In this document: piece by piece, positions 1-64,000 of the stretch | How positions within the stretch are numbered: position 1 is the stretch's first letter | Layout of the letters: each line of letters starts with the position of its first letter | Source: Branchiostoma floridae | Lineage: Eukaryota | Direction of reading: 5' to 3' | Length of the DNA: 64,000 bases | Assembly (NCBI RefSeq): GCF_015852565.1 | Contig: NC_136205.1 | Span: 3,066,707 to 3,130,706 of the forward strand | Notes under the pieces: generated by a model | Seen by the model: the letters and a program-made list of their open reading frames with translations, nothing else | Databases searched by the model: none | What the model was told of the DNA's origin: nothing | Program-made: the position numbers and the translations under genes

Positions 1-53
1 ACCGTGAAAACCGCGAACATTAAACCACCGCGAACATTTCTGCATTTACAGTA
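1..53. mobile_element. MITE family A (ccgcgaac-rich), partial copy truncated by window start
   Basis: Ends in ...cgcgaacatttctgcatttacagta. The same terminus is seen at 41760-41810, and in inverted form at 6826-6850. Confidence 0.6.
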
Positions 54-596
54 TTACTCTGAACGGCTGTCACACCTAACCTCTGAACAATCTAGCTGTA
101 AGGTCAACAATCTAGCATGACGTCACGGCGACCCTCCTTCATGGTTGGTCGCTTTTGATTTAAATTTCCATCTAAAACAGTAATTTGATACTTTAAGGCT
201 AGGGTAAAGGTTCTTTGTTTTAAAACAGTAACAAAGCGTATTTCTATTGCCCTCTACACATCTAATGATGCCGTTATTTTCTCTTAAGTTTCTGCACGCG
301 CTAAATAATACTGCCATTTTGCACTGCTTCGACACTGCCTCTTTCTGGTGAAGACGCTTGAACTAAAGTTTGGCTTCATGATAACATTTTTGCCTAATAA
401 CAATAGTTTGCTAGTATTGAGAAGTTACCGTCCATGGTCAGAGTCTTTATCAGTTATTAAGTCATGTTCACTGTTCATTGTTTTTACTGAAAAGACAACT
501 GGCAACAATATGCTAAAATTGCAGTGTTAGGTTACATTTAGGTATATCTAGACCAAGTTAGCCATGTAAGGCAAACGATATTGCGGCAAGTTGAGC

Positions 597-663
597 ATTA
601 TCATTATGATGACGATGATGATGGAGATGACGATGATGATGTTGATGTAGGTGATGTTGATGC
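597..663. repeat. Imperfect (GAT/GAC)n trinucleotide repeat in the 3'UTR, directly after the stop codon of the Tie-like/EGF gene
   Basis: tcattatgatgacgatgatgatggagatgacgatgatgatgttgatg. It abuts the minus-strand stop (cta at 664-666). Confidence 0.8.
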
Positions 664-1142
664 CTAGTTGATGGCAAAAGGATGTTGTATCGGCTCAAGG
701 TACTTTGGAGGACGGATAATCCTCGTTGCGGGTGCATCATTCGGATAAGTGAGATCAGTCAGATGAGTGCCGTCCATGTTCGGCGGCGGTCTTGGTCCTC
801 GAAGCGGATTCAACTCCTTAGGCGCCCTCAACTTCTTTTTCCTTTTCTTCTTTCCTTTCTTCTTCTGCTTCCCCTCCTTTCCTGGCTCTTTGGCTTCGCC
901 CAAGCCCCTCTCAAGATCGGGAAGACGGTCGACCCTCTTGAATCCTTGGCCCGGTTTTTCCTTCAGGTCCATGACTTGTACTGGAGTAGTTTTCTTCAGC
1001 TGGGCGTACTGCACGTACTTGTACACGGCGGCGAACAGGACTGACATGGCGGCGAATCCTCCCACCGCTGCCCCGGCCAGGTAGATGGCAGAAGACGTGC
1101 CGGTGTTTTCGTCGTTGTCTTCCCTGCCAGTGATGATGGTTT
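664..1142 (-). CDS. Tie-like/EGF gene exon 25: juxtamembrane, TM helix and cytoplasmic tail, with stop
   Basis: rc translation: [51 protein letters not shown]...[17 protein letters not shown]...[16 protein letters not shown]. Acceptor ctgtacag at 1143-1150. Confidence 0.85.
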
Positions 1143-4100
1143 CTGTACAGTGATAAAGAAAGGGAGCATCAATCGGAAGTCTTACTAACTGATGTATCTT
1201 TCTTTTACAATGATGGCTGTAGAGCCCCTGGCTACGTTACCTGACTAGCACATAGTGTGTGTGTTTCTCTCTCTCTCTCTCTGGTTCTCCCCCTCTTTGT
1301 ATGTATATCTCTCTTTAAGTTAGTTCTTTTCTCTGCATGTGTCTTTCCCCCCTCTCTCTATCCCTCTGTTCTTTTATAACTGAAGTTAATCACCACTTCC
1401 GGACGCAATATTCTACTTTAGCGTATGTGTACACCGAAGGAACAGCTGTAATTTAAAGTTGCATTCCACCCGACGCCATATGAAAACTGCAAGTGCATCA
1501 TTATTATCAAATAATAAACAAAATTGATTGGTTAGAAGAATATTGTGTTTGAGTTTATAAAATTCATTACCACATTATTTGTGTATTATTAAAACATGTC
1601 TGTACGTACTTTCACAATGCCTGCCGTAGTTGTTTTCGGGGCAGAAGCAGACGTAGGTCTCCGTGTTGCTGACGCATGTGCCACCGTTCTCACACGGGTT
1701 GGTCGAACAAAACTCCCGCATTGTCTCTTCGGTGTTTGAAGCGTCTATAGTAAGGAAAAGACTTATCATATAATAAGTGTCATCGACTAGATATACTGAT
1801 GATAGTCAAAGGGACTCATGGGCAACACATCCAGCATTAATCATGTTCTTCCAGTTGTCGTGACTAGATTGATGAAACTACAGAAAATAACAGTTTCTCC
1901 CATCCGTGAACAGTTTCATCAGGTTGGTACGTCACTGAATAAAGAGAATCTTTTTACACAACCAGTGCTTTATTCTCACCGACTGTATATACATATGTAA
2001 ATACTTTTCGTTTTGTGACCGCATCTGAACTGTGAGCAGCGACACCTGTCCTGCAGTACAATGTGAACCAGTCAGAATTGCCCTGAAGAAGGTGACAGAC
2101 GGTCACCGAAACGTCGGTGAGAATAAAGCACTGGTTGTGTAAAAAGAGTCTCTTTATTCAATAACAGTTTCTATTGCAGGAAAGGAGAGTTACAAAGATA
2201 TGTAACTGTTTCATGACACTTAAAAGTGTAATTGCTACCCTGGTGATCATGAAACGATTAGTTTCAGAGCAGTTCATATGTCAGCACCAAGGACAGTGGG
2301 TTTTATTTATGTCAATTTGCCTTTAGACGTCGGTGATAGTTCTAGAGTAACCAACTTTACTTCTGTAGTTTAATGGATTGATTTGTTGCTATAGATTGGC
2401 TATCGATGGCAAAATGGAGAAAATAAATTGTCAAAGAATCGAAATTGTAAATTATTTTGTGTATATTAAGCCCCTGTCACACAGAAGGAAAAAATCTATC
2501 GGTCTACGAATCTGCAAGCTCTACATTTACAGCAGTAACACGCTGTGTATTCTTTCCATCATTATGAAGATTTTTAAGAATCGGTCGATGCTCGTAGGTC
2601 AATGAGCGGAGTTGAATGTGTTTGTGAAGAATTTTCTGGTTAAAAATTCTGGCGTTTTTCAGAGCTTACAACCTTCGGGCGATCAACAAGTTCAGTCGAA
2701 GCTCTTCGTTTGTGTGACAGGGGCTAAAAAAGTAGTTGCCTCGCATTGACAAGAATAAAATGTACGTACACGATGGGAAGGTGGGAATCCTTAGTTCACA
2801 GTTCTCCCCGACAAACCCGCTGGTGCACCGACATGTGTAGGTCACCACGCCGACCTCACAGGTTCCGCCGTTCAGACATGGCAGTGACGCGCAGGGGTCG
2901 GTGGTGTTCGGAGACATCGCAGTAGTGTTAGCATCATCTGCTGGATGGATTGAAAAAATCAACATCAACGTACAATGTATATGTAACATGAAATTTACAC
3001 TCAAGTGTGGCTATGACAAAATCGTGTTCCGAAATACCAATGTAGTTAGCATCTTCTGTGAGATGGATTGAAAACCTTGTCAGCATCAACGTATATTTTA
3101 TATATGACGTTTGTACTCAAATATGGCTTTGACAAAATCGTATTCCGAGACACCACTGTAGATAAACATCATCTGTGGGATAGATGGAATATATCGTCAA
3201 CATAAACAACAACGTCAACGTACATATTTGTATAACATTTGCACTCAAATTTGGCTATGACAAAATCGTGTTCCGAGACACCACCGTAGAGTTAGCATCA
3301 TCTGTTGGTGAAGCAAAAACGTCGTTAACGCATGGCGTTTGCACTCACGTGATTATGACGTAGGAATTGTCCGCCATATTGGATGATTATACTTTTAAGC
3401 TGACGATATTTACTTTGCAAGTTATTACAGCTTCGCAATTTCAACGTCGTTACATATCAGACACCGGGAGCTATTTTCATTTATGTTATTATCATTATTT
3501 CGATGAAGCTATAAATGAATTAGAAATATACAGGATTTTGCACTATGTTGTTATTCAGGCAAGATCAGTAAACATTCCATGAATTCTTACCTATTTCACA
3601 GTGTACGCCGTTGAAACCTTCCGGACAATCGCAGATGTACGTGCCATTTACCTCCAAACAGATACCACCGTTCAAACATGGATTAGGCGAACACTGTTCA
3701 GTCTCTGTGGAAAGTATAGCAAAAAAACGTTTTGATTGGATTTCATTAAACAATAAACAAAGCGAGTTAGCAATAACTATAATTGAATAAAAAGATTACC
3801 AAACGACAAATCCTAAATTAATGCCATGGTAAAGTGTAATCTTCAGACAAGATTAGCTCGGTGTCTGTGTAAGCTAAAAGGTACAAACTAAGACACTTCT
3901 TTCATTTCTCACATGGTTTTTACGGTGTGGAAATTAAATGTGACTTTCCTTACCTTCGCAATTGCCCCCACGGTATCCCACTGGGCATGCGCAGTTATAA
4001 CCATTCAACAGGTCCTCACAAGAGCCGCCATTTTGACAAGGGTTCGAAACACATTCGTCTATTTCTGCAAAACGGAAATAACAAATTAGAATATTCAGCA

Positions 4101-7100
4101 AAAATGGCAGAAATACTAAATTATGACCGAATCTAGGTCTGACAAAAATAACATTCTCCTCACCTTCTTCACATGCATCTCCTCTGAATCCTTCTGGGCA
4201 TGCGCAGGTGAATAAGTTGACGTCATCATAACATGTGCCCCCATTCTGACACGGACTGGACTGGCACTCATCAACGTCTGTAAAGGTCAAAGTTCAACAC
4301 AAATAGTTATCACGCACTATATGTATTGTTGGTCACAGAACGGGTTAGTAGTACATAACTTTAGGTTAGAAAATGACATTTTTTTAGCTTTATTACTGTA
4401 CTACCATTTTCGCAGTTGACTCCGTCAAAACCGACTGGACAGATACAGGTGTATGTCGCGACTAGGTCGTCACACGTGCCGCCATTTTGACAAGGACTGG
4501 ACTCACACTCGTTGATGTCTGAAAACAAAACGGAATGGACCAGTATTACATTGAGCACATTTTAGGTACAACTTGTGTTACGAAAAAAAAAAACGATAAC
4601 AAAGATTATAACCAGAACGATTTAATTTCTTTCTGCGTAGATATTAAATGACTAAAACAACTATTAAAGGAAGACAATCTAACGCACCTGTTTCACAGTT
4701 GACCCCCGCGTATCCAGGTGCGCAGGTACAGGTGTAGCTGTTCACCTGGTCCTGGCACGTGCCGCCATTTTGACATGGATTCGACTCACACTCGTTCCCT
4801 TCTGCAACAATGGAAATCAGAAAAACGATGACATAATTCTTAAATGATTTCCTTTACAAAAGATTCATCATACTTCAATAAAAATCATCATGAATTTCAG
4901 AGATGATAGAAGAGATATGGTACCATCTTCGCATGTTTCTCCACTGTAACCATCTAGGCATGCGCAGGTGAATGAGTTGACGTCATCATAACATGTGCCC
5001 CCATTCTGACACGGACTGGACTGGCACTCATCAATGTCTGGGTAGGTCAAAGTTCATCACAAAAAGTTATTTCGAAGCATGAAATCAACACTCAGTTTCA
5101 ATTGGAAAGTGGTAAGTAACAATAATTTACGAGTTCTATGAGTAATACTTTGAAATACATCTTACTTTCTTCACATCTGTCGCCGGTAAATCCGTCTACG
5201 CATGCGCAAGTGAAAGAGTTGACTCCGTCAGAGCAGCTTCCACCGTTTTGACACGGGCTGGACTTGCACTCATCAATGTCTGCAAAAACGTTTAACGTTG
5301 ATTATTTGAAGTAGCTAAACACAACACGATTGTTCGTGAAGTAACAAGTGAAGAAACTCCTTCCGTTGTACTTGAGTATGTGCACAAAAGAACGTCTTAC
5401 TTTCTTCACAGCTGTCGCCGGTAAATCCGTCTACACATGCGCAAGTGAAAAAGTTGACACCATCTGAGCAGCTTCCGCCATTTTGACAAGGGCTGGATTC
5501 ACACTCATCGATGTCTGAAAAAGATAGCGTTTATTATTTGAATCAACCAATCAAAGAGCTCAATATTTAGGAAAAGGTAAATGTCATTAAGTTCTTAAAT
5601 TGATTTTAATTTACAAATTGAAATAAGTCTTACTTTCTTCACATCTTTCGCCGGTAAAGCCATCTGCACATGTGCAGGTATATGAGTTTGCACCGTCCGT
5701 ACAGATGCCGCCATTTTGACACGGGTTGGACTCACATTCGTCAATGTCTGTAAAACGTTAACGTTCATTATTTGAATCAGCCAATCACAACACGATTGTT
5801 CGTGGAATAGCAAATAAAAGAAACTCCAATAATTGAGCTGTACTTATTTTGGACTTGTGTATGTGCGACAAAAATCTTACTTTCTTCACATCTGTCGCCG
5901 GTAAACCCATCCACGCATGCGCAAGTGAAAGAGTTGATGCCGTCAGAGCACCTACCGCCATTTTGACATGGGCTAGACTCGCACTCGTCGATATCTGAAA
6001 AGATAACGTTCATTTTTTAAACTAACCAATCAGAGAACTCAATATTCAGGAAAAAGCAAGTATCATAAACCTAATAAATTCATTTATGTATCGAAGTCTT
6101 ACTTTCTTCACATCTGTCACCGGTAAAGCCATCTGCGCATGTGCAGGTATATTTGTTGGCTCCATCCGTGCAGCTTCCGCCATTTTGACACGGGCTGGAC
6201 TCACACTCGTCAATGTCTGAATAAAAAGATAACGTTCAATATTTGAATCAACCAATCAAAACAGGTAATACGTCGACCACAGTTATACATCCAGGTAATA
6301 GGATACACCGAATAGCGGTTACTCAAATTCAAATGCAAACAACTGGAAAATCATGTCCAGTTGTTTCAGTAACTGCTATTTGGCACCAAACGTGTATAGT
6401 TAGGGGATGGCAAGAATCATGAACTTGGTAAATTGTACTTCAACAATATCTTACTTTCTTCGCAGAAGTCGCCCACAAACCCATCTGCGCATGTGCAGGT
6501 GTAAGAGTTTACTCCATCCGTACAGGTACCGCCATTTCGACACGGGCTGGACTCGCATTCGTCAACGTCTGAGTAAACATAGTAGAAAAATTGGTCAACG
6601 TTTGAACAATCACTTGGAAATATGTTTGGACACCATTAGGCTAAGTGTAAATTAGTTGTCATTGGTAAAACTGCACATTATAAAAGTGCTTATAATTTTA
6701 GAAAGATTTGTATTCGCCAAGGTCTAAGTAAATATAGCACATTTGACAACGTTTGGACAAACATTGAGAATGAACAAGTTTATAACATACTAAGTATGTT
6801 TGGACACCGTTAGAATTAGCTTAAATACTGTAAATGCAGAAATGTTCGCGGTGGATTAATATTCGCGGTTTTCGCGGTGCCCACTCCAACGCGAAATTAA
6901 AACTACCGCGAACAGTTTCCTATTATGGTATTAGACTGCAGTCTCTCGTGTTACCGCGAAATTAAAACGACCGCGAAAAGTCCTTTTTCCCCGCTACTGC
7001 GAAATTAAATCCCCGCGAACTTAAATGCATTTACAGTATGTTGTCATTGGTCTCACCATGCAATAAAATGCGAATAAACGTAGAGAGAAATTTTGATAAA

Positions 7101-10100
7101 CGTTAAAGATTTTTACCTTCCTCACACCTGTCGCCAATGAAACCGTCTGGGCATGCGCAGGTGTAAGAGTTGACGGCATCGCTACATATGCCTCTATTTT
7201 CACACGGATCGGATTCGCACTCGTCAATTTCTGGAACGAGAGGAATTAAAAGCTACTTCATAATTTCGCAATAACATGTGAAAACAAGTAAGTAAAACTA
7301 ATTGTCAAAGTGTCAAATACGTACCTAATATTTTACCTCACTGATTGAGAAACCTTTTATTTGGGTCACTTTTAGTCAAGGTCACCGTACAAGTTGATAG
7401 GTCATCTATGTTGAACAGGGTGGAAGACAAAGATTTGATATATACTATCATAATGATACTGGCAATCTCTTGTTGTGACGAAAACATGCATCTTTACGCT
7501 TGGTAATTTTTGTTCTTAATTTTGTATCAAATGAAGAATTCTGCACAGTACCTTGTTCACAGTTGTCTCCTCTATACCCGTCAGCACAGTCACAGACGTA
7601 TGAGTTGACTCCGTCTATACAGGCACCGCCATTCTGGCACGGACTCGACTCGCATTCGTCAACATCTGTTTGTAACAATAAAAGTTTTGTTAAACAAAAT
7701 CAAATTTAAAGAATGGTGTTGCTTTCGCGTTACTCAACAGCTTGGGCACCATTGACATTTTGTTTTAGTATATTTCATTTTTTCTAGATTCATGTGTATA
7801 AAGACTGACCAGGGCTTTAGAGCCTTTCTCTTTCCCACACCCGATTGCTGTTTATTACATCTTCATCTATATACTGGTAAAGACCAAAATGCCCAGTAGT
7901 ACTAAACAGTTGAACCGCCTAGAAACACATAAAGGCAAAATTCCCGTCGCTAACTATGGAAGCAGCAGTACCCTTAAGCTTAATACATGTATCATCTTTT
8001 AGAAATAATTTCTTTCTTGAATATTAGATTATCGAAGACAAAGCACATCACTTACCTGTCTCACAAACTTGCCCTATGAAGCCTGCCGGACATGCGCAGA
8101 CAAAACAAGTATCTTCATCGGCCGAGTAGGTGCAGGTCCCACCATTTTCGCAAGGGGTAGGGTCACAATAGTCCCGTTTCTCTGTCGAGATCAAAGTAGA
8201 GATAAAAGAAGCCTTTAAAATCTAGTATGTATCATCTGTGGCTGATTATATTCATAAAAGGCAATGTTTTGATAAAAGAAAGTATGGCATGAAAAAGGCA
8301 TCTCGTTATAATATGGCGTCAGTCTGACTTTCTTGCTCATGTACTGTCTACTGTGTTTGATACGTCAATGAAAGTTAGACATCCAGGTAATAAGATAGAC
8401 CAAAAAAGCGGTTACTCAAGCAACTGGAAATGATTTTGGAAACGGTCAGACGTTTCAGACAGCATCGCTATCTTTCGACATTGACGCTGAGGAAAGCTGT
8501 TTGAAGAGAAGGTCTTATATCCTACCTATGACTTGAGTTAAACTTAGTCTCAGTTAGTGCGTTGGATCATTACAGATTACCGTCTGCACCCCTGTCAATC
8601 ATCTGATGACGTACCTTCTTGGCAGGTCTGCCCCTCCCAGCCACACGCGCAAGTGCTGTCGGGACATTCTCCGGTGAAGCGGTTGCAGACGGCGTCATCA
8701 CGACAGTGGCAGGTAGAGGTGCATCCGGCACCAAACGTTCCCGCGCTGCACGCTACAGAATCACATAAGTCAACAATTTTACACTGAAACCTGAAGATCT
8801 GCTGAAGTACTAAACACAGCCGATAGGGGTCCATAATCGAAACGTCTAGATGTACCTAAACTAACATTACTTATCAAATGTATTAAAAGATGCATTCATA
8901 ACTTCTCGAGTAAGTGCTCAAAAACGAACCATTCTTGGTAAGGTACGTAAAGTGCTCTGTATACATGGAAACATGTTTTGGCATTCTTCACTTTCTTTCC
9001 CTGTGGTAAATATCACACATTGTACAGTTCTTTTTGAAGGTTAGGTCAATTTTGACTTTTTGAACAAGTGATAAAATATTGGCTCCCCCAGTGCTGCTGT
9101 TCAACTCACTATGTAAGGTGCAGTTGTCTACTGAAAACTACACAGAACGTTTAAAAAAGGAAATTGAATTGAACAGCAGGGACTACAAACCCAGACGGGG
9201 GACGATACAGACTACCTGGCATAATTGACCCGTCGTTGACGTCACGCTAACGTTCAGGCCACGTGACATCAAGCTATTTTAAATTGCGAGGACTGATCGA
9301 AAGCTTGTGCTTTACTTTGTGTGCAAAATATATAAATAAAATTAAATATAGAATATTAAGTGTTTACAATGATTTGAAATATTCTATTGACAAAGGAAAA
9401 CTGGTCATTACGCATGTAAACAATTACCAGGCTATCATATAGACAAGAAAGGCAGTGTCCCGTACCTGTGTCACATCTCAGACCCCGGAAGCCGGTGTTA
9501 CAGGAGCAGCCGTACGGGTCGGGGACACAGAACTGGAGTTCTGCGCATGCGTCAGGGCTGTCAACGCCATTGTCGCATTTGTGGGAACACGCCAGTCCGA
9601 ACCGGTTACTTCCGCAGGCTGAGGAGGGGGTGGGGTGAGTCATTCGTTTGTTTGTTTGTTTGTTTGTTTATTTGGTTTATTCACACACAATGTCGGAATA
9701 CTTCACAGTTGAGTGGTCTAAAAAGAAACTACTGATATGTAAAGCATCAGTAACAGCAGGCCCTAACCTGGAACCCACAGGGCAAACAAAAGAGTGGAAG
9801 GCATAAGAACAGCTGGAGAAGGGACACCGAGGAAGAGATGAGGAGCATCAGTAACAGCTGGCACGACCTGAGAAGGAAGGCACAGAGACGTGTACAGTGG
9901 AGGGCAATCATCGGTGGCCTATACTCCAACTGGGGCAAAGGGCCCAAGTAAGTAAAATATGTAAAAAAACAAACAAAATAAAAAATCGAACTTCGTGTCT
10001 TACGTATTTCGCAGCGGTCTCCCCGAAAGCCCGGTGGACAGATGCACTCCCCCGTGTCGGAGTGGCACATCCCACCGTGGAGGCAGTTCGGACACCCCCG

Positions 10101-13100
10101 GCTACATCCGGGACCCCACCGGTTTTCTTGACATCCTAAAGAAAAAATGACAGGTGTTAACACTCACGTGACTGTGTCTTAGGTACTGCCCGCCATGTTG
10201 GATGGTTAAAGCTGGAAGTTGCTAGGTAACTTTGAATTATCATATGCAGACGTCAGGTAATTATTACATCATATCATACAAATGCACATTTACAGGTATC
10301 CAGAAGGGAATCAACCAACATGGCAGACAGTAACATACCAAAACTATTTTTTTCAGAATGCTCTGGGGACAAGAACTGACATTCTAAGTGAATGTATGAT
10401 AAACGTTGTTTTTGAAGTCTCCATTGATCAATCGACCCATCAATCAATCAGTCAATAAATTAATCAATCAATTTACTTAAAGTTTTCTACTAACTTCTTG
10501 ATAAATTGTAGTTTACTAACAAGTCAGATTCAAGGATGTATTCGTGTGCTTTACAGAATATTGTGAAAAGGCAGTTAAAGACAATGGTCAGTGCAGCAAA
10601 CTGATAAGTTTAGTGTACCTCTGACAATGACTCTAATCATAGCGCCATTTTCCGGTTCTCCGTCGTAATAGCATCTGTACACCCCCGCGTGTTGAGTGGG
10701 ATCGGCCCCACTGATGACGTAAATGCTGCTGCTTGTCGATTTTTCCTGTGAAATATTTCACTTTGGTAAAAACCATAGCAATAAACGCAACGATGTTGTA
10801 TATGATATAAAAACTAAACTTGTAAGTGAAACATTGATATGATAACTGCGATGTTATATGGATAGGATTATATTTTGAAGAACGCACAAGATTTTTGCCT
10901 ACAAAGCCTTTTGCAAAAAGGCAAGCAAAGAGACGGAAGAATCGAGAGTATTTAAGTAATGATGACAGTTGACTCTTATGGGGTTATGGGTTTTTGATAG
11001 TACATAATTTCCATGTAATTCTTTACATTATGCGCTACGCAATACCAACATTATTGTCTACAATGCATAAAGCAACCGAGCAAACAAACAAACAAATGAA
11101 CGGAAACAAACAACCAAGAGAATTATAATAATAATGACTGTTTATTAATCAAACATTGAATCGCATCTCACCACCCCATTCTGTTTCCACCGGATCCGTC
11201 TGAACTGTGTCTGCTGCGCCGTCATGCGGATTGTCAAGGTATCGCCGCGGTTCACGGTCAAGGAGAAGGTTGGGGGAGTGAAGGAGGCTGCCGGGTGAAA
11301 AATAAGTAAATAAGAAACCTTGTAAATCTATATCTACAGAACTGCAATGACGTAAATCTCCAACTCATGGGATCGCGTGGCACGATCGGGAGCGCGTTGG
11401 TCTCAGGCCCGAGAGGTCCGGGGTTCAAATCCGCTTGCCGTGTCACCGATCTTGTGCCCTTGGGAAAGGCACTTTACATGACTTTCCTCACCTAACTCAG
11501 GTGTAAATGAGTACATCGCTGCGGCTAGTGGCAGTGACAGGCCTTTGTGGTGGTGACAGGCCATAGGGGCATGTTCGGGCATGACGCACCCGCCATGACA
11601 CATGAGTCAGGGGTAGGAGGAACCCCTTGCATCCTTGGTCGGAAGTCCTCCTAGGAGACGGAAACTCCTAACAACAAACCTGCATCTGCTGGGGCCGTCT
11701 TACACGTTGCATACAGTTGACGAGAGTTCCTTCACCTTAAAAACCCAAGTGCAGGCCAGGCCGACGGGTCGCCTTAAACCCGTCCGCCTACCATTGTCTT
11801 CCGAGACAGACGGATGCCAACACAACAAACCTCCAACTAGTGCGTCAATCCAATTCCAAACCCTCACAGACAGTACCCTCCGTCCCTGTGGCGTCGCCAA
11901 AAAATCTTCAATTTCAAAACAGGTAAGGGTTTCATTGAGCAAACTAAACGTCGTTTAACGTTACATACTAGGGCTGGGTATCGGTACTGCGTACCGGTAC
12001 AAAACCGGTTTTTCTTATTGGACCGGTCCAGAAAAACCGGACCTGAAAAAATTAGGTGGACCGGACGTTGGACCGATTCAAAAATTAACAGATTATTTTA
12101 TCAGGCATTCACACGTTTTAGCGCTTGCAGGTGGAAGAAAATAACAAGAGTGAAGTAGAGTAGAGTTTATAGTAATTTCTACCAAGTTTTACAGCAAATC
12201 GTACAGGTGTAGTTAGCGTTGTATGGTTTTAAAACGCCAGTGTAAGTCTAATACTCCACCAAACAGATCTCTTTGTAGTGAAATGGACCATTGGTATGAG
12301 TCATACTGCATCAGGTCCAGGTTCAGGTCCGGACCTGGACCTAATCCTTTGGACCTGAACCGGACCTGGACCTGAATTTTCGGTACCGGTACCCACCCCT
12401 ATTACATACCTATTCTCTTAATAGATAGGTACAAAATCAGTGCTATTCCCTCCTGGTCTGCACTATTAAATACTGCTTTATATTTATAGTATTTTTAATG
12501 TCACATTTACTAAATAGTAACGTTGATAATTGCCAATTTAAGTCTGGGTGTTAAGGTTGCTAAGGCTAAAACTGACTTAATTCACCGAGTTTTACAGCAA
12601 GGTATAAAGGTCTCAATATTGTTTTAGTATATTTATGTATTATTATGTCTATATGTATGTATGAATAAATCATTCAATAGAAACCATAAATGGTTCTTTT
12701 AGTTTTTATTTTACCTGATTCGAACATCTTCACTGCTGCCACTTCTTCTCCCTGGGCAGAACATTGGAAACCGCCGATTCGCTCATCCCTCATGAACGAG
12801 TAAAACGTCATCTCCTGTCCTGGCCAATCAGATTCATCCCCTCTCATGGCCCTTGGGTTGGACCACCGGGGTAAGCTTGAGGCAGACAGAGCGTCGAACG
12901 TCGTTACGTAGGGCGTGACGCATTTGACGTAGGTGGGCGAGCTGTCAACAAACGGGAACTTGTTGATGACCGTGATGTCTATAACAGCTCCTGGGTGTCA
13001 AAGTGAAATATAGGCAAATGTTTTAGAAAGGAATACTTAACCCTATTCAGACCGGTGTGACAGCGATCTCGCCCCCCCGTGATCTCGCCCCCCGGGGGGC

Positions 13101-16100
13101 GAAATCACTAGCGATCTCGCCCCCCCGGGGCGAAATCACTAGCGATCTCGCCCTCCCCGGCTAGTGATCTCGCCCCCCTACCTCGCCCCCCTTTAGCGAT
13201 TTCGCCCCCCCCCCAAAAAAAAACGGTTTTACATGACATTTTAAAAGTTGATTGGTATAAATCACAAAATTCAGTTTCAGAATGATATAAGTACATGCGT
13301 TTGATACATAACTCCATTTATAGTATCAATATTAACGTAATTACATGGTAATAAGATAGTTGAACTTGTTTCAGACAAGGAGGGTTGGGTCCCTTGTATT
13401 CCAATTATTGCATATACCTGAGTCTTGACATAAGATGTATTTCATTGTATTCACCTGTCCTCAAGCAACCTATATATCTCCAATATGAAGTTTCTACCAT
13501 GAAGTGACCACAAAATAACTATGTAATGTCTTTATTAATTATGCAAATATTAGGTATTAATTAGAATAACGCACATTTTGGTATATGCACCTGGCCAAGG
13601 GATATCTTCACCTCCAACATGACTGTTTTTTCTAGTATTTAGGAACTGATGCATTTACCCTTGTTTCTTAAGACTGATACTTTACCAGTGTTTGTGTAGC
13701 ATTTAGCAACAGCTATATCAACTTGCGCGTAGATAGTGTTTATAATGAGAAACTATTATTCACGTGTGTTTTTGTTAGTGCTTTGGAAATGTTTCCAGCA
13801 CAAGAAAGAAAACACTGTGACAAATTGAAAACATATAGCTGACGTATTCCGTACCATAGACGGTGTTGATTTATACGTTCGCAGTAGCACTGTTTTTATG
13901 CCACCTCAGCTGCAAAAATTGTCTTTTTCATTTCAATGTTATGTTTGTACCGAACAATATAGTATCGACTTTCGAGGTATGACATCTTACGGTACGGTAA
14001 TAAGGTGCCATATAGGTACCAGGTAACACACCATATACATTACTCCCCAGGTGCAGTATAGTGCCAGGTAGCGCACCTGTAATATGTAGTAACCAGCTGC
14101 TTTGGGGGGGGGGGGCGAAAACGCTAAAGGGGGGCGAAAACGCTAGTGATCTCGCCCCCCGGGGGGGGCGAGATCACAGGGGGGGCGAGATCGCTGTCAC
14201 ACCTGGCTTTTTTGGTCATCCCTGGACCGGGGGGGGGGGGCTTTTGAGGCCCTCCACTTCTAAGTCCTCTAACTCTCGAACGACGTGCCGTAAGGCCACC
14301 AAATTTTCAGGACATTTTATCGACATAATATCTGACAAGTATTTGGCGTTTGACGTTACGTTGACGTAAGATGACGTAATTATGACGTCATCAATTTGAT
14401 TATATTGGCCGGACCCATGAAAAAGGGTATTCTCAGAAAACTTCAAGTTATACTACAAAAATGTAACAATAAGTGCAGATAACAGAATAATAATGTTTAT
14501 TTCGACTTGTATTGCCAATAGCACCATCGATGACGTCATAATGACGTAAAAAAAATGACGTCATGCACATCTAAGATACGAGATAGGCTCCGCCATATTA
14601 TATCCACCACCTTGAATTTTTAAAACTTCTTTTTTTGCAACAAATAATCACAAAGGGCAATGGAAATAGACTACATTCATTCATTTAGATAGTTTTTGAT
14701 GAAAAAATACCAGGTAGTTACAAATTTTAAGGGAAAATAAGCTTGTTATTCTTGATCTGGCCATACGGTCCGCCATCTTGGATTTTGGGCTGATGACGTC
14801 ATCAAATTAGCATAATTTATGCATATATAATTATGAAAGATATGCTAAATAATATAAGATTTTATTTATGTAACAAATTAGCAGTAATATAGCAAATAAA
14901 TGTGAAAAATACATTGTTAGAACCAAAAATAGTGATTTTTGGCAAAACTGCCTGTCAGCAAACGGTTGCCATGGCAACACGAAAAATTGGAAGATTTGTC
15001 AAACTTCGCAAAATTGTTGCCAACAATATTTTAGGAAAACTCACCAAATTTGGTGGCTTTAGCGTAAGGCGTTCTGGCGTTATAGGACATCGAAGTTAGC
15101 GCGGGCCCCAAAAGCCCCCCCCCCCCCCGGTCTGAATAGGGTTAAACGCTGAAGGAAGTGTTTTTTATCAATAGATGATATATCAATGAATACATAACCA
15201 TTGGCAAAATTTCACTTATAAGATATGTTTTAAGTTTTTAAGTAAAAAAAAAACCCAGTCGTATAGGAAAACACACTGGGAATCATAAATGCAATCCCTG
15301 TTTTCTGAGATTGAATCATAAAAGTAATAAATATAGCATGATTAAACTATCAGACAAAGTAGTTAATATATGGAGAAATAACATTATTTTAAATTATAGA
15401 GGTACACATTGTATAGATAGTACTGTACACATAGTACTGTACGTAACTTAGCAACACACAATGTTTGCGAAAAAAACCTTCCAAATTGAAAAAAATGACG
15501 TTATTCTGATGTGTGTTTAAGTGCACTCTCGTTCTAAGAGCCAACACTTTCTCTCTCTTAAAGTATTATCAAAAATACATTTTCTACACTTTCTCTTCTT
15601 CAGAGAATGCTCTATGTGATTTCCCCTCTTAACCTATTTCCATGTCAGATATTTCTGGCCAAAACTCAAAACAGAAGAGCACAGTGATTCAAGACTCCAT
15701 TGTGCAAAACATTTGATATCGCCGCCATTGTAAAAAATCAAGGCCCCCTAGCCCCCACACTCGAGTGCTCTTGTAGATAAACACGTGATGAGATCCGGCT
15801 CTAACAATACAACATCGAAAACCTAATATGCCACTTGACCAATAAGCATCGCCCTTATAGAGACAAGACGCCACCTTTTGGCAAGAGGATTATGATAGAG
15901 AGCCCTCCATAGGTCAATTAGCCATTCCATGTTGTTGCTAAGCAACCAGCAATTACGTCTGTTGTCACTGACATGATCGAAGGAATCGATAAAAAACTAC
16001 GCTTTATTCGGGTTGAAGTTGTCAGTTTTTCCATAGTTATTTGTTTCTATACTACTGCCAGGAGAATTGTTTTCATTTTGAAACTACACAATGGTCCAAA

Positions 16101-17808
16101 AAGGATGTTTTTTTGATAAGTAAAGTGCTTGTAAAAATATAACTAGCTCAATAAATGTTGAGTCGTGCCCTTTTCGTAGTCATGTCATTAATACTCTGCC
16201 AACGATGCTGTTGATTGTTCTAGACGTCGTTTCTACGTGGTTTTATATTACCAACATGCGTCTCTTTAACGTGGTAATATCGCTGTAGATGAGATGGAAA
16301 ACAATCAAAAACAGGATTCTGACAAACTTGAAAAGGGTTATCAATTACAGGACAAACGCAGTGCTAAAACACTGTAACCATCACATAGCCGAACATGGCC
16401 TTCCGACCTTCGCTAGACCACTGTTGATAGTCGTGAGCAAGGTCATTTGTGATTGGGAGATGGTCTGGAGATCGTCTTGTATAAAAATAAGTTTTTTCGT
16501 CGTATGCACCAGCCGTTCGTGTGCAATATACTTTGAAAAAGAAAAGTCGGAAAATTCATATTCTGCTTGTATACTGTTAGAGGATCGAACTGTATCTAGA
16601 AAGACTGGATCCAAGTATACTTTCAAAAAAGAACTAAATACTTTTTTTTTACATGAAATCGAAACGAAATACCTTGCCATCAGGTCTTACATTTGAATAC
16701 ATATTTATTTGCAATAATACAGAAATAGCTAAGTTTACTCATGAGCCATTATTGTTGTTTAGTAAATAAAATCTTCAGGTCTAATTTGCATTTCTCTATG
16801 GTATTTTGAACTGAATTGACCAAACGAAAGTTTCCGTACTTTTGTTGAGTCAATATCAATAAACCGTCACTGTGATACAAAGTTTTTCGTACTACCAAAA
16901 TGTATTGTTGAGCCAAATGTGCATAGTGCTACGAGGGGCGTTCAAGAAGTAATCCACCTGACCCATTTCCCAAAGGAGGAGATTAATGAAACTTGGTGCA
17001 GTTATTAGTCTTTCTCTTCATAGGAATCACCCAGAGTTATGCATTTCTACCATCGTTTGATGCAGCTCTGTACACCGTTTTTGTAGGACGCCCCAGGTTG
17101 GTCCTGCAACAGATGCCTCATCAATGGCAGAAGAGGGACGACCAGGTCTGGGAGCTGTTTCCACAGACTTCCGGCCATGTTTGAATTCACAATGCCAGCG
17201 TTTTACAAGGTCATATGATGGGGAATCATCACCATAAGTTTCTTTTATTTCATCAAAAGTCTCATTTGGTGTGCGTCCTTTCAAATACAAAAACCGGATC
17301 ACTGCGCGACACTCAACTGGCTTCATTTCACACCTGGTCCATTTCACACCTGACTCAGTTCAAACACCTTTAAATCAAAAACCAAAATTAGTTCAGAGCT
17401 GTTTTTTGCAACATAACCCATAGAGATATGAATCATTACATATGCAAAATTTCATCTAGATCAGACAACTGGAAGTGGGTCAGGTGGATTACTTCTTGAA
17501 CGCCCCTCGATAGCTATAAAATGTGAATGACGAAAAGAAATCTTCTAGCAGCCAATGAGCTTCTTTAGTTTGAATGACTCAGCAAAATTATTGGTTAGAA
17601 ACTAAATTTTAGCGCTCCTAACTGTAATAAAGAAATTGATATTAAATTATAAGAGCTCAAGCATATCGCAGATCAGTGACCGCACACTGAACATAATGTG
17701 TAGTAAAAAAGTAAAAGCCTAACAAATGAATAAACAAAACAGATTAAACTCACCACATGTTGTCCAGAGAAGAATAAAGGTGCTAGAGAAAAGCAAAAGG
17801 TTGATCAT
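664..17808 (-). CDS. Gene model (25 coding exons): type-I membrane protein. Signal peptide, Tie/TEK-like Ig-Ig-EGFx3 module, 17 further EGF/cbEGF repeats, TM helix, about 95 aa Lys-rich tail. No kinase domain.
   Basis: All exons listed below join into one open frame. EGF exons are all phase 1-1 with canonical AG/GT. ATG at 17808-17806, stop at 666-664. Similarity to the TEK ectodomain and to fibropellin/Notch-type cbEGFs was judged by eye. Confidence 0.85.
1610..1744 (-). CDS. Tie-like/EGF gene exon 24: EGF-like repeat
   Basis: rc: [45 protein letters not shown]. Acceptor ctatag, donor gtacgt. Phase 1-1. Confidence 0.8.
1936..2160. repeat. Intronic inverted repeat (48-bp arms)
   Basis: tgaataaagagaatctttttacacaaccagtgctttattctcaccgac at 1936-1983. 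Its reverse complement lies at 2113-2160. Confidence 0.8.
2770..2940 (-). CDS. Tie-like/EGF gene exon 23: EGF-like repeat with N-terminal linker
   Basis: rc: [57 protein letters not shown]. Acceptor ccatccag, donor gtacgt. Phase 1-1. Confidence 0.8.
2931..3360. repeat. Tandem minisatellite, about 4 units of 117-129 bp; the first unit contains the exon 23 acceptor boundary
   Basis: Unit starts gcatcatctg / gcatcttctg / acatcatctg / gcatcatctg at 2931, 3049, 3166 and 3295. Shared core: caaaatcgtgttccga. Confidence 0.8.
3591..3704 (-). CDS. Tie-like/EGF gene exon 22: EGF-like repeat
   Basis: rc: [38 protein letters not shown]. 114 nt, AG/gtaag, phase 1-1. Confidence 0.85.
3954..4064 (-). CDS. 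Tie-like/EGF gene exon 21: cbEGF repeat
   Basis: rc: [37 protein letters not shown]. 111 nt, ttttgcag/gtaagg. Confidence 0.85.
4164..4277 (-). CDS. Tie-like/EGF gene exon 20: cbEGF repeat
   Basis: rc: [38 protein letters not shown]. 114 nt, tttacag/gtgagg. Confidence 0.85.
4405..4518 (-). CDS. Tie-like/EGF gene exon 19: cbEGF repeat
   Basis: rc: [38 protein letters not shown]. 114 nt, ttttcag/gtagta. Confidence 0.85.
4688..4801 (-). CDS. Tie-like/EGF gene exon 18: EGF repeat (not in the ORF track because shorter than 60 aa)
   Basis: rc: [38 protein letters not shown]. 114 nt, gttgcag/gtgcgt. Confidence 0.8.
4924..5037 (-). CDS. Tie-like/EGF gene exon 17: cbEGF repeat
   Basis: rc: [38 protein letters not shown]. 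114 nt, cccag/gtacca. Confidence 0.85.
5166..5279 (-). CDS. Tie-like/EGF gene exon 16: cbEGF repeat (tandem cassette array)
   Basis: rc: [38 protein letters not shown]. 114 nt, ttgcag/gtaag. Confidence 0.8.
5401..5514 (-). CDS. Tie-like/EGF gene exon 15: cbEGF repeat (tandem cassette array)
   Basis: rc: [38 protein letters not shown]. 114 nt, tttcag/gtaag. Confidence 0.8.
5634..5747 (-). CDS. Tie-like/EGF gene exon 14: cbEGF repeat (tandem cassette array)
   Basis: rc: [38 protein letters not shown]. The track ORF 5595..5813 is the wrong frame of this exon. Confidence 0.8.
5881..5994 (-). CDS. Tie-like/EGF gene exon 13: cbEGF repeat (tandem cassette array)
   Basis: rc: [38 protein letters not shown]. 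114 nt, tttcag/gtaag. Confidence 0.85.
6103..6216 (-). CDS. Tie-like/EGF gene exon 12: cbEGF repeat (tandem cassette array)
   Basis: rc: [38 protein letters not shown]. The track ORF 6046..6255 is the wrong frame. Confidence 0.8.
6271..6400. mobile_element. Interspersed repeat family B (catccaggtaata...caactgg hairpin element), intronic copy
   Basis: Similar to 8363-8535 and 25835-26005, and to 41405-41535 in reverse. Internal hairpin: gttactcaa..caactgg..ccagttg..agtaac. Confidence 0.6.
6455..6568 (-). CDS. Tie-like/EGF gene exon 11: cbEGF repeat
   Basis: rc: [38 protein letters not shown]. 114 nt, ctcag/gtaag. Confidence 0.8.
6826..7038. mobile_element. MITE family A, full copy (about 213 bp) in an intron
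   Basis: Terminal inverted repeats: tactgtaaatgcagaaatgttcgcgg ... ccgcgaacttaaatgcatttacagta. Confidence 0.8.
7117..7230 (-). CDS. Tie-like/EGF gene exon 10: cbEGF repeat
   Basis: rc: [38 protein letters not shown]. 114 nt, ccag/gtaaaa. The track ORF 7021..7227 is the wrong frame. Confidence 0.8.
7552..7665 (-). CDS. Tie-like/EGF gene exon 9: cbEGF repeat
   Basis: rc: [38 protein letters not shown]. 114 nt, aaacag/gtactg. Confidence 0.85.
8056..8181 (-). CDS. Tie-like/EGF gene exon 8: EGF repeat
   Basis: rc: [42 protein letters not shown]. 126 nt, cgacag/gtaagt. Confidence 0.8.
8363..8535 (+). mobile_element. Interspersed repeat family B copy
   Basis: gttagacatccaggtaataagata..gttactc..caactgga..ttttggaaacggtcagacgtt is nearly colinear with 25835-26005. 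Confidence 0.7.
8615..8752 (-). CDS. Tie-like/EGF gene exon 7: Tie-type EGF 3
   Basis: rc: [46 protein letters not shown]. Compare TEK [41 protein letters not shown]. 138 nt, phase 1-1. Confidence 0.85.
9466..9618 (-). CDS. Tie-like/EGF gene exon 6: Tie-type EGF 2
   Basis: rc: [50 protein letters not shown]. Compare [50 protein letters not shown]. 153 nt. Confidence 0.85.
10004..10135 (-). CDS. Tie-like/EGF gene exon 5: Tie-type EGF 1
   Basis: rc: [44 protein letters not shown]. Compare [47 protein letters not shown]. 132 nt, ctttag/gtaaga. Confidence 0.85.
10619..10745 (-). CDS. Tie-like/EGF gene exon 4: second half of Ig-like domain 2
   Basis: rc: [42 protein letters not shown] (Ig YxC motif). 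Compare TEK DAGVYSARYIGG...TRLIVRR. cacag/gtacac. Confidence 0.8.
11172..11287 (-). CDS. Tie-like/EGF gene exon 3: first half of Ig-like domain 2
   Basis: rc: [38 protein letters not shown]. Compare TEK [22 protein letters not shown]. ggcag/gtgaga. Confidence 0.8.
11360..11900 (+). mobile_element. tRNA-derived SINE-like element in an intron
   Basis: tRNA-like head with a T-arm box (ggggttcaaatcc at 11419-11431), followed by a body. The body's 11567-11815 segment recurs at 23247-23545. Confidence 0.65.
11969..12399. mobile_element. MITE with gggctgggtatcggtac / gtaccggtacccacccc termini
   Basis: Terminal inverted repeats at 11969-11990 and 12380-12399. The interior is rich in ggacc/ggtcc palindromes. 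Confidence 0.6.
12715..12990 (-). CDS. Tie-like/EGF gene exon 2: Tie-type N-terminal Ig-like domain 1
   Basis: rc: [92 protein letters not shown]. Compare TEK [27 protein letters not shown]. cccag/gtaaaa. Confidence 0.8.
13041..15141. mobile_element. Non-autonomous piggyBac-type element (composite), in intron 1 of the Tie-like gene
   Basis: 15-bp perfect TIR ccctattcagaccgg / ccggtctgaataggg. Flanked by TTAA on both sides (13037-13040 and 15142-15145). Subterminal gcgatctcgcc repeats. No transposase ORF. Confidence 0.75.
16932..17509 (-). mobile_element. Internally deleted mariner/Tc1-type element
   Basis: About 33-bp TIRs (cgaggggcgttcaagaagtaatccacctgaccc and its reverse complement). The residual ORF 17027..17347 encodes a mariner N-terminal HTH ([60 protein letters not shown]). 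Confidence 0.8.
17754..17808 (-). CDS. Tie-like/EGF gene exon 1: start codon and signal peptide
   Basis: rc: ATG ATC AAC... = [18 protein letters not shown], a hydrophobic signal peptide. Donor gtgagt at 17753. Phase 1 matches exon 2. Confidence 0.7.
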
Positions 17809-17838
17809 TTTGAAATCACATCGAGGAATGTGTTAAAG

Positions 17839-17844
17839 TTTATA
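17839..17844 (-). promoter_or_regulatory. Candidate TATA box (TATAAA on the minus strand) about 30 nt upstream of the Tie-like ATG
   Basis: Plus strand reads tttata. Position only, with no transcript evidence. It would imply a very short 5'UTR. Confidence 0.2.
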
Positions 17845-18329
17845 CAGTAACACCGTTCTGTGTACTGTGGTGACTTCTAAATAGGGACTGGTGGCGAATT
17901 ATGCTGGGAACTTGTGCCTGATGTGCTTTAGTGCGCATGGGTGAAGAGGGGACACTTTTGGACATCCGTAAGTTGTCATTGTTGCGGTAAACAAGTGTCG
18001 TTCGTTACGGTTGGATAGGTGGCAAGGGTAGGGATCGTCTGGAAATATCCGCATTTTGCTTTAAGGTCCTTTAGGGGAAATATTTTACAGTGTGTTCGTG
18101 TTGTGTATAGTGTCCAAGCAGACGTCTCAGCTGGATGACAAAAGAGAAGAATTTTGCCAGATTGGGTCAAATAAGTTGCCAGGTGAATTCAGTCTGTCTT
18201 TTGCAGCATATCAAGCTATCCGTCGGTCAGTTCACTCCTAGGCCAATCAACTCCTACTAGAATTTATTGCTAACTTAGCCAAAGTCCCCTATTCGACCAG
18301 GCCGGAGTCTGGTAGAGACTTTTAACGGG

Positions 18330-18488
18330 TACAATAGAAGCCAACCAATTGCACAGCGGATTAACGCACACTTCTGTTAACTGCACCGAATTCCAAAATC
18401 CCAAACCTGTACGGTCCAGCTGAATTCGCATTATTGCACCAGCCGGATAGTTGCACGAAATATGCTGGCAAATAGGCTGTGCAATTAA
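18330..18488. mobile_element. MITE family C (acagtagaagcc termini), left part of a copy split by a piggyBac-type insertion; the remainder is at 19697-19712
   Basis: Colinear with the intact copy at 33018-33185. It breaks exactly at its internal TTAA (gtgcaattaa). Confidence 0.7.
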
Positions 18489-19692
18489 CCCTCAAGCACC
18501 CGACCTTTATTTGCGACTAAAATGACCGAGTGGGGTCCAAACGGACCCCAAAATGTTTTGTTCATGAAATCACAGTTCCAATTACTATCGGTGATCATTG
18601 TACATACATTGCTTCGTCAATGTAAGAGGAATATTTTGACATGCTAAGGTGTTGATAATTCTACCTCATTATCATAATTTATGCAAAAGATCAGAAGGAC
18701 CATGTTTTGCACTAAACCTATTCTGACCAGAGAGGGGAATTTTGAGGCCCTCACTGCCTCAGCAACTTTTATGTCGCGTAACTCATGAACGGCTAGTGCT
18801 AAATCTACGAAACTTGGTGATATATCACAAAATATTGTTAGCAAAATTTTTTTTGTCAATAAAGTAAATTTATCTTGATTTGGGGTTGTCATGGCAACGG
18901 AATTCTGACAGGCATATTTTTGCAAAACTTTTCCAATTTCGATTAAAAAAAGGTTTTCTTAGTAAACCATGCTCATTTTCTTACAACAATAAAATTCTAT
19001 GAAGTTCAATGCTATTTACATGATTTAAAATTTATAATTTATGCTAATTTCATGACGTCATTAGTCAAAATCCAAAATGGCCGCCCTTTTAGCAAAATGA
19101 CGTCATAATGTCGTTATATTATATTTAACAATCTTTATTGACACGACAAAAGTATTATATGGTGATGACACAGAAGTTTTTATGAGGATTTAGTTTTACA
19201 TGCTTATTATCCCCTGAAATTTTGGTGGTGATAGGATAAGTAGTTAGGGAGTTAGACTCAAAAGTTTGTTTCAAAAGCTGCACTTTTTGGCTGGGGTCCG
19301 TTTGGACCCCAGACGGACTGATCACAGACTTTCTTTATACAGTCAAACCTGTCTATAGTGGCCACTCAAGGGACCGGACAAATGTGGCCATTATAGACAG
19401 GTGGTCTCTGTATAGAGGTGGCAACTTGTAGATAAAATACCCAAGGGACCGACAAAAAGTGGCCACTATGGACAGGTGGCCCCTCTGTAGAGGTGGCCCC
19501 TAATACAGGTTTGACTGTACCTTTGTAGCTTCCACAGTATTGTACCAATCTTCATAAAAACTTAGGAAAAGGTATAGAAGATAAAGGCTGACAAAGTCAC
19601 GGAAGGAATTTTTCTTCAGATAAAAAATGTTCAAATGGTACTTAAAAATTTACGCCTGGGGTCCAAATGGACCCCACTCGGGTGTTTGAGGG
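18489..19692. mobile_element. Non-autonomous piggyBac-type element between the two head-to-head genes
   Basis: TIR ccctcaagcacccga / tcgggtgtttgaggg (14 of 15 match). TTAA on both flanks (18485-18488 and 19693-19696). Subterminal gagtggggtccaaacggacccc inverted repeats. Confidence 0.75.
19341..19517. mobile_element. Palindromic MITE nested inside the 18489-19692 element
   Basis: Termini cagtcaaacctgt ... acaggtttgactg. The internal ggccac/gtggcc repeats fold back. Confidence 0.6.
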
Positions 19693-19699
19693 TTAAACG

Positions 19700-19960
19700 G
19701 CTTTACTGTACTAGTATGGCGTAACTGTGGAGTGTCCGGCTTAGAACGACCGTGCTGTTTGCAAACATATCGCTAGATGTCGCCCTTGCACCGTGACCTA
19801 TTGTTGTCATGTGACGTGTTTGTTGACGATGAGGTCATAGCCCGAAATGGGAAGTTTTGTAGTTGTGCGAGTTCTTGCAGCTGCGTTGTCATCTTTATCG
19901 ACGTGTGCGAGCTTGCAGACGTCTTTATAGCGAGTGCGGAGCTCCTCAAAGATTCTTAAG
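19700..19960 (+). other. PARP4: Putative non-coding first exon (5'UTR) of the PARP4-like gene
   Basis: CpG-containing segment ending in a strong donor (cttaag|gtacgtag at 19960/19961). The coding exon 1 ATG sits directly on an acceptor, so an upstream UTR exon is required. The 5' limit is unknown. Confidence 0.3.
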
Positions 19961-20586
19961 GTACGTAGACTGAAGGCTTATGATTACAAGTCGTAGTATA
20001 ACTGATCTCTTTCATACTTCATGATGCTAGACGACTTGAGCTGCAATGCTTATTGCTTTGGTCATGGATACGTTTCAGAACCATGCATAAGAATTGTTGT
20101 ATATAGCAATTTTCACACCAAGGTGCTGAGATAGAATAGCTGATGGATATGGTTAAACTTCTGACTTCTTTTTTGCATACATAAGTAAGCCAGCGTAAAT
20201 TACAGCAGCTTATTTTTTAAAGATCATTCTTAAATCGTCTTTCCCAATTTATGTTCACTGTTACTTCCGGGTTTGGCGTTTCAAGTAAGTTGTTCTTACC
20301 GGCAAGTTGTGACTTAAGCAACATTTATTCCGCGACTTTGAGACTTCATTTATGCTCTAGTTTCAGAAAAAAAGTTTCTGTATTTTGCAGAAGGTAATTT
20401 GCATGCGCATGAGCATTGTATATTTAATAGCTAGAATAATATATTCATCATACCTCTAAACGTTAACTTACAATACTTGAGTACTGTGTTATTATGAGTG
20501 CATGTGTGTGTGTGTAGCCTTCATCACAGGCTCCAGCGGGGATGGCTGTTATTTTAGGTGTGTGTGTGTGTGTGGGGGGGGGGGTC

Positions 20587-21020
20587 TCTAGAGTTTCAAC
20601 GTTGATTTAATAAGGTTCTCAAATGGGAAAGGCAGCTTGCCGTGGAAAGGCGGTCTGCCTAAACACCACAAACGACCACAAACGACTCAGAAACACCACA
20701 AACGACCACAAACGACTCTAATATGCAGTGTGGCGCTCTGCAAGCACGCATTCATTGACATCGCTTCCATCTTGAAACCGGCGGACTAACTCGAAATAAC
20801 TGGTGAATACGTAGGACTTGCTGCACTCTTTAAATTCATAAATGTGTAAACAATGTCTCCAGAGCGCCACACAAGGTTTTTGACCCATATACACTGCATG
20901 TTAGAGTCGTTTGTGGTCGTTTGTGGTGTTTAGGCACACCCTGGAAGGGTCCAGTTTTGCACCGCTGCTGGTGGCATTATCTAGAACCTTAGTCAACGTT
21001 GAAAGTTGCGAACTACCTTC
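20587..21020. mobile_element. Foldback/MITE-like element with nested inverted repeats
   Basis: The inner arms, aaacaccacaaacgaccacaaacgactc (x2) at 20660-20720, have their reverse complement at 20905-20935. Outer arms are at 20587-20625 and 20980-21020. Confidence 0.6.
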
Positions 21021-21096
21021 CACCACATGGAATAACAGCCAGCCCCATTAGAGTGACTGCAAAGGAGGCTTTAATTCATCTATCGGAGGTCAGTAC

Positions 21097-21437
21097 CAAG
21101 GCTTTAGCCAGCTCGAATTTTTTTTTCCGTCAGCCAATTACAATCGTCGCGAAAACCGCAAAAATTAATTAGAAGGACTGAACTGAGACCTTGAAAAATG
21201 GGTTTTAATGAGATTATCGTATGCGAAAGGGCGCCGACACACATTGCCAACAATCATAACAATAGCAAAACAAACAGTGTGTGGCTTTTACGGCCGTGGA
21301 CGGCGTCCCCAAGCCGCCTGTAGCTTCCACGAAGCATTTTTGTCCGTCAAGGTTGACGGATTGGTTTTAAAATTTTTCTGTCACAGGCAGCAAATTTCCG
21401 TCAATTGACGGAAAAACGGACGCTGGCTAGACCCCTG
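21097..21437. mobile_element. hAT-type MITE (family D), copy 1, about 100 bp upstream of PARP4 coding exon 1
   Basis: TIR caaggctttagccagc / gctggctagacccctg. 8-bp flanks gtcagtac / gtcggtac. Colinear with 27073-27426. Confidence 0.75.
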
Positions 21438-21541
21438 GTCGGTACGCATATAATGATAAATCAAATCAACATGGTGAAGCTATGCAATTGCATTGTACCC
21501 AGCACACTGAGAGTTAACTGTTCAGGCTGCTTTGTCCTCAG

Positions 21542-21673
21542 ATGGGCGTGTTCCGTGGTTGCCAGGTAACCCTGGAGCTGACAGGTGTCACACTTCCATA
21601 TAAGGAGAAGAAGAGGCTGAGGGAACTCGTCACACAGAATGATGGCATCATCTCTTACATCATCAACAAAAAG
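21542..21673 (+). CDS. PARP4: PARP4 exon 1 (BRCT, N-terminal part)
   Basis: [44 protein letters not shown]. Compare human MGIFANCIFCLKVKYLPQQQKKKLQTDIKENGGKF. Acceptor cctcag directly before the ATG. Donor gtcaga. Confidence 0.85.
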
Positions 21674-22902
21674 GTCAGAGGGCAACTGTTCATTGTCCAG
21701 TCAAAAAGCAATGCTTGAGTTGTAACTTGTAACGTATAGAGTCCAGTTGATTCTGTGTATGGATGTAATGTTTTCAGTGTGCCTGGACTTTATGTTTGAA
21801 GTTATTACAACATGTAGAATATATTGAGTACACTGTCTTATAAGTGGCAGGAAGTGATTGAGAAAGTGGTGTCACTACAAAGGTCAGACCTCCAGGAGTG
21901 ACTGGAAATAGAGTCCAGAGGTGGTAGAACTTAGCTATTTATCAGACATGGTAGACATTCCAGGTCATGGGGTCAATGGAAGGGGCCACTAATTCATGGG
22001 GAGGTATTGTTTTCAGTGTTTTTTTTTTGCAGTTACGTATTTTCCATCTGCTAGGTTAGAGTCTGTTCATGCAATACCTAAGGAATTTGTGAGACAAAAA
22101 AAGTATCATTCCATGTTAGAAATAACCATTCTGTCTTTTCTGTTGACAAATTGATTTACACATTTTCTAGATTTCATTTCTGGTACTGGGGAACAAAGAA
22201 AGGACGGACAGCTACAAATGCAGGACGGCGGTGAAACTCGGCCTGCCCGTGGTGTCGCTCGACTACATCGAGGCCTGCGTACAGGCAGGGGAGCTGCTCC
22301 ATACCGACAGCTTCCTATTGGTCGGGAAGAGCGTTGCTGACGAGTTTTCTACGGGCAAAATCGCAGGTAATTAGGCGATTACACGTAACAGATAAAGAAC
22401 ACAGATGTTCTGCCGCACGATGTACGTAAGAATTTGGTGTTCAAATATTTTAATGGCATTTATTTTTATATGGATTGATGCCCTATATTGTTTTTAATGT
22501 AGTACAGTGGAGTTGTACATGTGATGTTCAGAACAATTCAGGATGTTTCCAACTGGACATCCTGCAAGTCTGTACAATTTGAATAAAACTCGTCAAGCTT
22601 GTCAGGTAACAGACTTCACCTCAACTGCTTCAAGTCATTATAGAGAATTGCTAAACTTTCATTCCAACACAAAGATAATGTAGGGACTTAAATTTTCGGT
22701 CGATTTCCGTCAAGTTACCTAATGTTCACAGAATGACCCTTTCTCACTCCAGCAGTGACGTCAGGAAGACACCACTTTTGTAGGTGGGGGTCATAAGTAT
22801 CAGAAAGTCTATGTCGCCCCCCGTCTCTGTTGAGTGTGGGCCGATGGGCTCTGATGTGCAAGGCCTCCTTCACTCCTCGTGCGAAGAAATCCTCAACAGA
22901 GA

Positions 22903-22939
<37 letters not shown>

Positions 22940-25900
22940 CGACATAGACTTTCTGATATTTATGACCCCCTCCTGCAAAAGTGGTGTCTTCCTGACGTCA
23001 CTGCTGGAGTGAGAAAGGATTTTATTCTGTGAACAAGGTCGACGGAGATCGGACCGAAAATTTAGGGGTAAGTCCCTACATTATCTTCGTGTTGGAATGA
23101 AAGTTTAGCAATTCTCTATAATGTATTCTACCAACACAGATGAACTTTCATGCTATGCTTCAAGTCAATCTATGGATCTAAAGTGACATAATTTAAGTTT
23201 TGGCTGCCTTTCAAAGCAAATAATATCCAAATACATCATAACTGTATGGGCATGTTCGGGCATGAGCGGCACCTGCCACGGCACACGAGTCGGGGGTAGG
23301 AGGAACCCCCTACATCCTTGGTTGGAAGTCCTCCTAGCAGATGGATACTCCGAACAACAAAGCTGCATCTGCTGGAGCCGCCTCACACGTTGCATACAGT
23401 TGCCCCTGTGAGACTTAGTGCTCCAATAGACGAGAGGGTGGAGAAGGAATTGCACACCCCTCCTTCACCATAAAAAGTCATGTGCAGGTCAGGCAAACAG
23501 GCAAATAGCCTGTCTGCCTCCTCATCTGTCCAATCGACAGGAGAAAAACATCATAACTGTCAGGAAGATGTATGAATTTCTACTACTAGAATCAATGTTT
23601 TTTCTAGCCATATTGCATTCTCTATCCTGACATGCATTCATTTGGTTTATTGGTTGATATTAAGTTTAAGATAACTATATGACATGACTTATAAATCCTT
23701 ACCTAATATTCCAGCCCCAAGAAGCCTGAAGCAGGCAGAAGTAAAGAAGGTGACAGTAGACATCAACAAAATCAAGTAAGGTGTCTTATTTTGACCAATT
23801 AGGGTCTTTCAATTCGTTATGATTATTGAATTGATTAAAAGGAAAATTCGAGTAAAATTTCTTATTTTACCAGATGATCACAATTCTTAGCTTACCATGC
23901 AGATAGTCATAAAAACTAAAATATTTCACAAAGTTATGGATCTTTAATTTCTTGCTTATCATGTTTACCCACTTAAGGGTGTGGAAACAAGGAGAAAATG
24001 GTCCAGATGGAGCTTTCAAACCTGTGTACTCCAAAGATACCAGCGGAGATCATCACTTGGTAGACGGAAAATTTGAGGTGGCCAAGTATGTCTTCTTACA
24101 GGTGAGTGAAGAGGTAAATTCCATGCAGAGTTTTCTCAAGGAAAAGTTTGCAAAAAGCAGTTTCTGACATTGCAAGCAACTGGATATGGTTTTGGAAACA
24201 GTCAGACGTGCAAATGGGAGCATTACATTTGCGAGTGGAGTGACCAACCTGGGAGATGATGTGGAAGTTAAATTGGAGGATTCTTAGCCTTCCTGAGGTG
24301 CAAACATTACTGTCAGACATATTGAAGACTTTGACCACTGGAAATTACTGTTTATATCAGAAAATAAGACAATATTGCTTCCAGTTCAAGACTTTATCAC
24401 TTTGTTACTTCTCATTAGCCTTAAGACAAGGATTTCAAATCTTATACGTTTCAAGTGAGATTCTCTCTGTAATTCTCTAACAGAAAGATACTCAGTCTGG
24501 TAAGGTGACCAAGAAGGGTTCAGCTGCACCTGTACTGCAGGTGCTGGAGCTACAGGTGGCATCAGGTGAACCTGATAACTCGAAAGGAGAGTTCAAGTAC
24601 AGGGTCATGACACAGGTGAGAAAAGTATCAACATTCTTGTTGGCTTGTTTGTATTGCGTATTGGTAAACAGCTTCATCGAAAAATTAAAATCAACACACC
24701 AGGGTTTCTATACTGAGGAGCACAAGCTGCATTTATCCAGACAGATTTATTTGATCCACTTCAGGGCTCGAAATTCATTTTTGGGATTAGGTGCACTGGT
24801 GCACCCAGCTTAAAAGATTGGGTGCACCAAAAATATTTTGGGTGCACCACTTAAATTTAAGTAATAACCTAGTAATAAAACTTAGTTACAAGCTATCGAA
24901 TTCTTAAACAACAGACATTTTTATTATCTTTCTAACACTTAGATGTCAAGAATATGATGTACGTGTATACTATGTATACTTTGATATCTTTACATACATA
25001 AACCTAAGAAAATATTTGGGTGCATCCTGTGCACCCAGAGAAAATAATTGGGTGCACAGCTCCAATTCTGGGTGAACCTGGGTGCACATGCACCCAGTAT
25101 TTCGAGCCCTGCACTTACATCAGGAAGAACCCTTTTTTTGATAAGTGTGTTGGGTTTTTTAAATGCTTGAGATGTAGCTCTTCCCAAATATGGGACCTTT
25201 ATTTAGCATTCTATTGAGGCCAGCTAGAGTTGGATTTGGATTATTGTTTGTTTTACTAAGGCTTAACTCTCCTGTAATACCCCTACCAGGAGACAGGTGG
25301 CGCCAAAGAGTACAGGTACGTACAGACCGCGGATGAGGCAGTACAGGTGTACGGTATGCTGTACGACAGGTACACCAAACATCCGCACAACTACCGCAGG
25401 GCGGGGTCAGACGGGGACACGCCTTGGACGGTGGGGTCACCTCAACTGCTTCAGGTAAGTGGAAGATTTTTTTTAAAGCAAGAGCAAGTTAGATTAGACT
25501 TTGCATGTTATTGTCTGTACCCCTATGGTATCTGTATCCCCTGTGTCCGTACCCTGTAGTGTCCGTGCCACCTGTAGTGTCTGTACTCTCAGTAGTGTTT
25601 GTACAAGTTCCCTCTGTAGTGTGTGTACACCATGTATAGTTTCAGTGCCCCATGTATAGTTCCTTTAGCTCCATTTTTGGCCTTTAACAAAGTCCATGTA
25701 AAATGCTCCACAAATCTAACTCTTATTTGTCATTGTGGTAGGAAAACTTTTGCAACATACTAAAGGACCATTTAAAAGATATTGATGCCATCAAATGGAC
25801 ATTGCTTTTTCTTTCATTTTGGTAGGAGTAATTCGTCGATGTAGGTTAGACATCCAGGTAATAAGATACGCCAAAAAGTAGTTACTCTGAGCAACTGGAT

Positions 25901-28900
25901 ATGATTTTGGAAACGGTCAGACGTTTTGGATAGAATCCACTATCCTTCGTCAGTGACACTGAAGTGATCTGGAAGAAACAGGTCTTTTATACTCTAACTA
26001 TGGATGAAAACAATTTCAGATGTCCAATTTTGGTAGGAGTAATTGTTACATGATTGTATATCTTTGAAAAATTCTGTTTGTGCCCCTGTAGATATTGAGT
26101 GAGGTTCAGACCCACACAGCCAGCGTGCCCCCCAGTGTCCTGGCTCTAGTGGACTCACTCTGGGAGGAGGCTCTGGGAAACCTGTCTCACGTCATCAACG
26201 GAGATGTACTACACATCAAAGTGGACCAGGTTCGTTCGTTTGTTCGTATCCATTTTTGATTATACTGCTGCTGGGATCCCTGTCACGGGTAGGCAGCAGT
26301 CGGATAGTCTTCACACTGTGCTTATAATAATATAATAATATCATTAATTTCTTTCTGTCCCTTGAATTTTCAATGGAATACTTGTCGAGTGTGGAAGGCG
26401 CGATGATCCTAAAGGGGTCTTGGGAACTTAGTTTCAAAATCTCTGAAAGACCCCCTGAAACACTGTTTCCTGCATTTTGAGGGGCAAATTTTGCTGGTAG
26501 AGTAGACTCAGCTTGGTCCAATCACCAGGTATCTGAGCTGTATTCATGGAGATCTTTGCAATATTTGATTTTTTAGATATCTTTACATGCTGGTTTTTGT
26601 CCGTCACAAAGGACAAAATGTGTAAAATGTTTGTTTGTCCCTAGCTGCAAAGTTCCATCGAAAACAAGGACGGATGCAGACTAGAACCCTGGGTTGTACT
26701 GTAACCTAGTATTGATCAGAAGTTTCATCACTTAGTAATCAAACATACTTTCTTGATCTTTTAGGTATTATTATCACCTATAGAAATGTCTGATTTGTTG
26801 AAAAATATTGTATAATGATATGATATGAAGTTATGACGTTTAATTGAAATTATGACATTAATGCATTTTACATGAACTATTTTCTTTTCCAGATCGACAA
26901 GGCAGAAGCACTACTTCTAAAGCTAAAGCAGGCTGTTGAAAGGAAGGCAGCAAATGAGGAGCTTCAGAAACTCTCCTCGGAGTTTTACAGCGCCATCCCC
27001 CACCGACCCGTCCACAAGTGTGTCATCAGGAACAAGAGGATAATAGCACGGAAACAGGACATGTGTCAGGTACAGGGCTCTAGCCAGCTCGACATTTTTT
27101 TTCCGTCAGCCAATTCCCAATGTCGCGAAAACACTATTCCAGGAGTTAGAGAGACTGAACTGAGACCTTAAAAAACGGGTTTTAATGAGATTATCGTATG
27201 CAAAAGGGCACCGACACACAATATCAACAATCATAACAATAGCAAAACAAACAGTGTGTGGCTTTTACGGCCGTGGACGGCGTCCCCAAGCAGCCTGTAG
27301 CTTCCACCAAGGAGCTTTTATCAGATTTTTGTCCGTCAAAGTTGACGGATTGGTTTTAAAATTTTTCCGTCACACGCAGCAAATTTCCGTCAATTGACGG
27401 AAAAACGGACGCTGGCTAGAGCCCTGGTCAGGTAAAAAGTAGGCCGGTAGCCTAAAAGTAAGACATTGTCAGGCTTCAGTTGATCCATAGACTATAGAAT
27501 GAATGAATGAAGGAAGAAAACCTTTATTGTAAAATGATAAAACTATGTTTCTGCTCTCACAAGCTAAGTACAAGTCAAAATGATAATAAAAGATGACAGT
27601 TCCGAGTAGTCTGAGTACAAGTTCTTAATTAAGTTCTAGTGATGTGAGGGCAAGTTATCTCACTACATTACTACTAGTCTAGAAACAGGGCCTCAGTTGG
27701 CATAGCCTGGAGACATGATATGTTACACTTCAGTCAAGCAATACCAGGAAGACAAGACATGTCATGTCATGATATATCAAACAACCTGAAATTTTGCTAG
27801 TCAAGAAAGAAATCTGACAGAGGTTATGTGCTATATTAATTTTGTAGGTTTCAATGCATAGTACAAGATTGTACAAAATCAAAGCAGCTGTATATTTTAC
27901 TTAGAAGATTACTTTGAAGTTTATGAACTCTAGCATAGTCATATAATAACATTGAATTTAAAAATGGAATGCAAAAGTGTTTAACGTTAATTTTTCATGT
28001 TTCCTTTCCCAGCTGATTCGAGACATGGTGAGCGTGAGTGAGGCCACGAGCTGGGCTTATCGCCCGAGCGCCGTCGCCAGGTGCCACGCCCTCAGGTGTA
28101 ACATCCAACCACTGGACAGGGACAGCGAAGACTTCCGTAGTCTGGAGTCCACGATTTACTACAGCCAAGGGAAGGGGTAAGGCCATTGTGTCACAGGGAT
28201 GAGTGAGAGAGTGAGTGAGAGAGTGAGTGAGTGAGTGAGTGAGTGAGTGAGTGAGTGAGTGAGTGAGTGAGTGAGTGAGTGAGTGAGAGTGAGTGAGTGA
28301 GTGAGTGAGTGAGTGAGTGAGTGAGTGAGTGAGTGAGTGAGTGAGTGAGTGAGTGAGAGAGTGAGGTAGTGAGTGAGAGTGTTTGAGCGGTTGAAAGTTT
28401 TAAATTCTATTTAATAGGCTACATACATTGTAAGCTTATTGAACTTAAAGATCTTGTTACTTGTTTTGACTTGATCTTAAGATGTTTTGCCTCAATCTTG
28501 AGATGTTTTAGAAAAATCTTAAAATGCTTCATAAAACATCTCAAGATATTTTGAAAGTTGCTTGAAAAAGTCCCTGAATTTACTATTTTTTACAGTGATT
28601 TGAATGCGTATCTTAATCATATTGTCATCAGTAATACACCCAGTATTCTCTCAATCACCGTACAGTTTTTAGGGTTCATGATTGTGTTGTTGATAACCCC
28701 CTCACATTAGGCGCGATTCAATCAGACGACGAGTCTGCGAGCTCTAAATTACGAGGAGGCATGACCCTGACGGGAAGGGGGAACTCTGCCATTTCTTCGT
28801 TGGCATCAGGGTCATGCCTCCTTGTAATTTAGAGCTCGCAGACTCGTCGTCCGATCGAATCGCGGCTAATGTGAGGGGGGGTATAAGCACCATCCAATGT

Positions 28901-31900
28901 GGTAGATCTCTGGGTGAAAAACATGCTTGTGAGAGACACACATGGCCAAAGCGTTATTAAATTTCAACTATATGACAAGGACATACATGTAGCAGAAATA
29001 AGTTAAACAGCTTCTTTAGGAGTTTTTAAAAAAGGTAAAGTTCAACCACACTCCTTATTTTCAGTGGGCAGTCCATCAGAGTTGAGAACGTGTTCAGGGT
29101 GTGTCGCTCTGTGGAGGAAGCTGGGTTCAACTCTGCCATCGGGAATGTCCAAATCAAGTTTCACTCCTCACAGGTAAACTATTTGTTTTCTCACAATGAT
29201 TTTGTTACTAAATCATGTTTTTCAAAAGTGACTAATGAGAAGTTAACAAAGTTAGTATTTTTTAAAAAATTTTCTATATCAGTCTATCTTAGTTGAGGCA
29301 CCTGCATTTAAAGCTCCTTCTATGTATTTTCAATTAATAAATCTCTTTTGTATATTTTACAGGCACAGAACTTTGTTGGCATCTTGTCAAGGTAGGCAAG
29401 ATTTCAGTTCTGTATCTGTATCTGTATCTGTATCTATATAGCCGGTATAACCGCCGTTTGGCGTAACACACCAGCTTCGCAGGCACGCGGCGCGGCAGCA
29501 GCTGGTTATATTACACCAAACGACTCGTTACCCCTAACTTTTGCACATCTATCTGCAAGCATTCTTTAAAACTACCCAGAGAAGATGCCCCTACTGTACT
29601 TGGTGATAACAAATTCCACTTAGAATTGTTAAGAATGAATGACAAAAGGTGTTGATATAACCTTAACCCTGTGAAACTAGATCTTATGCAATAAATGATC
29701 TCTATACAGTCATCACATTAGTATTTAGTAACAGTTTTAATATTCGTTAACTAGCATTATTTTTAGTTGTCTGTCTCTTTTACACGTTAAACTAAAAAAC
29801 ATGACCTTGAAACGTGTGTTGTTCAGAGGTCTGCTGCTCCCCAAGGTCGTTGTTGATGACTTCGGCGGAACCAGAACTGACGCAGGCATGCTGGGACATG
29901 GCATCTACTTCTCAGATGCAAGGTAAGGGTCGTGTGGCGCAATTAGAGGGTGTTTGATTGATGAAACTCTTGTTTTCCCAGTTTTCCGTAAGCCAGTGAA
30001 AATGTTTGGTACATGGTGCTGAAATGCCGTCCATCAAAATTTGAAGACTTAGTCAGTTACTACTGGTGGCTGCTGGTCCCAGAAAAGTTATTTCCTGATG
30101 TCAGTTTCCTGCTATATGTATGTAGTACATGTATGACCTAGGAGCCAGTGGGGAAAATACTGAAGACTTTATCAAAAAGAAATTTGCAGTAATAATGACT
30201 AAAACTGGAAATTAACATAAACTAAAAAAAGAATATTTCATTGAGGCATGACACTATTGATTTCTTGTTTCTTGCTATTCAACAATGGTCCATTCTTACA
30301 GCACCAGTGCAAAATACTCCTCTCCCAACAAGTCCAGAGGTACCAGATACATGGTAGTGAGTGAGGTAGCCTTGGGGAAGTGTAAGGATGTGTATCAACA
30401 CGGCATCGATTCCTAAATGTTTCTAACATTTCAATCATGGTCCTTTCTTACAGCACCAGTGCAGCATACTCCTCTCCCAACAAGTCCAGAGGTACCAGAT
30501 ACATGGTAGTGAGTGAGGTAGCCTTGGGGAAGTGTAAGGATGTGTATCAACACGGCATCGATTCCTAAATGTTTCTAACATTTCAATCATGGTCCTTTCT
30601 TACAGCACCAGTGCAGCATACTCCTCTCCCAACAAGTCCAGAGGTACCAGATACATGGTAGTGAGTGAGGTAGCCTTGGGGAAGTGTAAGGATGTGTACA
30701 AACACGACACCAGCCTGACACAACCACCTCAGGGGTACAACAGTGTGCATGGAGTCAAGGGGACTGATGAGATCACTTCAGAGTTTAAGGTAGGAATATT
30801 CTAAATGAGAAACGAACTCTTCTCCAACTCCAAAGTATTGAATTTTTGTCTGAATAACTCAGTCGTCTTAATCTGGAGAGAATCTCATTTTCATTTACAA
30901 CTGTCTTGAGAAGCAAGAAGAAGTTGAACCTTTACATACTAGACTAAGTATACTTTAGACTTTGTTGTCTTAGTTTTATATCACATCCTTACACACATTG
31001 CACTTAGAATCCCTAGGAACTGCATTCTATTCACCTTGTTTCCAATGACATAATTTCCGAAAACCAACATGCGTATAGAAAATCACACTCTACAGCTAGT
31101 GCCCTTATACAAATGTCTGACTACTGGTTGGGGGAGATAGATAAAGGGAATTTGATTGGCGCCGTTATGCTAGATTTTAGCGCGGCATTTGATGTCATTA
31201 ACCACGATATTTGTTTAGCCAAGCTTAAGAGCTATGGTTTTGAGGAATCTGCAATCAAGTGGGTACAGAGTTATCTTGGCAACAGGAAACAAGCTGTATT
31301 CGTTAACGGTAGTTTTTCCTCATATAAAGAATCCAGGTGCGGCGTTCCCCAAGGCAGCTGCCTGGGTCCATTGCTTTTCTCTATATTTGTCAATGATCTC
31401 CCCGCATTTACAAATAGTATAGTAGTCATGTACGCTGATGATTCAACGCCCTCAGCATCGGCTCCCACTGTCGCGAAATTGAAATACAAATTGCAGACTG
31501 ACTTGGAGCGAATCTGGAATTGGGTACAAACTAATCATCTTGTTCTCAATATTGGAAAAACTAAATCAATCATGATGGGTACGCAACAAAAACTAAAACG
31601 TAATCCCAAATTAGAACTAAGAATAGATGGAACAGACATTACACATGTAGAACAGGCTGAACTGTTAGGTCTCACTATAGACCAACGTCTCACATGGGGA
31701 TCGCATATTGACAAAACGAAGAATAAAATGGCAGGCATACTAGCCACAATAAGACGACACAGGAAGTACTTCACAAAAAGTATATTGAGATCTGTTATTC
31801 AGGCTCTGGTTTTGTCACACATTGACTACGGCTCAGTGCTGCTATCCTCTGCACCACAGACACACATAGATGGTCTTCAGGTGGTCCAGAATCGCGCTGC

Positions 31901-34900
31901 TCGCCTGGCCACAAACAAGCCCTTTGACACCAACCTGGAAGACCTACACATGCAGTTAAAGTGGCAAACCGTTAAAGAAAGACTCTTCACAAATACTGTA
32001 TGTACATTCCACAAAATTGTTAAGGAAAGGCAACCCCAATGCATCTTCAAGCAATTACAAACAATTCAATCCACACATGAGCATCACACGAGGCTGTCTA
32101 CTAGAGGAGCATTCACTCAATCAAAACCCAAAACAAACGCTAAAACAAGGACATTTGGCTACAGATGCATCAAAACCTATAACACATTGCCAAACACAAC
32201 GACATCATACAACAACATTGAGTTCAAATCTAGGATAAAAGAGCTTGCGAAAACACGAGACAAAAGACAACCCCTGAGCACATGGTGGTAATGATTTTTA
32301 TATTTCAGTATATCTAAGTTATATATTTATGTTGTGTTATTAGTACACTTTTGATTGGATTGTGTTTCAATCAATTAAGTTAACTTCTTCTGCTATTCAT
32401 TATTTGTTATGTATGATCACTTCTTTATTTTGACCTCTGACCTCTGCTTATTATTTTGCTTATTATTTTACGCTAATTATCCGCTTTTGATGTTAAGTTG
32501 TTTCTTTTTCATTTCATGTATTTTATTTATTCTTATTATTATGACTCCAGGAAGAGTAGTGGCATGATTTTATGATGTACACTAATGGAGATCGCAACAA
32601 ACAAACAAACCTTGACCTGTACTTGTTAGAGAGCATAAACGTATAATAAAGGTCTTCATTATCATTAAAAAATCTTAGACAGAAATTGTCAACACAATGA
32701 TTACTAATAGATTTATATCATTTATAGCTTAATGAGTTTTGGTAGTAGTTAATTACATATGTTTCATACTCAATCTGGTATATCCTGTTACAGGATGATG
32801 AATATGTCATCTACAATGTTCAGCAGCAAAAAATGAGGTATGTGAAACGAATTCCCATAATTTTGTATCTTGTGTTGTTTATAACTGTGTGGCAGAAAGT
32901 AGAAGTGGAGATTGTCACTGCCCTAACATCAATTCTCATAATTTAACTGGGTGCCATCAATACCCCCAAATGAGAAAAAGACATGAATTCAATGTAATTT
33001 AAAGAGATACAGACATTACAGTAGAAGCCAGTCAACTGCACAATGGATTAATGCACACTTCTGTTAACTGCAAGGAATCCCAAACCGGTGCAGTCCAGCT
33101 AGATAACTTTGCATTATTACACCAGCCGGATAATTGCACGAGATTCATTGGCAAATAGGCCGTGCAATTAAGTGGCTTCTACTGTATATGAATGCAGCAT
33201 ATGTAATCCTTGGGTACATGTATATAGTATTACACTTCAGATATTTACGTGACATGTTCAAAATGATCTTGAGAATGCCTCTATGTTGAGGTCTTATGGC
33301 ATCTGATGGAATTATGAGACTCATAAGTTGATGTTACACAGTGTTTTTAACCAACCAATTCTCACTGTACATTAACCATTGCTTTCAAGTACTATTTATT
33401 TATTGGTTTAGCTGTTCAGAACACACAGCCAGGGTTGCCCAACTAGCCTATGGCTATTACAAAGGGCTAACCCTGCTGACAAAAACAGAGACAATACATA
33501 TGGATTTGAACAGAATACTTATCAACAGATTTTCTAAGTTCATAAAGGATAGAAATGAAAACAAAAAAAAGTACATTTATACAGTATATACAAGGTGTAG
33601 CATGGCATACATATTATCTATAATAGAATATATAACATCATATATAACAATATTTGCAATGAGAGGTCAGGGTCTGTATATACACGTGTATGACTATGTG
33701 TAAGGGTCGCCTAGGCATTCTCACAGTTTTCTTTTGCTTGATAACATTGTTAGTGCTTTTGCAGATGTTTATTTCATGACCTGAATTTCTCCGTTGTTGC
33801 AGGTACCTTGTGGAGTTCTCGCTGCCAGGTGATCAGGTGACACCTGTGGATGAGACTGCTTACCTGCACCTGCTCACACCTGAGGGGGAGGCAGAGGAAG
33901 GGGAGGATCTAAACAAGATCTGTAAGTGCTGTAAAATTATTACAGGCTTACAAACTCTTAGATAAACAGGTACATAGAAAGTAGTGTGCTCCCTTATGTA
34001 TTTGGGGGGTTGGCTCAAACCCTGGTTTGAAAAATAGTACATACATGACTTCTTCAGCACTTAACACTTATGACAAAGAGTGTAAAAGCACAACAGTGGA
34101 CTAACCCCATACTGTGGTGGTCCTGTGTAGTCTAAGGCCTGTAGAGATATAGCTGCCACCTCGTTCAGTCTATATATGATAAGTATGGGACTTAGAATTA
34201 GGACTAACTTAAGTGTTTTATGCCTTGAAAATAAAAAGTAAAATAATAATTAGAACATGCATCTATTGCATGTTACAGCTCTATATAGTCTATTGATTTT
34301 AACAGGATTCAAGTTTTGTTTTCAAAACTTATTAAAACTTTGAAAGGAACAATGATTTCACTAACTGTTACTGAAAAGCATACAACTTTTTTTTTTTCAT
34401 CCAGCCCTTGAAGATGTGCAGAACATTGCTGACCCTCTAGACAAGGTCAAAGGTGGGCTTATCTCCAAACACGGGGAGGAGACCCCCGTCCCGCTCAAGT
34501 CTGTACATGTCAGAGCCAAGCTCCTGGATTTAGCTGCACAGGTAAACTATAAGTTGTATCCATTATTTGATGAAACTGCTGCTGAGGGGTGGGTACCGGT
34601 ACAGAAAATTTAAGTACTATCTGGTTCATATAAAGAGGAAAATGTCCAGGTCTGGATCTGAACCTCGACCTGATTGTCTGTGAAAACCTTCGTCCTGAAG
34701 AAATTATGGTAACTACAAAGTAAAACTAAACTCTTCTTCACTCTTGTTATTTCATTGGACATTTTGTAAGCTCCCAAACGTGTAGACCAGTGCCATAATC
34801 TGTTCATTTTCTATCAGACTCTTATCAGGTCTGTTTTTCTTGGACCGGTAAAACAAGAAAAAAAATACACTATATCAATGTTCGTCCACTATTGCTTGAA

Positions 34901-37900
34901 TTATCTTGTATTACGTAACACTTTGAAAATTGTTTGGCTGAAAGGCTGATATAAAATCAAACTATTATTAAATAAACTGTTTTCTTCCCCTCTGTAGGTT
35001 GTTGTGTTGCAGTCCTATAAGAATGAAAACAATGTTGCCATCGAGGCCAAGTACGTGTTCCCGCTAGATGACATGGCGGCTGTTGTCGGGTTTGAAGCAT
35101 TCATCAACGGGAAGCACGTGGTCGGAGAGGTGAAGGAAAAAGAGGAGGCACATCGCGAGTACCGACAGGCGATCAGCGAGGGACATGGTGCTTACCTCAT
35201 GGACGAAGAAACTCCTGTAAGATTCTTGATGACTTAAATTCAACAGTTATTTTTGCAGTATTAGTACTGTTAGTAGTATTTTGTGTAATAGCATTGTGGG
35301 TAAAACTGTTTGCTTTGTATTTGAGATTTTGTGTGTTCAAACCCCAGGTGAGTCATAATAGAGAATTTTGAAGAAATTATGTCATACAGTTTGATGCAAA
35401 AGAATGTGTACTGCCTTATACAGAGTTTTGGGTCACAACAAAATAGCAATATACAAGAGGGCCAAGTAAGTATCCTGGTGGAACCCCAACCCTAGACCAT
35501 ATATCTTTTGACAAGAAAAACTAAGTTTCCACTGGTCAGTCTGTGAATGTTTTACTACCTTCTTGTCACTGCGCCAACAAACAATGTTTCAGTGTCAAAG
35601 AGGTACATTCAATGACACATATCTTTTACATACAGTGACAATTGTTATGATTTGTGTTTTTCTAGGATGTGTTTACAGTGAGTGTAGGGAACCTGCCCCC
35701 CAGAGCCAGTGTACTGATCAAGATCACCTACGTCGCTGAGCTGGCAGTGGAGGGAGAAAACATCTGCTTCAGACTGCCTGGCAGCGTCGCTCCCTGGCAG
35801 GTGTGTTTGTCTAGAACTTTGTTACCATGGCAACAAGACGTTGTTATCTCCGTGTACGAATGATTCATTCTGTTTTTTTTATATTCTTGGTGTCCGTAGT
35901 TATTTGAATACACTGTCAGTAGATTTTGAGTGTCAGGAAGTGAGTGGGAAAATGGTGTCACAGTGTAAACTTGGGAGAGTGACAGTTCATGAAAGTATCA
36001 GACATGACAGGTCATCGGGTCAATGGAAGAGGCTACTAATTTCACGGGGAGACTATTTTTTTGTCTGTGTATTTGCAGTTATGCATTTTCCACATGCAAG
36101 TCACACTCACTATAGAGTAACAGGAAACAATCATTATTTAATGGACATATAATAAATGTAATAAGGACTTCGAACTCTTGTTTTGGATGTTGAGATAATA
36201 TGTACATTGTATAATGTTTGTTTGATCACAACTAAGATTATTCAAAGATTTTTTAAGCTTAGATTTTCCACCAACAGAAAGATTCACTCTCTGAGAAGAT
36301 CCAAAAGGACCTGGAAACTGTCAAGGTGGAAAAGGATGCTGGGAAAGAATTCTCCCTCCAGGTCGCCATGGAGATGCCCTTTGACATCAGGACCATCCAA
36401 TCACCATCTCACAAAATCAGAGTGAAGGTAGAAATTACTTCCATGACCTGTTTTGACTCAGCCAAGGCACTCTGTTTCTTTGTCACTAACCATTCTGTTA
36501 TAATTACAAAATGTACTTTGAAAATGCTGATGAGCTTTTGCAAACAAAACAATAAAAACAGTCTTGAAAACAATTATCCAATCAGAGGACTAGATTTTTT
36601 TTAGAATGTTCCTAAATAATGTATTGCATGCTCAGAAATGATTAATGTCATCTCTGACTACTGAGGGCATAATTTTTGTCCTGTAATTTTCTTTGATTTT
36701 TCTTGCTATCCTCTTATATTTTATGAATATACTATTAGATGATAAAGCAGTGGTTTGATAATAGATATTACTTCATTCCTCAGTTATGAATTTAGATGAA
36801 ATGGTTATCTGTGTGTAGGGTCAGAGAACGACTCGGCATAATTATAAGTTTCTCTTTATCCCCACCAATCAGAGGACAGCAAGCAAGGCTGTAGTGGAGC
36901 TGGAGAAGAACTGCATGCTGGGAGCTGGTTTCCTGCTGCAGGTTGGGCTGGCTGAGATCCACGTACCCAGGATGTGGGCGGAGCGGCACCCTGACAAGGA
37001 CAGCCAGGTTTGTTGGTTTGTTTGAACTTTAGCATGAAAGCTCATCTGTGTTGGTATAATCGATACTGAAGGTTTTTAATTGTCATTCAACACAAGAAAT
37101 TGCTCTCCTCGAATTTTCGGTAGCACATCCGTCAACCTTTGACAGGAGTGGTGGTTCAATTACTCTAAACATGTGATGTAGGAACACGAATGAAGAATCG
37201 TAGATGCTTGGCAAGCGGTATCGGCCCCCGTCTCTGTTAAGTGTCGGCTAGTGTGATCTTATGTGTATGGCCTCCTTTACCCCCCTCGCGAAGTAATCCG
37301 GTTCAGTATCCAATATTTGTGCTTTGTTTTAACTTTGTTTCTTCATAAAAGCTCAAATTGTCCTGCAGGCTGCTTTTCATTGAGGTCATGAGGGAAGAGA
37401 CAAGGGTCAGACTAAGTGTATAACAGAGATACAATACAGTTAATGATGATATGCATTCTTTGATTAATATCATCATATAGCAGGATATCAGTTGATGATA
37501 CTCTTTCCTCTTTTTATTTGAGGGACTGAAAAAGTCACAAAGTTGTGTTTAAGGGTTGAACTATGCCATCTCTTTTTTTAAACCCTCTTCATTATACACA
37601 GGACTGTGAGGGTCAACAAGTTATACTAAGTCTTATGTGGGGGTGAAGTCTGCTATCTCTAATGATTTTACTTAAAAAAAATCTGTTCATACACAGGCCT
37701 GTATGCTGACCTTCTACCCAGAATTCCAAGCAGAGGTTATGCAGGGTCATGAGGTCATCCTCCTCTTGGACGGGTCCAACTCCATGCGGGGGTCAGCTCT
37801 GGAGGCAGCCAAGAAAGTCGCCCTGCTCTGTCTGTGCCATCTACCAAAGGAATGTAGCTTTAACGTTGTTGCTTTTGGCACAGGTGTGTTCTTAATCATT

Positions 37901-40900
37901 TTCATTTTGAAAACAGATTTGCAATGGAATATGATTCTATTTAACTTTCTTTGGTGCTGATTGGCTATCACACGATGCGGTCTCATTTCAAATGATTCTA
38001 TTTACCTTTCCTTGGTGCTGATTGGCAATCACATGAGGCATTCTCATTTGAAATAATTTTATTTACCTTTCATTGGTGCTGTTTTGCAGATTTGTAACGG
38101 AATACAAAATAGTCTGAAGCTTCTGTACGTTGGTGCAGTCGCTGTAGAAGAGCAATTTGAAAGAGTGCTCAACAAATTTCATCGATGAAATATCAAACGT
38201 TTGATAGGATATAGCCCTTATTCATGTCCTTGTTAGGTATTGTGATGTAACTAGTTTTTCTTTATAAACTTTACAAATTCCATTTTGTAGGATATGAGGA
38301 ACTGTTTGCTGTGAGCCAGTCCAGAACCAAGTCCAATGTCTCTAAGGCTGAAACCTTTATCCAGGTATAGTCTTCATCTCATTGTTATTGAGCATTATAA
38401 CTTATCCCATGTAACTGTCTTTCAAGGTTTATTAGGCAAGAAAACAGTATACTGTTCCTTTTTGTTTGCCATTCTAATGAAATCTTGTTTCATCTGTCCT
38501 TGGTGCTGATTGGCTGTTGCATAGGTAGTCTTCTCCTATGTAATGATTATAAACTTATCTTACCTTGGTGCTTATTGGCTGTGACATAAAGAAGTCCTCT
38601 TTCAAATGATTCTATTTCATCTTTCCTTGGTGCTGATTGGCTATCACATAAGGTGGTCTCATTTCAAATGATTCTATTTCATCTTAAGTTGGGTTCTGAT
38701 TGGCTGTGACATTAAGCAGTCTCCTTTCAAATGATTATATTCTATCTCTCCTTGGTGCTGATTGGCTATTACATGAGCAGTCTCATTTCAAATAATTTTG
38801 TTTTATTTAGTTAATGCTGATGGCTTGGAATTTAGGCAGTCTTCTTTCAGATGGTTCTATTTTATTTCTCCTTGGTGCTGATTGGCTATCACATGAAACA
38901 ATCTCATTTCAAATGATTCTATTTCATCCTACGTTGGTGCCAATTGACTATCACATGAGGCGGTCTCATTTCAAATGATTATATTTCATCTTACATTTTA
39001 CTGATTGGCTGGAACTTGAGGCAGTTTCTTTCGAGTGATTTTATCTAGCTTTCCTTGGTTCTGATTTGCTATCATCTCATGCAATGTTATTAAAACTAGT
39101 CTATTTTATCTCTCCTTGGTGCTGATATGCTATCACGTTGTGTAGTCTTTTATCTAAGTACTAGTTTTATCCCACCATTTATACTGAATGTCTCTTGGAT
39201 AATCCCATTTGATATCTGATTTCTCTTCCCTTACTAAATATCAAAACACAGCAAACCATACACTTTTTGTAGGTGATTTTCAGTAGTGATACATTTGACA
39301 AGAAAGCCATAGAAAGAAAAATGTTCTTACCAATTTCTGCAATTATTTTATCAGAATGTCAAAGCATCCAAGGGAAACACAGATGCATGGAGACCCCTGC
39401 GTGGGTTCTTCCTGCTTCCGCCGTTGGGTAAAACACGGAACGTGTTCCTCATCTCTGACGGACATGTGAACAACCCTGACCAGACTCTGAGCGACATCCA
39501 CCAACATTACCAGGAGACTAGGGTCTTCAGCTGTGGTGTGGGGTAAGGACAAATCTCACAAGATTTTGTGTACTATTCCTTGAACCTTGAACCTTGACCA
39601 TTCAAGATTCAAGATATAACAAATTGATCCTGACTGTCCGTAATAATTAGCAACCAATGACACTACTGGGAGACAAGGGTCTTCAGCTGTGGGGTGGGGT
39701 AAGAATGCATCTCACAAGATTTTGTGTACTGAACTTGATTCTACTGGAAGATACATTTGTAAGTCAATGTGTAACAACAGACAGATCCTGGCTGTCCATC
39801 ACAATTAGCAGTTTAACCAATGATGGTATGGTAATTAGTGTTTAGATTGGCTGCAGTCTCGCAGACATTTGCATTTTTCTGTTTTATATCCTATCTTCTG
39901 CTGGAGGTGGATGGGGCTATATGAGATTGGTCTACTGGTTAAGATTTGGAGACTTACTTCATGACTTTTTAGTTACTTTTGTCACTCTTTTTCAACAATA
40001 ATAATATGTAAGATGGAAATAGAACAATTGAACATCACAAAGTCTGTAGAACTCATATGAAAATGATTAGTTACAGAGATTGCCTTCCAACATAGCAACC
40101 TTCCATTTTTTTTTCATGTAGAATGTAGCAACAACACAATAATTCTTGATGCTTGTTTTTAGGTCAACTTCCAACAAACATTTGCTGCGAGCCTTGGCCA
40201 GGGTGGGAGGGGGCGCCTTTGAGTATTTTGATGATAAAACCAAATCCAAGTGGGAAAAGAAGGTAAAGTCTATCATTTTATATCATGAACATGTAATATG
40301 TTTCATCGTTTCCCATAAAGTTTGCATTGCATGTATATCTTAATCTATATTGTCATTTATCAATAATTACTTTTAATACTCAATTTCATATACTTTATTA
40401 GGCTTTTATGCATTTTGTTATTTATGTATGAATATCAAAACACATAATTCATTACATACTCTCAGGCATACTTTCATACACATGTGCACACATAATTTTT
40501 ATACAAACACACAAACATACACATAGGCACAGAGACACAAACACACACACACACACACACACATACACACACCACTAAGGTCATCTAAGGTCAGGACACA
40601 CATACCTATATGGTATCAAGTTACATATACTAGGGCAGTATGCAACGGAAAGGTATATAAGTGCGAACTTTGTGTCAGCCTCAAACCTCAGAAGATATTG
40701 AATGTGCACAGCAAAACTGGTTTGGCTGACCAGCTAAAAGTTACACACTGAAACTTGTAGCTCCAGATGTCTTACTGAGGGATGACTGCAGTGCAAAATA
40801 TGTTGGTAGCTTAAAGAATGAGTCCACTCAACTTTATACATAATACACACAACACACATAGGTACACAGACACAAACACACACACATACACACACACACA

Positions 40901-43900
40901 CACACATGCACACACATGCATGTACAATCATGTGTACACTGAGAAGATATTAAAGCAAAGCTTAAACCTCAAGTTTACTGTGTTTGATATAGTGACTAAT
41001 ATACATGTAGATGTATCTAAAACCCTGTCAAATTCCTAGGTGAAAGCCCAGCTGTGGAAAGCTGCCCAGCCCGGCCTGACGTCCATGTCAGTTGATTGGC
41101 AGCAGTGGGATGATGATGCCCCGCCTCCTGTCCAGGCCCCCAATCAGATCGTCTCTCTCTTCAACGGTTTCCGTCAAGTGGTGTATGGCTACGTCCCACA
41201 CTGCACTCAGGTCAAAACATTCCAATATACATGTAGTACCTGTCAACTTGTAAACCTGAGTCTGTAAACTTGTAAAATGCAAAACTTTGTACTAATTTGT
41301 ACCAGGTCTCAATGTTGTGCTCTTTGGAATTTAGGCACAATATCCACACTCATCAGAATGAATACCACAGTATCCATTTTTATTAGAATGAATACCTAAC
41401 TGTTGTTAGTGTCACTAAAATGAGTGATGCTGAAGAAGAGTGATGGATGTCACTTGAAATGTCCGTTTTTTTATCCAGTTGTTGGGATTGAATTGTATTT
41501 GAATATTGTTTACCTGGGTGTCCAACCTTCATAAAGGACTTCTCAAACTAATCTGAAACATGGCTAATCATTCTAAAATGAAAAAGTTTGTAATTGAAAT
41601 TACTGTAAATGTATTTAAGTTCGCGGCGATTTAATTTTGCGGGAGTGGGAAATGGACTTTTCACCGTGGTTTTAATTTTGCAGTAACACCATAGACTACA
41701 GTCTAATACCATAAAGAAAAATGTTCGCGGTGGTTTTAAGTTTGCGGTGAGGTGGTCTCCGCGAAAACAGCTAGCATTAATCCACCACGAACATTTCTGC
41801 ATTTACAGTATTGTTTTTATTTATTCCAGGCCACCCTGAAGGCTGTCATCAACAACCGGGAAATCAGCACCATGGTCTCCACCACTGAACTCAGCATCAC
41901 CACAGGCAAGGTGGGACAGGTTTTTGGCTACACCTCTGGGGTGGAGGCCATATTTCTTTTTAATAGCTGGGATTATTTCCTGTAACCAGGCATTTTAATT
42001 TGTTTGTTGATTGTTTATTTAAGGATTGAGACCTATACTAAACATACATGAGCAAAAGAGAAATAAAGCAACAGCTGCAGTAACAACACAGAATAAGAAC
42101 ATTCATACAACATTTTGGCAACTGTCTGTCACCTTCCTCAGAGCAATTCTGAGGGCCACTACACATTTTAGCTAAGGTGTCGCTGCTAGCAATGCACGTT
42201 AGGAACTATGACAGCCATTTATGCGTTCCCAAATATAACATTATACATATAACATATATTGATCACAATGATTGTTGTCATATATAAAATTACAGATGCC
42301 GACAGTCAGTAGATCCTGGTTGTGAATAAAAAAAATGTTACATTATAATAGTGATTTTCCAACCTGACTAAATGATTCAAAGGACTAACCACACAGTTTT
42401 GTCCCAGATCCTGCACCAGCTGACGGCCCGTGCTGTCATCAGAGACTGGGAGGACGGGACCCTGCATGCAGACAGGATGCACCATGAGGTCAGCGTGTTC
42501 TAAATCCTGACATTGAGAATCAGTGTGGTATTCCTCATGTCATGTGTGGCTGTGCTGGGTGGTTGTCTTTGTAGTACCGTAGCACAGTTTTCGTTGCTCA
42601 TTTGTACATTCTGCGGTCATGATCTTCTAATGGTTGATAGGTCTTTGGCTCATGAAAAAGTGGTATAATTTTGGGCCCTCTGGCAGCTTTTTTTAAACTG
42701 TAGGAGGCGATGTTTGAAAAAAAGAGTAAGGCAGGTAGGGGTTGACGGATTGTCACAATTTTTGCTATGTAGATGGCTTAAGAGATAATTGACATACTTA
42801 GTTGGCTTGTGTAAAGGGGTATAGTTTGGGGCTCTTTGGCAGCTTTTTTTGTAACTGCAGGAGCAGGATCTTCATGAATTTTGGTTAAAAAAAAACTTTG
42901 TAGATGGCTTTAGAGATAATTGACATGCTTATCTTTCTCTCTTTTTTTCCAGACAAAGAAAATGGGTCTGAAGCCGTACATTATCGACCTTAGTAAGGAG
43001 TACTCCATCGTCACACAGTTCACCAGCTTTGTAGCTGTGGAGAAGCGGGAAAAGGTGAGAAAAATTTTGGTGACACCAAGGGAACAGAACTTGTACTTGT
43101 AACAGTTACTGTAAGTGTGGAAATAACTCATAAGCCAGAGCGAAAAAAAAAAAAATCCATGAAAACAAAAATTCTGCCAAACCACAGGACTAAACATCCA
43201 GACCATTTTTTCCCAGGCTTGGTTTGTCTTATGGTCCACATCCAGTAAACCTGTAAGATACAATCATCGCCATTTCAATAAATATTTATTCATTTATTGC
43301 TATTCTTGTTCAAAGAGGGGAACGCCCCATGCCCTGACCATTTGCCCCCTTACCCTGAGGAGCGGATCCTCTGACAGTTATAAAATTCTGATTAACCAGG
43401 GGTAGTTTAAGGACAAACGTGGGCATAGTTTGTTTGTTTTTTGAGAAAAGGGGAAAAGCAACACACTCACGGATGTTATTCATAGAATGAAGTCAGTGTG
43501 GCCTATGACATAATGATTGTTTGATGCAGGATGAAGATCTGACTACCGGTGAGGGTCCAAGCATCACAGAACTGGTGGAAAAAGAGAGTGTGGACATCCT
43601 ATCCTACATGGGATGGGAGAGGGACAAAGGGGAAGAGGAGGCAGAGGAAGTGTATAAGGTATGAGCCAAATTAAAGTGGAATTTTGGCTTGCTTTAAAAT
43701 GAAAGATTTTTGTGAAGAAAATCAAGTACGTGTGCCTTAAATTTTTTGACTGGACATCGCATAGTTTCTTGTATTCAATTTCTAGAATAAAGTGCTTGAT
43801 GGACAGATCACAGAAAAGGCCATTGAACACAGCTTGGAGTTCTACACCACTGCAGTGGAGACTGCAAAAAGGGAGCTTCCCCCAACCCATCCAACAGTGT

Positions 43901-46900
43901 TGCAGTCACAGCTCTCTTTGGCAATGTTTTATCACAACAAATTGAATATGCAGGACAAGGCCTGCCTGGTTGCAAAGGCTGCCTTTGACGATGCGATCGC
44001 GGAGTTGGATACTCTGAGCAAGGAAAGCTACAAGGACTCGACCTTGGTGATGCAGCAGTTGAGAGACAACTTGACATTGTGGTCTGCTGAGGACGGGGAA
44101 GAAGAGAAAAAAGCCAACGAAAAGAAAAAGGTCCTTATTCCTAGTGTCAACCATAGCTCACTTTGGCTAATCAACCTTCTCGGATGAAGCCCATCTTACA
44201 TACCCAACCATGGCCTCGCGACCTTCTCCAGACCATGGTTGGGAGTTAAGCCCCTGTCACACATAGCCGACCATGCCCTCCCAACCTTCTTCAGACCATG
44301 GTCAGGAGTTAAGCCCTTGTCTTACATACCTGACCATGGCCTCCCAACCTTCTCCAGACCATGGTCAGGAGTTAAGCCCTTGTCTTACATACCTGACCAT
44401 GGCCTCCCAACCTTCTCCAGACCATGGTCAGGAGTTAAGCCCTTGTCTTACATACCTGACCATGGCCTCCCAACCTTCTCCAGACCATGGTTGGGAGTTA
44501 AGCCCGTCTTACATACCCAACCATGGCCTCGCGACCTTCTCCAGACCATGGTTGGGAGTGAGACCATCAGTAATTTGGACCAGACCAAACTTGGCAAAGT
44601 CATATTCTTCTAAGGTGCAAGCAGATTGGTAAAATGGAATATGGTTGGTAGCAAGTCATTGAAAGGTCCTGAATTTGTGACAGGGGATGTGACTAGTACA
44701 TAATTTTGCATGGAAACGGGAATAGACCGACTGAGTGTGCTTGTTAAAACTAAGAGTAGATTATCTTCAAGACCAGAATCTTCAAATTACCAATTGAATT
44801 TATCATAACTTTTCTATATTTGATGTTGTCAACAGGTCATAGAGGAAGTTTATTATGAAGAGGTTTTAATGGGAGGTAAGATACCAATTAATCTTTAATT
44901 TACATTTAGTTTAACCTTGTATTAAGTTGGAATTTATTGAATGGTTGATCATGAGATTTCAACACCAAGGACTCTATTGAAATGCACATCTTGATTTTGT
45001 TTTGGTATTTTTATTTTCCAACTTCTAGACTTGGATGATTTTGACATGGAGGACCCTGAGTATCTAGAAATGGGAGGTGCTGGTGTTTCCTCCAGCACAG
45101 AGGAGACAGAATCTGATGACTCGTGGGGATCAGATTCAGATCTAGATGAAGAGAGTGAATGTGAGGAAGGTAAGAAACTAGTTGGAAATCTTTAACGATG
45201 TATCTGCCCATCATTGCCAATCATCATCATCATATCTTGTCGCTCCATCTCCTTATCCAGCTGCGGGCTGCCTCATTGGCCTCTCTTAAGCTAAGGGCAC
45301 AACCTGCCGTACATACAATTTGTCTGTATGTTTTTTTAGGCCACGTTCCCCACATATGTCTGGAAACGCTTCGTCCGTACTGGCACATAGGGGGGCAAAT
45401 CCGCAGCCCGAGGGCACACAAAGTTTTGCCTGCACGTAAAGTTCTACAGCGTGTCTGCGTGCTCCGTCGGATTCTCTACGAGTTTGTATGGAGGCGGTAC
45501 TTACCACTTACGGATCCCAAAAGATTGCCCACGTATTTGCATGTACAGCGGGCTGTGCCCTTAGCTTTAGGTCACTGTCCGAGCAGGTTGGGCCAAGTTC
45601 ACAGTTTTGTAACAGATGTTGTATTGTTTGCAGCTCTGCTCAGTATGGGCAGGCTGCACTTGCAGATTTGTCCAATTTCATTTCCAATAACGTTTTCCCT
45701 AGAGTTTTGTTTATTTGATGTTTTTGGTTTTGATGTTGCTTAGACTGGAGATGGTTCGCTAGACCTAGTGGTTGACCAGTCAGGTTTGACTCACTGTGGA
45801 CTGCATATTTACTTTTGAATTATTCTATTGTAAATGCCCATATGGTTGTTTTATGTTCACAGTTTCACTGTTGCCGCTTTACCACATACTCAAACCACTA
45901 GGAACATTTCTCCATGACAGTAAATTGTTGCTACAGTATATGGTGCTATTGCATGTGAACTCAAAAAGTCCATTTTCCTGCTTCTGCAAAATCAGATCCC
46001 TGCAAACTTAATTGCATGTACTGTATCTTGTTCACAGGAGGTAAGGAAACAGTAAGAAAGAAAGATTCATCATCACCAGAGGAGGAAGAGAGTGAAGAAG
46101 AGATGGGGTTTGGATTGTTTGATGATGGTGAAGGTAGGATGGCAGGTGAGATGGTAGAGTACTGTAAATCTTGAGATGCATGGTTTTCATGGTGACATCT
46201 CCACCATGATACAATCGCCATACAAACAGCCCGGCTGGGCCCTGGGTTATAGAAATGTGACTTAGTCCTTACTGTTACCTAGTTTAATAAAAGAGACAAC
46301 GAAAAAGAACTGCAGTCAAAAATCATACTTTTGACACTTTTTGTTGGGCTCCGTTTTTCAAAGACACTAACTCTTGAATCTTTCTATTTCTTCAACAGCT
46401 GCTGATGAAAAAGAGGGTTCTCCTCTTGCTGATACTTATCAGATGAAGGCTAATGCCTTGCAATTGGAAAAAGGTCGATTTGCATCTCCCATGAGGTCTA
46501 GATCAAGGTCAAGGTCAGATAAACATTCCTCTCCAGCATACAGCCCGACATCTCCAGCATATAGCCCAGCATCTCCAGCATATAGCCCGACTTCACCTAC
46601 TGAGGAAGCCACAGAGGCTGAGTACACAAAGCCTAAACCTCTAGCTCGGAAAATGGCACCAAAACGGGTCGAAAAGGAGAAGGCACCAAGCCCACACTTC
46701 TCAAAGATGTCTGCAACGTTCTTGACCCGAGAATCTGAAAGGGGAAAGTCCTCATACAGAGTGTCAGATGAAGTTCAGGCTCGTGTAGATCGCCTTGATG
46801 ATCTAGTAGAAAAAGCTGATGCTCTTAGTGCACAAGCTGCAATATTTGGTGCTTCAACAACCATTTCTAAAGATGATGGCCTCTTTGCCGGTTCAACAGA

Positions 46901-49900
46901 GGCAAGTGTGCAGAAACCTAAACCTTTTGAATCCAAGCCAGGTATCGTTCAACCTGCCAGATTTACTTATGAAGCAACACCAGATACTACCAAGGGTCTT
47001 TTTGGCAGAAAGGCTGAACCAGAGACTGCAGGGTTTGCTCTTGCCCAGTCTGTGGCCGCAGAAGAGCCAGCTCCTGCTTTTGGTTTTGGAGCTCCAGTTG
47101 CAAGCTTTGGTGCAGAAACTTATGGAACTCGTGGTGTAGACTTGGATGCACCCATACCGTATGGCAAAATCCCAGTTGGTGGAACGCCGTTTGGTGAAAC
47201 GCCAGTTAGTGGAAAGCCGTTTGGTGAATCTGCTGTAAAGTTTGGAGGTCCTCCTGGCACTGTAGCTGGCACAAAGACGCAAGAGACTGCATTTGGTCAG
47301 GGTTTTGGTTATGCTTCAAGTCGTGGTGTAGGCTTTGGTAAAGCAACATTTGGTGAAGCAACATATGGCACACCATTTGGTGGAACACCATTTGCTGCAA
47401 CCACAGGTCTTTTTGCCCACTCAACTGCACCAAAGGATCAGGAAGCTGTGTCATTTGGTTTTGCTCCCTCTACTGACCAGAGCACAAGGGGTGGTGGAGG
47501 ATCCGCAGGTGGTTTTAGCTTTGGTTGGACTGCATCATCAGATTTGGGACAGAGGGATCGAGACAGGAGCTCCCCCCTAATTGGTGACACAAAAAAAGGA
47601 TTCAAGTTTGGAGCCTCACTTGAAGAGAAAGAAGAAACAGCAAGCTTTAGCTTTGGTGGATCCAGCCAGAAAGTGGTTCCTCAAGCAGGTTTTGGAGCTG
47701 ATCAACAGATGCAGCAGCAACAACAGCAACAACAACAACAGGCTCAGATGAATGTCTCTGATACTGCTCCTCAGAGGAAGATGCGAAGCAGGCTTCATGG
47801 CGCTATAGCTACCTTAAGTGAATCCAGTCAAGCAGAAATGGTTCCTGAAGCAGGTTTTATCTCCAATCAACGGATGCAGCAGCAACAGGCTCAGATGGAT
47901 GTTCTTCTTACTGCTCCTCCGAGGACAGGTGGTGGAAGGGTTCATGGCGCTTTAACTAGATTAGACGAATCCAGTCAAGCAAAAGTGGTTCCTCAAGCAC
48001 GTGTTGGCTCTCGAGCTCCTCAAAAAGCGAGGAAGACAACTGGCGGCAAGGCTGTTAGAGTTTCTTCAGGATTCAAGGACAGCTTGGACATCGTAGACAA
48101 GAGTTCACGCGACACTGGTGACTCTTGGAGAGCTGTCAAACGGACCGAGACCCCCATGGCTGGTTATTTTGACATGAGGGCCATGTCCCCTGCCTCAACA
48201 AATTCTGCACAGTCAGTTGCTTTTCAACAGCTGTCAGCATCTGCTGCCTTTCTACAGGCACCCCCTCCTGCGCCACCCCCTTGTTCAACAGGCCCCCCTC
48301 CTCTTCCACCCCGCTGCCCAGCAGGACCCCCTCCTCCAGCTGGTGCCCCTCCCCCACCACCACCACCCCCTAAGGGCATTCAGCTTCTTAAACCAAGAGC
48401 AAGTTTAAAGTCCAAAGCAGTAATGGCAGCACCCATGCGTGCACTATCCATGCCCTCGAAAGAATATGCCCCATTGCCCCCTCCTCCTCCAAGTTCAGTC
48501 GAACAGGCACCAGAGCTACCAGCATGGGATAGAGAAGAAGAACTGCAAATGGGGATTGTTGAAGAAAGCCGTGCAATTGCTTCGTATGAACAGATGGAAG
48601 AGTTAAAACCATTGTCAAGAAGTTTGGAATTGAGACAAAAGAAGAAAAAGAAACAGTTCGAAATCCAGGCAAGGTTGGAGGAAGAAAAGGTATCATTGGA
48701 CAAAGTCATGTACATGGATGAAAGCGTTCAAGAAGGAGAGGAAATGTACAGGTAAGAGTGAAGTCAACAAAGTACAGTCTCTACCTAATTAGATGAATGT
48801 GAAATTTTCCACAAATCGGGGGAATATTTTATCTGAGAGCTTGCAATTGCCTGGTTAATGTAGTACAGGCTTGTCCGCTGAAGATTGTAACTTGTAACTG
48901 TAGCCCTTTGGCCAATTTCTACTGATTTTTCACATAAACCACAGTCTCATAGGGACTAAATGAAATGTTTGATTTATGTAATTGTGGCAAACATGTTGCC
49001 TACCTGAGCTTTTCAAAGGAAAAATGTAAAGTTTCAATAAAGTTAACGTAAATTACTTTCAAGGACCAATTTAGGGACTATTCTTGACAATTGAACTACA
49101 TGTAAATCCAAGGTTACACAAAGCTTACCATAAAAGTGTACAACTTGTGATAACAGTCATTATTTTCCACATAAAGCAGTGTTCAAGTTTGTGGGCACGG
49201 GTCAATGGTATGCAAATGTATTGTGTCGTCTTAACTTTATTCTTTAAAGTAGGGGTTCTTTGCATTGAGCAATTTCATGATATTCATACAATGCCACATC
49301 GTTGTAAACACCACAGAAGACAGTATCTCTTTTGTTTAGTATTTTTGTTTGATGTCAGCCTGTTGTTACATGATTGTGTATAATTATGCCTTTGTCATCT
49401 TGTTCATGACTTTTGTAACATGTATTACAAACTTTATTTCAGGACCAGTTTGAGGGGGTTTTACGGTCCAAGAAGAGGTCCCGGTGCATATCACTCTGCC
49501 AGCTTTCATCTAACCTCAGGTAGGTTAATCAATTCATGTGCAAAGTAAGGCTAATATCAGTAGTCTAAGACTAGATGGAGAGCTTTTTTATATAGTCATC
49601 CAAAGATCTAAACTTCATTGAAATATCATGATAGGACCGTTGATCATTGAAATAGCATTGAAAGATGTTGTAGGTCACTAAAATATCATTAGTAAGACCA
49701 TACTTCAAATGGGGGCATGGGTTCGTATCCCACTTCTGACACCATATTGGCTTAGAGATTATCTCAGTCGTAGACTTAAAATGCTCAACATTTCTTGTCC
49801 CAAAGAACTAATTGCCAAGGTACAATGGACCTGTAAATACTGTACACAGTGTCCATCTTACCTGTCATGACCAGTGCAGATGTTAGTAATGACTGACTAA

Positions 49901-52452
49901 GAAAAAAGAAATTGCACAAATGTCTAATCTGAAAAATGATGCTCACAAGTAATCATGTTTTTTTTCAACCCTCTGCAGGTTCCTTTAGTGGAAGAGAAAT
50001 TGATGTAGTACCTGTCGTGACCACAAGGGGGAGGGTCATCACAGAGACAACTGTTGACCAAATCTTTGCACTGCTAAAGGTATCATTTGTAATTATTGGT
50101 TCAAATATAAAGTATAGTAGCTCTAGTTTTAGAGTGATGAATTACTGTAACATTAACACTGAATTTATTCTTTTTTGAGTGGGAGATTAGAATTGGTCTT
50201 GCACCCATCCATAATTTGACTGTTTTTTTGACAGTTTACTGCGTACTCGGATGCCAAAATGTTCTTTTATTCTTTATTGCAGGCGCTAATAGGCCCATAG
50301 TAAAAGCCTACTGTATAAGACACACAACATAACATAGATATTAAAACAACAATGCCACTCTATGTGTACAAGCGCCTCCTGATGTTTTTGAAATATTATT
50401 GTGTTATGGTAGAAAGAATCCAACTAGATGGAATGGGAAGAGTGGAAAAGCGGAATATACAAAAGAACGTTTGCGTCATGATAGAGTAATATTAGCATAG
50501 ATAATACCATAGTTTACTCATATAGCTAAAACCCAAGGATAAAACAATCAAATTTAATTATATTGCCCCCCTCCCCAGCACACTGACCAGGGGCTCTCCT
50601 ACTGGGAGTTCAGTCCAGAGTTAGACGAGTTGCTTGGGATTTCCAGTCAGCAGTGCATCCAGATATTTAACACTGCAGGACTCAAATCTCTGGGTAAGAT
50701 CTCATTCATGATCATGGTCATAAGGATATGTGTCCATACATGTAGTCAGGTCAGATGACAACTGTTTCCCTCCTGTCAACAGTCTTTCAGCCTGCAAAAA
50801 GAATCTTCACATCTATTTCCTTGCATGATACTAAGTAATTTTCGCAAACCCATCAACTTAGTTCATTGCCTAGAAGTGGTCAAATGGTCTTGCTTTGATC
50901 AAGCCATATTGCATTAACAAAAGGTAAAGAAATGAAATAAGGAATGAATGAAGACCTTTATTCTACATTTTTGCCCAACTGAACTAAGCACAGGTCACAA
51001 GAAAGACAAAACACACAATGTTATGCAAAAGTACAATATTATTTGTATCATAGATCTAATCTAGTGAAGAAGTTTGGCTTCTTCTCCCTTCCTGGTAATG
51101 GTAAAAATGTAGGCTTGTATGTTGTTAGGTTTGTCAAAATGCAACTCATATCTATTAAGTGAATCTACTTCCTATTTCTATCATTAACATAGTGCATAGT
51201 CCAATCAACAACGAAGTGAACTTCATCTTCATTTATCTTCATCTCCAGGTGTGAATGTTGCCAGGCAGATACTGCAGCTGGTGGCCACCTTTGAACAAGC
51301 TCGTACAAAAAACATTGAAAAATACCTTTAAGTTAGCACTGAGTGGGACATAATTTTTTATTTTTATTTTGATCTCCAGGTGCGAATGTTGCCAGGCAGC
51401 TGCTGCAGCTGGTGGCCACCTTGCTGGTTGTGCAGCTGCTGATGCTGCACCTGCCGCAGCTGTTCCCCAGCTGCAGGAGCCTGCTGCACCTGGATGTGGC
51501 GCAGGTGCCGGCCAAGTGGTGCAGTGCATTGCAGCAGGTGCTCACATGGGCCAAGGTAGGATTTTGTACTACAAAACTACCAAAACTAGACTGAGTTTGT
51601 ACTACAAAAACTTAATTTGTATACACTTGTTGCAAGAAGAGGAAAGAGACATGTAAATGATAGATGTAATAATAGTGGCGCAGGCGTCAGCCACTTGGTG
51701 CAGCACACTGCAACAGGTGCTCACATCGGCCAAGGTAGGAGTTACCTACTGATAATATGAGGGGCAATCAATAAGTTTACACAGAAAAAAGGTGCACAAC
51801 TCAAATTTTGGAGCATTATAAACTATATGAATGTGCACCAAAATTCAATGGGCCAAGGTAGGAGTTGGCTACTTAGTATGAGGGGTGATCAATAAATTCT
51901 TGGACTCATGAATAAAGGTGCTTAACTCAGATTTTGGATCTGATGTAAAGTATAAAGTATTATATGAATTTGTACCATAATTCAAATCATTGTGATCATT
52001 ATTGTACAGGCAACACCCAGTAATGGTAGGTAAGAGAGAAGAAAAAACATGGACAATTGAGCTGCAAGCTGAGGTGTGCATGTCAACTTGTTCTGCTAAA
52101 TGTCGGATACTAATAAAAGAATTAGGCACTGAAGAGGACGAATTTGAAAGAGAAATCAAGAAGCTTAAGATCACACCAATGTTCACTCATCAGGTATAAG
52201 CTTTGTTGTACTGTTGACCAATCGCTTACGTGACATGAATTATGAGGAAGACTGCAGTTGAAATTTCTATGTACTATTTTCTTGTGGTGGAACAAAATTT
52301 TAATTCTGTTATCATATAAATCTATTCGTTTATTAATTTTTCTATTTTCACAGAGTGTTGACACGATGCACCCATCAGTGTACTCCCGTTTGGAGCTTGG
52401 GAAGAGTTGGGAGGACCTGACCACAAAGCTGATCGGTGTCAGCAATGCATAG
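21542..52452 (+). CDS. PARP4: Gene model (39 coding exons): vault poly(ADP-ribose) polymerase (PARP4/VPARP) homologue. Domains: BRCT, PARP regulatory and catalytic, VIT, vWA, long disordered mosaic linker, C-terminal vault-interaction region.
   Basis: Colinear by-eye similarity to human PARP4 across all globular parts. Examples: [119 protein letters not shown]. All exon phases are consistent. ATG at 21542, TAG at 52450-52452. Confidence 0.9.
22171..22366 (+). CDS. PARP4: PARP4 exon 2 (BRCT, C-terminal part)
   Basis: [65 protein letters not shown]. ttctag/gtaatt. Confidence 0.85.
22636..23133. mobile_element. Foldback element with about 230-bp arms and a central G36 homopolymer (PARP4 intron 2)
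   Basis: Left arm cattatagagaattgctaaactttcattccaacac... The right arm is its reverse complement, ending at 23133. G-run at 22904-22939. Confidence 0.8.
23247..23545 (+). mobile_element. 5'-truncated copy of the SINE-like element seen at 11360-11900
   Basis: gggcatgttcgggcatga...ggaagtcctcctag...gcatctgctgg..cacacgttgcatacagttg is colinear with 11567-11815. Confidence 0.7.
23715..23775 (+). CDS. PARP4: PARP4 exon 3
   Basis: (A)[19 protein letters not shown]. ttccag/gtaagg. Phase 1 to 2. Confidence 0.7.
23978..24101 (+). CDS. PARP4: PARP4 exon 4
   Basis: [41 protein letters not shown]. Compare human QDFEVAKYNTLEK. cttaag/gtgagt. Confidence 0.75.
24484..24615 (+). CDS. PARP4: PARP4 exon 5
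   Basis: [44 protein letters not shown]. taacag/gtgaga. Confidence 0.75.
24762..25111. mobile_element. MITE with cagggctcgaaat termini (intron 5)
   Basis: 13-bp perfect TIR. The interior holds many gggtgcac repeats. Confidence 0.65.
25290..25454 (+). CDS. PARP4: PARP4 exon 6
   Basis: [55 protein letters not shown]. taccag/gtaagt. Confidence 0.75.
25835..26005 (+). mobile_element. Interspersed repeat family B copy (intron 6)
   Basis: Colinear with 8363-8535. Confidence 0.7.
26092..26229 (+). CDS. PARP4: PARP4 exon 7
   Basis: [46 protein letters not shown]. Compare human VSDLVEMIWAEALGHLEHML. ctgtag/gttcgt. Confidence 0.8.
26893..27069 (+). CDS. PARP4: PARP4 exon 8 (PARP regulatory/helical domain)
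   Basis: [59 protein letters not shown]. Compare human AEGILLLVKAALKNGETAEQLQKMMTEFYRLIPHK...KKADLCQ. Confidence 0.85.
27073..27426. mobile_element. hAT-type MITE (family D), copy 2, inserted 3 nt into intron 8
   Basis: 16-bp perfect TIR cagggctctagccagc / gctggctagagccctg. 8-bp TSD gtcaggta at 27065-27072 and 27427-27434. Confidence 0.85.
28013..28176 (+). CDS. PARP4: PARP4 exon 9 (regulatory to catalytic junction)
   Basis: [54 protein letters not shown]. Compare human LIRDMVNVCETNLSKPNPPSLAKYRALRCKIEHV. Confidence 0.85.
28199..28382. repeat. (GAGT)n microsatellite, intron 9
   Basis: gagtgagtgagt... for about 180 bp. Confidence 0.95.
28694..28885. mobile_element. Foldback MITE, intron 9
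   Basis: ccccctcacattag...gagtctgcgagctctaaattacgaggaggcatgaccctga, with its reverse complement forming the second arm. Confidence 0.7.
29065..29173 (+). CDS. PARP4: PARP4 exon 10 (catalytic; His of the H-Y-E triad)
   Basis: [36 protein letters not shown]. Compare human VLQIFRVGRVNETTEFLSKLGNVRPLLHGSPVQ. Confidence 0.85.
29363..29391 (+). CDS. PARP4: PARP4 exon 11 (29-nt microexon)
   Basis: AQNFVGILS. Compare human NIVGILC. tttacag/gtaggc. Needed for frame continuity. Confidence 0.75.
29827..29922 (+). CDS. PARP4: PARP4 exon 12 (catalytic; Tyr of H-Y-E)
   Basis: [32 protein letters not shown]. Compare human [31 protein letters not shown]. Confidence 0.9.
30280..30605 (+). repeat. Two extra tandem copies (152-bp period) of the acceptor and 5' half of PARP4 exon 13 (pseudo-exons)
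   Basis: Copies start at 30302 and 30454; the real exon starts at 30606. Both extra copies diverge after GATGTGTA into TCAACACGGCATCGATTCCTAA, which gives an in-frame stop. Confidence 0.85.
30606..30789 (+). CDS. PARP4: PARP4 exon 13 (catalytic)
   Basis: [62 protein letters not shown]. Compare human LSTSIKYSHPGETDGTRLLLICDVALGKCMDLHEKDFSLTEAPPGYDSVHGV. Confidence 0.9.
31017..32610 (+). mobile_element. 5'-truncated non-LTR (LINE) retrotransposon: reverse-transcriptase C-terminal part plus 3'UTR, in PARP4 intron 13, same orientation as the gene
   Basis: ORF 31113..32291, open upstream to 31017. RT motifs: [44 protein letters not shown] (YxDD). (CAAA)n tail at about 32595-32610. Confidence 0.85.
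32794..32837 (+). CDS. PARP4: PARP4 exon 14 (catalytic Glu of H-Y-E)
   Basis: [14 protein letters not shown]. Compare human DDEFVVYKTNQVKM. ttacag/gtatgt. Confidence 0.85.
33018..33185. mobile_element. MITE family C, intact copy (intron 14)
   Basis: Termini acagtagaagcca ... tggcttctactgt. Colinear with the split copy at 18330-18488 and 19697-19712. Confidence 0.75.
33803..33921 (+). CDS. PARP4: PARP4 exon 15
   Basis: [40 protein letters not shown]. Compare human KYIIKFSMPGDQIKDF. Confidence 0.85.
34405..34541 (+). CDS. PARP4: PARP4 exon 16 (VIT domain start)
   Basis: [46 protein letters not shown]. Compare human AGLQDASGNLVPLEDVHIKGRIIDTVAQ. Confidence 0.85.
34998..35216 (+). CDS. PARP4: PARP4 exon 17 (VIT)
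   Basis: [73 protein letters not shown]. Near-identical blocks to human PARP4. Confidence 0.95.
35666..35800 (+). CDS. PARP4: PARP4 exon 18 (VIT)
   Basis: [45 protein letters not shown]. Compare human [26 protein letters not shown]...ATVAPWQ. Confidence 0.95.
36278..36427 (+). CDS. PARP4: PARP4 exon 19
   Basis: [50 protein letters not shown]. Compare human QSFSLTMSIEMPYVIEFIFSDTHELKQK. Confidence 0.85.
36873..37007 (+). CDS. PARP4: PARP4 exon 20
   Basis: [45 protein letters not shown]. Compare human RTDCKAVISTMEGSSLDSSGFSLHIGLSAAYLPRMWVEKHPEKESE. Confidence 0.9.
37697..37883 (+). CDS. PARP4: PARP4 exon 21 (vWA domain with MIDAS DxSxS)
   Basis: [62 protein letters not shown]. Compare human ACMLVFQPDL...VIICLDCSSSMEG...VNIIQFGT. 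Confidence 0.9.
37925..38090. repeat. About 60-bp minisatellite with a ggtgctgattggct core (CCAAT-box-containing), intron 21 block
   Basis: Three units. Same family as 38480-39175. Confidence 0.8.
38291..38364 (+). CDS. PARP4: PARP4 exon 22 (vWA)
   Basis: [25 protein letters not shown]. Compare human GYKELFSYPKHITSNTMAAEFIMS. Confidence 0.85.
38480..39175. repeat. About 60-65-bp minisatellite (about 11 units) with a ccttggtgctgattggct core, intron 22
   Basis: Repeated tcatttcaaatgattctatttcatct(t/c)tccttggtgctgattggctatcacat units. At least ten intact ATTGG (reverse CCAAT) across both blocks. Confidence 0.85.
39355..39542 (+). CDS. PARP4: PARP4 exon 23 (vWA)
   Basis: [63 protein letters not shown]. 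Compare human MGNTDFWKTLRYLSLLYPARGSRNILLVSDGHLQDE...RLFACGIG. Confidence 0.9.
40163..40262 (+). CDS. PARP4: PARP4 exon 24 (vWA end)
   Basis: [33 protein letters not shown]. Compare human STANRHVLRILSQCGAGVFEYFNAKSKHSWRKQ. Confidence 0.9.
40505..40572. repeat. (CA)n microsatellite, intron 24
   Basis: acacacacac run. Confidence 0.9.
40843..40922. repeat. (CA)n microsatellite, intron 24
   Basis: cacacacaca run. Confidence 0.9.
41040..41210 (+). CDS. PARP4: PARP4 exon 25
   Basis: [57 protein letters not shown]. Compare human SVSVKWQQLNPDVPEALQAPAQVPSLFLNDRLLVYGFIPHCTQ. Confidence 0.9.
41405..41535 (-). mobile_element. Interspersed repeat family B copy, reverse orientation (intron 25)
   Basis: The reverse complement matches gacacccaggtaa...caactgga...cggacatttcaag of the 8363-8535 type. 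Confidence 0.55.
41601..41810. mobile_element. MITE family A, full copy, 20 bp upstream of the PARP4 exon 26 acceptor
   Basis: tactgtaaatgtatttaagttcgcgg ... cacgaacatttctgcatttacagta. Confidence 0.8.
41830..41910 (+). CDS. PARP4: PARP4 exon 26
   Basis: [27 protein letters not shown]. Compare human [27 protein letters not shown]. Confidence 0.9.
42408..42488 (+). CDS. PARP4: PARP4 exon 27
   Basis: [27 protein letters not shown]. Compare human MIHKLAARALIRDYEDGILHENETSHE. Confidence 0.9.
42953..43054 (+). CDS. PARP4: PARP4 exon 28
   Basis: [34 protein letters not shown]. Compare human [34 protein letters not shown]. Confidence 0.9.
43530..43658 (+). CDS. PARP4: PARP4 exon 29
   Basis: [43 protein letters not shown]. 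Compare human VSELIAKEDVDFLPYMSWQGEPQE. 129 nt, phase 0-0. Confidence 0.85.
43786..44130 (+). CDS. PARP4: PARP4 exon 30 (candidate cassette): in-frame exon encoding the C-terminal half of a 14-3-3 protein
   Basis: [115 protein letters not shown]. Compare 14-3-3 zeta [71 protein letters not shown]. tttctag/gtcctt. 345 nt, phase 0-0. Confidence 0.65.
44185..44575. repeat. 63-bp minisatellite (about 6 units) immediately 3' of the 14-3-3-like exon
   Basis: Unit gttaagcccttgtcttacatacctgaccatggcctcccaaccttctccagaccatggtcaggag. Unit starts at 44308, 44371 and 44434. Confidence 0.9.
44836..44875 (+). CDS. PARP4: PARP4 exon 31 (40 nt; acidic, Tyr-rich)
   Basis: [13 protein letters not shown]. caacag/gtaaga. 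Shifts the phase from 0 to 1, as required to enter exon 34. Confidence 0.6.
45029..45169 (+). CDS. PARP4: PARP4 exon 32 (acidic linker)
   Basis: [47 protein letters not shown]. ttctag/gtaaga. Phase 1-1. Confidence 0.6.
46038..46133 (+). CDS. PARP4: PARP4 exon 33 (acidic linker with a ribosomal P-stalk-tail-like motif)
   Basis: [32 protein letters not shown]. ttcacag/gtagga. Phase 1-1. Confidence 0.6.
46399..48751 (+). CDS. PARP4: PARP4 exon 34: 2.35-kb exon encoding a low-complexity/disordered region (RS run, CTD-like heptads, FG repeats, polyQ, H3-tail-like peptide, polyPro)
   Basis: Part of track ORF 46374..48755. Acceptor ttcaacag at 46391-46398, donor ACAG|gtaaga at 48751/48752. Phase 1 in and phase 2 out, matching the neighbouring exons. 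Confidence 0.8.
49443..49519 (+). CDS. PARP4: PARP4 exon 35
   Basis: (R)[25 protein letters not shown]. tttcag/gtaggt. Phase 2 to 1. Confidence 0.65.
49979..50079 (+). CDS. PARP4: PARP4 exon 36
   Basis: [34 protein letters not shown]. ctgcag/gtatca. Phase 1 to 0. Confidence 0.7.
50579..50693 (+). CDS. PARP4: PARP4 exon 37 (C-terminal vault-interaction region)
   Basis: [38 protein letters not shown]. Compare human QTEDGFWKLTPELGLILNLNTNGLHSFLKQKGIQSLG. Confidence 0.85.
51380..51555 (+). CDS. PARP4: PARP4 exon 38 (C-terminal region)
   Basis: [59 protein letters not shown]. Compare human VKGRECLLDLIATMLVLQFIR...ISRNIPWAFEAIKQASEWVRR. Confidence 0.8.
52354..52452 (+). CDS. PARP4: PARP4 exon 39 (terminal, with stop)
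   Basis: [32 protein letters not shown]. Compare human QYPSICPRLELGNDWDSATKQLLGLQ. ttttcacag acceptor, phase 0. Confidence 0.85.
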   Translation, partial: SVDTMHPSVYSRLELGKSWEDLTTKLIGVSNA

Positions 52453-53086
52453 TAGTCACATGGCTGATTTCAGTAACAAAACAGTAGAGGGTAAAAGTTG
52501 TCTATTTTTGGAGTAGCATGTCAATAAGTACCAGTAGCATTTCATATTTCTTTCAAGATTGTATTATAAATCTTGAGACGTTTTAAAATTCTAAGAAACA
52601 TACTTTTATACTCAAAGAATCTTGAGACTAAATATAAAGATGATCTTGGAAAATCTCAAGACTGATGCAAAACATTTCAAGATTTACCACAAAATCTCAA
52701 GATATTTGGAATAAACCCCAAGATTTTTCGATTTTCAACTAGGTATGAAGACCAATATAATCTGTTGAGTACCATATGTTTTTCACAAACTATCAGCTAT
52801 CTAAGTTTAAGCTGTAAGAGGCTAGAAGTATTTGTATAAAGTGCTCTGCTTAGTCCAATAATAGTCTTCTAAGTTTTCAGTAATGTTAAGACAGCTACAT
52901 GTATATTCTGACAGTAAGAGATCAGTAACAGGTACTCATAGGAAAACTTAAGTTTAACTGTTCTTTTATCAATGATTAAGTTACATTGTCTTTGTTCTGC
53001 GTAAATATGATGATATCAATAATTGTAATTTTCATTTGTACTAAATTGAATATAGCATTGGTGTGTTAAGCATGTACGAAAGAAAA

Positions 53087-53092
53087 AATAAA
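53087..53092 (+). terminator. PARP4: Candidate polyadenylation signal AATAAA for PARP4
   Basis: AATAAA about 640 nt after the stop. Position only. Confidence 0.25.
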
Positions 53093-53269
53093 GTTGTCTT
53101 ACACCTTTATGTTTTATGTCATTTAGTACTTTTTTTTTAGATATCCATGTCTAGATGCCTCCCTCTACATCTACCAATAATGCATATCTATTGACCCCCT
53201 CATTGTGTACACTTCCATTCCCTTCCGTTTTTTACGCACACACTCCCACTGACAAACACACACATTTAC

Positions 53270-53440
53270 ATAGGTGAGCGTCCACACACACACGCACACA
53301 CACACACATAAATATACACACGCACACAAACGCAATTGCAACAAGAGTTCGTAGACCTCAGGCCTGCATGAAATGTAATTGGTGTATGTTGAGATGTTGT
53401 GTATTTGTGTGTGTGTGTGGGTGGGGGGGGGGGGGCTGTG
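53270..53440. repeat. (CA)n/(GT)n and poly-G microsatellite cluster
   Basis: cacacacgcacacacacacac ... gtgtgtgtgtgtgggtggggggggggg. Confidence 0.85.
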
Positions 53441-54935
53441 TATCTTTGTGTGAATGGCCAGCTATGTGTAGCAGTATGGTTGTTGTAACCATACACTAAC
53501 CTTGTTTGAATGGGTCATGGTTTGTTATGGTTTTGGTGTGTGTGTGCGAAATAGTGGTTTGATCATTACTACAATGGTCTAATCTGATTTTGTACCCCTC
53601 AAAACATGGAGACACCAGAATAATTATTTTTGTAGCAGGTGTGGTTACAGTGATATTGACAAAAACAAGATTTTCTGTAAAACTGCCAAAATGGTGGTGT
53701 GATCATTACAAACATGGATTAATCTGGTTATTTATCCTTCGAAACATGGGGATAGACACCAAAATCAATTTGATACCATGTGAAGTTACTGAGATATTGA
53801 CAAAAAGAAGACTTTTCTTAATAAGTTAATGGCCGCCCTACTTTGCATATTGTGCGTATTGCCTAATGATGACAGAATGGCATAATCCAGATTCTTATAG
53901 AGCACACCTCAGAGGCATAGAAACATCAAAAGAACTTTGTATGAATTACATTGCAAGGTTATGTAAAAATATGGGGTTTGGCAACCAAACTAAGTCTTGT
54001 GTGGTAAGTATCAATGTGGTCGCTATGTTCATGTTGTAACAAAGACATTATAAAATGAAGGTATTGAAGTCAAAAGGCCAGTAACATTCTGTGCATAGTA
54101 AGAAAACAGTTTGTAATATATAGTTGTCAGGCACATGGCAGTATTGTATATCAGTAATAGTATCAAAATGACACAATGAAGAACTGGTAACCTTTAGCGC
54201 AAAACACCTGATCATCTGTAACACTGGACACACAACCATATAAATACAGTGTAGGTCCTAGTCATGACTTCCACTGGCACAATTTAAAGCCACCCTTCAT
54301 TCCAGATATCACATGACATCCCAACCATTTACCCAACATAAATATCAAATCCTATGATAAACATTTACACCAAAACAAGGTACAAACACACACAACCATA
54401 CAACATCGCAATACATCATCGCATATGACTATCAGTACAATAGACAACAAAAACAAGGGTATACATAATCTACAAAAAAAAACATACACATACCACTCTC
54501 TTACGCTAACACACTATCTCCTTCTCCTCCACCTTAGAAACTCGTCTCTTCTTGCGTTTCCCCATGATGACCAAACACGCTCATAACCTCGTATCACAAG
54601 TATAGAGGCTTGTACAGGACTGAAAGCAACACTTTAGCCTTCAGCACCACAACTTATACCTGACCAATCAATACAGCAGCAGATTAAACCAACCTACAAG
54701 CACTCTTAGAACAGAAGCCACTGATGTGATTTGTAACAACAGCACAGCCTGCTGTGACCACAAGCAAGCAGACCTACATGTACTAGTATCATCTGTTTCT
54801 TAGGAACAAATCCACTGCAGGATATCTAAAATTAGACCTGTCACTCAAACAGCCACACAAACCGTCATCTGGGTTCACAACCAAGCAGATATGAGTAGAC
54901 CTGCCCCAACCAAAAAAAAAACAGCATCAGCCTAC

Positions 54936-55505
54936 AGTGTCAAGTTCAAGCACTAGGAGGCCCAAAATCAAACCTGACCACCAGGACACAAGCAACAATC
55001 CACGTAACAAATAGCAACACAATGGCACCTTGCGTTCCGGAGATACAGCGCACGCGCCGTGCCCGCAGAAAAGGTAACCTGGAATGTCAAGTTCAAGCAC
55101 CAAGGGCGCCAAAATCAAAATTGAGAATTATTCAGCCACCACCAACACATGTGCCAAATATCATTGCGCCCGCACCAACCGTTCAGAAGATATAACTCCG
55201 GAAAACCCCCTCCCCGACACAAAATTCGACCTGCCGCGTCAGGTTCAAACGCGACAAGGCCCAAAGTCAATCCTAGGCAACAAGCAACAACTCCCCACCC
55301 ATGCACCGAAAATCGTCGCAATGGCGCGTATCGTTCCGGACACACAGCGCCAAAAGTGCCCCAAAAAACACAAAAAATGCCACCTTCAATATTAAGTTCA
55401 AGCACCAGGAGGCCCAAAATCAAACCTGAGTGTCAAGCTAACACCCCCAACCCACGTACCAAAAATCGTCGTGCTCGCACCATCCGTTCTCGAGATACAG
55501 CGCCC
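54936..55505. repeat. Tandem repeat, about 4 units of 148-154 bp (intergenic)
   Basis: Unit starts gtcaagttcaagcac at 54938, 55086 and about 55392, plus a diverged gtcaggttcaaacgc at 55238. Confidence 0.8.
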
Positions 55506-56542
55506 TAAATCCCCAGCTTCCAAAAGTTCCCACGCCCCTGAAAACCATACCTGCATACATGCAGGTAATTACACAAACATAAATACCCACATACACATAC
55601 ATGTACACACATAATTACACACTGTCAGACACATATAAATACATACACGCGCATACAAGCACTCACATGTAGGATGCAGACAATACCTACATTTGCATAC
55701 ATTATTAAGAATGGTCTGGAGCCTGCCCAAACTGGTTCTTCTGCATGTTTCCTTGTTTATCGCATTTGTGTCCAACCCACCAAACTGGGCGTCTCGGTAC
55801 AACGGTACAACATCTGCTGTATCTAGCTAATAATAACAAGACAGAAGACTTTTGGCTCATCAACCTAAAGACGGTATGTGGTCTTTGAATTCTATAGCTA
55901 TCACTTTTGTGTCTTACATTGGCGGCAAATACGACCAAGTTGTCGTAAGACGTTGAAACTCTTTAATGCTTCTCATTGTGTATATGTCCTCACACACCAG
56001 CAACGATTTTCCAACAACCTGCCTCAACCGTAATCATGCACGTTAGGGTTTTTGCCTTGCCGCCAGGCAAGGCTTTACGCCAGCTTTTTTCCATGGATCA
56101 ATGGACGGACCTTTTAACCCAGCCCTTCCAAAGCCCCTTCCAAAGGCCCTTCTTTCCTTGCCGAGTTTCATGGCTTAGTTAGACAATGGTACATTCCAGA
56201 CGAGTATTAAAACGCTCTTCTAGACGCATGTTACTGTATGTGGTCCAGCGTAATAAATCTACGCTTTAACTCACCATGTTCATATAAATATATATCACAA
56301 ATTGCATCAGAAGGAACTTAGTTTGTAATAAAAAATAATGCATATTCATTGTGGGTCAAAAAGTTTTACAAAACCTGTTTAATGTGCCAATAATTCATCT
56401 GACATAAATTATGATAATGAGGGGGAGGGGGGCGACATGTGGAACTCGGGATTTTTAAGCGTAGAATCTAGTCTAACTTACCAAAATAACATAAAATACG
56501 CGGCAAGGCACAGCTTTTTTAAAAAGATTTCTTGTTTGACAG

Positions 56543-56578
56543 CAGACCTTTTTCGTCTAGTAGTACGTTTCGGCACAG
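56543..56578 (+). CDS. eIF5A-like locus: possible upstream exon (weak)
   Basis: Frame DLFRLVVRFGT + G, loosely like eIF5A VHLVGIDIFTG. Acceptor tttgacag, donor gtaatc. Phase fits the next exon. Confidence 0.3.
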
Positions 56579-56664
56579 GTAATCCCGACTTAGAGATGGA
56601 GGGGGTAGAATGGTGATCCCGTTCTTGAGGAGAGTCACACATGTGCACATCGAGTACCTTTAAG

Positions 56665-56708
56665 GGCCCCACAACATGGAAATTGGTAAGCTAATAAGGG
56701 TTACTTGG
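56665..56708 (+). CDS. eIF5A-like locus: exon encoding GPHNMEIGKLIRVTW
   Basis: Compare eIF5A STHNMDVPNIKRNDF. Acceptor ctttaag, donor gtgagc. Phase 1 to 0. Confidence 0.45.
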
Positions 56709-57316
56709 GTGAGCGTAAGCAGTTCATAACCTTTATAATCTTAAATGAATTATCGACATCCTCGCAAATCAACCTTTGGCTTCAAATAGAGAGTAGTACT
56801 CAATGGCAGGCTCGATCTCATTCAAATGTGCAACATGTAGCGATTTAGTTTAGAAAAAATACACCAGCTTATGTTGAATAGATAACGTCGAAAGAATTGA
56901 ACAATGCTATAGTTGGCTACAGAAATTATTGACCATTATAGTAAAACATTTTACGGAAAGTATACTAGAAATGACTCAAACAGTCCTATGAAATCATAAG
57001 GTTCATTCAAATGCTTAGGTACCTCTGTTCCTTAGAAAGTCAGATAAACTGTACCGACTCACAATAAAGCTTTAACGTTAAACAGAGTACAAGAACAAGA
57101 ACAGTTACTGATCTAATCTGATCCTTGGACTTGCAACTGATCTGTGCTTAGGTGCACACGAGCAACTGCGCAGATGCCTGCTTTACACACGGTCAGACGT
57201 CATCTTGTCAACAATGGACACGAACCTGCTTAGGTTTGAAAAACGTCATCTTGTCAGCAATGGACACGAACCTGCTTAGGTTTGAAAGATGACATTTGGA
57301 ATATTTCCTGTTCTAG

Positions 57317-57454
57317 GTGGTTGCTGCTGACGGTGTCGTCCTGACCGTCTTGGACCGCGTGACCGAAGACGAGAGAGAGATAGAGTTGCCACAGGGCTAT
57401 CTTGGCGACGAGATAAAAACTCGTTTTGATCAATTGGAAAGTTGTATCGACGTG
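57317..57454 (+). CDS. eIF5A-like locus: exon for the C-terminal (OB-fold) domain
   Basis: VVAADGVVLTVLDRVTEDEREIELPQGYLGDEIKTRFDQLESCIDV. Compare eIF5A [44 protein letters not shown]. ttctag/gtaagc, phase 0-0. Confidence 0.6.
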
Positions 57455-58027
57455 GTAAGCCTTGCTTAATACACCTTCAAACATTGTCTAACAGGCTGCT
57501 TTTATTTAGCAGTAAAACTTACGGACTTTTCATATTCACTTTTGGAACAGTCCATTTTTGCATGAGTTGTGAGATGGTTAGATATGCTGTATTTGTTCGC
57601 AAATATTACCCGTCTATTTGAATATTTTTACTTGGATGTCTGATCTCCAGGAGCCCGTGGCGTCCCGATTTTAATTTTTTTTTACACTTATCAGCTCGAT
57701 GAAAAATGGACCCTTCCAGCCGAACGCCATATCAAACAAATAGAATCCCCTGTTCTATTTCGAATACTCGGTCAAAAAGAGCCCTAGTGGGATAGGAGTA
57801 GCTAAAGAAAAAATGCTATGCCTTTTTTGTTGAAGACTACACCGGCCGAGTATAGTTGTTTTGGAAGGGTGGGCGCTACATACGTAGCATTACTTTGTTC
57901 CTGGGAAGGATGCACGTGCAAAGTGTGCGTAGTAGGGGCGGGATTCTGCAGTAGCGAACTTTAATTTTTAGTAGGGTCTTATATTTTGTATATGGATACT
58001 GAAGAGGACCTTCTTTTGTTCCTGTAG

Positions 58028-58093
58028 GTTATAACTGTTGTGTCGGCGTGTGGTGAGGAGAAGGTCATTGGCCACAAAAGCATTGCACACTAA
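58028..58093 (+). CDS. eIF5A-like locus: terminal exon with stop
   Basis: VITVVSACGEEKVIGHKSIAH*. Compare eIF5A [20 protein letters not shown]. cctgtag acceptor. Confidence 0.6.
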   Translation, partial: VITVVSACGEEKVIGHKSIAH

Positions 58094-58121
58094 GTAAGTG
58101 TGCCTTTTACATCGGAGGTAA

Positions 58122-58389
58122 GACAGTCTAATACCCTGGGGGCCAGACAGGATCGGGTAGCTAGCAATTTTTGTTCGGGGACCCAAAGCAGTCAGCCCGC
58201 CGATCTCACATAAGCGCTCCGGGGAGTTCAGCCGGAAGGAGTTATCGCTACGGAAATGGGCAGGTGGACATTCTTCGGGCTTAAACTCCCCGGAGCGCTG
58301 TTAGGAGATCGGCGGGCTGACTGTCTTGGGCCACCGAATGAACTGCCCAAGCTGCCCGATCCCGGCTGGCCCGTTGGGTACAGTCTAAC
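58122..58389. mobile_element. Hairpin (foldback) MITE
   Basis: Left arm: gacagtctaa..ggccagacaggatcggg..gcagtcagcccgccgatctc..agcgctccggggagtt. Its reverse complement forms the right arm. Confidence 0.75.
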
Positions 58390-58639
58390 CGAGCAGTTTG
58401 CAAACTGACATGATACCGGGTACCATTTGCTTCGGTGCCCGCAAGGAGCCCTGATGCCACAAAATGTTCCGGTGGACTGCCGGAGTGACTGGGAGGAGGT
58501 ACCTCTCGGTACTATTATGTTTATTGCAAATTCTTGCAGTAGAAAAGTAGTTGAAAGTTCTATGCACTATTTTCCCATGTTGAAATGTTTTGATTCTGTA
58601 ATACATTCATTCTTTTATTTTTCCTTTTTTTTCTCACAG

Positions 58640-58738
58640 GGTGTTTACGCGATGCACCCATCAGTGTACTACCGTTTGGAACTTGTGAAGAGTTGGGAGG
58701 ACCTGACCACAAAACTTATTGGTGTCAGCAATGTGTAG
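58640..58738 (+). pseudogene. Duplicate of the PARP4 terminal exon (99 nt, intact ORF and stop), 6.3 kb downstream of the real one
   Basis: [32 protein letters not shown], versus exon 39 [32 protein letters not shown]. Preceded by ttctcacag. The upstream approx. 100 bp also resemble 52240-52350. Confidence 0.7.
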
Positions 58739-59810
58739 TAGTCACGTTGTTTTCAGTTCATCTTCCTCTCATGGTTTAATTTTACACATTTTACAATTTC
58801 AACAAATTTACACAGACATTCCTATATGCAACAACATTAGAAGATATACCAATACAAAAACGAGAAGTCACAAATATAAGCGCATCAAATGTACATAAAA
58901 GAAGTCTTACATAGACATACCGCCATCTTAGGACATTTATATAGTCACAAAACAGCAGATGTCGTCATTCTTACAAATACAACAGCTTTCCACATACCTA
59001 AACATGAGAACATATATCACAATACACACAAAAAAGAAGAAAATTGATGGTGGACGTGCAACATAAAAATCAAAAACAGATTCAGTGATGGACTCCAGTG
59101 ATTCCACTGTACGTTGTAGAAACTTTTGATTACCGAATAAAGCTTTGAAGAAATACAGTTTGTAACGCTATACGGTTAACAGAAAACCTTATTATCAAGG
59201 TATAGATTTAAACAACTTGGGAGCTATAGTCTAAAATAAGCTTTTTTTTCAAGTGTTGGCACCATATATGTACATTTATACTTAGGTGTGTTGAGTTTGG
59301 TTCTTGCCCTGAATTGTATGTGACCTTTTTTTAAATTTGAAAAGATGAAGCAAGACCAGAAAACCAAAACATTAACTTAGTTTTGCCTAAAATGTACAAA
59401 ACAGGAACTAGAATATATTTTACACATATCGAATAGCTATGCAACTTGGGTGTATATGTATATGAAAAATGATTATTCTTCAATGTTTTTTTAATGGAAA
59501 CTTAAGTTTCACTGCCTTTGATCTACTTATATCTAATGATATCACTAATTTGAATTTCTCATTTGTACTGAAATATAGGCTTGGTGTATTGTGCGTGTAT
59601 GAAAGTTTAAAAGATGTTCTCTTAAACCTTAATATATCTTAATGGCTCAGACTTCAAGAAAATGACTTAGGTTCCTGCCCTGAGTTGCTTTCCTCCACAT
59701 CTACCCACACTGTATTTACTCCCTCATTTTGAACAATTCCTTTCCAGTTGTAACATTCATCTAGACTAACGTTTTGAACACCTAAATAAACCATCACCAA
59801 CACTCTTTAG

Positions 59811-59816
59811 TTTATT
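59811..59816 (-). terminator. Candidate polyadenylation signal (AATAAA on the minus strand) for the ZU5-UPA-GT gene
   Basis: Plus strand reads tttatt, about 200 nt 3' of the stop at 60018-60020. Position only. Confidence 0.2.
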
Positions 59817-60017
59817 TACACTAATTTTAACTCTGTAAAGATTGTTAGATAGACTTACATTGCTTTCCATGGTCATATGTAAATCATCATTGGGTTTTTA
59901 GCACTTTTATGTACACTATGTAGACTAAAGCAAGCTTATACTGGGCATTTTTCTTCTGTATTCCATTGTCCATCTTGGAATATGGAACTGGCCAGTAGAC
60001 CGATCCTCACAACTGCT

Positions 60018-61225
60018 TTAAAGTCCAAATACGTGTAGGAAGTTTTTATTCGATTCCTCCCAGTACTTCGAATCCAGCAGTTTCTGCTTGAGCCGTTGAG
60101 CAACCTTGAACTCCGTGCTTCTATTCTTCAATATCTGCACAATGCGCGTTTTTAGCCTTGCCACGTCTTCGTGGTCATCGCCACTGATCTCCACAATCGG
60201 GTGCGTGAAATCCAAGTCACCGTCAATCTTATATTGGGCCTTCAAGAACTCTGCAAGCCCCGACTTGCTGGAAACGACCGTAGGGACACCCGCAGCGATG
60301 GCCTCGAGGCCAACCAGTCCGAATGGCTCTGCACGTGACGGCATCAGAACAACATCTGCCCTTCCCATCTCTTCGCACAGCTCTTCCTGTGTGCAATACT
60401 CCAGAGGGGTGAAGGGAACAAACTCAAATTTACCTTTGTTGGCGTTGATGATCTCCTGTGTTTTTTCAAAATCCCCTTTCTTGATGCCACACAGTCGCCA
60501 CTTCGTGTTGGGTAGTTCCTCGATCACATCTCCCATGCTCCGTGCTGAAAGATCGTAGCCTTTCAACCTCTCCACACCCTTGACCCTACCGATGGACAGC
60601 ACCACTCTTGTGTCGGTCTCCGCGGGTGGTTCCATATTGGCCTTGCTGAATATGTCGGACGGTTTAGGCAAAAACTGGATCCGTTTTAGTTGTTTGACTT
60701 GCTTTGTCTGATGCGTGTAGTAGTCGTGCAACCTTGGACCTACTGAGACGACAACACTTGCATCTTTAAGGTCATCCAGAATGCTCGCATGCTCCTTTGC
60801 TATCTCCTGCACTCTCTCTGTACTTTTGTAGTGGCTCGTGTTTTCAGGGATGACGTGTGTGACTTGGGCGAGTTTGGCGTCAGGAAGGCGGTCCTCCTTG
60901 ATTCGTTTTGCTGCGCGGCTTGTGATGTTAACGTGACCGACGATGAAGTCTACATCTTCCGGTAAGTGTGGATAATAAGTCAGATGTTGCCGGGTCAGCC
61001 ACTTAAGGTTTGGGGTTTCGTCGTCATCTTCGGTTCTTGGAAAGATCAGCTGAACCCCATCAGCAGCTGCATCATCCTTGTCCTTCTGGTTGGCCTGTAA
61101 GACTGTGCTGTAGACCTTTGCCCCTTTCAAAGCCAGAAAGCGCGCCGTCTGGCGGTGGATAGTGGATATGCCCCCTTTGGAGGTCCCATACTCATCGTTG
61201 AGCATCAACACCACGGGCTTTCCCC
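60018..61225 (-). CDS. ZU5-UPA-GT gene terminal exon: complete GT4-type glycosyltransferase domain (about 400 aa) in one exon
   Basis: Track ORF 60018..61244. Gly-rich N-terminal motif: KPVVLMLNDEYGTSKGGISTIHRQTARFLALKGAKVYS. E-x7-E motif EPFGLVGLE at 60303-60329, followed by AIAAGVPTVVSSKSG. Acceptor ctgtttaaag at 61226-61235, phase 1. Confidence 0.85.
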
Positions 61226-64000
61226 CTTTAAACAGCAAATGCACATAGTTTTTTCAAAGTTGCAGATAGACTGTTGATATCATTAAAAGTAGTAAAATAT
61301 GATTGCATGATCTTGGGCCTCCATCCATAGCTAAAGATATAGTTAAAGGTGTTGATATTTTAGGATGTACACTTAGCTATTGTCCTCGTGTTCGATACAA
61401 GTGCAGCATTTTGTCGATTAGGTTATACCTGGCAACTTCCTCATCATTTTCAGTTTTTCTAAGGTAGCACAACGTACAATTATATGCATTCAGTTCACTT
61501 TAGGAAATAAAACATGTGAGCCAGATTTGCCTTGTCCACTTCTGTACACTTCGGGGCTACCTGTGTGTTAGCTGGTCTCAGTTTTCTGTCCAAACAATGC
61601 TGCAGTGTAATGCACAATGTAGATCCTGTATGCTCGACGTATGGGGCAATTGACTTGTTTTTGTTTTTTTAAACATGGTACTGGTACTGTTATAATGCAG
61701 CAAAGTACTAGTACTATTTTAATGACCCAATTTACAGCTGTCGTCCACAAGTCCCATAGACTTTTGTTGCTTTGGACTGGAAAATGTATAAATCCTCACC
61801 TTCTTTCCGAGAGGCAGGTGCTGTTGCCCCTGCCGGGCCACTATGGAGATTGGTGTTAGAATCGTCTGGCTCAGCACCCATCTCAGGTACACCTGTAGTT
61901 TAAGGGTCAAATAGTTGATGTAATATCGAGTGCTTTATTTCAAAGTCTAAAGACTTTATACAAATGAAACATAATCAGAACCATATACGTGTATTTGGAT
62001 ATATGCGTATTTGGTAAAATGAAATGAAATGAAATGGATTCTCACCTGGGTTACTGGTTTCAGTTGGTACATGGCCAGACCCAACTTTATTTGGGGATGT
62101 CTCAGGACGGTGGTCATTGGTCCGGTTACCATTACCTACCAAGCACGAAGAAAAACAACATAGCAATTAGACCCGGTGATATGTTAAGACGTATATGAAG
62201 ATATAACTTCAGGTGTGCAAAAGTCAAAATATAACCAAATTAAAGGCCCTCGTCAGTAATTCTCATAGACTTTCGTTGCCTTGGACTGGTAAATTATATA
62301 CTGTACGTGGTTTCTATTTATTCGGAATTAGCCTCTCAAAGTGTCGCAGAATTCCATAAAACTACATCTAGATCACTTATTTGACATCTGAACAAAATCA
62401 AAGCAACAGTACCATTGTTAAATAACAATTATAACAATTCGGCATAACAATTACAAAAATTCGGCATCACAGAATGAAGGGACATTTTGTATTCCTAGAC
62501 TTTTATAGAAATAATTACATGACTTTTGCAAAGAGAAAAATGTACTCACTAGAAGTGTTAGGAATTCGATCTTGGCGTTCCTGAAAGAGAAAAAAAGCAC
62601 GCCGGGAACTTTATTTTGGGGACATCGCAATACCATAATAATGGCTAATTGTAGCATGATGATCTACTAAATCGTACATCAAGTAGACGTGTTTGATATT
62701 ACACCATAATATTTGGTCATATGATTCTAAAGCTACATTTTGTTTGTACTATGGTTTTAATCCGGTATTTGGGTAAGCTTTGCTTTAGAATAAAGCATTT
62801 TCGGTTATATCTTAGACGCTCTTACCTCCCGAAACGTGAACCTGCATACAACCCGAGGTTCTTGCTCTTGAATAGTTGTGATGATGACTTCACCCTTAAG
62901 ATGTTTTCCGTTCGGCCTATCCAGGAGCATTTGAACAGTCTGTCCGTGCTCTTCGCGACAGAGCTGGGCACATAGCTCTATTGTCTGAGATTCTTTTTGG
63001 CCTTCTTTGATACTGACAACAACTTCAATATCATTCCTTTGAAACAGATCGAACATTGCTTTGTTGCTTCCACACATGGTGAAGCCAGGAAGGTAATAAT
63101 CTTTTTCAACACTCTTGTCCCTACACACAACATGGAAATCTACGTCTACTTCATGTGGCTTGATGTGTGCGGAAAACCGACAATTTAAAGTTCTTAACGA
63201 CAGAACGTATGCCATGCTCTGTCCTACATGTACACCCGTTTCAATTTGCTGCAGCTGCTGCTCGGTCCACAGCACACACAGGGGACAGAAGGCTTGCAGA
63301 GATATGGACAGTTTGTCCGGATGTATCTGATGTGGGGTTGAAGCTGTGATATCTGCCCAGCCATGTCCATCGAAATGCTTCAGCAGAACACATTCCATGC
63401 CTTCAGTACCCGGAGGTCTCCATGTCTCTAGCTCAATTGGTCCACTCAGCTGTGCGCCGTGTAGGTTGACATCGACAGCCGGGGAGAACAGCACCTGATC
63501 CAGCAGCTCGCGTGGACAGGCCTCCTCACATAGAGACCAAGGGTAGCCAGAGATCCAGCTGAAGCCTTCGTCACCTCTCAAAATATCGGGAATGTCTACA
63601 GTAGAAACTGTAATTGTTGTGTCTCTCTGAAGGACGCCTGATGGCACACAAAGTTTGGCAAAACCGGAAATCTCAATCTCCCCACCCGATGGTCCTACAA
63701 ACGCCTTTGCAGTCTTTGTGTGATGTAGCTCTTGCAGTATTCCTAAAATAAGTCAAAGGCATATTAGATTTGATACGTGCAAAATACAAATTTTGTTCAA
63801 ATATGTTTTACGTAAATCACCTGGCTGTCTTTCCAGTGCATAATACAGTTTGAAAGGAAAGTAATCTAGGGCGAGAAAAAACAGTACATTGGTTGTAGAA
63901 AAAAGTATGCTATACTCGATTCGAATTCTCTGTTGCGTACACACGCTCTGCTTGCAGTAAGAACTTGGTGTGTGTTGATGAAATTCAAACAAACCTGCAA
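60018..64000 (-). CDS. Gene model (3' part; the 5' exons lie beyond 64000): FIIND-like ZU5-UPA module, Pro/Ser/Thr/Gly-rich linker, GT4-family (Glycos_transf_1, GT-B fold) glycosyltransferase domain
   Basis: Five exons with canonical splice sites whose phases (x/0, 0/1, 1/1, 1/1, 1/stop) give a single open frame from 63742 to the stop at 60018. Confidence 0.75.
61800..61892 (-). CDS. ZU5-UPA-GT gene linker exon
   Basis: rc: GVPEMGAEPDDSNTNLHSGPAGATAPASRKE. ctacag/gtgagg. 93 nt, phase 1-1. Confidence 0.6.
62046..62135 (-). CDS. ZU5-UPA-GT gene linker exon
   Basis: rc: SNGNRTNDHRPETSPNKVGSGHVPTETSNP. ggtag/gtgaga. 90 nt, phase 1-1. Confidence 0.6.
62550..62580 (-). CDS. ZU5-UPA-GT gene 31-nt exon
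   Basis: rc: ERQDRIPNTS. ctttcag/gtgagt. Converts phase 0 to 1, as needed between the flanking exons. Confidence 0.5.
62826..63742 (-). CDS. ZU5-UPA-GT gene exon encoding ZU5 and UPA (FIIND-like)
   Basis: rc: [48 protein letters not shown]...SPAVDVNLHGAQLSGPIELETW...LLKHFDGHGWADIT...LSISLQAFCPLCVLW (ZU5), then ...NCRFSAHIKPHEVDVDFHVVCRDKSVEKDYYLPGFTMCGSNKAMFDLFQRNDIEVVVSIKEG... (UPA-like). Acceptor ttattttag at 63743-63751, donor gtaaga at 62825. Confidence 0.8.

Follow-up and report, generated by a model that had tools for sequence, protein, structure and literature searches.

The 25 minus-strand exons that run from 17808 to 664 in the 64-kb window (the whole stretch of Branchiostoma floridae DNA analysed here) very probably constitute one Branchiostoma gene, and its predicted product is a 1,166-residue type I membrane glycoprotein with a Tie-type head, a stalk of 17 EGF repeats, a transmembrane (TM) helix and a non-catalytic tail. 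Judged from its sequence, the gene is orthologous to B. belcheri XP_019636960.1 and to the B. lanceolatum locus L001. We regard it as an uncharacterised variant within a known set of kinase-less Tie-head proteins, and not as a truncated Tie kinase.

Gene structure and the number of genes

The exons are bordered by AG acceptors and GT donors, are read in a single open frame and sum to 3,501 nt of coding sequence, equivalent to 1,166 codons and one terminal stop (outlined in table 1). All exon junctions are in phase 1, and the calcium-binding EGF exons 9–21 are 114 nt apiece, except for the last (111 nt). Exon 1 has orthologues in B. lanceolatum (MTPPLLFSSTLILLWSTCG) and B. belcheri, and the promoter-proximal DNA near it is 78% conserved; exon 7 has 86% nucleotide identity to B. 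lanceolatum. The exact 1,166-residue model is absent from the protein collection searched.

Table 1. Features of the predicted gene (positions in the window).
Feature	Position	Strand	Evidence
Exon 1: start codon and signal peptide	17754..17808	-	ATG, hydrophobic core, GT donor
Exon 2: Tie-type Ig1	12715..12990	-	AG/GT borders, open frame, alignment to TIE2 Ig1
Exon 3: Tie-type Ig2, first half	11172..11287	-	AG/GT borders, TIE2 alignment
Exon 4: Ig2, second half; spans position of TIE2 angiopoietin-binding strand	10619..10745	-	AG/GT borders, TIE2 alignment
Exon 5: head EGF1	10004..10135	-	AG/GT borders, TIE2 alignment
Exon 6: head EGF2	9466..9618	-	AG/GT borders, TIE2 alignment
Exon 7: head EGF3	8615..8752	-	AG/GT borders, TIE2 alignment
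Intron between Tie head and EGF stalk, 433 bp	8182..8614	-	same junction in XP_019636960.1
Exon 8: first stalk EGF, not calcium-binding	8056..8181	-	AG/GT borders
Exons 9–21: 13 calcium-binding EGF exons	3954..7665	-	AG/GT borders
Exons 9–12: calcium-binding EGF	7665-7552, 7230-7117, 6568-6455, 6216-6103	-	AG/GT borders
Exons 13–16: calcium-binding EGF	5994-5881, 5747-5634, 5514-5401, 5279-5166	-	AG/GT borders
Exons 17–21: calcium-binding EGF	5037-4924, 4801-4688, 4518-4405, 4277-4164, 4064-3954	-	AG/GT borders
Exons 22–24: three non-calcium-binding EGF exons	1610..3704 (3704-3591, 2940-2770, 1744-1610)	-	AG/GT borders
Exon 25: juxtamembrane segment, TM helix, 119-residue tail, stop at 664-666	664..1142	-	AG border

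The initial annotation had taken the common frame of all exons as an argument against a merge of two genes. The conclusion stands on other grounds, namely orthologous and paralogous models and the short head-to-stalk intron, and the frame argument itself is weak, because symmetric phase-1 exons are in frame in any combination. XP_019636960.1 (P0003), which RefSeq names ‘fibropellin-1-like’, is colinear with the window model at all junctions, including those of exons 22–24 and the head-to-stalk junction, has the same C-terminus and is 83% identical over 862 aligned residues. The layout of the locus is colinear across the three species; B. belcheri and B. lanceolatum share the junctions, signal peptide, head, stalk and TM helix, and their tails are almost identical to that of the window protein. 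The species differ in the number of stalk EGFs (17 in the window, 14 in B. lanceolatum and nine in the B. belcheri model). The B. belcheri model is without 7 + 1 of the window EGFs, and the missing block of seven falls where the assembly has a 2.6-kb gap.

The NCBI annotation of B. lanceolatum divides the locus into two separate calls: P0001 (‘angiopoietin-1 receptor-like’), a 299-residue head that terminates in an alternative 38-nt exon (L001 15500-15537), and a 772-residue call that begins at 15652, inside the EGF3 exon. This division, together with the compatibility of every join among symmetric phase-1 exons, would suit two products, a soluble secreted Tie head of ~300 residues and a separate EGF-repeat membrane protein, with the fusion an artefact of annotation. 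We consider this unlikely: the start ATG of the 772-residue call is out of frame with the EGF3 exon, and the call lacks the separate signal-peptide exon that a type I membrane protein would require. In the window there is no conservation of the alternative terminal exon, since similarity starts only 11 nt upstream of EGF3, and the 433-bp intron between head and stalk contains neither a polyA signal (AATAAA or ATTAAA) nor an in-frame ATG running into exon 8. Furthermore, a Tie head is joined to EGFs and a TM helix in the B. belcheri RefSeq model, in three paralogues and in a Ciona protein. Given these orthologous and paralogous models, and the short, start-less intron, the locus is best read as a single gene and not a merge of two; a short soluble isoform could exist beside the full-length form.

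A TIE2-like head on a stalk of EGF repeats

When searched against the PDB with phmmer, the 313-residue head matches the TIE2 chains 4k0v, 2gy5 and 9lv4 at E=3.1e-50; in the best match, 4k0v_A, residues 3–312 of the query align to residues 2–319 of the chain. The next matches after TEK are an unrelated Ig protein (1.7e-8) and SCARF1 (5e-6 over ~60 residues), and this difference indicates that the resemblance is specific to TEK and not a generic similarity of Ig and EGF domains. By sequence comparison, the head is truly homologous to the Ig1-Ig2-EGF1-3 module of TIE2. Colinearity with the N-terminal region of TEK had been proposed from four TEK segments; all four are recovered in the HMMER alignment, and the match extends across the whole head. 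An identity with MEGF10/11 or SREC/SCARF was rejected on the relative strength of the matches (SCARF1, E=5e-6 over ~60 residues; TEK, E=3e-50 over 310 residues), and the EMI domain that is a feature of MEGF10/11 was not found in the protein by Pfam.

The Ig1-Ig2-EGF1-EGF2-EGF3 order is colinear with that of vertebrate TIE2/TEK and TIE1 (2GY5, 2GY7, 4K0V), with ~38–43% identity over Ig2-EGF3, and all are type I membrane proteins. The differences lie within Ig2 and beyond the head. The second canonical Ig2 cysteine, lost from TEK and TIE1, is present in the window protein (GVYRCYY), and in place of Ig3 and FN3 the window protein has 17 Notch-type EGFs, whereas TIE2/TEK and TIE1 have Ig3, FN3 and a kinase. 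In TIE2, strand F161-E169 of Ig2 accounts for most of the energy of angiopoietin binding (PMC8294587), and the motif defined there is TIE2-specific and missing from TIE1. The strand is not conserved in the window protein, which has a shorter, unrelated loop at this position: TIE2 F161-S164 lie opposite a gap and V165/P166/R167/H168/E169 opposite V/E/K/S/T, though alignments of such loops are uncertain. The equivalent loop is short in every amphioxus Tie head compared.

Consensus counting reproduces the composition of the stalk given in the initial annotation, which is 17 EGFs, 13 of them with the calcium-binding signature. A Pfam search with the full protein returned EGF families only (E=5e-120, 16 matched stretches), and a tandem array with periods of ~235 and ~469 bp is found at 5160-6263, within the region of exons 9–21. 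The consensus for O-glucose is C-x-S-x-P-C and that for O-fucose is C-x4-S/T-C; a consensus for Asp/Asn hydroxylation is likewise established. The stalk contains 14, 12 and 13 such sites, respectively. Tandem calcium-binding EGFs encoded by phase-1 exons and bearing all three kinds of consensus site are shared with Notch, Delta, Crumbs and sea-urchin fibropellin. Pfam detects no DSL, MNNL, LNR, NOD, ankyrin, laminin-G or avidin-like domain in the window protein (the DSL score, E=0.13, falls short of the cut-off). Sea-urchin fibropellins are secreted EGF-repeat proteins with a C-terminal avidin-like domain; the window protein differs in having a TM helix and cytoplasmic tail, and in giving no avidin or CUB match. 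RefSeq names such as ‘fibropellin-1-like’ reflect EGF repeats only.

A conserved tail without a kinase

The single TM helix, which includes a GxxxG-like motif, is followed by 119 residues of non-catalytic tail, which include a polybasic run, a stretch rich in proline and a PPxY motif (PPKY). The PPxY and polybasic motifs are kept in the three species, yet they are short and could be fortuitous. The tail has no match in Pfam or the PDB, and with 92% identity to B. belcheri, versus 79% for the head, it is the best-conserved part of the protein. In exon 25, the differences from B. lanceolatum are distributed 10/11/43 over the three codon positions (third positions hold 43 of 64), the codon changes comprise 34 synonymous and 19 non-synonymous, and the stop is identical; the third-position bias and the synonymous excess show that the tail is under purifying selection.

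The initial annotation had suggested that the protein might act as a ligand trap. A membrane-anchored, non-signalling decoy for angiopoietin-like ligands, competing with the true amphioxus Tie kinases, would be compatible with a head homologous to the ligand-binding region of TIE2, with the failure to find a kinase and with the existence of genuine amphioxus Tie receptor tyrosine kinases (RTKs; P0060 and P0041) as possible competitors. The idea did not hold up and is now improbable, since the strand that provides the main angiopoietin-binding energy in TIE2 is replaced by the unrelated loop, and a tail that is conserved above the head and under purifying selection, neither of which a pure decoy needs, argues against a passive role.

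The proposed order of head, EGF repeats, single TM helix and tail without a kinase is upheld, and the stop at which the non-catalytic tail ends is conserved. There is no Pfam match to PK_Tyr in the 1,166-residue model, nor to fn3 or Ig past the head, although both of the latter are detected in the amphioxus RTKs P0060 and P0041. Searched by tblastn with the regions that follow the head in two amphioxus Tie RTKs and one fish TEK, the 64-kb window showed no Ig3, FN3 or kinase exons. The window stops 663 bp after the stop codon, which leaves room for a real Tie kinase seen in truncated form, with kinase exons past the left end that are spliced from the last exon. The corresponding loci of the other two species were used to look beyond this end: no kinase, SAM, FN3 or Ig3 exon was found within 2.2 kb downstream in B. 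lanceolatum (L001), or within 10 kb downstream in B. belcheri (L002), where the searched sequence is interrupted by a 1.6-kb N gap. B. lanceolatum and B. belcheri retain the reading frame and stop of exon 25, and their annotations end the coding sequence there; conservation extends ~67 nt beyond the stop codon, as expected of a 3′ UTR; and the Ig3 and FN3 that separate the head from the TM helix in true amphioxus Tie RTKs are absent here. A truncated kinase is accordingly very hard to sustain.

Kinase-less Tie heads among chordates

The same layout of signal peptide, N-terminal Tie head, EGFs, TM helix and short tail is independently predicted in three amphioxus paralogues (P0007, ‘delta-like protein D’; P0014, ‘fibropellin-1-like’; and P0015) and in Ciona XP_078485810.1 (P0037), whose short tail is likewise non-catalytic. 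Their heads are 41–47% identical to that of the window gene over Ig2-EGF3, and like the window model and P0003 all four have the head-EGF-TM order without a kinase or phosphatase motif. They differ in having tails unrelated in sequence and fewer EGFs (~2–9), and P0014 adds a kringle. The P0014 cluster comprises nine members, which come from several genomes and from annotations of more than one source. The grouping of the window gene with the kinase-less paralogues and the Ciona protein as one clade has bootstrap support below 30%.

The amphioxus Tie RTKs P0060 (B. lanceolatum, 1,605 residues) and P0041 (1,761 residues) also have a Tie-type head (39–44% identity), and P0041 resembles the window gene in carrying calcium-binding EGFs after it. 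Both RTKs contain Ig, three FN3, SAM and tyrosine kinase domains, none of which the window gene has past the head. In the tree with these genuine Tie RTKs, which the initial annotation had proposed as a check, the RTK-type amphioxus heads group apart, in a clade that has 99% support, and the window gene lies outside it, which argues against a recent loss of the kinase. Among the best 150 representatives of Tie-head clusters, a kinase motif occurs in nine, a phosphatase motif in 18 and a short, non-catalytic tail in 46. A kinase is lacking from most proteins that have a Tie-type head, and kinase-less Tie heads are common in the invertebrate relatives of vertebrates. The novelty implied at the outset is lower for this rarity of kinase-bearing representatives, and for the presence of an ortholog in RefSeq.

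The predicted protein begins with a cleavable signal peptide, followed by the Tie-type head Ig1-Ig2-EGF1-3, and most of the 17 Notch-type stalk EGFs bear O-glucose and O-fucose consensus sites. Stiffened by calcium, the stalk could raise the head tens of nanometres over the membrane, where it may bind an extracellular partner, which could be a ligand in solution or the ectodomain of another Tie-type protein. The strongly conserved tail might then dock adaptor proteins, with an outcome in signalling or trafficking that would not involve phosphorylation by an intrinsic kinase.

The orphan receptor TIE1 modulates TIE2 by head-to-head heteromerisation. It is a speculative proposal, to which we give only a small chance, that the kinase-less proteins of amphioxus and Ciona with a Tie head and an EGF stalk represent an ancient chordate receptor family, lost in vertebrates, that acts in the modulation of Tie kinases or in Notch-like signalling. 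Such proteins might heteromerise head-to-head with true Tie kinases in the fashion of TIE1 and TIE2, or ligand-induced cleavage might free the conserved polybasic/PPxY tail in a Notch-like manner. Either option, if true, would mean that evolution has used the Tie ligand-binding head as a shuffled, free-standing module, mostly outside kinases.

Domain structure of the gene

The TIE2 head is commonly regarded as the distinguishing mark of a single family of vertebrate endothelial kinases. The six exons in which the initial annotation had recognised a Tie-like block are borne out by their splice borders (see table), and concatenate into one open frame. Stalk EGF exons were located by a scan for cysteine-rich open segments and their borders fixed by sequence, giving sizes, in order, of 126 nt, 12 x 114 nt, 111, 114, 171 and 135 nt. 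With the upstream exon and the last exon, the model comprises 25 exons with phase 1 junctions throughout, a total of 3,501 nt or 1,166 codons with a single terminal stop at 664-666. An exact match to this 1,166-residue model was not found in the protein collection.

The 313-residue head (Ig1, Ig2 and EGF1-3) aligns with the sequences of human TIE2/TEK crystal structures (4k0v, 2gy5 and 9lv4) at E=3.1e-50, in a single alignment (query 3-312, chain 2-319) that spans Ig1, Ig2 and all three EGFs, and that contains the four window-TEK peptide matches listed in the initial annotation. The runners-up are an unrelated Ig protein (1.7e-8) and an EGF protein (7e-7), and SCARF1 reaches E=5e-6 over only ~60 residues, which upholds the proposal of a specific TEK affinity. 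Pfam alone gives nothing but sub-threshold Ig/EGF signals on the head; the affinity is therefore a family-level signal and not generic domain similarity. A single-sequence AlphaFold2 model of P0001, the Branchiostoma lanceolatum head protein, has a mean pLDDT of 38.

The calcium-binding signature is present in 13 of the 17 stalk EGFs, as had been counted from the sequence alone. Since the consensus sites for O-glucose (C-x-S-x-P/A-C; 14 EGFs), O-fucose (C-x4-S/T-C; 12) and Asp/Asn hydroxylation (13) are similarly frequent, the stalk is Notch-like in chemistry. Pfam found no DSL, LNR, ankyrin or avidin-like domains in the window protein, so the RefSeq names reflect EGF repeats only. Part of the stalk is arrayed in tandem, repeating every ~235 bp and ~469 bp, with an 82% match for the longer, higher-order period. 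The pattern indicates that pairs of exons were duplicated recently, which explains the between-species differences in EGF number.

Coordinates of features in the window and, where given, at the orthologous loci of B. lanceolatum (L001) and B. belcheri (L002)
Feature	Position in window	Strand	Details
Upstream exon	17808-17754	minus	19 residues
Head exons	12990-12715, 11287-11172, 10745-10619, 10135-10004, 9618-9466, 8752-8615	minus	AG acceptors, GT donors
17 stalk EGF exons	8181-8056 down to 1744-1610	minus	
Tandem array of stalk exons	5160-6263		
Last exon	1142-664	minus	
Mos1-type HTH_48 transposase fragment	17027-17347	minus	inside intron 1; E=1.5e-9
Conserved block of ~900 bp	15470-16352		intron 1; L001 11163-12028, L002 11512-12333
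Direct repeats of a GC-rich unit	13020-13200	minus	just upstream of Ig1 exon
Neighbouring-gene region	about 20000-49000	plus	holds 14-3-3 exon
RVT_1 reverse-transcriptase ORF	31113-32291	plus	392 residues; E=6e-19
14-3-3 C-terminal exon	43792-44187	plus	E=2e-30
Low-complexity ORF	46374-48755		793 residues
PF20706 ("GT4-conflict") ORF	60018-61244	minus	408 residues; E=3e-77
Adjoining ORF	62805-63647	minus	280 residues

Several further features lie within intron 1 or beside the gene. The intron 1 block is conserved in all three amphioxus species at 70-81% nucleotide identity and is single-copy in the window; in its open segments protein conservation is no better than DNA conservation. By sequence it resembles a conserved non-coding element and may be an enhancer within the intron. 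The GC-rich direct repeats (…GGGGCGAGATCGCTAGTGATTTCGCCCC…) are probably a short interspersed or satellite-like repeat, while the HTH_48 fragment and the RVT_1 ORF are transposon remnants. The 14-3-3 exon, which is upstream of the Tie-like gene and on the other strand, matches an adjoining PARP/VIT/VWA/14-3-3 gene call in B. lanceolatum, and synteny is thus conserved. The 793-residue ORF contains poly-Q as well as a proline-rich stretch and gave no Pfam match. The uninterrupted 408-residue ORF aligns along its entire length with PF20706, a Pfam entry for family 4 glycosyltransferases of conflict systems; it is a gene of bacterial type, apparently intronless, inside an amphioxus window, and could be horizontally acquired or immune-related. 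The 280-residue ORF next to it has no Pfam match.

Orthologues and the unity of the gene

The nearest database protein to the head is P0001 ("angiopoietin-1 receptor-like", 299 residues, 79% identity). At its locus, L001, the exon order of the window is kept from the signal-peptide exon through Ig1 to EGF3, the stalk EGFs and the TM/tail exon, with identical phases and 14 stalk EGF exons against 17; DNA-level conservation between the two is confined to the exons with short flanks, the promoter region and the one block in intron 1. A HMMER search with P0001, exhaustive over 1.84 billion cluster representatives, gave 1,155 matches at E≤1e-3 and 104 at E≤1e-30. The top match (E=7e-167) is P0003, the 866-residue B. 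belcheri protein XP_019636960.1 "fibropellin-1-like", a single RefSeq model that runs from a signal peptide through the Tie head, the EGF array and a TM helix to the tail also seen in the window protein. RefSeq therefore already contains an orthologue under a misleading name; the window gene is an uncharacterised variant of a type of protein already known.

The in-frame joining of all exons had been offered as an argument against an artefactual merge of two genes. This is weak evidence, since every exon is a symmetric phase 1 module and any combination of exons would stay in frame. That the locus holds two genes rather than one head-stalk fusion is the reading implied by the NCBI annotation of B. 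lanceolatum (GCA_035083965.1, CM068864.1), which divides the orthologous gene in two: the 299-residue P0001 ends in a 38-nt alternative exon (L001 15500-15537) just upstream of EGF3, and a second call of 772 residues begins at an ATG (L001 15652) inside the EGF3 exon. However, this ATG is out of frame with the EGF3 exon and its frame is open for 279 codons only, and the 38-nt exon has no conservation in the window. P0003, by contrast with the divided annotation, is one gene call at its locus, L002, and itself uses the head-to-stalk junction, which supports a single gene for head and stalk. In a global alignment every junction of the window model and P0003 is colinear, with 83% identity over 862 aligned residues and both the head-to-stalk (…CQE/EKRDYC…) and stalk-to-TM (…CEK/TII…) junctions in common. 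The sole differences in layout are 7+1 EGFs missing from B. belcheri, and the block of seven coincides with a 2.6-kb run of N (L002 18358-20971) in its older assembly, a gap that falls exactly at the tandem array.

EGF3 and the first stalk EGF are separated by an intron of only 433 bp in the window and about 300 bp in B. lanceolatum. A scan of the 433-bp intron found neither AATAAA/ATTAAA nor an in-frame ATG able to start a separate stalk protein, and a stalk-only protein would have no signal peptide. The head-EGF-TM layout is also predicted independently in the amphioxus paralogues P0007 ("delta-like protein D"), P0014 ("fibropellin-1-like", with an added kringle, in a cluster whose nine members come from several genomes and two or more annotation sources) and P0015, and in the Ciona intestinalis protein P0037 (XP_078485810.1), where the head at 32-371 is followed by EGFs, a TM helix at 584 and a 33-residue tail. 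The B. lanceolatum division is probably an annotation artefact, or at most represents a minor soluble isoform, and we flag that gene model as probably split.

Cytoplasmic tail and ligand binding

Pfam returns EGF families only on the full window model, whereas on P0060 and P0041, true Tie RTKs of amphioxus, the same search returns Ig, three FN3, SAM and PK_Tyr domains. With the post-head parts of P0060, P0041 and a fish TEK as queries, tblastn gave no match in the whole 64-kb window and nothing relevant in L001, searched to 2.2 kb beyond its stop, or in L002, searched to 10 kb beyond its stop, of which 1.6 kb is an N gap. These searches agree with the initial description of the receptor as kinase-less.

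In place of a kinase there is a short tail. The frame and stop of the last exon are conserved, and over 157 codons aligned with B. lanceolatum there are 10, 11 and 43 differences at codon positions 1, 2 and 3, with 34 synonymous and 19 non-synonymous codon changes. Identity to B. belcheri is higher in the tail (92%) than in the head (79%). Together, these patterns indicate that the tail is coding, under purifying selection and the most conserved part of the protein. Pfam and PDB searches with the tail gave no match. Its sequence features are a polybasic run, a proline-rich segment and PPKY, which fits the PPxY motif recognised by WW domains. The paralogues have tails of unrelated sequence.

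In human TIE2, the Ig2 segment F161-E169 contributes most of the angiopoietin-binding energy, and F161A and P166A abolish measurable binding (PMC8294587). The HMMER alignment of head and TIE2 places F161-S164 in a gap and P166, R167, H168 and E169 opposite E, K, S and T; in the family alignment, uncertain at this position, the loop is shorter and unrelated in every amphioxus head, even where the head sits on a real kinase. The binding strand of TIE2 thus appears to be replaced in the window head by a shorter unrelated loop, and nothing in the sequence supports vertebrate-style angiopoietin binding. Of the initial annotation, the observation is confirmed and the architecture supported, but the suggested function as a ligand trap lacks support, and a tail so well conserved speaks against a passive decoy. 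The product is best described as a predicted type I membrane glycoprotein with a Tie-type head on a Notch-like stalk. The calcium-stiffened stalk would hold the head and couple it to a conserved adaptor-type tail, such that binding of an extracellular partner by the head may be relayed through tail-binding proteins.

Tie-type heads across animals

The best 150 cluster representatives with a Tie-type head were classed by crude motif tests on predicted models. A tyrosine-kinase catalytic-loop motif is present in nine and a tyrosine-phosphatase catalytic motif in 18; with neither motif, 46 have a TM helix with a tail shorter than 260 residues and 17 a TM helix with a longer tail. The other 60, secreted or fragmentary models, have no TM helix after the head. 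The phosphatase class (P0005, P0011, P0013, P0051 and 14 others), exemplified by the 2,009-residue "receptor-type tyrosine-protein phosphatase T-like" of Patiria miniata, indicates that Tie-type heads are fused to receptor phosphatases as well as kinases. The named proteins among them belong to amphioxus, Ciona, echinoderms, a hemichordate, vertebrates and one sea spider. In these predicted sequences the trend is clear: the Tie head is a shuffled module, mostly used outside kinases. Our literature search found no description of kinase-less Tie-head proteins.

In a neighbour-joining tree of Ig2-EGF3, the window gene groups with P0003 (support 100%) and is excluded from an amphioxus RTK-type clade (99%), so it did not arise by the recent loss of a kinase. 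None of the deeper nodes has support; the kinase-less clade reaches 2.5-4.5%, and vertebrates with ambulacrarian RTKs 41%. Lineage-specific duplications of Tie kinases have been described in amphioxus and/or Ciona (PMC7249569).

Identification of the head corrects the misleading database names "fibropellin-1-like", "delta-like protein D" and "NOTCH2". Here the same TIE2-type head is carried by a Notch-like stalk and paired with a non-catalytic tail that is strongly conserved, and in public protein sets kinases bear such heads far less often than do kinase-less or phosphatase-bearing proteins. This points to an origin of the angiopoietin-Tie system in module shuffling in invertebrate deuterostomes and not in a fixed kinase receptor, and makes the window gene a concrete candidate, open to test, either for a Tie co-receptor of amphioxus or for an adhesion/signalling receptor that acts independently.

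Follow-up and report, generated by a model that had tools for sequence, protein, structure and literature searches.

A tandem array of three 3' splice sites at the intron 12/exon 13 boundary of an amphioxus PARP4 gene, most likely an ordinary lineage-specific duplication

Introduction

Tandem duplication of exons can serve mutually exclusive splicing. Duplications spanning an exon/intron boundary reiterate a splice site, as described for the minisatellites of F7, CBS, IFI6, LMNB2 and PDGFA (PMC1557585). In this type, represented by the 37-bp VNTR in F7 IVS7 (and also by CBS IVS13, IFI6/6-16, LMNB2 and PDGFA), the units are arranged head to tail, one of them contains the authentic junction, and the intron holds competent copies of the site; whether these pseudo-sites are used differs between the genes, some of which leave them silent (PMC1557585). 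The members cited there repeat the donor, with the authentic site placed first, and early experiments with duplicated splice sites led to conflicting rules (PMC1557585). In human FGG, a recent and clearly deleterious donor-side duplication of 403 bp over exon 8/intron 8 copied a splice site with part of an exon, and the use of the extra site leads to aberrant transcripts with premature termination codons (PTCs) and to disease (PMC9052919). Poison exons, and the decoy exons that promote intron retention (SF3B1, OGT), are intronic exon-like sequences with a genuine 3' splice site that introduce a PTC or give non-productive RNA; they have both splice sites and are documented in transcripts, and the decoy exons are described from larger introns (>1 kb) (PMC6097662, PMC7373989). 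A literature search for acceptor-side boundary minisatellites, or for rules governing duplicated acceptors, returned nothing beyond the discussion in PMC1557585.

Here we describe an array in a PARP4 gene of Branchiostoma floridae, detected in a window of 64,000 nt (the whole stretch of DNA that was analysed), which repeats the acceptor and the branch point of exon 13. It shares with the F7 type the tandem units and a terminal unit carrying the authentic junction, whereas the donor-first arrangement is absent, the authentic site coming third and last. The array can be viewed as a mirror-image variant of the F7 type, with only three units of 152 bp, each including about 100 nt of real coding sequence. 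Because the productive site comes last, a 'first site wins' rule would be harmful here. Unlike the FGG duplication, the array has an old component and the gene is otherwise intact; unlike the poison and decoy exons, it is known here from the genomic sequence alone and lies in an intron of 683 nt.

Results and Discussion

The PARP4 gene and its catalytic exons

The closest sequence relatives of the gene hosting the array are PARP4 proteins, rather than PARP1-3. Pfam domains occur along the gene in the order BRCT_2 (4e-8), PARP_reg (6e-9), PARP (7e-23), VIT (2e-39) and VWA_3 (5e-22), that is, BRCT - PARP regulatory - PARP catalytic - VIT - vWA as for PARP4, and a 14-3-3 domain was also matched in the PARP4 orthologue. 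Identity to named PARP4 orthologues ranges from 41 to 92%, and the human PARP4 structures 8sx1/11jf were matched with E values of about 1e-74, compared with 1e-20 to 1e-17 for PARP2 and PARP1 (catalytic region). The catalytic residues H-Y-E are kept, with FHSS, GIYFSD and DDEY aligning with the human PARP4 positions (8sx1).

Our gene model consists of 30 exons encoding 1,386 aa, with a reading frame open throughout when acceptor 30606 is used, while the RefSeq path through the same locus has 33 exons and 1,450 aa. Internal exons of our model measure 29-219 nt (median 135), and a micro-exon of 29 nt resolves what looked like a break in the frame from exon 11 to exon 12. Intron 12 spans 379-683 nt depending on the acceptor, the 26 other introns 189-2004 nt. 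The array affects the 13th exon, and both this number and the end of exon 12 at 29922 agree with the first-pass annotation of this DNA, which had also assigned the exon to the PARP catalytic domain; exons 12 and 13 together do match Pfam PF00644 (E=2e-15, and 7e-23 for the wider region). The catalytic Glu is encoded downstream of the array, in exon 14, and is absent from any product ending in the upstream copies (decoys). Coordinates are compiled in Table 1.

Table 1. Positions of the PARP4 gene, its catalytic exons and the parts of the array within the window (a slash marks the splice site)
Feature	Position	Strand	Basis or remark
PARP4 (vault PARP) orthologue	21542..44187	+	Pfam domains, named PARP4 proteins, human PARP4 structure
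Exon 12	29827..29922	+	donor AAG/gtaagg, feeding all three acceptors
Intronic half of breakpoint microhomology, CATGACAC	30247..30254	+	in-register alignment
Original upstream intron flank and acceptor 1 (AG 30300-30301)	30255..30301	+	site scoring, comparison with B. lanceolatum
Copy 1, 5' part of exon 13	30302..30394	+	AAA (Lys) at 30311-30313; 30314-30394 identical to copies 2 and 3
Junction 1, decayed exon-derived and intron-derived piece	30395..30453	+	alignment to parental sequences
Copy 2, 5' part of exon 13	30454..30546	+	identical to copy 3; GCA = Ala as in the real exon
Junction 2	30547..30605	+	0 differences from junction 1 in 71 nt; TAA 30566-30568
Authentic exon 13 (184 nt), STSAAYSS…TDEITSEFK	30606..30789	+	donor AAG/gtagga
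Exonic half of microhomology, CACGACAC	30703-30710	+	in register with the intronic half
Exon 14 with catalytic Glu (DDEYVIY)	32794..32837	+	alignment to human PARP4 structure 8sx1

Structure of the array

TRF reported a repeat at 30278-30706 with a period of 152, 2.8 copies, 97% matches and a score of 809, and a separate repeat search returned three copies at 152/152 spacing. Compared base by base at an offset of 152, 30314-30546 and 30466-30698 are perfectly identical, so that 30314-30698 (385 bp) is perfectly periodic, and a chance origin of such a repeat is impossible. The units follow each other head to tail without a spacer, and the 152-bp unit does not occur again within the 64,000-nt window.

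These comparisons bear out the earlier description of three 152-bp copies starting at 30302, 30454 and 30606, each composed of a branch/polypyrimidine region, an acceptor and the 5' portion of exon 13. Translation confirmed that only the third copy runs on into the rest of the exon. The acceptors are identical (ttacag/CACCAG). The shared exonic part, previously given as approx. 88 nt, comprises 93 identical nt, with recognisable homology to about 101-108 nt. Copies 2 and 3, described as nearly identical over their common part, are in fact identical: copy 2 does not differ from the productive acceptor region from -71 to +93, and the two diverge only past +93 (TATCAACACGG vs TACAAACACGA). Copy 1 begins with STSAKYSS, and not with STSAAYSS as it had been read.

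Junction 1 joins an exon-derived piece, TCAACACGGCAT, which contains an in-frame TAA (30414-30416), to an intron-derived piece that supplies acceptor 2 together with a CTAAC branch motif (its A at -28) and a polypyrimidine tract free of interruptions. The productive acceptor has its AG (30604-30605), polypyrimidine tract and branch point in junction 2. The ..YQHGIDS-stop endings reported for copies 1 and 2 are accounted for by the TAA codons of the respective junctions.

The copies share with mutually exclusive tandem exons a local tandem duplication of exon sequence with its acceptor, and this class was considered and rejected. Its members are complete, interchangeable copies with their own donors and in the same phase; the PARP4 copies do not fit this description, being truncated to the 5' half (about 101 nt), lacking donors, running into TAA and offering no in-frame substitute for exon 13.

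Age of the array and comparison with relatives

Exon 13 is orthologous to a single exon of B. lanceolatum (locus L006, 11698-11883), and the orthologous locus of that species is single-copy with no tandem repeat. Because the array is absent there, it is lineage-specific and not conserved even within the genus. Two distant relatives (L002, L003) also have a single copy, with different introns or none, and a metagenome scan with the exon 13 peptide found no close relative. A further contig from another species (L001) was uninformative as a comparison, as it ends inside intron 12.

Divergence is unevenly distributed over the array. Its edges (the copy 1 edge and both junctions) differ from the parental sequences by about 22% (11/49 positions plus two 3-nt indels), whereas the core and the junction-versus-junction comparisons have 0/81, 0/81 and 0/71 differences (Fisher p=1.5e-4 against the edges). 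Diverged edges around an identical core suggest an older duplication followed by a recent expansion or homogenisation, as in minisatellites. This layering in age rests on short edge segments (49 nt), and an error-prone duplication could in principle have mutated the junction at once. Of the very recent neutral duplication proposed in the first-pass annotation, the recent component agrees with the identical core, while the diverged edges and the two indels make at least one duplication step old.

Polarised by B. lanceolatum and human PARP4, the Lys codon and the interrupted polypyrimidine tract of copy 1 are ancestral, and the exon-derived piece of the junction carries four derived changes (outgroup and human PARP4). 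Compared with B. lanceolatum, the productive acceptor has derived, strengthening changes. That the junction arose as a chimeric join between the two parental haplotypes was rejected, since four derived changes are not expected from haplotype or species mixing.

The same data bear on whether the copy number is real. The true allele might have two units, the third being due to assembly or polishing, or to an expansion, somatic or de novo, in the sequenced F1 hybrid, and the complete identity of units 2 and 3 and of both junctions over 385 bp is as expected for either a consensus error or an event of very recent date. However, the assembly was built from >100x PacBio 20-kb-library reads plus short reads, so that an array of 456 bp would be spanned many times by single reads (PMC10013865), and the diverged copy 1 edge and the evolved junction cannot be artefacts. 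We regard such an artefact or hybrid-specific event as quite unlikely.

The window contains many other local tandem duplications of about 130-180 nt, and one of them spans a boundary in the same gene. This second PARP4 duplication, of about 156 bp, lies on the donor side, is diverged and has no sign of maintenance.

Acceptor strength and predicted transcripts

Acceptors were scored with a position weight matrix trained on the 26 other acceptors of the same gene. Sites 30454 and 30606 reach 10.8 bits each, above 22 of the 26 real sites, and site 30302 reaches 7.6 bits, the median of the real sites. CTAAC at -28 is present only in copies 2 and 3; acceptor 1 has no yTnAy branch motif at -40 to -15, and its polypyrimidine tract is interrupted (tccAttcttacag). 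By these scores all three acceptors would be good sites, with that of copy 1 the weaker. The copy 2 acceptor, which cannot be told apart from the productive one between -71 and +93, could therefore take a large share of splicing.

Splicing from exon 12 to 30302 or 30454, with the normal exon 13 donor, would give in silico a product of 545 aa without the catalytic Glu. The decoy stops would then precede the exon 13/14 junction by 373 nt (30302) or 221 nt (30454), and at least 15 junctions would follow, a geometry that corresponds to a textbook configuration for nonsense-mediated decay (NMD). Reading frame and junction geometry agree in silico with the earlier proposal that use of an upstream acceptor would truncate the protein before the catalytic Glu or make the mRNA an NMD target. 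Such use would also lengthen exon 13 to 336 or 488 nt, against the range of 29-219 nt in the gene.

No usable donor was found inside the copies, the best candidates scoring below all 27 real donors. Among in-frame mini-exon options enumerated by hand, only a 78-nt or a 90-nt piece of copy 1 was obtained, both needing very weak donors. A search of a protein collection (5.8 billion) with exons 12 and 13 returned no product ending in ...YQHGIDS, only ORF calls on contigs of other species.

If most transcripts used 30302 or 30454, gained a TAA and decayed, the allele would be hypomorphic or nearly null, and PARP4 would be turning into a pseudogene on this haplotype. The upstream acceptors are transcribed first, one of them identical to the productive site and the other at the median of real acceptors, and with an intron 12 of moderate length a cross-intron pairing with the nearest acceptor is conceivable. 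The RefSeq model takes 30302 as acceptor, a choice for which RNA-seq support of this junction, and not ORF maximisation, might be the reason. The FGG duplication is a precedent for such an effect, and a loss of PARP4 may be of little consequence for development, as PARP4-deficient mice have no obvious developmental defect (PMC9404506). Against a decaying allele, the rest of the gene is undecayed, with 30 open exons and with the catalytic H-Y-E and all domains intact, although an older decoy has stood beside it through about 22% of edge divergence. Besides, the changes in the productive acceptor have strengthened it, and an exon 13 lengthened to 336 or 488 nt would lie far outside the range of exon sizes in the gene. 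We consider a hypomorphic allele unlikely.

The RefSeq protein model

The RefSeq protein XP_078585828.1 (Branchiostoma floridae x B. japonicum), a singleton cluster in the protein collection, is the exact product of the window. It is reproduced exactly by the path 30302-30402 / 30454-30505 / 30606-30789, in which both extra copies are spliced in frame into the CDS and do not act as decoys. If this reading were right, all three copies would be exons, and the catalytic domain would contain an in-frame insertion of 51 residues (TSAKYSS…DVYQH + 17 residues + C).

Apart from the exact match, the details of this path argue against it. It requires a GC-AG intron of 51 nt, with the donor acg/GCATCG at -4.0 bits and a branch motif only 23 nt from the donor, and an intron of 100 nt with the donor atg/GTAGTG at -0.3 bits. 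None of the 27 real donors scores as low as either of these two, the 26 other introns of the gene are all longer than both, and the same GTAGTG site is unused within the real exon 13. The middle piece (30454-30505) is read out of frame, and the insertion is missing from B. lanceolatum, human and all other orthologues. The model also threads the second duplication via a 117-nt intron without GT-AG. It is hardly conceivable that the three copies are all exons; XP_078585828.1 almost certainly carries two spurious insertions, one of 51 aa in the catalytic domain and one of 13 aa in the vWA region, because the annotation pipeline threaded an ORF through boundary-spanning tandem duplications. Comparative or structural work on PARP4 that makes use of XP_078585828.1 should remove both insertions. 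A corrected model would be expected to lack the exons 30302-30402, 30454-30505 and 39662-39698.

Proposed origin and effect of the array

We propose, with slightly better than even confidence, that the array is a real, lineage-specific, minisatellite-like duplication over intron 12/exon 13 in which the third acceptor is the productive one, and the upstream two cause at most a passive loss rather than acting as an evolved attenuator. In a first step, a segment of 152 bp (about 50 nt of intron and about 100 nt of exon) would have been duplicated between the 8-nt near-identical stretches CATGACAC and CACGACAC. The new junction and the outer flank would then have diverged, the acceptor now serving the real exon would have gained a cleaner polypyrimidine tract, and Lys would have changed to Ala in the real exon. 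Much later, the unit may have been recopied, or the array homogenised by unequal exchange or gene conversion, leaving 2.5 perfectly identical units.

Judging from exon size and site strength, productive mRNA would be formed by splicing exon 12 to acceptor 30606, giving the normal exon of 184 nt. The upstream acceptors would be competent competitors, whose use would add a TAA and yield NMD-prone transcripts for the 545-aa protein lacking the catalytic Glu. On this haplotype, some PARP4 output would at most be lost passively and without regulation, which may be tolerable because the loss of PARP4 is mild, at least in the mouse. The array itself would be a by-product of a mutational habit of the genome.

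The first-pass annotation had also raised the possibility of an attenuator at the level of splicing, in which the decoy acceptors are maintained because they send a regulated fraction of the PARP4 pre-mRNA to NMD or hold the intron unspliced. This agrees with the strong decoy acceptors, with the stops lying more than about 50 nt upstream of an exon junction, as in alternative splicing coupled to NMD (in silico only), and with the exon-like core of both decoys, which is perfectly kept while the flanks decayed; decoy-exon and poison-exon regulation does exist in other genes (PMC6097662, PMC7373989). However, neither B. lanceolatum PARP4 nor the more distant relatives compared have the array. Deep conservation is common among regulatory poison exons, and these relatives gave no sign of it. 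The identity of the core could be read as constraint on the decoys instead of homogenisation, but unequal exchange or gene conversion within a tandem array would also be expected to produce it. Duplications of this kind occur across the window, among them the diverged one in the same gene, which has no sign of maintenance. Finally, strong 3' sites are not accompanied by usable 5' sites, and the intron is shorter than 1 kb, unlike the decoy-exon introns described in PMC7373989. We judge an evolved attenuator very unlikely. The same low probability applies to an acceptor-side 'decoy acceptor' device, in which two intact copies of the exon 13 acceptor with its exonic enhancer context, competing with the productive site, would set, or conditionally tune, PARP4 output via NMD, their identity being kept by selection.

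Overall, nothing in the locus suggests a new kind of regulatory system; instead of a regulatory device, the array is most probably an ordinary tandem duplication specific to its lineage.

Implications

Even if unselected, the array would be the first natural case to be described in which three identical 3' splice sites follow each other and only the last is productive. As F7-type arrays do on the donor side, it offers a clean natural competition experiment in cis, here on 3' splice-site choice in a basal chordate, with two of its three acceptors not differing between -71 and +93. The array, the second duplication in PARP4 and several more in the window point to frequent tandem duplications of ~150 bp in amphioxus, from which cryptic splice sites and annotation errors arise.

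A reverse-transcriptase ORF lies 230 bp downstream of exon 13; a JGI contig 99% identical to this ORF was set aside, as it represents another copy of the element and not the PARP4 locus.

PARP4 gene model

Within 21.5-44.2 kb, open segments of the plus strand encode BRCT, PARP_reg, PARP, VIT, vWA and C-terminal 14-3-3 domains, in that order, and the exon model that we assembled from GT-AG junctions with consistent frame is open throughout when acceptor 30606 is used, the repeat-bearing exon being the 13th. The apparent frame break ahead of exon 12 results from an easily missed 29-nt micro-exon, located via the sequences of relatives, which encodes AQNFVGILS of a conserved PARP helix and without which exon 12 does not continue the frame of exon 11. 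The model protein shares 92% identity with the RefSeq protein XP_078585828.1 of Branchiostoma floridae x B. japonicum, 87% with PARP4 of B. lanceolatum and roughly 50% with numerous invertebrate PARP4s. Human PARP4 structures (8sx1, E=1e-74) align with its catalytic region along the whole length of that region. Domain order, orthologue matches and structural alignment all support the gene identity assigned in the first-pass annotation. Its claim that decoy products would be truncated before the catalytic Glu also holds, as this residue (in DDEY) is encoded by exon 14, downstream of the array. Pfam PF00244 matches the final exon with E=1e-30, this exon encoding the C-terminal half of the 14-3-3 domain. 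The PARP4s of B. lanceolatum and Ptychodera flava are likewise annotated with PF00244, and the vertebrate and mollusc matches are not, which suggests a PARP4/14-3-3 fusion confined to some deuterostome lineages. The neighbouring gene upstream of PARP4 contains a long series of EGF-like (CxxxPCQNGGxC) exons, about one every 235 nt.

Coordinates of the features discussed (window positions, plus strand unless stated)
Feature	Position	Details
EGF-like exons	~1500-10000	minus strand
(TGAG)45	28200-28377	starts about 24 nt past exon 9 donor
Micro-exon	29363-29391	29 nt
End of exon 12	29922	phase 2
Array	30278-30706	period 152, 2.8 copies, 97% matches
First exon bases, copies 1, 2, 3	30302, 30454, 30606	
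Decoy stop codons	30414-30416, 30566-30568	TAA, TAA
XP_078585828.1 path across array	exon 12; 30302-30402; intron 30403-30453; 30454-30505; intron 30506-30605; 30606-30789	exact reproduction
Retrotransposon	31033-32610	intron 13, 240 bp past exon 13
Exon 14	32794-32837	catalytic Glu
~62-nt minisatellite	37931-39136	intronic
Second boundary-spanning tandem duplication, donor side, same PARP4	39495-39574 and 39651-39730	84-87% identity, 156 nt apart
Unit of second duplication	39504-39574	87% identity
Final PARP4 exon	43786-44187	
63-nt repeat	44194-44559	5.8 copies, starts 7 nt past PARP4 stop codon
Further local direct repeats	47671-48010, 51232-51743, 53622-53815, 54931-55514	130-180-nt spacing, 72-92% identity

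Structure and history of the array

Tandem Repeats Finder (TRF) reported a single array at the intron 12/exon 13 boundary, and a repeat search of the window gave three unit copies (spacing 152/152) with no further occurrence of the unit elsewhere in the 64 kb. Base-by-base comparison showed unbroken identity of 30314-30546 with the bases 152 nt downstream, so that 385 bp (30314-30698) are perfectly periodic, and at this offset both array edges are degenerate. In every unit "ttacag" is followed by CACCAGTGCA, and inspection of the sequence confirmed the three first exon bases originally proposed. Joined to exon 12, copies 1 and 2 translate as STSA(K/A)... and end in a stop, and only copy 3 runs on in frame to the donor after 30789, as first described. 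The copy peptides reported earlier were correct overall, except that copy 1 encodes Lys (AAA) where copies 2 and 3 encode Ala (GCA), and the shared 5' part of the exon, put at about 88 nt, is identical over 93 nt. A gross assembly artefact is unlikely, because the assembly, in which haplotypes were separated by parent, is based on >100x PacBio long reads from an F1 hybrid between two species (PMC10013865); the exact number of identical units rests on this one assembly. Heterozygosity in the species is 3.2-4.2% (PMC10013865).

All three copies map to one interval (11687-11798 / 11886) of the orthologous B. lanceolatum locus (L006, OV696701.1:11977221-12003397), in which exon 13 is single-copy and TRF found no array at the corresponding position; contigs of two more distant relatives (L002, L003) carry one copy each. 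Since these three loci are single-copy, the array originated after the lineage of B. lanceolatum had branched off, and it is not conserved in PARP4.

We aligned the outer flank, the two junctions between successive units, the real exon continuation and the B. lanceolatum outgroup. The junctions show 0 differences in 71 nt. In both, exon-derived sequence gives way to intron-derived sequence where two stretches in register are nearly identical (CACGACAC / CATGACAC), likely the microhomology used in the first duplication. The exon-derived part (TATCAACACGGCAT) has four changes, all derived relative to the real exon and B. lanceolatum, and comparison of the intron-derived part with the outer flank gives mismatches at 7 of 36 positions and two 3-nt indels. 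Copy 1 retains the ancestral Lys codon, common to B. lanceolatum and human PARP4, and the ancestral interrupted polypyrimidine tract (ccAttc), whereas Ala and an uninterrupted tract (ccTttc), both of them derived, characterise copies 2 and 3. The array edges are ~22% diverged (11/49), against an 81-nt core without any difference among the three copies (Fisher p=1.5e-4), a pattern that one recent event with uniform decay cannot explain.

The simplest account is an old first duplication followed by divergence, and a later, recent unequal exchange, slippage or gene conversion that added a unit and homogenised the interior. Tandem arrays usually behave in this way, their outermost edges escaping homogenisation. 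It is possible that the junction instead arose in one error-prone step, but this needs about 20% errors over about 60 nt. Under the two-layer history, the earlier suggestion of a very recent neutral duplication fits the last step and not the first duplication, the edges of which are ~22% diverged. Beside the identity of organism and gene, the most useful new facts are this history, the finding that a congener has no such array, and the recognition of artefactual insertions in the RefSeq protein.

Predicted splicing

Scored with a matrix built from the 26 other acceptors of the gene, acceptors 30454 and 30606 reach 10.8 bits, above 22 of the 26 real sites, and 30302 reaches 7.6 bits, the median of real sites; among the gene's remaining AG dinucleotides, just 0.4-1.5% attain such scores. 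A perfect CTAAC branch motif sits at -28 in copies 2 and 3, and copy 1 has no yTnAy motif within -40 to -15. On this evidence all three acceptors are credible. The donor matrix, built from the gene's own 27 donors, gave no usable donor in any copy, so an upstream acceptor can only lengthen exon 13 at its 5' end, to 336 or 488 nt, whereas every other internal exon measures 29-219 nt (median 135). Dominance of exon definition, plausible at PARP4 with introns mostly above 400 nt, would favour the third acceptor (30606) and make the upstream ones leaks. The stop in their products would precede the next junction by 221 or 373 nt; such products, if made, should be substrates of nonsense-mediated decay. 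The derived strengthening of the real-exon acceptor would be expected if competition from the older decoy mattered, although this is speculation. The proposal that the array is an evolved, built-in splicing attenuator of PARP4 is unsupported, and is disfavoured by its lack of conservation, the array being absent in the congener B. lanceolatum.

The closest described class consists of minisatellites in which the terminal monomer straddles an exon/intron boundary, so that a splice site is repeated: F7 IVS7 (37 bp), CBS, IFI6, LMNB2 and PDGFA. In some of these genes splicing is confined to the authentic site, and in others it extends to pseudo-sites (PMC1557585). It is always the donor that is repeated there, and the authentic copy is met first, whereas here the acceptor is reiterated and the predicted productive site comes last, making the array a new, mirror-orientation member of an already known structure type. 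Poison and decoy exons (PMC6097662, PMC7373989) resemble the array in outcome, and the decoy exons described there lie in long introns, unlike the array. Such elements are further defined by conservation and a functional 5' site, both of which the array lacks, and by documented use in transcripts. As human FGG illustrates with a junction duplication of 403 bp, such events can cause disease through transcripts with premature stops (PMC9052919). Partial loss of PARP4 output is plausibly tolerated, as mice deficient in PARP4 develop without obvious defects (PMC9404506). The array may have some value as a natural system of 3' splice-site competition.

RefSeq annotation

A 33-exon path through the window reproduces the entire 1,450-aa XP_078585828.1 exactly, and the window is therefore the annotated locus itself. 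The RefSeq protein differs from our model by insertions only. Across the array it uses a 51-nt intron (acg/GCATCG ... ttacag), a copy 2 piece read in shifted frame and a 100-nt intron (atg/GTAGTG ... ttacag). We judge this path to be an ORF-rescuing artefact, because both introns fall below the size range of the gene's 26 others (189-2004 nt), the donors of the two (-4.0 and -0.3 bits, one of them GC) score under every real donor, the CTAAC motif would lie a mere 23 nt from the GC donor, an identical GTAGTG within real exon 13 is unused, and the 51-residue insertion is absent from all orthologues compared. The RefSeq protein also threads the second, donor-side duplication through a 117-nt "intron" without GT-AG, carrying it as a 13-aa insertion. 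Removal of both insertions, artefacts caused by the array and by the second duplication, gives a clean protein of 30 exons and 1,386 aa.

Other local repeats

The unit of the second duplication comprises the last ~39 nt of exon 23, its GTAAG donor and the ~32 nt of intron next to that donor, and is single-copy in B. lanceolatum. Its differences are spread evenly, which shows the look of an un-homogenised duplicate in PARP4. Local direct repeats at a spacing of about 130-180 nt are numerous in the window, and one of them lies in PARP4; the acceptor array is therefore one product of a general mutational tendency, and ~150-bp tandem duplication seems to be a habit of this genome. The repeat pair 51496/51675 ends CCAAG/GTAGGA and may be another duplicated exon/donor boundary.

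The 5'-truncated non-LTR retrotransposon has an open 424-codon RT frame; another copy, 99% identical, occurs on a JGI metagenome contig (L005), indicating a young family and the presence of amphioxus DNA in that metagenome. A (TGAG)45 tract and a 63-nt repeat lie close to PARP4 coding sequence. The ~62-nt minisatellite, with conserved core CTTGGTGCTGATTGGCTATCACAT, is present in the same PARP4 intron of B. lanceolatum (L006, 19245-20125), the introns of the two species being otherwise barely alignable.

Follow-up and report, generated by a model that had tools for sequence, protein, structure and literature searches.

An ancient, trimmed 14-3-3 remnant in lancelet PARP4 and its candidate docking hairpin

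An association between PARP4 and 14-3-3 sequences has been recognized for some years. PARP4-like proteins (clade 5) possessing VIT and vWA domains with an appended 14-3-3 domain were described from four amoebae, Capsaspora, a sea urchin and the lancelet Branchiostoma floridae, and additional actin and ubiquitin-related domains were also mentioned (Perina et al., 2014, DNA Repair 23:4; PMC4245714). In the passage of that paper concerned with the fusion, the 14-3-3 domain is presented at the level of domain annotation; the lancelet copy is not described there as helices F-I only, and the same passage does not mention the loss of phosphate-binding residues in all copies, the restriction of constraint to helices H-I, or the accompanying CTD heptads, P-stalk tails and FG repeats. 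The orthologous host protein of humans and other vertebrates comprises BRCT, PARP, VIT and vWA domains, then a long disordered exon, and ends in an MVP-interacting region; a role as host-pathogen interface has been proposed for the disordered exon, given its positive selection in mammals (Daugherty, 2014). With the Pseudomonas toxins ExoS and ExoT, for which 14-3-3 is a cofactor, helices 8 and 9 of 14-3-3 and the turn between them were found to suffice for binding and activation of the ADP-ribosyltransferase, and to bind trehalase as well (Karlberg et al., 2018; PMC6141617).

The locus described here lies within 64,000 nucleotides of B. floridae DNA (the window; Table 1). Using PARP4 of B. lanceolatum (P0241) as the tblastn query, 1331 of 1363 residues were recovered in approximately 30 exon-sized segments between 21542 and 44094, and the H-Y-E motifs of the PARP domain are present (KFHSS, GIYFSD, DDEYVIY). 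The order of domains, the Pfam assignments being those of the orthologue, is BRCT, PARP_reg, PARP catalytic, VIT, vWA, 14-3-3 remnant, disordered tail and MVP-ID-like C-terminus (PF26156, precomputed on orthologous PARP4 models); both this architecture and the position of the 14-3-3 element are identical to those given by Perina et al. (2014) for the clade 5 proteins. The exon closing the VIT-vWA core is conserved in all PARP4-like relatives, and the linker exon that follows it, modeled by AF2 with low confidence, bears the family-wide motif SI.EL..KE.VD.L.YMGW. The tail exons join in frame, and the C-terminal exons share 81-89% nucleotide identity with B. lanceolatum.

Table 1. Features of the PARP4 locus, with positions counted from the first nucleotide of the window
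Feature	Position	Strand	Remarks
Host gene PARP4 (vault PARP, clade 5)	21542-52193 (at least)	+	86% identical to B. lanceolatum PARP4; 3' end not fixed, last junction 52010-52193 uncertain
Exon closing VIT-vWA core (34 residues)	42953-43054	+	splice sites, frame
Linker exon (43 residues), phase 0-0	43530-43658	+	85% nucleotide identity to B. lanceolatum
14-3-3 exon of PARP4	43786-44130	+	345 nt, 115 codons, phase 0-0; helices F-I and charged tail
Helices F and G	43807-43977	+	diverged; groove substitutions N173S, V176M, E180N; dN/dS 0.28
Helix H-turn-helix I (35 residues)	43978-44082	+	14-3-3 helices 8 and 9; strongly constrained core
Acidic/basic tail of the exon (16 residues)	44083-44130	+	free evolution; dN/dS ~1.1
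Weak donor GTCCTT, then 18 read-through codons to stop	44131-44187	+	
Downstream exon (13 residues), end phase 1	44836-44875	+	conserved in B. lanceolatum
Acidic tail exon	45029-45169	+	frame; aligned with B. lanceolatum
Tail exon with ribosomal P-stalk C-terminus look-alike (18 residues, 46073-46126)	46038-46133	+	
Large disordered tail exon	46399-48751	+	orthologous 754-codon ORF intact in B. lanceolatum
Pol II CTD-like heptads	46530-46598	+	inside exon 46399-48751
R-SNARE-like block	46767-46856	+	inside exon 46399-48751
FG repeats	46878-47669	+	inside exon 46399-48751
H3-tail-like RKTTGGKA	48015-48059	+	inside exon 46399-48751
Poly-proline	48261-48371	+	inside exon 46399-48751
C-terminal conserved exons 49443-49519, 49979-50079, 50579-50693, 51380-51555	49443-51555	+	orthologues' PARP4_MVP-ID region

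The in-frame exon proposed by the first-pass annotation was reproduced in its length, phase, borders (acceptor tttctag/AAT, donor AAG/gtcctt) and translation. However, the two PARP4 exons that had been quoted as flanking it both lie upstream (42953-43054 and 43530-43658), and its true downstream neighbor is 44836-44875. An alternative in-frame acceptor occurs 21 nt into the exon (ggacag/ATC at 43806/43807), the equivalent of which is used in the annotation of B. lanceolatum. The donor is the sole one without a purine at +3 among the 11 in that part of the gene, and its counterpart in B. lanceolatum (AAG/GTGCTT) is likewise weak. Some transcripts might thus run on into the intron, in which case a short isoform would be produced (BRCT-PARP-VIT-vWA-14-3-3 remnant) that has neither the tail nor the vault-targeting C-terminus and could coexist with the internal-exon form. 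The B. lanceolatum annotation indeed runs past the weak donor and stops 17 codons into the intron, where the gene is split; the equivalent extension in the window is 18 codons. Use of the exon as an alternative last exon is nevertheless unlikely: a plus-strand AATAAA was not found from the exon to 46286 (43792-46285), the peptides encoded by the read-through lack conservation (VLIPSVNH... vs VLAPELPQ...), every tail exon downstream is conserved, with its frame kept, across three lancelet species, and the B. belcheri exon has a strong donor (CCC/GTAATG) from which it continues into the tail. The weak donor could also be taken as the mark of an untranslated relic or of a piece of an independent nested transcript, but this is very improbable, as the reading frame stays open in three species with dN/dS values of 0.07-0.30, conservation ends at the exon borders, neither a start codon context nor an N-terminal half for a stand-alone 14-3-3 is present, and the ORF in relatives is contiguous with PARP4 sequence. 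Judged on these features, lancelet PARP4 has in the 345-nt segment a genuine internal exon that is very probably translated.

The assignment of the exon to the 14-3-3 family was borne out by its match to the Pfam profile (PF00244; E=1.2e-30, 107 bits against a score cutoff of 33.2 bits), which covers profile positions 128-223 of 223 only. A phmmer search of the PDB with the exon product returned 14-3-3 chains exclusively (best E ~1e-33). With human 14-3-3 zeta serving as tblastn query, residues 126-231 alone found a match, at 43774-44091 (E=4e-30), and residues 1-125 of this query found no resemblance anywhere in the window; the N-terminal half is consequently absent, as had been claimed. Helices F-I are homologous to those of canonical 14-3-3 proteins, whereas helices A-E are missing along with K49, R56, R127 and Y128, the canonical N173, V176 and E180 are substituted, and the piece is embedded in a protein longer than 2000 residues. 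Since helices A-E are missing, there is no dimer interface, and the earlier view that this interface and the phosphate-binding triad had been lost holds; the lancelet piece, by its sequence, should be incapable of acting as a dimeric phosphopeptide clamp. The conservation of helices H and I relative to a diverged helix G, also pointed out at first pass, is seen in the identities to human zeta (7 of 19 positions in helix G and 23 of 28 over the H-I loop and helix I), and the same pattern recurs in three unrelated fusion proteins. The AF2 model, built from an alignment that included canonical 14-3-3 sequences, has a mean pLDDT of 73 (moderate confidence) and superposes on 14-3-3 helices F-I with an rmsd of 0.6-1.2 A; the four-helix fragment (two-helix in B. 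belcheri) may nonetheless fold unlike intact 14-3-3.

The first-pass annotation regarded the exon as captured from the 3' part of a 14-3-3 gene and knew of no PARP4 with such a domain. The latter claim is contradicted by the fusions, that of B. floridae included, listed in the passage cited from Perina et al. (2014). Three of the dictyostelid proteins reported there were also recovered here (Heterostelium album EFA82859.1, Cavenderia fasciculata EGG19008.1 and D. purpureum EGC32742.1), and the Pfam matches of dictyostelid members span the entire profile (positions 7-220 and 4-223 of 223). Because the dictyostelid domain is full length, the fusion took in a complete domain, prior to the split between animals and amoebozoans, and the lancelet half is a trimmed remnant left by later loss rather than a captured 3' fragment. 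The same fusion was found in continuous ORFs from unrelated environmental eukaryotes (P0002/L001, P0025/L003 and P0005/L002), the intron position of L002 being that of the window, and decayed helix F-G remnants ("LP.THP") persist in PARP4 of sponges, cnidarians, sea urchins and molluscs. A recent, lancelet-specific capture of canonical 14-3-3 3' exons or of a retro-fragment would account for the presence of the C-terminal half alone in the window and for the near identity of helices H-I to canonical 14-3-3, but it is contradicted by the same-site fusions across dictyostelids, environmental protists and other animals, by these F-G remnants and by a derived residue common to three lancelets (see below), and is scarcely credible. 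With the fusion ancient and published in 2014, the exon is real but is not a new exon capture. In the full-length dictyostelid domains, K49 is replaced by D, R56 is deleted or replaced by Q, R127 by G or D, and Y128 by I or A; in all fusions examined the key phosphate-binding residues are absent or substituted, and the element is therefore best viewed as a pseudo-14-3-3 and not as a phospho-reader. In every fusion across the range from protists to lancelets, helices H-I stay close to the canonical sequence. In vertebrate PARP4 (P0163) there is no recognizable 14-3-3 element past the linker ending in Y(V/M)SW.

When the window was compared with B. lanceolatum DNA, the exons alone aligned, the introns flanking the 14-3-3 exon being unalignable, and the exon itself was 85% identical over 315 nt with zero gaps. 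Its dN/dS against B. lanceolatum is 0.30, and that of helices H-I is 0.07 (0.07-0.13 among three lancelets). The constraint suspected earlier is thus apparent and is strongest at helices H-I; as judged from these substitution patterns, the exon is genuine and maintained under purifying selection. B. lanceolatum PARP4 (CAH1248284.1; 86% identical) spans the exon in one unbroken stretch, and in B. belcheri (KAI8502339.1) helices F-G are absent and helices H-I lead into the tail. The derived motif MQQLRD, including Q at position 220, is common to the three lancelets, which favors vertical descent over gene conversion.

These observations are probably best explained if the exon is an ancient, trimmed pseudo-14-3-3 element whose conserved hairpin provides a phosphorylation-independent docking surface. 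The domain would have been fused behind the VIT-vWA core and then trimmed stepwise, from full length in dictyostelids, to helices F-I in two lancelets (that of the window and B. lanceolatum), to H-I in B. belcheri, and to nothing in vertebrates. Selection keeps the helix H-turn-helix I hairpin (helices 8 and 9) almost identical to that of real 14-3-3, the segment kept canonical being the surface bound by ExoS and ExoT. A cis-regulatory role could also be envisioned, paralleling the chaperoning of ExoS/ExoT ART domains by 14-3-3, in which the hairpin would bind the ART domain of its own or, in the vault, a neighboring PARP4 molecule and stabilize or gate it. [quoted passage not shown] However, ExoS and ExoT belong to the R-S-E toxin clade and PARP4 to the H-Y-E enzymes, so that the interface would not necessarily carry over, and vertebrate, cnidarian and sea-urchin PARP4 retain the PARP domain with helices H-I absent; such a role is decidedly unlikely.

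Look-alikes of Pol II CTD, P-stalk, actin, ubiquitin, calmodulin and FG repeats recur in PARP4 tails from amoebae to lancelets. In the window, the P-stalk look-alike scored 79, whereas 1000 local shuffles reached no more than 53; it is kept in all three lancelets, and relatives have C-terminal Pfam Ribosomal_60s matches (E=5e-4 and 1.8e-5). The large disordered exon also holds an RS stretch. The recurrence of core-protein look-alikes suggests a bait array, in which the hairpin and tail motifs would mimic host proteins that pathogen toxins or effectors bind or need; a captured factor would be brought to the PARP domain or vault and there be ADP-ribosylated, sequestered or sensed. 14-3-3, actin, ubiquitin and calmodulin are classical host cofactors of bacterial toxins. 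Pieces of all four (or EF-hands in the case of calmodulin) are found repeatedly in PARP4-like tails, as are Pol II CTD heptads, P-stalk C-termini and FG repeats; the constrained segment of the exon is exactly the surface used by 14-3-3-dependent ART toxins, the mimics remain canonical as their flanks evolve fast, and the disordered exon of PARP4 is the proposed host-pathogen interface (Daugherty, 2014). The integrated decoys of plant NLRs likewise join an effector or enzymatic module to fragments resembling the conserved host targets of pathogens, but the analogy is conceptual only, as no NLR is involved and the PARP4 pieces are mostly short motifs of a disordered tail. Against the bait reading, the motifs were spotted by eye prior to testing, and their p-values are therefore post hoc; the H3-like and SNARE-like elements are backed by weak matches (z ~4.5; Pfam E 0.004-0.056), unverified gene models underlie some of the domain combinations (e.g., the Mytilus and rotifer EF-hand fusions), and ultra-conserved proteins yield the fragments most easily recognized, a detection bias. 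It is accordingly regarded as unlikely.

In the docking model, which is preferred, the exon product would neither read phosphopeptides nor dimerize, but would present, where the long disordered tail of PARP4 begins, a hairpin that resembles the C-terminal one of 14-3-3. Such a function, and the identity of its partners, is inferred from the conservation of the hairpin and from a single structural study of bacterial toxins, the setting of which is free dimeric 14-3-3 and R-S-E toxins. The hairpin would thereby offer a phosphorylation-independent docking site for proteins that recognize this face of 14-3-3.

An exhaustive protein search returned the PARP4 of B. lanceolatum (CAH1248284.1) at 86% identity, in one unbroken stretch across the 345-nt exon, and the parp4 of B. 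belcheri (KAI8502339.1) at 74% identity. On the window, the B. lanceolatum protein resolves into approximately 30 exon-sized pieces between 21542 and 44094 that account for 1331 of its 1363 residues, and its locus is syntenic with the window, with the same EGF-repeat gene upstream. Pfam recognizes PARP_reg, PARP, VIT, vWA and 14-3-3 domains in this protein, and its exon-by-exon mapping recovers the PARP4 order of BRCT, PARP_reg, PARP catalytic, VIT and vWA; the BRCT domain of the window gene is probable given Pfam BRCT matches in other PARP4-like relatives and a 95%-identical N-terminal match at 21542-21673. The catalytic exons carry the motifs KFHSS, GIYFSD and DDEYVIY, presumably of the H-Y-E type, an assignment by motif resemblance to PARP1. 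Together, the mapping, synteny, domains and motifs identify the gene, on sequence grounds, as the PARP4 of a Branchiostoma species. Precomputed annotation places the MVP-interacting family PF26156 on both the B. lanceolatum and the B. belcheri model, and the matching window exons are 81-89% identical; it was not reported by the hmmscan library used. With the spliced query, an index of 5.8 billion proteins gave no near-identical match among the matches listed, all of which were shorter than about 900 aa, so full-length PARP4s, retrieved only by the exhaustive search, may be missing from that index.

The 14-3-3 content of the exon was apparent to the first-pass annotation, whose coordinates, open frame and C-terminal homology are all borne out. 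The search with a 14-3-3 profile HMM that it had proposed gave a match to PF00244 of 107 bits (cutoff 33.2; E=1.2e-30) covering only positions 128-223 of the 223 in the profile, and phmmer against all PDB chains found 14-3-3 proteins only (best E about 1e-33). In tblastn of the 64 kb with a human 14-3-3 zeta sequence, residues 126-231 matched 43774-44091 and residues 1-125 had no counterpart anywhere in the window, as had been claimed for the N-terminal half. Its placement of the exon between two PARP4 exons needs correction: both of those named lie upstream (42953-43054 and 43530-43658), and the next exon downstream is at 44836-44875. Whether or not the 14-3-3 exon is included, its neighbours keep the frame and build a tail of approximately 1225 codons that reaches at least 51555. 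Within the exon, 21 nt from its start, is a second in-frame acceptor. The features are collected in the table.

Features of the window in and around the PARP4 gene
Feature	Coordinates	Strand	Description
Multi-exon EGF-repeat gene	1500-10200	-	Upstream of PARP4, opposite strand; syntenic with B. lanceolatum
Reverse-transcriptase ORF, non-LTR retroelement	31113-32291	+	RVT_1 E=6e-19; in PARP4 intron
14-3-3 remnant exon	43786-44130	+	345 nt, open in frame 1; gtattcaatttctag before, gtcctt after; 115 residues
P-stalk C-terminus look-alike	46073-46126	+	18 residues, ribosomal P-stalk-like
Pol II CTD heptad look-alike	46530-46598	+	23 residues
R-SNARE-like block	46767-46856	+	30 residues, resembles VAMP2 residues 51-80
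FG repeats	46878-47669	+	Disordered tail
Histone H3-tail look-alike	48015-48059	+	15 residues, resembles H3 residues 3-17
Poly-proline	48261-48371	+	Disordered tail
Intronless 408-codon ORF	60018-61244	-	PF20706 'Family 4 glycosyltransferase in conflict systems', near end to end, E=3e-77
280-codon ORF	62805-63647	-	Adjoins PF20706 ORF; no Pfam match

Canonical 14-3-3 proteins share with the lancelet exon the PF00244 match and the C-terminal signature of helix I, 18 residues kept in the window with two substitutions, but they differ in having nine helices, a dimer formed through helices A-D, and the phosphate-binding residues K49, R56, R127 and Y128 (zeta numbering), with N173 as a groove residue. 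The cup-shaped monomer of helices A-I is not encoded; the exon supplies helices F-I, and helices A-D, those of dimerization, are missing from both the exon and the window. In the window and in three environmental-eukaryote proteins with the same fusion, the four phosphate-binding residues are all lacking and N173 is replaced (by S in the window). With these residues gone and helices A-D missing in animals, the module is not a phosphopeptide-reading dimer. An AlphaFold model of the linker and exon consists of four helices that superpose on helices F-I of 14-3-3 at 0.6-1.2 A, a check that is partly circular, the input alignment having held canonical 14-3-3s, and in which the linker is of low confidence. 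Twelve residues of this linker were aligned by MAFFT to helix E (ESKVFYLKMKGDY); a reading of the motif as a diverged helix E was rejected as a probable artefact, because the motif also occurs in vertebrate PARP4 lacking 14-3-3 and because of the low confidence of the linker in the model. Among stand-alone proteins, the '14-3-3 protein epsilon-like' of Mytilus trossulus (P0064, 208 aa) is a divergent 14-3-3 with R127Q whose helix G (LSLSAFYHD) is closer than that of canonical 14-3-3 to the lancelet LSLAMFYHN.

Conservation is concentrated in one part of the exon. Across the fusions, identity to zeta amounts to 21-27 of 28 residues for the conserved part of helices H and I as against 4-7 of 19 for helix G, and the sole universally conserved part, FDDAI.ELD.LSE.SY..(S/T)TLI(M/L)Q..RD.LT, is the hairpin of helix H, turn and helix I (helices 8 and 9). 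Alignment of the window with B. lanceolatum is confined to exons; the 14-3-3 exon aligns at 85% over 315 nt with no gaps, and its flanking introns are unalignable. The Nei-Gojobori dN/dS of the exon against B. lanceolatum is 0.30 (dS 0.58); by segment it is 0.28 in helices F-G, 0.07 in helices H-I and close to 1 in the charged tail. For helices H-I, the values of the three lancelet pairs lie at 0.07-0.13, in agreement with the constraint on these helices that had been suggested earlier. All three lancelets share the derived MQQLRD (MQLLRD in canonical 14-3-3), which points to vertical descent and argues against gene conversion. In the intron-poor environmental contigs L001 and L003, the segment lies in one unbroken ORF with the PARP4 strand QFTSFVA(V/I)E, and in a third environmental contig, L002, an intron occurs at exactly the same position as in the window. 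On this evolutionary argument, the exon is real and conserved, and almost certainly translated.

The donor of the exon, AAG/GTCCTT, is the only one of 11 without a purine at +3, and that of B. lanceolatum, AAG/GTGCTT, is also weak; there, the annotated model reads through to a stop, splitting the gene. These donors raise the prospect of a short isoform ending in the following intron. Such an isoform is quite unlikely, however, as no plus-strand AATAAA occurs before 46286, the read-through peptides show no conservation, and B. lanceolatum has every tail exon intact, a 754-codon ORF among them. A U12-type intron was considered for the odd donor and rejected; the U12-type consensus is /RTATCCTT, which GTCCTT mismatches. 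The intron right after the exon is filled by a 63-bp tandem repeat (44194-44559; 5.8 copies, 91% matches), and further arrays of 61-62 bp occupy another intron (37931-39136). Public annotation of the B. lanceolatum locus (OV696701.1, 10001-42086) divides PARP4 between two models, one stopping after the 14-3-3 exon and the other beginning at 38030; the conserved 754-codon ORF (36047-38311) and three smaller tail exons are unannotated.

The first-pass annotation had proposed that the 3' part of a 14-3-3 gene was captured, and had known of no PARP4 with such a domain. The second point is answered by Perina et al. (2014; PMC4245714), who place PARP4-like proteins bearing 14-3-3 in four amoebae, Capsaspora, sea urchin and B. 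floridae; in some of these proteins an actin or ubiquitin-related domain is added. The window gene has the arrangement of their 'third type', its polypeptide passing from the VIT-vWA core straight into the 14-3-3-homologous segment. The architecture was hence already published, the lancelet included, and the recent-capture story is wrong. The dictyostelid proteins of that list were recovered from Heterostelium album (EFA82859.1), Cavenderia fasciculata (EGG19008.1) and D. purpureum (EGC32742.1), and PF00244 spans the whole profile in Heterostelium (7-220/223, E=4e-22) and Cavenderia (4-223/223, E=2e-26), which argues that the fusion took in a full-length 14-3-3 domain and predates the split of animals and amoebozoans. 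These full-length copies have D, -/Q, G/D and I/A at K49, R56, R127 and Y128. The lancelet half is accordingly a remnant, and its orthologues, in which a search for the same exon had been suggested, differ in extent. B. lanceolatum retains the exon; in B. belcheri (L005, JALCYT010000026.1) an exon at 11590-11890 has helices H-I only. Similarity of this locus to the window begins at FDDAIAELD (43984, corresponding to 11668 in L005) and runs at 86% over 149 nt, preceded by unrelated sequence with its own acceptor; the exon continues 25 codons beyond the lancelet-conserved end to a strong donor, CCC/GTAATG, whereas the donors of the other two are weak. In L002 (region 1444-2178), a JGI 3300046527 contig from a related animal, the 14-3-3 segment is split by an intron after AFD. 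The PARP4 of sponge, cnidarian, sea urchin and mollusc holds only a decayed 'LP.THP' relic of helices F-G, and no 14-3-3 trace was found in vertebrate-type PARP4 among the sequences compared.

Helices 8 and 9 of 14-3-3 form the face that binds ADP-ribosyltransferase toxins (Karlberg et al., 2018; PMC6141617), the ExoS interface being compared here at the level of helices, as the text of that paper carries no residue-level list. The hairpin is best read as a phosphorylation-independent docking surface, through which PARP4 would display a look-alike of this face. What it might dock is a more tentative matter: it could serve as bait for 14-3-3-dependent toxins or other clients, which we consider unlikely on present comparisons, or it could act in cis on the ART domain of PARP4 itself, which we consider very unlikely.

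Motifs resembling very conserved proteins also lie within the disordered PARP4 tail (46038-48751). Four of them were picked by eye before being compared with 1000 locally shuffled tails, so that the p-values are post hoc: the CTD match scored 113 against a shuffled maximum of 64 and the P-stalk match 79 against 53, and the H3 and VAMP matches fell just outside the null (53, the shuffled maximum being 51). No significance was reached by eleven further peptides, namely eight controls and actin, ubiquitin and calmodulin, the latter three not expected in the window, where tblastn likewise found no fragments of them. The synaptobrevin-like block, sub-threshold in Pfam (E=0.056 and 0.004) and with no BLAST match, is a weak lead. 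In the three-lancelet alignment, the invariant islands of the indel-rich tail are the look-alike motifs. CTD heptads, P-stalk C-termini, FG and WH2/poly-Pro motifs recur in PARP4-like tails from dictyostelids to animals; Heterostelium and Cavenderia have seven perfect YSPTSPS heptads with three DEDMGFDLFGDY-type copies, and a Ribosomal_60s match (E=1.8e-5). Ubiquitin, an actin N-terminal fragment and calmodulin join the set in other lineages: complete ubiquitin in the relative P0340, Sinanodonta and Biomphalaria (E=1e-13 to 1e-16), actin (Pfam positions 2-65, E=1e-12 to 1e-13) in Nematostella, Hydra, Mytilus, sponges and L002, and, in models from rotifer and Mytilus, pieces of EF-hand or calmodulin. 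In L002, the actin fragment (Pfam Actin 2-64, E=1.4e-13) begins approximately 90 codons after the 14-3-3 segment. In the sea urchin Lytechinus pictus, the PARP4-like protein (XP_054753684.1) carries FG-like repeats of the SQGSLFGG type in a very long array and, at its C-terminus, a tail-anchor-like hydrophobic stretch, LSLARMIPIILFIAIIGA.

Pseudo-14-3-3 status, stepwise trimming, constraint limited to the helix 8-9 hairpin, and the motif suite are the points new here, and they lend support to a speculative, testable idea, rated improbable as it stands, that the hairpin belongs to an ancient array of look-alikes along the PARP4 tail that baits pathogen toxins and effectors, or other hub-targeting enzymes, with capture coupled to ADP-ribosylation or vault sequestration. 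From amoebae to chordates, this array would comprise helices 8-9 of 14-3-3, ubiquitin with a terminal LRLRGG, the N-terminus of actin, D-loop included, lobes of calmodulin, Pol II CTD heptads, the P-stalk C-terminus, FG-nucleoporin repeats and WH2/poly-proline, with histone H3-tail and R-SNARE motifs as possible extras. In concept it recalls integrated-decoy sensors, the PARP4 pieces resembling known effector targets or cofactors in sequence. A disordered PARP4 exon has been proposed as a host-pathogen interface in mammals (Daugherty et al., 2014), and 14-3-3, actin and ubiquitin-related domains of PARP4-like proteins are mentioned by Perina et al. (2014); the searchable literature yielded nothing on the rest of the motif suite, nor on a bait or decoy reading of PARP4.

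Elsewhere in the window, the PF20706 ORF lies approximately 8 kb past the last mapped PARP4 exon. A 152-bp unit (30278-30706; 2.8 copies, 97% identity) copies the 5' portion of an exon for the PARP catalytic domain, with the third copy (to 30789) alone running on into the full exon; the repeat reflects a recent tandem duplication or else an error of assembly. Partial duplicates at 51229-51291 and 51675-51745 flank the C-terminal exon (51380-51555), and a single B. lanceolatum exon is the one to which the two align.

The 14-3-3 element of PARP4 is a rediscovery, having been described in 2014, and its exon is an ordinary, conserved component of the gene. For PARP4 and the vault, the element is no working 14-3-3; it has been whittled to a 35-residue hairpin in one lancelet and held almost invariant, and the hairpin corresponds to the face of 14-3-3 that binds ART toxins, next to further invariant look-alikes of core proteins. 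If the bait array were true, the vault and PARP4 would gain a concrete, testable role in innate immunity, and should its pieces serve as baits, the tails of PARP4 would amount to a catalogue of the targets of pathogens in eukaryotic cells over a billion years.

Follow-up and report, generated by a model that had tools for sequence, protein, structure and literature searches.

The MVP-interaction domain of PARP4 docks the protein on the inner wall of the vault, and the complement of proteins co-purifying with human vaults differs when PARP4 is present, leading to the proposal of a role in cargo selection and localisation (Lodwick 2025). In mammals, the largest PARP4 exon encodes a disordered region under recurrent positive selection, which was proposed to form a host-pathogen interface (Daugherty et al. 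2014). Perina et al. (2014, PMC4245714) reported an appended 14-3-3 domain in PARP4-like proteins from B. floridae, sea urchin, Capsaspora and amoebae. This domain is the sole part of the organisation presented here that we found described in the literature; arrays of look-alikes in PARP4 were not.

The window, 64,000 nt of the genome of the amphioxus Branchiostoma floridae, encodes a PARP4 gene on the forward strand (Table 1), with Pfam PARP, VIT and VWA matches on its exon ORFs. Translation of the first coding exon starts with MGVFRGCQV... (BRCT), and the stop codon lies at 52450-52452. The globular domains flanking the linker are conventional and well conserved, as the initial annotation had noted: the post-vWA region, also conserved in alignments across phyla, shows 92% amino acid identity to B. 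belcheri (dN/dS 0.06), and the MVP-interaction domain shares 82% identity with P0002 of B. belcheri and P0032 of B. lanceolatum, which each bear a precomputed Pfam PF26156 (PARP4_MVP-ID) match. Between the vWA/post-vWA region and this C-terminal domain lies a linker of ~950 residues, of which 19% are order-promoting (vs 35-40% in the flanking domains). The largest exon has the same position as the rapidly evolving exon 30 of mammalian PARP4. The same annotation had read six look-alike elements as one mosaic in this disordered linker, and all six are present at or next to the positions proposed, in one open reading frame and on exons with AG/GT boundaries. All three amphioxus annotations divide PARP4 among separate models, and the hybrid-assembly and B. 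lanceolatum models break directly past the 14-3-3 exon. Compatible exon phases and contiguous models from other phyla suggest that all modules are joined in a single amphioxus transcript.

Table 1 Features of the PARP4 locus (positions within the window)
Feature	Position	Strand	Details
PARP4 gene span	21542-52452	+	tblastn with the window's own NCBI models P0051 and P0001, B. belcheri P0002 and B. lanceolatum P0032
Post-vWA region, five exons	41040-43658	+	KWEKKV... to ...VDILSYMGW; final globular part preceding the linker
14-3-3 look-alike exon	43786-44130	+	345 nt, 115 codons, phase 0-0; AG acceptor, GT donor; Pfam
YEEV mini-exon	44836-44875	+	40 nt, phase 0 to 1; splice sites, frame
Acidic exon	45029-45169	+	141 nt, phase 1-1; ...DPEYLEM...; splice sites, frame
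P-stalk tail look-alike exon	46038-46145	+	108 nt, phase 1-1; MGFGLFD at 46103-46123
Largest exon	46399-48751	+	2353 nt; splice sites; 100% match to NCBI model P0001; bulk of the disordered linker
RS run	46494-46517	+	RSRSRSRS; absent from B. belcheri
Pol II CTD heptad look-alikes	46530-46601	+	21-nt tandem repeat, 3 copies
Synaptobrevin (R-SNARE) look-alike	46767-46856	+	30 residues; aligns with VAMP2 residues 51-80; conserved in B. belcheri
FG-repeat region	46992-47663	+	FxFG-type FSFG and FKFG, plus GLFG; conserved blocks in B. belcheri
Tandem duplication with polyQ	47721-48010	+	147-nt unit, about 80% identity; directly upstream of the H3 look-alike
Histone H3 tail look-alike	48015-48059	+	H3 residues 3-17, S10 replaced by T
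PolyPro and KGIQLLK	48258-48392	+	polyPro 48258-48371, KGIQLLK 48372-48392
Linker-end exon	49443-49519	+	kept in all three amphioxus species; precedes the vault-binding domain
Alternative terminal exon	49850-49896	+	carries the stop codon of NCBI model P0001
MVP-interaction domain, four exons	49979-52452	+	49979-50079, 50579-50693, 51380-51555, 52354-52452

The 14-3-3 exon matches the C-terminal half of the Pfam 14-3-3 profile (positions 128-223 of 223; E=1.7e-30) and begins past the phosphate-binding residues K49/R56/R127/Y128. Its core (43984-44082), which aligns with YWHAZ residues ~196-228, is common to all three amphioxus species and is the only part retained by B. belcheri. In shuffle tests of ungapped scores, the P-stalk tail reached 64 against a null of 25.7 ± 3.4 (p≤0.001), the CTD heptads 100 against 28.8 ± 4.3 and the H3 tail 53 against 26.8 ± 3.3 (p≤0.001). 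FG dipeptides occur 16 times in 261 residues, where composition predicts 4.5 ± 1.8 and 10,000 shuffles gave a maximum of 13. The same score test detected no signal in the amphioxus linker for the negative controls actin, ubiquitin and H4 tail. PDB-wide, the P-stalk query returned P2/P0 tails alone (best E=0.077; Pfam Ribosomal_60s below cut-off, E=0.0017), 52 of 53 matches to the H3 look-alike were H3 tails (best E only 0.25), and the CTD heptads matched RPB1 (E=1e-5, and 3e-14 among 5.8 billion proteins). A SNARE look-alike, absent from the six elements listed initially, scored 53 against 28.9 ± 3.8 and retains an Arg aligned with VAMP2 R56; its Pfam Synaptobrevin match is below cut-off (E=0.0016). 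By database-wide E-value, the H3, SNARE (about 2) and P-stalk resemblances are marginal. Scores or counts above those of shuffled sequence were seen for the P-stalk, CTD, FG and H3 elements, and for the added SNARE segment. Together with 14-3-3, the four listed elements exceed chance; the YEEV/YLEM and WH2-like motifs are weak alone, and the RS run is unconserved.

KGIQLLK on its own was not significant as a WH2 motif in the shuffle test (p about 0.07-0.11); with its polyPro stretch, it stands at the position of a polyPro and WH2 module in sponge PARP4 (Oscarella, WH2 Pfam E=5.5e-8). For the acidic Tyr motifs, we found no statistical support for resemblance to a specific docking motif: B. belcheri has DYEDIM at the matching place, and Y[DEQG][DE][VILMA] is found in just 5 of the 19 leaders that correspond to it in other species. 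Set beside Oscarella DLIDDLFDMDYQSLVIDTG and Halichondria LVYEEVTEDYEYIESLVIDTG and compared by eye, the acidic exon lies where other phyla carry an acidic leader and an actin module. It has no detectable actin remnant, and neither an actin nor a ubiquitin signal was found across the window. The suggestion that the first two look-alikes occupy symmetric exons applies to the 14-3-3 (0-0) and acidic (1-1) exons but not to the YEEV mini-exon, which contains the ATG used as start by NCBI model P0001 (MGD...). The P-stalk exon is likewise symmetric (1-1).

The look-alikes stand out as conserved islands: elsewhere the linker shares about 50% identity with B. belcheri, at a dS of about 0.6-1.1. Relative to that species, the 14-3-3 core has a dN/dS of 0.13 and the P-stalk core one of 0.27, compared with 0.48 for the whole linker. 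The H3 core ARKTTGGKA is the same in both species, with three synonymous and no non-synonymous codon changes; B. belcheri has one CTD heptad, with five synonymous and no non-synonymous differences, and its counterpart of MGFGLFD is MEFGLFD. It has one copy of the 147-nt unit, and the polyQ is species-specific. Judged from these codon comparisons, the resemblances are held by purifying selection in a fast-evolving linker.

Pfam and phmmer searches placed such modules after the vWA domain, and before the MVP-interaction domain where the model extends so far, in PARP4 of sponges, Nematostella, crinoids, a brittle star, acorn worms, gastropods and bivalves. The module types comprise the 14-3-3 C-terminal half, ubiquitin, actin residues 2-72 (the N-terminus with the D-loop), P-stalk tail, CTD heptads, SNARE, WH2, calmodulin, Snf7 and a piece of the Hsp70 substrate-binding domain. 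At least one look-alike was found in 25 of 30 long non-vertebrate PARP4 models and at least two in 16; to judge from public protein models, the array is the usual state of non-vertebrate PARP4 and not an amphioxus oddity. The earlier statement that no PARP4 of this organisation was known to be described holds for the arrays, of which we found no published account, but not for the appended 14-3-3 domain, and the array itself is commonplace in non-vertebrate models. Module content varies by lineage: calmodulin, Snf7 or Hsp70 modules occur in bivalves, and the arrays of two PARP4 paralogues in the sponge Dysidea differ. Across 17 actin modules, the D-loop (residues 36-55) shares 96% identity with actin, and the flanks 59% and 35%. 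In 9 of 11 ubiquitin modules, Pro directly follows a terminal LRGG; after ubiquitin Gly76, Pro alone is poorly cleaved by deubiquitinases. PARP4 of Littorina, Mytilus and Potamilus likewise has an H3-tail look-alike, which in Littorina carries K4N, K9M and K18M; K-to-M histone peptides trap SET-domain methyltransferases. The modules are fragments unable to perform the function of the parent protein, with one epitope kept nearly unchanged.

That the array has no function, being chance low-complexity resemblance, captured pseudogene fragments or gene-prediction artefacts, we consider extremely unlikely. Such a view could draw on the insignificance of KGIQLLK and the YEEV-type motifs alone, the species-specific RS run and polyQ, and the fragmented amphioxus gene models. 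For the core elements it is contradicted by the shuffle tests, negative controls and Pfam matches, by proper splice sites with compatible phases, by purifying selection on the cores and by the recurrence of the module types, in the same position, across many genomes of several phyla that were annotated independently.

We see the region as the amphioxus counterpart of an old, modular array in the vault PARP4 tether, and tentatively read this array as a bait line. Since the MVP-interaction domain docks on the inner vault wall, the linker would be suspended in the lumen beside the PARP catalytic domain. In series, it displays short copies of exposed segments by which unrelated, highly conserved host proteins are recognised. 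Proteins that recognise these epitopes would dock on the look-alikes instead of, or besides, their real targets; those captured, probably above all pathogen toxins, effectors and proteases, would be held in the vault and there sequestered and/or ADP-ribosylated. The proposed link to pathogens rests on these hubs being common targets or cofactors of toxins and effectors: 14-3-3 (ExoS), ubiquitin (ExoU), actin (ExoY/YopO/ACD), calmodulin (EF/CyaA), the P-stalk (ricin-type toxins) and VAMP (clostridial neurotoxins). If the bait line is real, the array could help explain what vaults do. Against it, so deep a conservation of the same modules, shared by sponges and chordates, would be expected just as well of a stable housekeeping function, and the closed vault interior is not obviously reachable for large effectors.

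Its main rival is an endogenous multivalent adaptor, which we regard as rather unlikely. The look-alikes would dock the host's own machinery, so that PARP4 selects vault cargo or positions vaults at pores, membranes or the cytoskeleton; candidate partners are translational GTPases (P-stalk), CTD-binding factors, karyopherins (FG), SNARE partners, H3 readers or writers, and profilin, actin or EVH1 proteins on polyPro/WH2. The retained segments are established partner-binding epitopes of their parents, and the modules have been kept over hundreds of millions of years. However, the parent proteins come from unrelated pathways with no known common client, the lineage-specific module swapping in bivalves and Dysidea paralogues resembles an immune repertoire more than a fixed adaptor, and the H3 K-to-M changes and the Pro after LRGG suggest traps, not normal ligands. 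Published data point both ways, since vault co-purifying proteins depend on PARP4 (Lodwick 2025) but the mammalian counterpart is under positive selection (Daugherty 2014).

Alternatively, the array might be a protease tripwire modelled on NLRP1 or CARD8, in which a pathogen protease cuts look-alike cleavage sites and the BRCT-PARP-VIT-vWA part, released from the vault, serves as a signal. The array sits exactly between catalytic half and vault anchor, and several of the parent segments are well-known protease targets: VAMP is cut by clostridial neurotoxins, the H3 tail by the FMDV 3C protease, FG nucleoporins by enterovirus 2A and the actin D-loop by bacterial protealysin-type proteases. We nevertheless consider this improbable, given that Pro after LRGG disfavours cleavage of the ubiquitin modules, that the amphioxus SNARE look-alike aligns Ile with the Gln of the Q76-F77 scissile bond of VAMP, that four modules (P-stalk, CTD, 14-3-3, WH2) copy binding epitopes not known as cleavage sites, and that no output domain is evident.

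The initial annotation had offered pseudo-substrates, decoy bait and cargo adaptor as functional hypotheses, which sequence analysis cannot separate; indirectly, our results lend some support to the bait and adaptor readings and none to the first. That the array supplies the PARP4 catalytic domain with pseudo-substrates or auto-modification sites seems quite improbable. The linker is tethered to that domain, and H3 S10 in the ARKS motif is a major serine-ADP-ribosylation site of PARP1/HPF1; yet this position is Thr in both amphioxus species (ARKTT), most parent proteins are not known PARP substrates, and the copying of whole epitopes (MGFGLFD, the actin D-loop) would be left unexplained.

Downstream of the array, the alternative terminal exon is similar to a repeat elsewhere in the B. 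belcheri locus, and it is skipped in the isoform with the vault-binding domain.

The exons discussed here belong to one PARP4 gene, delimited by mapping NCBI, B. belcheri and B. lanceolatum proteins onto the window. The gene opens with a BRCT exon at 21542, and its stop codon lies at 52450-52452. BRCT, PARP catalytic, VIT and vWA domains follow one another in the order of PARP4: Pfam searches of the upstream plus-strand exon ORFs returned pieces of the latter three, and P0051, the NCBI model mapping to 21542-44184, carries precomputed BRCT, PARP_reg, PARP, VIT and VWA annotations. All linker junctions show AG/GT and compatible phases. The ORF at 46371-48752 is 100% identical to P0001, the NCBI protein of the B. 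floridae x B. japonicum assembly, and in a search of 5.8 billion proteins its sole other full relative was P0002, a B. belcheri protein named "parp4". The four terminal exons share 82% identity with P0002 and also matched P0032 of B. lanceolatum; both proteins carry precomputed PF26156, a family for which our local Pfam copy gave zero matches in any PARP4 scanned. On these similarities, we assign the exons to the C-terminal MVP-interaction domain of PARP4.

Coordinates of PARP4 exons and neighbouring features in the window
Feature	Position	Strand	Size, phase or copies
ORFs with calcium-binding EGF repeats	1-10000	-	many, exon-sized
CA/GT microsatellites	about 28000-28400, 40500-40950, 53170-53500
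PARP catalytic exon segment in tandem	30300-30800	+	~3 copies
Reverse-transcriptase ORF	31017-32288	+	424 residues
14-3-3 look-alike exon	43786-44130	+	345 nt, phase 0-0
63-bp tandem repeat	44194-44559		5.8 copies, 91% matches
Mini-exon	44836-44875	+	40 nt, phase 0 to 1
Acidic exon	45029-45169	+	141 nt, phase 1-1
P-stalk tail exon	46038-46145	+	108 nt, phase 1-1
Big exon (largest exon, most of the linker)	46399-48751	+	2353 nt
Tandem duplication with polyQ	47721-48010	+	147 nt, ~80% identity
Exon leading to MVP-interaction domain	49443-49519	+	77 nt
Stop-codon exon	49850-49896	+
MVP-interaction domain, four exons	49979-50079, 50579-50693, 51380-51555, 52354-52452	+
Block of skewed composition	54000-56000
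Second copy of last MVP-interaction exon	58637-58735	+
PF20706 ORF	60021-61253	-	411 residues
ORF preceding PF20706 ORF	62808-63752	-	315 residues

The current annotation divides this gene in two. P0051 extends from the BRCT exon through the 14-3-3 exon and runs on into the next intron; P0001 takes its initial ATG from the mini-exon and terminates in the stop-codon exon. The B. lanceolatum gene is divided at the same place (P0045, P0032), and B. belcheri P0002 holds the post-vWA region, the 14-3-3 piece, the linker and the MVP-interaction domain in a single model. A real 3' end after the 14-3-3 exon is the less likely reading: a search of the following intron found neither AATAAA nor ATTAAA, and the 63-bp tandem repeat lies at the site of the break. 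Both features suggest that the split of amphioxus PARP4 is more likely an annotation break than a real gene end. The terminal exon of P0001 contains an in-frame stop and is probably repeat-derived, since its surrounding DNA (49810-49876) resembles positions 8024-8089 of the B. belcheri locus L001; genuine use of this exon would produce an isoform of the linker that lacks the vault anchor.

The 14-3-3 exon matches Pfam 14-3-3 with E=1.7e-30 over profile positions 128-223 (YWHAZ ~131-241), a case of true homology, to the C-terminal half only. The match begins beyond the four phosphate-binding residues of the N-terminal half (K49/R56/R127/Y128), and the nine-helix fold with its N-terminal dimer interface is incomplete, so that the segment is a fragment and not a 14-3-3 protein. 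About 100 of its residues are retained in the window and in B. lanceolatum, and just the last ~40 (YWHAZ ~194-234) in B. belcheri. PARP4-like proteins from B. floridae, sea urchin, Capsaspora and several amoebae have been reported to carry an additional 14-3-3 domain, interpreted as a signalling domain (Perina et al. 2014, DNA Repair, PMC4245714). These proteins belong to the same gene family and carry the same appendage after VIT-vWA, so the initial annotation went too far in calling the organisation wholly undescribed. That study notes the 14-3-3 alone, neither its C-terminal-half extent nor the series of look-alikes that follows (P-stalk, CTD, SNARE, FG, H3 and WH2, with ubiquitin, actin, calmodulin, Snf7 and Hsp70 elsewhere). 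The 14-3-3 piece apart, we found no earlier description of a multi-module PARP4 array, nor an account of PARP4 in terms of decoys, mimicry, tripwires or toxins, in full-text literature searches covering part of the journals.

Beyond the 14-3-3 exon, order-promoting residues make up 19% of the linker, versus 35-40% in the flanking domains, a composition indicative of disorder. We scored its look-alikes with standard human reference sequences and compared the scores with those of 1000 global and 1000 local-composition shuffles. The P-stalk tail (score 64), the CTD heptads (100), the H3 tail (53) and a SNARE segment (53) all exceeded every shuffle of both kinds (null means 26-34, maxima 43-55), and actin, ubiquitin and the H4 tail, run as controls in the same test, gave no signal. 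FG dipeptides number 16 in 261 residues against 4.5 ± 1.8 expected (z about 6), in a disordered region of the kind that characterizes FG nucleoporins; no nucleoporin family, and hence no pore-anchoring domain, was among the Pfam matches of the linker. The P-stalk, CTD, H3 and FG resemblances noted initially thus hold against composition-matched random sequence. That the look-alikes arose by chance or artefact is very improbable and, as regards the core elements, contradicted by the results. When short segments were searched against the whole PDB, almost solely the expected proteins came back, at marginal E-values: 52 of the 53 matches to the H3 segment were H3 tails (best E 0.25), the P-stalk segment found P2/P0 tails alone (best E 0.077), the SNARE segment found VAMP2/3 at E about 2, and the whole big exon recovered the CTD alone.

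None of these elements amounts to its complete parent. The H3 look-alike is identical to H3 3-17 at 10/15 residues (p ≤ 0.001 by shuffling) and contains the N-tail around K9 (ARKS/T-TGGKA); sequence searches of the linker gave no match to a histone fold. Three to four tandem YSPTSPS heptads represent the CTD, with no RPB1 body. The P-stalk look-alike covers the last ~20 profile positions as an internal rather than a C-terminal motif, and lacks the P1/P2/P0 N-terminal dimerisation or uL10 domain of a stalk protein. Of the R-SNARE, VAMP2 residues ~51-80 alone are matched, below the Pfam cut-off; the N-terminal half and a transmembrane segment are missing. Nevertheless, the segment can be aligned to SNARE modules of other PARP4s, and the Arg corresponding to VAMP2 R56 is kept.

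Other parts of the proposed mosaic fared less well. The WH2-like KGIQLLK after polyPro gave no Pfam WH2 match and reached only p of about 0.07-0.11 alone in the shuffle test; a bona fide WH2 occupies the corresponding place in sponge PARP4. In the pairing of an RS run with CTD heptads, the heptads stood, while the RS run, like the polyQ tract, proved species-specific in comparison with B. belcheri. The docking-motif likeness of YEEV/YLEM (44836-45169) was not significant alone, and YEEV-type acidic Tyr motifs, tried as a conserved module, were discarded as present in 5/19 leaders only. The amphioxus acidic exons lie where other phyla have an acidic leader plus an actin module; sequence comparison detected no actin part there. 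Searches of the window and of the B. belcheri locus for modules of actin, ubiquitin, calmodulin, small GTPases, SUMO or H4 that might be hidden or decayed found none. Directly upstream of the H3 look-alike lies the polyQ-containing tandem duplication, which is single-copy in B. belcheri.

Comparison with B. belcheri revealed selection on the look-alikes themselves. DNA similarity between the two loci is limited to exon blocks, with a synonymous divergence of about 0.6-1.1. The linker protein is ~50% identical, and the identities are concentrated in the look-alikes: the 14-3-3 segment (...NLTLW), the P-stalk motif (E.MGFGLFD; MEFGLFD in B. belcheri), the CTD (AYSPTSPT), the SNARE segment (QAR.DRL.DL.EK.D.LSA.A), several FG blocks, the H3 core (ARKTTGGKA, identical in both species) and the polyPro tract. 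The linker as a whole has a dN/dS ratio of 0.48 and the flanking domains have 0.06-0.16, whereas the 14-3-3 core reaches 0.13 and the P-stalk core 0.27; in the H3 core and the CTD heptad, all changes relative to B. belcheri are synonymous. Together with the shuffle tests, these values bear out the idea of a selected mosaic, whose islands of identity are the look-alikes.

The main new result is that the same architecture occurs in other animals. Direct searches did not reveal this: against 5.8 billion proteins, the big exon matched RPB1 tails, B. belcheri PARP4 and the model of the same species only, and when single amphioxus segments were run by phmmer against PARP4s of other species, B. belcheri alone was recovered, indicating that the linker has diverged too far for homologues beyond amphioxus to be picked up directly. 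Searches that started from the conserved flanks and went on to a post-vWA profile yielded 689 PARP4 proteins. Non-vertebrate members carry foreign Pfam families C-terminal to the vWA domain and, where the model extends that far, before the MVP-interaction domain.

Look-alike modules in PARP4 proteins of other animals
Module	Extent or type	Occurrence
14-3-3 C-half	YWHAZ ~125-235	homoscleromorph sponges, acorn worms, gastropods
Ubiquitin	full length	demosponge, gastropods, bivalves
Actin N-terminus	residues 2 to ~55-72	sponges, Nematostella, crinoids, brittle star, acorn worms, gastropod, oysters
P-stalk tail	MGFGLFD-type	sponge, crinoid, brittle star, bivalves, Aplysia, some teleosts
CTD heptads	YSPTSP-type	crinoids, sea urchins, Oscarella, a mussel, some fish
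SNARE motif		Dysidea, Amphiura, Saccostrea
WH2 after polyPro	Pfam WH2	three sponges
Calmodulin	full length	pearl oyster, mussel
Snf7	partial to near full	Dysidea paralogue, mussel
Hsp70	substrate-binding domain	Pacific oyster

H3-tail look-alikes were additionally found in Littorina (RTNQTARMSTGGKAP), Mytilus (KKQSARKSTGGKCPR) and Potamilus (TKAARKSA). At least one look-alike was present in 25/30 long non-vertebrate, non-amphioxus models and at least two in 16/30; the organisation, initially taken to be unique to this gene, is not so. Among vertebrate models, 10/60 had any look-alike, all of them short motifs (P-stalk tail, CTD heptad). Module order is broadly common (14-3-3, ubiquitin, actin, then P-stalk/CTD, SNARE and WH2) but not strict, as CTD and P-stalk precede actin in crinoids. 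Judged from these protein sequences, the array is widespread in non-vertebrate PARP4. A Roc/GTPase match at the C-terminal end of a Mytilus model was left out as a module, being only weakly similar to the GTPases tested and possibly a fused neighbouring gene. Two Dysidea models (X2/X3) were rejected as splice isoforms swapping modules and are regarded as paralogues on account of substitutions throughout. The Dysidea avara protein P0058 has, besides its ubiquitin, actin N-terminus, SNARE and WH2 modules, a separate copy of the actin C-terminal tail (DEGPSIVHRKVF, ~residue 1580) directly after the P-stalk look-alike EMGFDLFG; in another Dysidea paralogue, P0055, the linker differs and includes an Snf7 piece.

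Features of the modules in species other than amphioxus have a bearing on mechanism. Most modules are fragments unable to fold or act like the parent, each with the parent's best-known recognition epitope. In the actin modules, residues 36-55 (the D-loop) are 96% identical to actin, with 5/20 of these positions fixed by the alignment anchor, and the flanks 59% and 35%. Nine of the 11 ubiquitin modules end in LRGG-Pro; ubiquitin fused to Pro is resistant to deubiquitinases. Substitutions in the Littorina H3 look-alike are K4N, K9M and K18M, and K-to-M peptides inhibit SET-domain methyltransferases. In the Littorina saxatilis protein P0073 (residues 1313-1353), the H3-tail look-alike lies within ~15 residues after a ubiquitin module that has LRLRGGP at its end. 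Short H3-tail copies in non-histone proteins are known from the G9a ARKT automethylation site and the influenza NS1 ARSK tail, and the amphioxus core ARKTTGGKA has its ARKT in common with G9a. The PARP4 copy differs from these histone mimics in being internal, identical to H3 3-17 at 10/15 residues and set among many different mimics in one chain.

At the sequence level, these comparisons establish a conserved, selected, modular array of host-protein epitopes, carried on one polypeptide in several phyla and placed between the catalytic/vWA half of PARP4 and the vault anchor. For its use, both bait and adaptor roles are plausible. We lean, tentatively, towards a bait line: proteins recognising these hubs, chiefly pathogen toxins, effectors and proteases, would dock on the array and be held in the vault beside the PARP domain. 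We favour this reading because the parents have little in common beyond their status as ultra-conserved hubs, which pathogens attack or exploit as activating cofactors; because the modules are non-functional fragments keeping single epitopes, some with trap-like changes; because module content differs by lineage, with paralogues bearing different arrays in at least one species; and because the mammalian counterpart shows arms-race evolution. Vault PARP4 might even be an ancient animal (possibly older) effector trap, with many host-hub baits in a closed cage beside an ADP-ribosyltransferase that neutralises or tags captured pathogen proteins. Its targets would be toxins, effectors and proteases dependent on 14-3-3, ubiquitin, actin, calmodulin, the ribosomal stalk, SNAREs, histone tails or nuclear-pore FG repeats; we regard this as possible yet rather unlikely. 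The array could alternatively supply pseudo-substrates for the PARP domain, which we deem quite improbable. No domain could be assigned to a defence output, for which the PARP domain is a candidate only.

The bait line resembles plant NLR integrated decoys (RRS1-WRKY, RGA5/Pik-1 HMA), in which a copy of an effector target, foreign to the family, likewise resides in a surveillance protein; PARP4 of amphioxus and of other phyla contains stretches that are homologous to, or closely resemble, host proteins from outside its family. Here, however, the chassis is a vault-tethered PARP that bears a whole series of different baits rather than a single one, and the baits, known from sequence, are mostly unfolded epitopes or fragments. 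In the NLRP1/CARD8 tripwires, a disordered region mimicking host or viral protease sites also lies between functional parts of an innate immune protein. Several PARP4 modules, by contrast, resemble binding baits and not cleavage sites, and no FIIND/CARD-type output is present, so a protease tripwire seems improbable. INT/MINT vault packaging delivers cargo into the vault lumen when fused N-terminal to the PARP4 C-terminal domain; the look-alike array holds the same position as this engineered cargo, but is natural and conserved.

The C-terminal domain of PARP4 docks inside the vault, the remainder reaches the lumen via long disordered regions, and PARP4 alters the set of proteins co-purifying with vaults (Lodwick et al. 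2025). The main rival, in which the array would be an adaptor to endogenous partners or to vault cargo, fits human vault proteomics as well as the deep conservation of the modules, and we consider it a possibility, albeit a doubtful one. Consistent with the bait line, the largest, disordered exon of mammalian PARP4 (exon 30) is under recurrent positive selection and has been proposed as a host-pathogen interface (Daugherty et al. 2014, PLoS Genet, PMC4038475). Exon 30 shares the position of the big exon, between vWA and MVP-binding domain, and its standing as largest and disordered, but diverges fast, with no reported likeness to host proteins, whereas the amphioxus region keeps constant islands copying them. 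By eye only, one lemur and one shark PARP4 sequence still show FG/LFG-type repeats and polyPro at this place.

The unexplained fast-evolving mammalian exon was previously the sole evolutionary clue to the role of vaults and of PARP4 in them. The amphioxus, sponge, cnidarian, echinoderm, hemichordate and mollusc proteins reveal the content of the region where it can still be read, an ordered and selectable set of recognition epitopes from the most conserved eukaryotic hubs, and turn a vague "host-pathogen interface" into specific, testable questions on the binders of each module. To our knowledge, the question of vault function has been without answer since 1986; if true, an effector trap would give the particle a concrete, testable role and constitute the first multi-decoy immune sensor described in animals. 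The idea of integrated decoys, drawn from plant NLRs, would then also apply to an animal PARP, one that carries many baits in a row.

Several further features were observed around the gene. Just downstream of PARP4, a single ORF matches Pfam PF20706, 'Family 4 glycosyltransferase in conflict systems' (E=3.4e-77), so that a conflict-system type gene adjoins the putative bait-carrying PARP4; the preceding ORF on the same strand has no Pfam match and looks ZU5-like by eye. A diverged second copy of the last MVP-interaction exon, ~74% identical in amino acids to B. belcheri, lies 6 kb past the stop codon. Within a PARP4 intron, the reverse-transcriptase ORF (Pfam RVT_1, E=5.6e-22) marks a retroelement insertion, and P0051 reads through two of the tandem copies of the PARP catalytic exon segment, which may reflect a real duplication or an assembly problem. 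The EGF-repeat ORFs (Pfam EGF, hEGF, EGF_CA) belong to a separate opposite-strand gene, and the block of skewed composition (GC skew -0.27, AT skew +0.23), with its repetitive ORFs, is probably a satellite or repeat block.

Follow-up and report, generated by a model that had tools for sequence, protein, structure and literature searches.

A copy of the ribosomal P-stalk tail in the linker of amphioxus PARP4 and its possible role as a docking bait

We analyzed a window of 64,000 nucleotides from the amphioxus Branchiostoma floridae (contig NC_136205.1, positions 3,066,707 to 3,130,706 of the forward strand); all B. floridae positions below are counted from its first nucleotide. On the + strand, Pfam identified PARP regulatory and catalytic domains and, after them, VIT and vWA domains, which is the layout of PARP4 (clade 5) (Table 1). 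Within the linker that follows the ITIH-like region, a small symmetric exon encodes a stretch of 12 residues with the motif MGFGLFD (46091-46126, + strand). The first-pass annotation had described this motif as a look-alike of the C-terminal tail of ribosomal stalk proteins P0, P1, and P2 lying inside PARP4, and its internal position is supported by the PARP_reg, PARP, VIT, and VWA exons upstream and the exons matching the MVP-binding part downstream. The vault-anchoring domain PARP4_MVP-ID (PF26156) is recorded for orthologues, and exon 51379-51555, the sole downstream exon of the window that was scanned alone, gave no Pfam match.

Table 1. Features of the PARP4 locus and its linker, in window positions
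Feature	Position	Strand	Remarks
PARP regulatory exon	26872-27171	+	Pfam match
PARP catalytic exon	30589-30804	+	Pfam match
VIT exon	35004-35237	+	Pfam match
VWA exon	37703-37960	+	Pfam match
Upstream PARP4 exon span	26872..37960	+	Same strand as motif exon
End of ITIH-like region, just 5' of linker	41040..43655	+	tblastn with B. belcheri PARP4 (P0002), 52-93% identity
14-3-3 C-terminal-half exon	43786..44130	+	Pfam 14-3-3; ends KKK in phase 0
Mini-exon	44836..44875	+	40 nt, phase 0 to 1; joins 14-3-3 exon to acidic exon
Acidic exon preceding motif exon	45029..45169	+	141 nt, phase 1-1
P-stalk-tail look-alike exon	46038..46145	+	108 nt, phase 1-1; boundaries common to B. belcheri and B. lanceolatum
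Motif core (acidic anchor and hydrophobic FGLF anchor)	46079..46126	+	PDB search and three-species conservation
Splice donor GT	46146..46147	+	In NCBI model; conserved in three species
Large disordered linker exon	46399..48752	+	Counterpart of fast-evolving large exon of mammalian PARP4
RS repeats	46485-46517	+	In large linker exon
Pol II CTD heptads	46530-46598	+	RPB1 CTD match, E 2.6e-5
VAMP-like SNARE motif	46773-46880	+	Synaptobrevin/YKT6/VAMP2, weak
FG repeats	47070-47666	+	In large linker exon
H3-tail look-alike	48015-48062	+	H3 tail peptides, E about 0.4
Polyproline	48258-48371	+	In large linker exon
Downstream exons matching PARP4_MVP-ID-bearing part of P0002	49963..58726	+	tblastn, P0002 residues 1173-1339

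The donor of the look-alike exon is CAG followed by GTGAGA after position 46145, as in the NCBI model P0001, and both this donor and the CACAG acceptor are retained in B. belcheri and B. lanceolatum. The exon end had earlier been placed at 46133, where an in-frame GT (46134-46135) is at most an alternative donor. Counterparts of the exon were identified at 21649-21768 of the B. belcheri locus (L001) and 7588-7707 of the B. lanceolatum locus (L002), and the lengths in the three species (108, 120, and 120 nt) are all divisible by 3. The exon numbers first assigned ("exon 33" and "exon 32") were off by one because a mini-exon separates "exon 32" from the 14-3-3 exon; it contains the start Met of P0001, and its B. 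lanceolatum counterpart is VIDVADYEEEAY. The neighboring 14-3-3 exon, also pointed out earlier, is a true copy of the C-terminal half of 14-3-3 (Pfam E 2.2e-30, profile positions 129-223 of 223), and the LDEE..EEG of the acidic exon is conserved in all three species.

The linker is divided differently by different gene annotations. NCBI annotates part of it separately as "uncharacterized LOC144867646" (910 aa), and in B. lanceolatum the look-alike exon and the large linker exon fall outside both flanking gene models. The exon could accordingly belong to a separate gene or be a pseudogene fragment in a PARP4 intron, but such an annotation or assembly artifact appears improbable to us. Its splice sites and open frame are preserved in three species, a single frame with canonical splice sites runs from the 14-3-3 exon through the large linker exon, and the B. 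belcheri model P0002 unites the linker exons with the ITIH-like and MVP-binding parts of PARP4. Full-length PARP4 transcripts or models containing the motif also occur in other species; in one further organism, each of two sequencing runs yielded, at the mRNA level, an uninterrupted ORF from BRCT to the C-terminus that includes MGFGLFDD. Each of the three annotations breaks the locus at a different place, as would be expected if the pipelines had difficulty with a low-complexity region.

The likeness to the stalk tail was borne out by a phmmer search of all PDB sequences with the exon peptide, in which 21 of 21 matches were C-termini of P0, P1, or P2 (best E 0.006). The peptide aligns to human P2 EKKDEKKEESEESDDDMGFGLFD across 23 residues, 14 of them identical, with the upstream KKD included, and the analytic chance expectation for MGFGLFD in the six-frame translation of the window is 4e-5, against 1 instance seen. 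Compared with the P0 (uL10)/P1/P2 tail EESEESDDDMGFGLFD, the PARP4 motif has the same acidic/Ser and FGLF anchors, an identical MGFGLFD, and the upstream Lys. Whereas the ribosomal tail occupies a free C-terminus on the ribosome, the motif in PARP4 is internal to a vault ADP-ribosyltransferase, with DGEGRMA and then ~790 more in-frame codons after it. Unlike the stalk proteins, PARP4 has neither the P1/P2 dimerization domain nor the uL10 domain, and no ribosomal family (Ribosomal_60s or Ribosomal_L10) was found in P0001 or P0002 by a Pfam scan with E up to 1. As judged from sequence, the exon provides a short linear motif, an acidic/Ser run followed by MGFGLFD, that is a copy of the P0/P1/P2 C-terminal tail.

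Other classes of linear motif are superficially similar, including the FGDF motif of the G3BP/NTF2 type, phi-x-FG, and the acidic-FG-x-aromatic motif of adaptor ears. That the exon encodes one of these and resembles the stalk tail by accident is very hard to credit, although MGFG fits phi-x-FG and FG repeats are present in the same linker: all 7 residues and the acidic/Ser run match the stalk tail, the PDB matches are stalk proteins only, FGLF is incompatible with FG[DES]F, and the dictyostelid variant described below, MGFDLFG, has no FG at all. We therefore rejected this reading.

The motif is under purifying selection in amphioxus. An M[G/E]FGLFD following the acidic/Ser run is kept in three Branchiostoma species despite saturated flanking introns, the heptapeptide being MEFGLFD rather than MGFGLFD in B. 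belcheri and B. lanceolatum. The pentapeptide FGLFD does not vary, and B. belcheri shows 2 synonymous changes. Identity is 76-82% in the half of the exon that holds the motif and at random level in the flanking introns. Only 31% of the columns are invariant in the linker overall, with the conservation peaks coinciding with look-alike motifs and FGLFD among the best conserved 10-mers. The motif thus stands out as a conserved island in low-complexity surroundings that evolve fast, as a functional short linear motif in a disordered region does, and its conservation with synonymous change argues for function. Retention in close relatives, on which the first-pass annotation had made its proposal depend, was observed.

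Beyond amphioxus, the motif recurs specifically in the PARP4 linker across animals and amoebozoans. We identified 16 instances in 11 of 108 PARP4-like representatives with a linker, and none in 121,000 residues lying N-terminal of the linker. PARP4 contains an internal motif of this kind in a scallop, a millipede, a sea spider, a clownfish, and dictyostelid amoebae, always confined to the linker that connects the ITIH-like region with the vault-binding domain. In the scallop, all 8 RefSeq isoforms carry the motif, which has its own small exon directly 5' of the large linker exon (phases 0-2). Up to 4 tandem copies occur in dictyostelids, where the repeat unit EESDEDMGFDLF matches only P2/P1 tails and the match to the stalk tail spans EESDxDMGFxLF; a large protein search with the tandem-motif region returned no stalk proteins ending in MGFDLFG and nothing at E <= 0.01. 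Many fishes and amphibians have a degenerate motif, and PARP4 of Lemur catta, the sole mammalian representative examined, lacks it. The motif's shared position in the PARP4 linker of molluscs, arthropods, a teleost, and dictyostelids indicates that it is ancient or recurrently selected. On the grounds of conservation and recurrence, we rejected a chance resemblance to the stalk tail.

The motif is one module of a variable mosaic that copies highly conserved host proteins. In amphioxus, it sits among half of a 14-3-3 protein, RS repeats, Pol II CTD heptads, a VAMP-like SNARE motif, FG repeats, and an H3-tail look-alike, and the linkers of other taxa contain ubiquitin, the actin N-terminus, calmodulin, the Hsp70 substrate-binding domain, and a Ras/Ran-like domain. 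We counted 14-3-3 in 18 representatives, ubiquitin in 15, and actin 2-72 in 7, and the lungfish linker contains VAMP2 39-87 at 65% identity. The set of modules varies strongly between lineages. The pieces copied may be N-terminal (H3 tail, actin 2-72), internal (VAMP2 39-87, Hsp70 379-544), or whole domains (ubiquitin, calmodulin), and several lie inside one large exon.

These features bear on the origin of the exon, which the first-pass annotation had attributed, together with the 14-3-3 exon, to capture of terminal exons from other genes. Modular insertion is consistent with small phase 1-1 exons and with the copy of the 14-3-3 C-terminus, so this part of the proposal stands; a recent or local event is not supported, and the pieces are not generally terminal. 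A recent capture of the last coding exon of an RPLP gene in the amphioxus lineage, with the 14-3-3 exon as a parallel and possibly without function, would explain the small symmetric exon, the 23-residue similarity to P2 that extends to the upstream KKD, and an adjacent exon clearly copied from a real gene. We nevertheless consider it a poor candidate: other phyla and amoebozoans have the motif in their PARP4 linkers as well, the scallop motif likewise occupies a small exon before the large linker exon but with phases 0-2, the copied pieces are in general not terminal, and the synonymous changes within the conserved motif speak for function.

The patchwork in the PARP4 linker of many animals and amoebae looks like a built-in set of baits. 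Our main reading, to which we give a probability of roughly 0.4, is that the stalk-tail copy may act as a docking bait for tail-recognizing proteins, above all ribosome-inactivating toxins, and may be one module of a vault-tethered decoy array. Placed in the disordered linker between the enzymatic/ITIH-like body and the vault-anchoring domain of PARP4, the motif would offer a docking site to proteins whose surface evolved to hold the stalk tail. The first candidates would be ribosome-inactivating N-glycosidase toxins of the ricin/Shiga/trichosanthin type, because the acidic patch and FGLF are exactly their two anchors. Shiga-like toxin 1 A1 touches DDD and FGLF (PMC3280276), and stalk-tail peptides down to 4 residues block ribosome binding and so inhibit ricin A chain (PMC6162817). 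Reconstituted vaults contain about 20 PARP4 each, and TEP1 has a TIR-like NADase (bioRxiv 10.64898/2026.05.01.722283). With many PARP4 copies per vault, and tandem motif copies in dictyostelids, the bait could be multivalent; in competition with ribosomes, it would bind the toxin and place it beside an ADP-ribosyltransferase. Other modules might do likewise for other effectors and toxins, by analogy with the integrated decoys of plant NLRs.

Several observations count against a bait. For ricin A chain, the affinity of monomeric tail peptides is no better than high micromolar (PMC6162817). On the ribosome the tail is a free C-terminus, whereas the PARP4 motif is internal and usually followed by another acidic residue. 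That the motif exon and the PARP catalytic exons share one amphioxus mRNA is a prediction from frame continuity and the B. belcheri model, and the NCBI and B. lanceolatum annotations split the gene. Retention of the motif from amoebae to fish is equally compatible with a conserved host partner.

Such a partner is the subject of a further reading, in which the motif docks host stalk-tail binders (eEF2, eEF1A, eRF3, eIF5B, or GCN2) to PARP4 and the vault, for ADP-ribosylation, sequestration, or coupling of vaults to translation, and other modules recruit host readers of ubiquitin, the CTD, and the H3 tail. Natively, the tail is known to bind translational GTPases and GCN2 (PMC11624264); in addition, the motif is kept from dictyostelids to chordates, and the tandem copies resemble the multivalent stalk. 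We rate this reading as somewhat unlikely, since the motif is patchily distributed (11 of 108, with degeneration in many fishes and amphibians and absence in Lemur catta), the lineage-variable module content is easier to reconcile with an arms race than with a housekeeping interaction, and many modules are fragments, such as actin 2-72 and half of 14-3-3, that are incapable of the parent protein's job.

A bait function would have counterparts in known systems. Synthetic P-stalk peptides that inhibit ricin A chain and Shiga toxins are, like the PARP4 motif, off-ribosome stalk tails able in principle to fill the toxin pocket (PMC6162817, PMC3280276); these mimics are free, laboratory-made micromolar peptides, whereas the PARP4 motif is conserved, encoded in the genome, and may be multivalent. 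Integrated decoys of plant NLRs and the "tripwire" sequences of NLRP1/CARD8 (PMC5814044, PMC5368246) are likewise copies of effector targets on a defense-linked carrier, with lineage-variable content, and PARP4 was found to carry copies of pathogen targets with lineage-specific gain and loss. It differs in that the carrier is a vault PARP and many putative baits are arranged serially in a disordered linker. In the literature searched, we found no description of these PARP4 linker modules.

More tentatively, the bait reading may extend across Amorphea as a whole. PARP4 would then be the bait arm of the vault and its linker a modular decoy array copying the most-hijacked host proteins (stalk tail, 14-3-3, ubiquitin, actin, calmodulin, Hsp70, small GTPase, VAMP, H3 tail, and Pol II CTD), with the stalk-tail module trapping ribosome-inactivating toxins inside the vault beside the ADP-ribosyltransferase and TEP1. 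To our knowledge, the function of the vault has been unknown for 40 years, the role of vaults and PARP4 is a long-standing open question, and the sole evolutionary clue so far was that the mammalian PARP4 linker is under positive selection for reasons not explained. Copies of toxin and effector targets in the linker, among them the very peptide on which ricin and Shiga toxins dock, make that clue experimentally approachable. If correct, the bait reading would give the vault a concrete innate-immune role and mean that the principle of integrated decoys, known from plant NLRs, also holds for animals and amoebae. If the motif instead recruits eEF2 or other GTPases, vaults would be linked to translation, and with recruitment of eEF2, PARP4 would become a candidate for the cellular ADP-ribosyltransferase acting on eEF2, an enzyme that, as far as we know from the older literature, was never identified.

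The disordered region of mammalian PARP4 (exon 30; Daugherty et al. 2014, PMC4038475) has the same position in the protein, after the ITIH-like region and before the MVP-binding domain, and is likewise encoded largely by one big exon; it is under recurrent positive selection and has been proposed as a pathogen interface. No recognizable copies of host proteins have been reported in the mammalian region, whereas the linkers of amphioxus, invertebrates, and amoebozoans contain recognizable ones.

The disordered linker of PARP4, between the ITIH-like region and the vault-anchoring (MVP-interacting) domain, contains a small exon (P-stalk exon) whose peptide resembles the C-terminal tail of the ribosomal proteins P0, P1, and P2. 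A phmmer search of all PDB sequences with the 43-residue exon peptide gave 21 matches, all 21 being C-termini of P0, P1, or P2, with a best E value of 0.006 and an alignment to human P2 (EKKDEKKEESEESDDDMGFGLFD) spanning 23 residues, and chance would yield MGFGLFD 4e-5 times over all six reading frames of the window; the resemblance reported in the first-pass annotation holds. Its assignment of the exon to PARP4 was likewise supported by upstream + strand exons whose Pfam domains are PARP_reg, PARP catalytic, VIT, and VWA, and by the similarity of the ITIH-like end to the Branchiostoma belcheri "parp4" protein, P0002. The acceptor of the P-stalk exon is ..TTCACAG at 46037/46038, and the top protein-database match, P0001 ([quoted passage not shown] 100% identity), places the exon end at 46145, with donor CAG/GTGAGA, and not at 46133 as first annotated; an alternative donor that preserves the frame would be available at the GT at 46134. 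Orthologous exons were identified in B. belcheri (locus L001, 21649-21768) and B. lanceolatum (locus L002, 7588-7707), both of which keep the acceptor and the later donor, with exon lengths of 108, 120, and 120 nt in the window, B. belcheri, and B. lanceolatum, respectively, and phase 1-1 in all.

From the 14-3-3 exon on, every junction is in a single frame with canonical splice sites. The NCBI model is a separate gene starting at a Met within the mini-exon, one B. lanceolatum model stops after the 14-3-3 exon and leaves the P-stalk exon and the large linker exon unannotated, and the B. belcheri model runs from the ITIH-like end through all intervening exons into the MVP-binding domain. Because the annotations split the locus at three different points, their disagreement suggests pipeline trouble with the low-complexity region. 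The mini-exon recalls the EEVD end of Hsp70/Hsp90 or the DYEEV tail of tubulin (scallop counterpart, TTIEEDV), and the acidic exon contains DPEYLEM. Between the 14-3-3 exon and the mini-exon, the intron holds a minisatellite with a 63-nt unit (5.8 copies, 91% matches); two of its frames are open, and it lies outside every gene model. Residues about 1278-1339 of P0002, at the end of the MVP-binding match, match both 52255-52440 and 58637-58726 (+), 6 kb apart, a pattern that duplication of the terminal exon, or an alternative one, could explain.

Features of the window around and within the PARP4 gene
Feature	Position	Strand	Evidence or remark
EGF-like exon series	2666-10163	-	Multi-EGF gene unrelated to the PARP4 finding
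Mos1-type transposase HTH fragment	17027-17347	-	Upstream
Reverse-transcriptase ORF	31113-32291	+	In PARP4 intron; RVT_1, E 6e-19
End of ITIH-like region	41040-43655	+	52-93% identity to P0002
14-3-3 C-terminal half, one-piece exon	43786-44130	+	Pfam E 2.2e-30, profile 129-223 of 223
Minisatellite	44194-44559		
Mini-exon	44836-44875	+	Between 14-3-3 exon and acidic exon
Acidic exon	45029-45169	+	Directly before P-stalk exon
P-stalk exon	46038-46145	+	Translation
P-stalk-tail look-alike peptide	46091-46126	+	Translation of window
Large linker exon	46399-48752	+	Next after P-stalk exon
RS repeats	46485-46517	+	Large linker exon
Three RNA polymerase II CTD-like heptads	46530-46598	+	Preceded by RS repeats; PDB search, RPB1, E 2.6e-5
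VAMP/synaptobrevin SNARE-motif look-alike	46773-46880	+	Weak Pfam Synaptobrevin in P0001 and P0002; PDB matches YKT6, VAMP2
Nucleoporin-like FG repeats	47070-47666	+	Large linker exon
Histone H3 N-terminal tail look-alike	48015-48062	+	PDB matches, all but one H3 tail peptides, E about 0.4
Formin/WASP-like polyproline stretches	48258-48371	+	Large linker exon
Exons matching P0002 part with MVP-interacting domain	49963-58726	+	Similarity to P0002
Intronless 408-aa ORF	60018-61244	-	Full-length Pfam GT4-conflict (glycosyltransferase family 4 of conflict systems), E 3e-77
280-aa ORF	62805-63647	-	Adjoining GT4-conflict ORF; without Pfam match

The motif is retained in three Branchiostoma species, one version of the stretch being EEEESDDMMEFGLFDE, and FGLFD is invariant, with two synonymous changes in B. 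belcheri (GGA>GGG and TTG>CTG). Nucleotide identity is 76-82% in the motif half of the exon and at the level of shuffled sequence in the 200 nt of intron on each side. Across the whole linker, the three species share one residue in only 31% of ungapped columns and are 38-51% identical in pairwise comparison; the most conserved 10-mers include FGLFD.., FG repeats, and polyproline, with the H3-tail look-alike as the best conserved single 10-mer. These stretches are islands of constraint within a fast-evolving disordered region. The B. lanceolatum linker has more canonical versions (YSPTSPS x3, PRKSTGGKA, and KADALQAQSAVF). Singly, the short look-alike matches are weak; taken jointly and with their conservation in three species, they are not. 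A polyQ run also lies in the large linker exon alongside the FG repeats and polyproline, and FG and polyproline tracts are present too in the linkers of scallop, millipede, clownfish, and lungfish.

Profile A1, built on the end of the ITIH-like region, was searched against 1.84 billion representative proteins, with linker starts set by HMM and the stalk pattern defined as [MILF][GEA]F[GAMSD][LM]F[DEGN]. The best 150 of 2,798 matches were examined. Of the 108 representatives with >100 residues after the ITIH-like region, 11 carried the pattern, 16 times in all, whereas the 121,000 residues on the N-terminal side of the linker had no instance; because the representatives are related to one another, motif and module counts do not stand for independent events. 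The motif was found in PARP4 of the scallop Argopecten irradians (8 of 8 RefSeq isoforms), the millipede Chamberlinius (MGFGLFDN), Amphiprion ocellaris (in the linker), the sea spider Pycnogonum (DDDDMGMGLFG), and in the linkers of the dictyostelids Cavenderia, Heterostelium, Synstelium, and Dictyostelium purpureum, the last having four copies, including a pair with the same sequence, EESDEDMGFDLFGDY, a unit whose PDB matches are P2 and P1 tails only. For the PARP4 protein P0106, a 5.7-kb contig from each of two independent sequencing runs carries an uninterrupted ORF that extends through the BRCT domain and on to the C-terminus, motif included, which places the motif in the mature full-length PARP4 mRNA of that organism. 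A degenerate acidic-FG-hydrophobic motif lies 20-110 residues past the ITIH-like end in many fishes, frogs, and a lungfish, and versions at the stalk-motif position in fishes and amphibians (P0058 from the eel Synaphobranchus, P0069, P0071, P0062, P0068, and P0067) include 5 tandem MDEVGFAP, SDDDFGLDVSF, SDFMGYCMFDN, and GFALFDD. PARP4 of Lemur catta, the sole mammalian representative checked, had no stalk motif, even degenerate. In scallop, the motif occupies its own small exon immediately before the large linker exon, with phases 0-2 against 1-1 in amphioxus, so the two motif exons may not be orthologous. The stalk-tail copy recurs in PARP4 linkers as a module under selection; it is older than amphioxus or was selected repeatedly, and it is not a recent capture.

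We searched for further modules by blastp, comparing 159 PARP4-like sequences together with P0001 and P0002 to a small, hand-assembled set of conserved host proteins. A Pfam recheck of eight of the ten extracted linkers confirmed 14-3-3, ubiquitin, actin, Hsp70, EF-hand, synaptobrevin, and Ras. The modules included 14-3-3 (18 representatives, the dictyostelid copies full-length and diverged), ubiquitin (15), the actin N-terminus at about residues 2-72 (7, Nematostella among them), VAMP2 residues 39-87 in lungfish (65% identity; Pfam Synaptobrevin E 6.9e-10), calmodulin in Mytilus (64% identity), a Ras/Ran-like domain in Pelomyxa, H3 residues 12-29 in Sinanodonta, and long CTD heptad arrays in Sycon and dictyostelids; one intronless metagenome ORF combines the Hsp70 substrate-binding domain (Pfam E 1.9e-44), ubiquitin, actin, and FMGFMLFDD. 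Several in-line ubiquitins end in ..LRLRGG followed by Pro (LRLRGGP; P0092, P0115, P0118, P0127, P0135, P0139, P0145, P0148, and P0191), a junction that resists deubiquitinases, so that these modules would remain fused. The PARP4 linker is a mosaic that varies by lineage and is assembled from often partial copies of those eukaryotic hub proteins that are most conserved. The first-pass proposal that PARP4 took up parts of other genes stands, the 14-3-3 half being one example; the proposed origin from terminal exons does not, as the copied pieces derive from N-termini, from interiors, from C-termini, and from whole domains, several inside one exon.

The linker modules may serve as docking baits. 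The classical activating host cofactors of the bacterial toxins ExoS/T, ExoY/YopO, ExoU, and CyaA/EF are 14-3-3, actin, ubiquitin, and calmodulin, and the VAMP2 span copied in the lungfish linker covers the clostridial neurotoxin sites; this overlap is a lead for the bait reading, not a test of it. In the main rival explanation, the motif would recruit host proteins that are natural partners of the stalk tail (eEF2, eEF1A, eRF3, eIF5B, and GCN2); this reading agrees with the motif's age, but the patchy distribution of the motif and the fragmentary state of many modules fit it less well. For docking baits, the acidic patch and FGLF are exactly the features that ribosome-inactivating toxins use (PMC3280276; PMC5322317), and stalk-tail peptides that are not on the ribosome competitively inhibit the ricin A chain (PMC6162817). 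Positive selection has acted recurrently on the mammalian PARP4 linker, for which a role as a pathogen interface was proposed (PMC4038475, PMC10450202), and a reconstituted vault holds ~20 PARP4 molecules, with a TIR-like NADase in TEP1 (bioRxiv 10.64898/2026.05.01.722283). The literature searched contained no description of these PARP4 linker modules. Directly beside PARP4, the GT4-conflict ORF looks like an immune or conflict-type gene.
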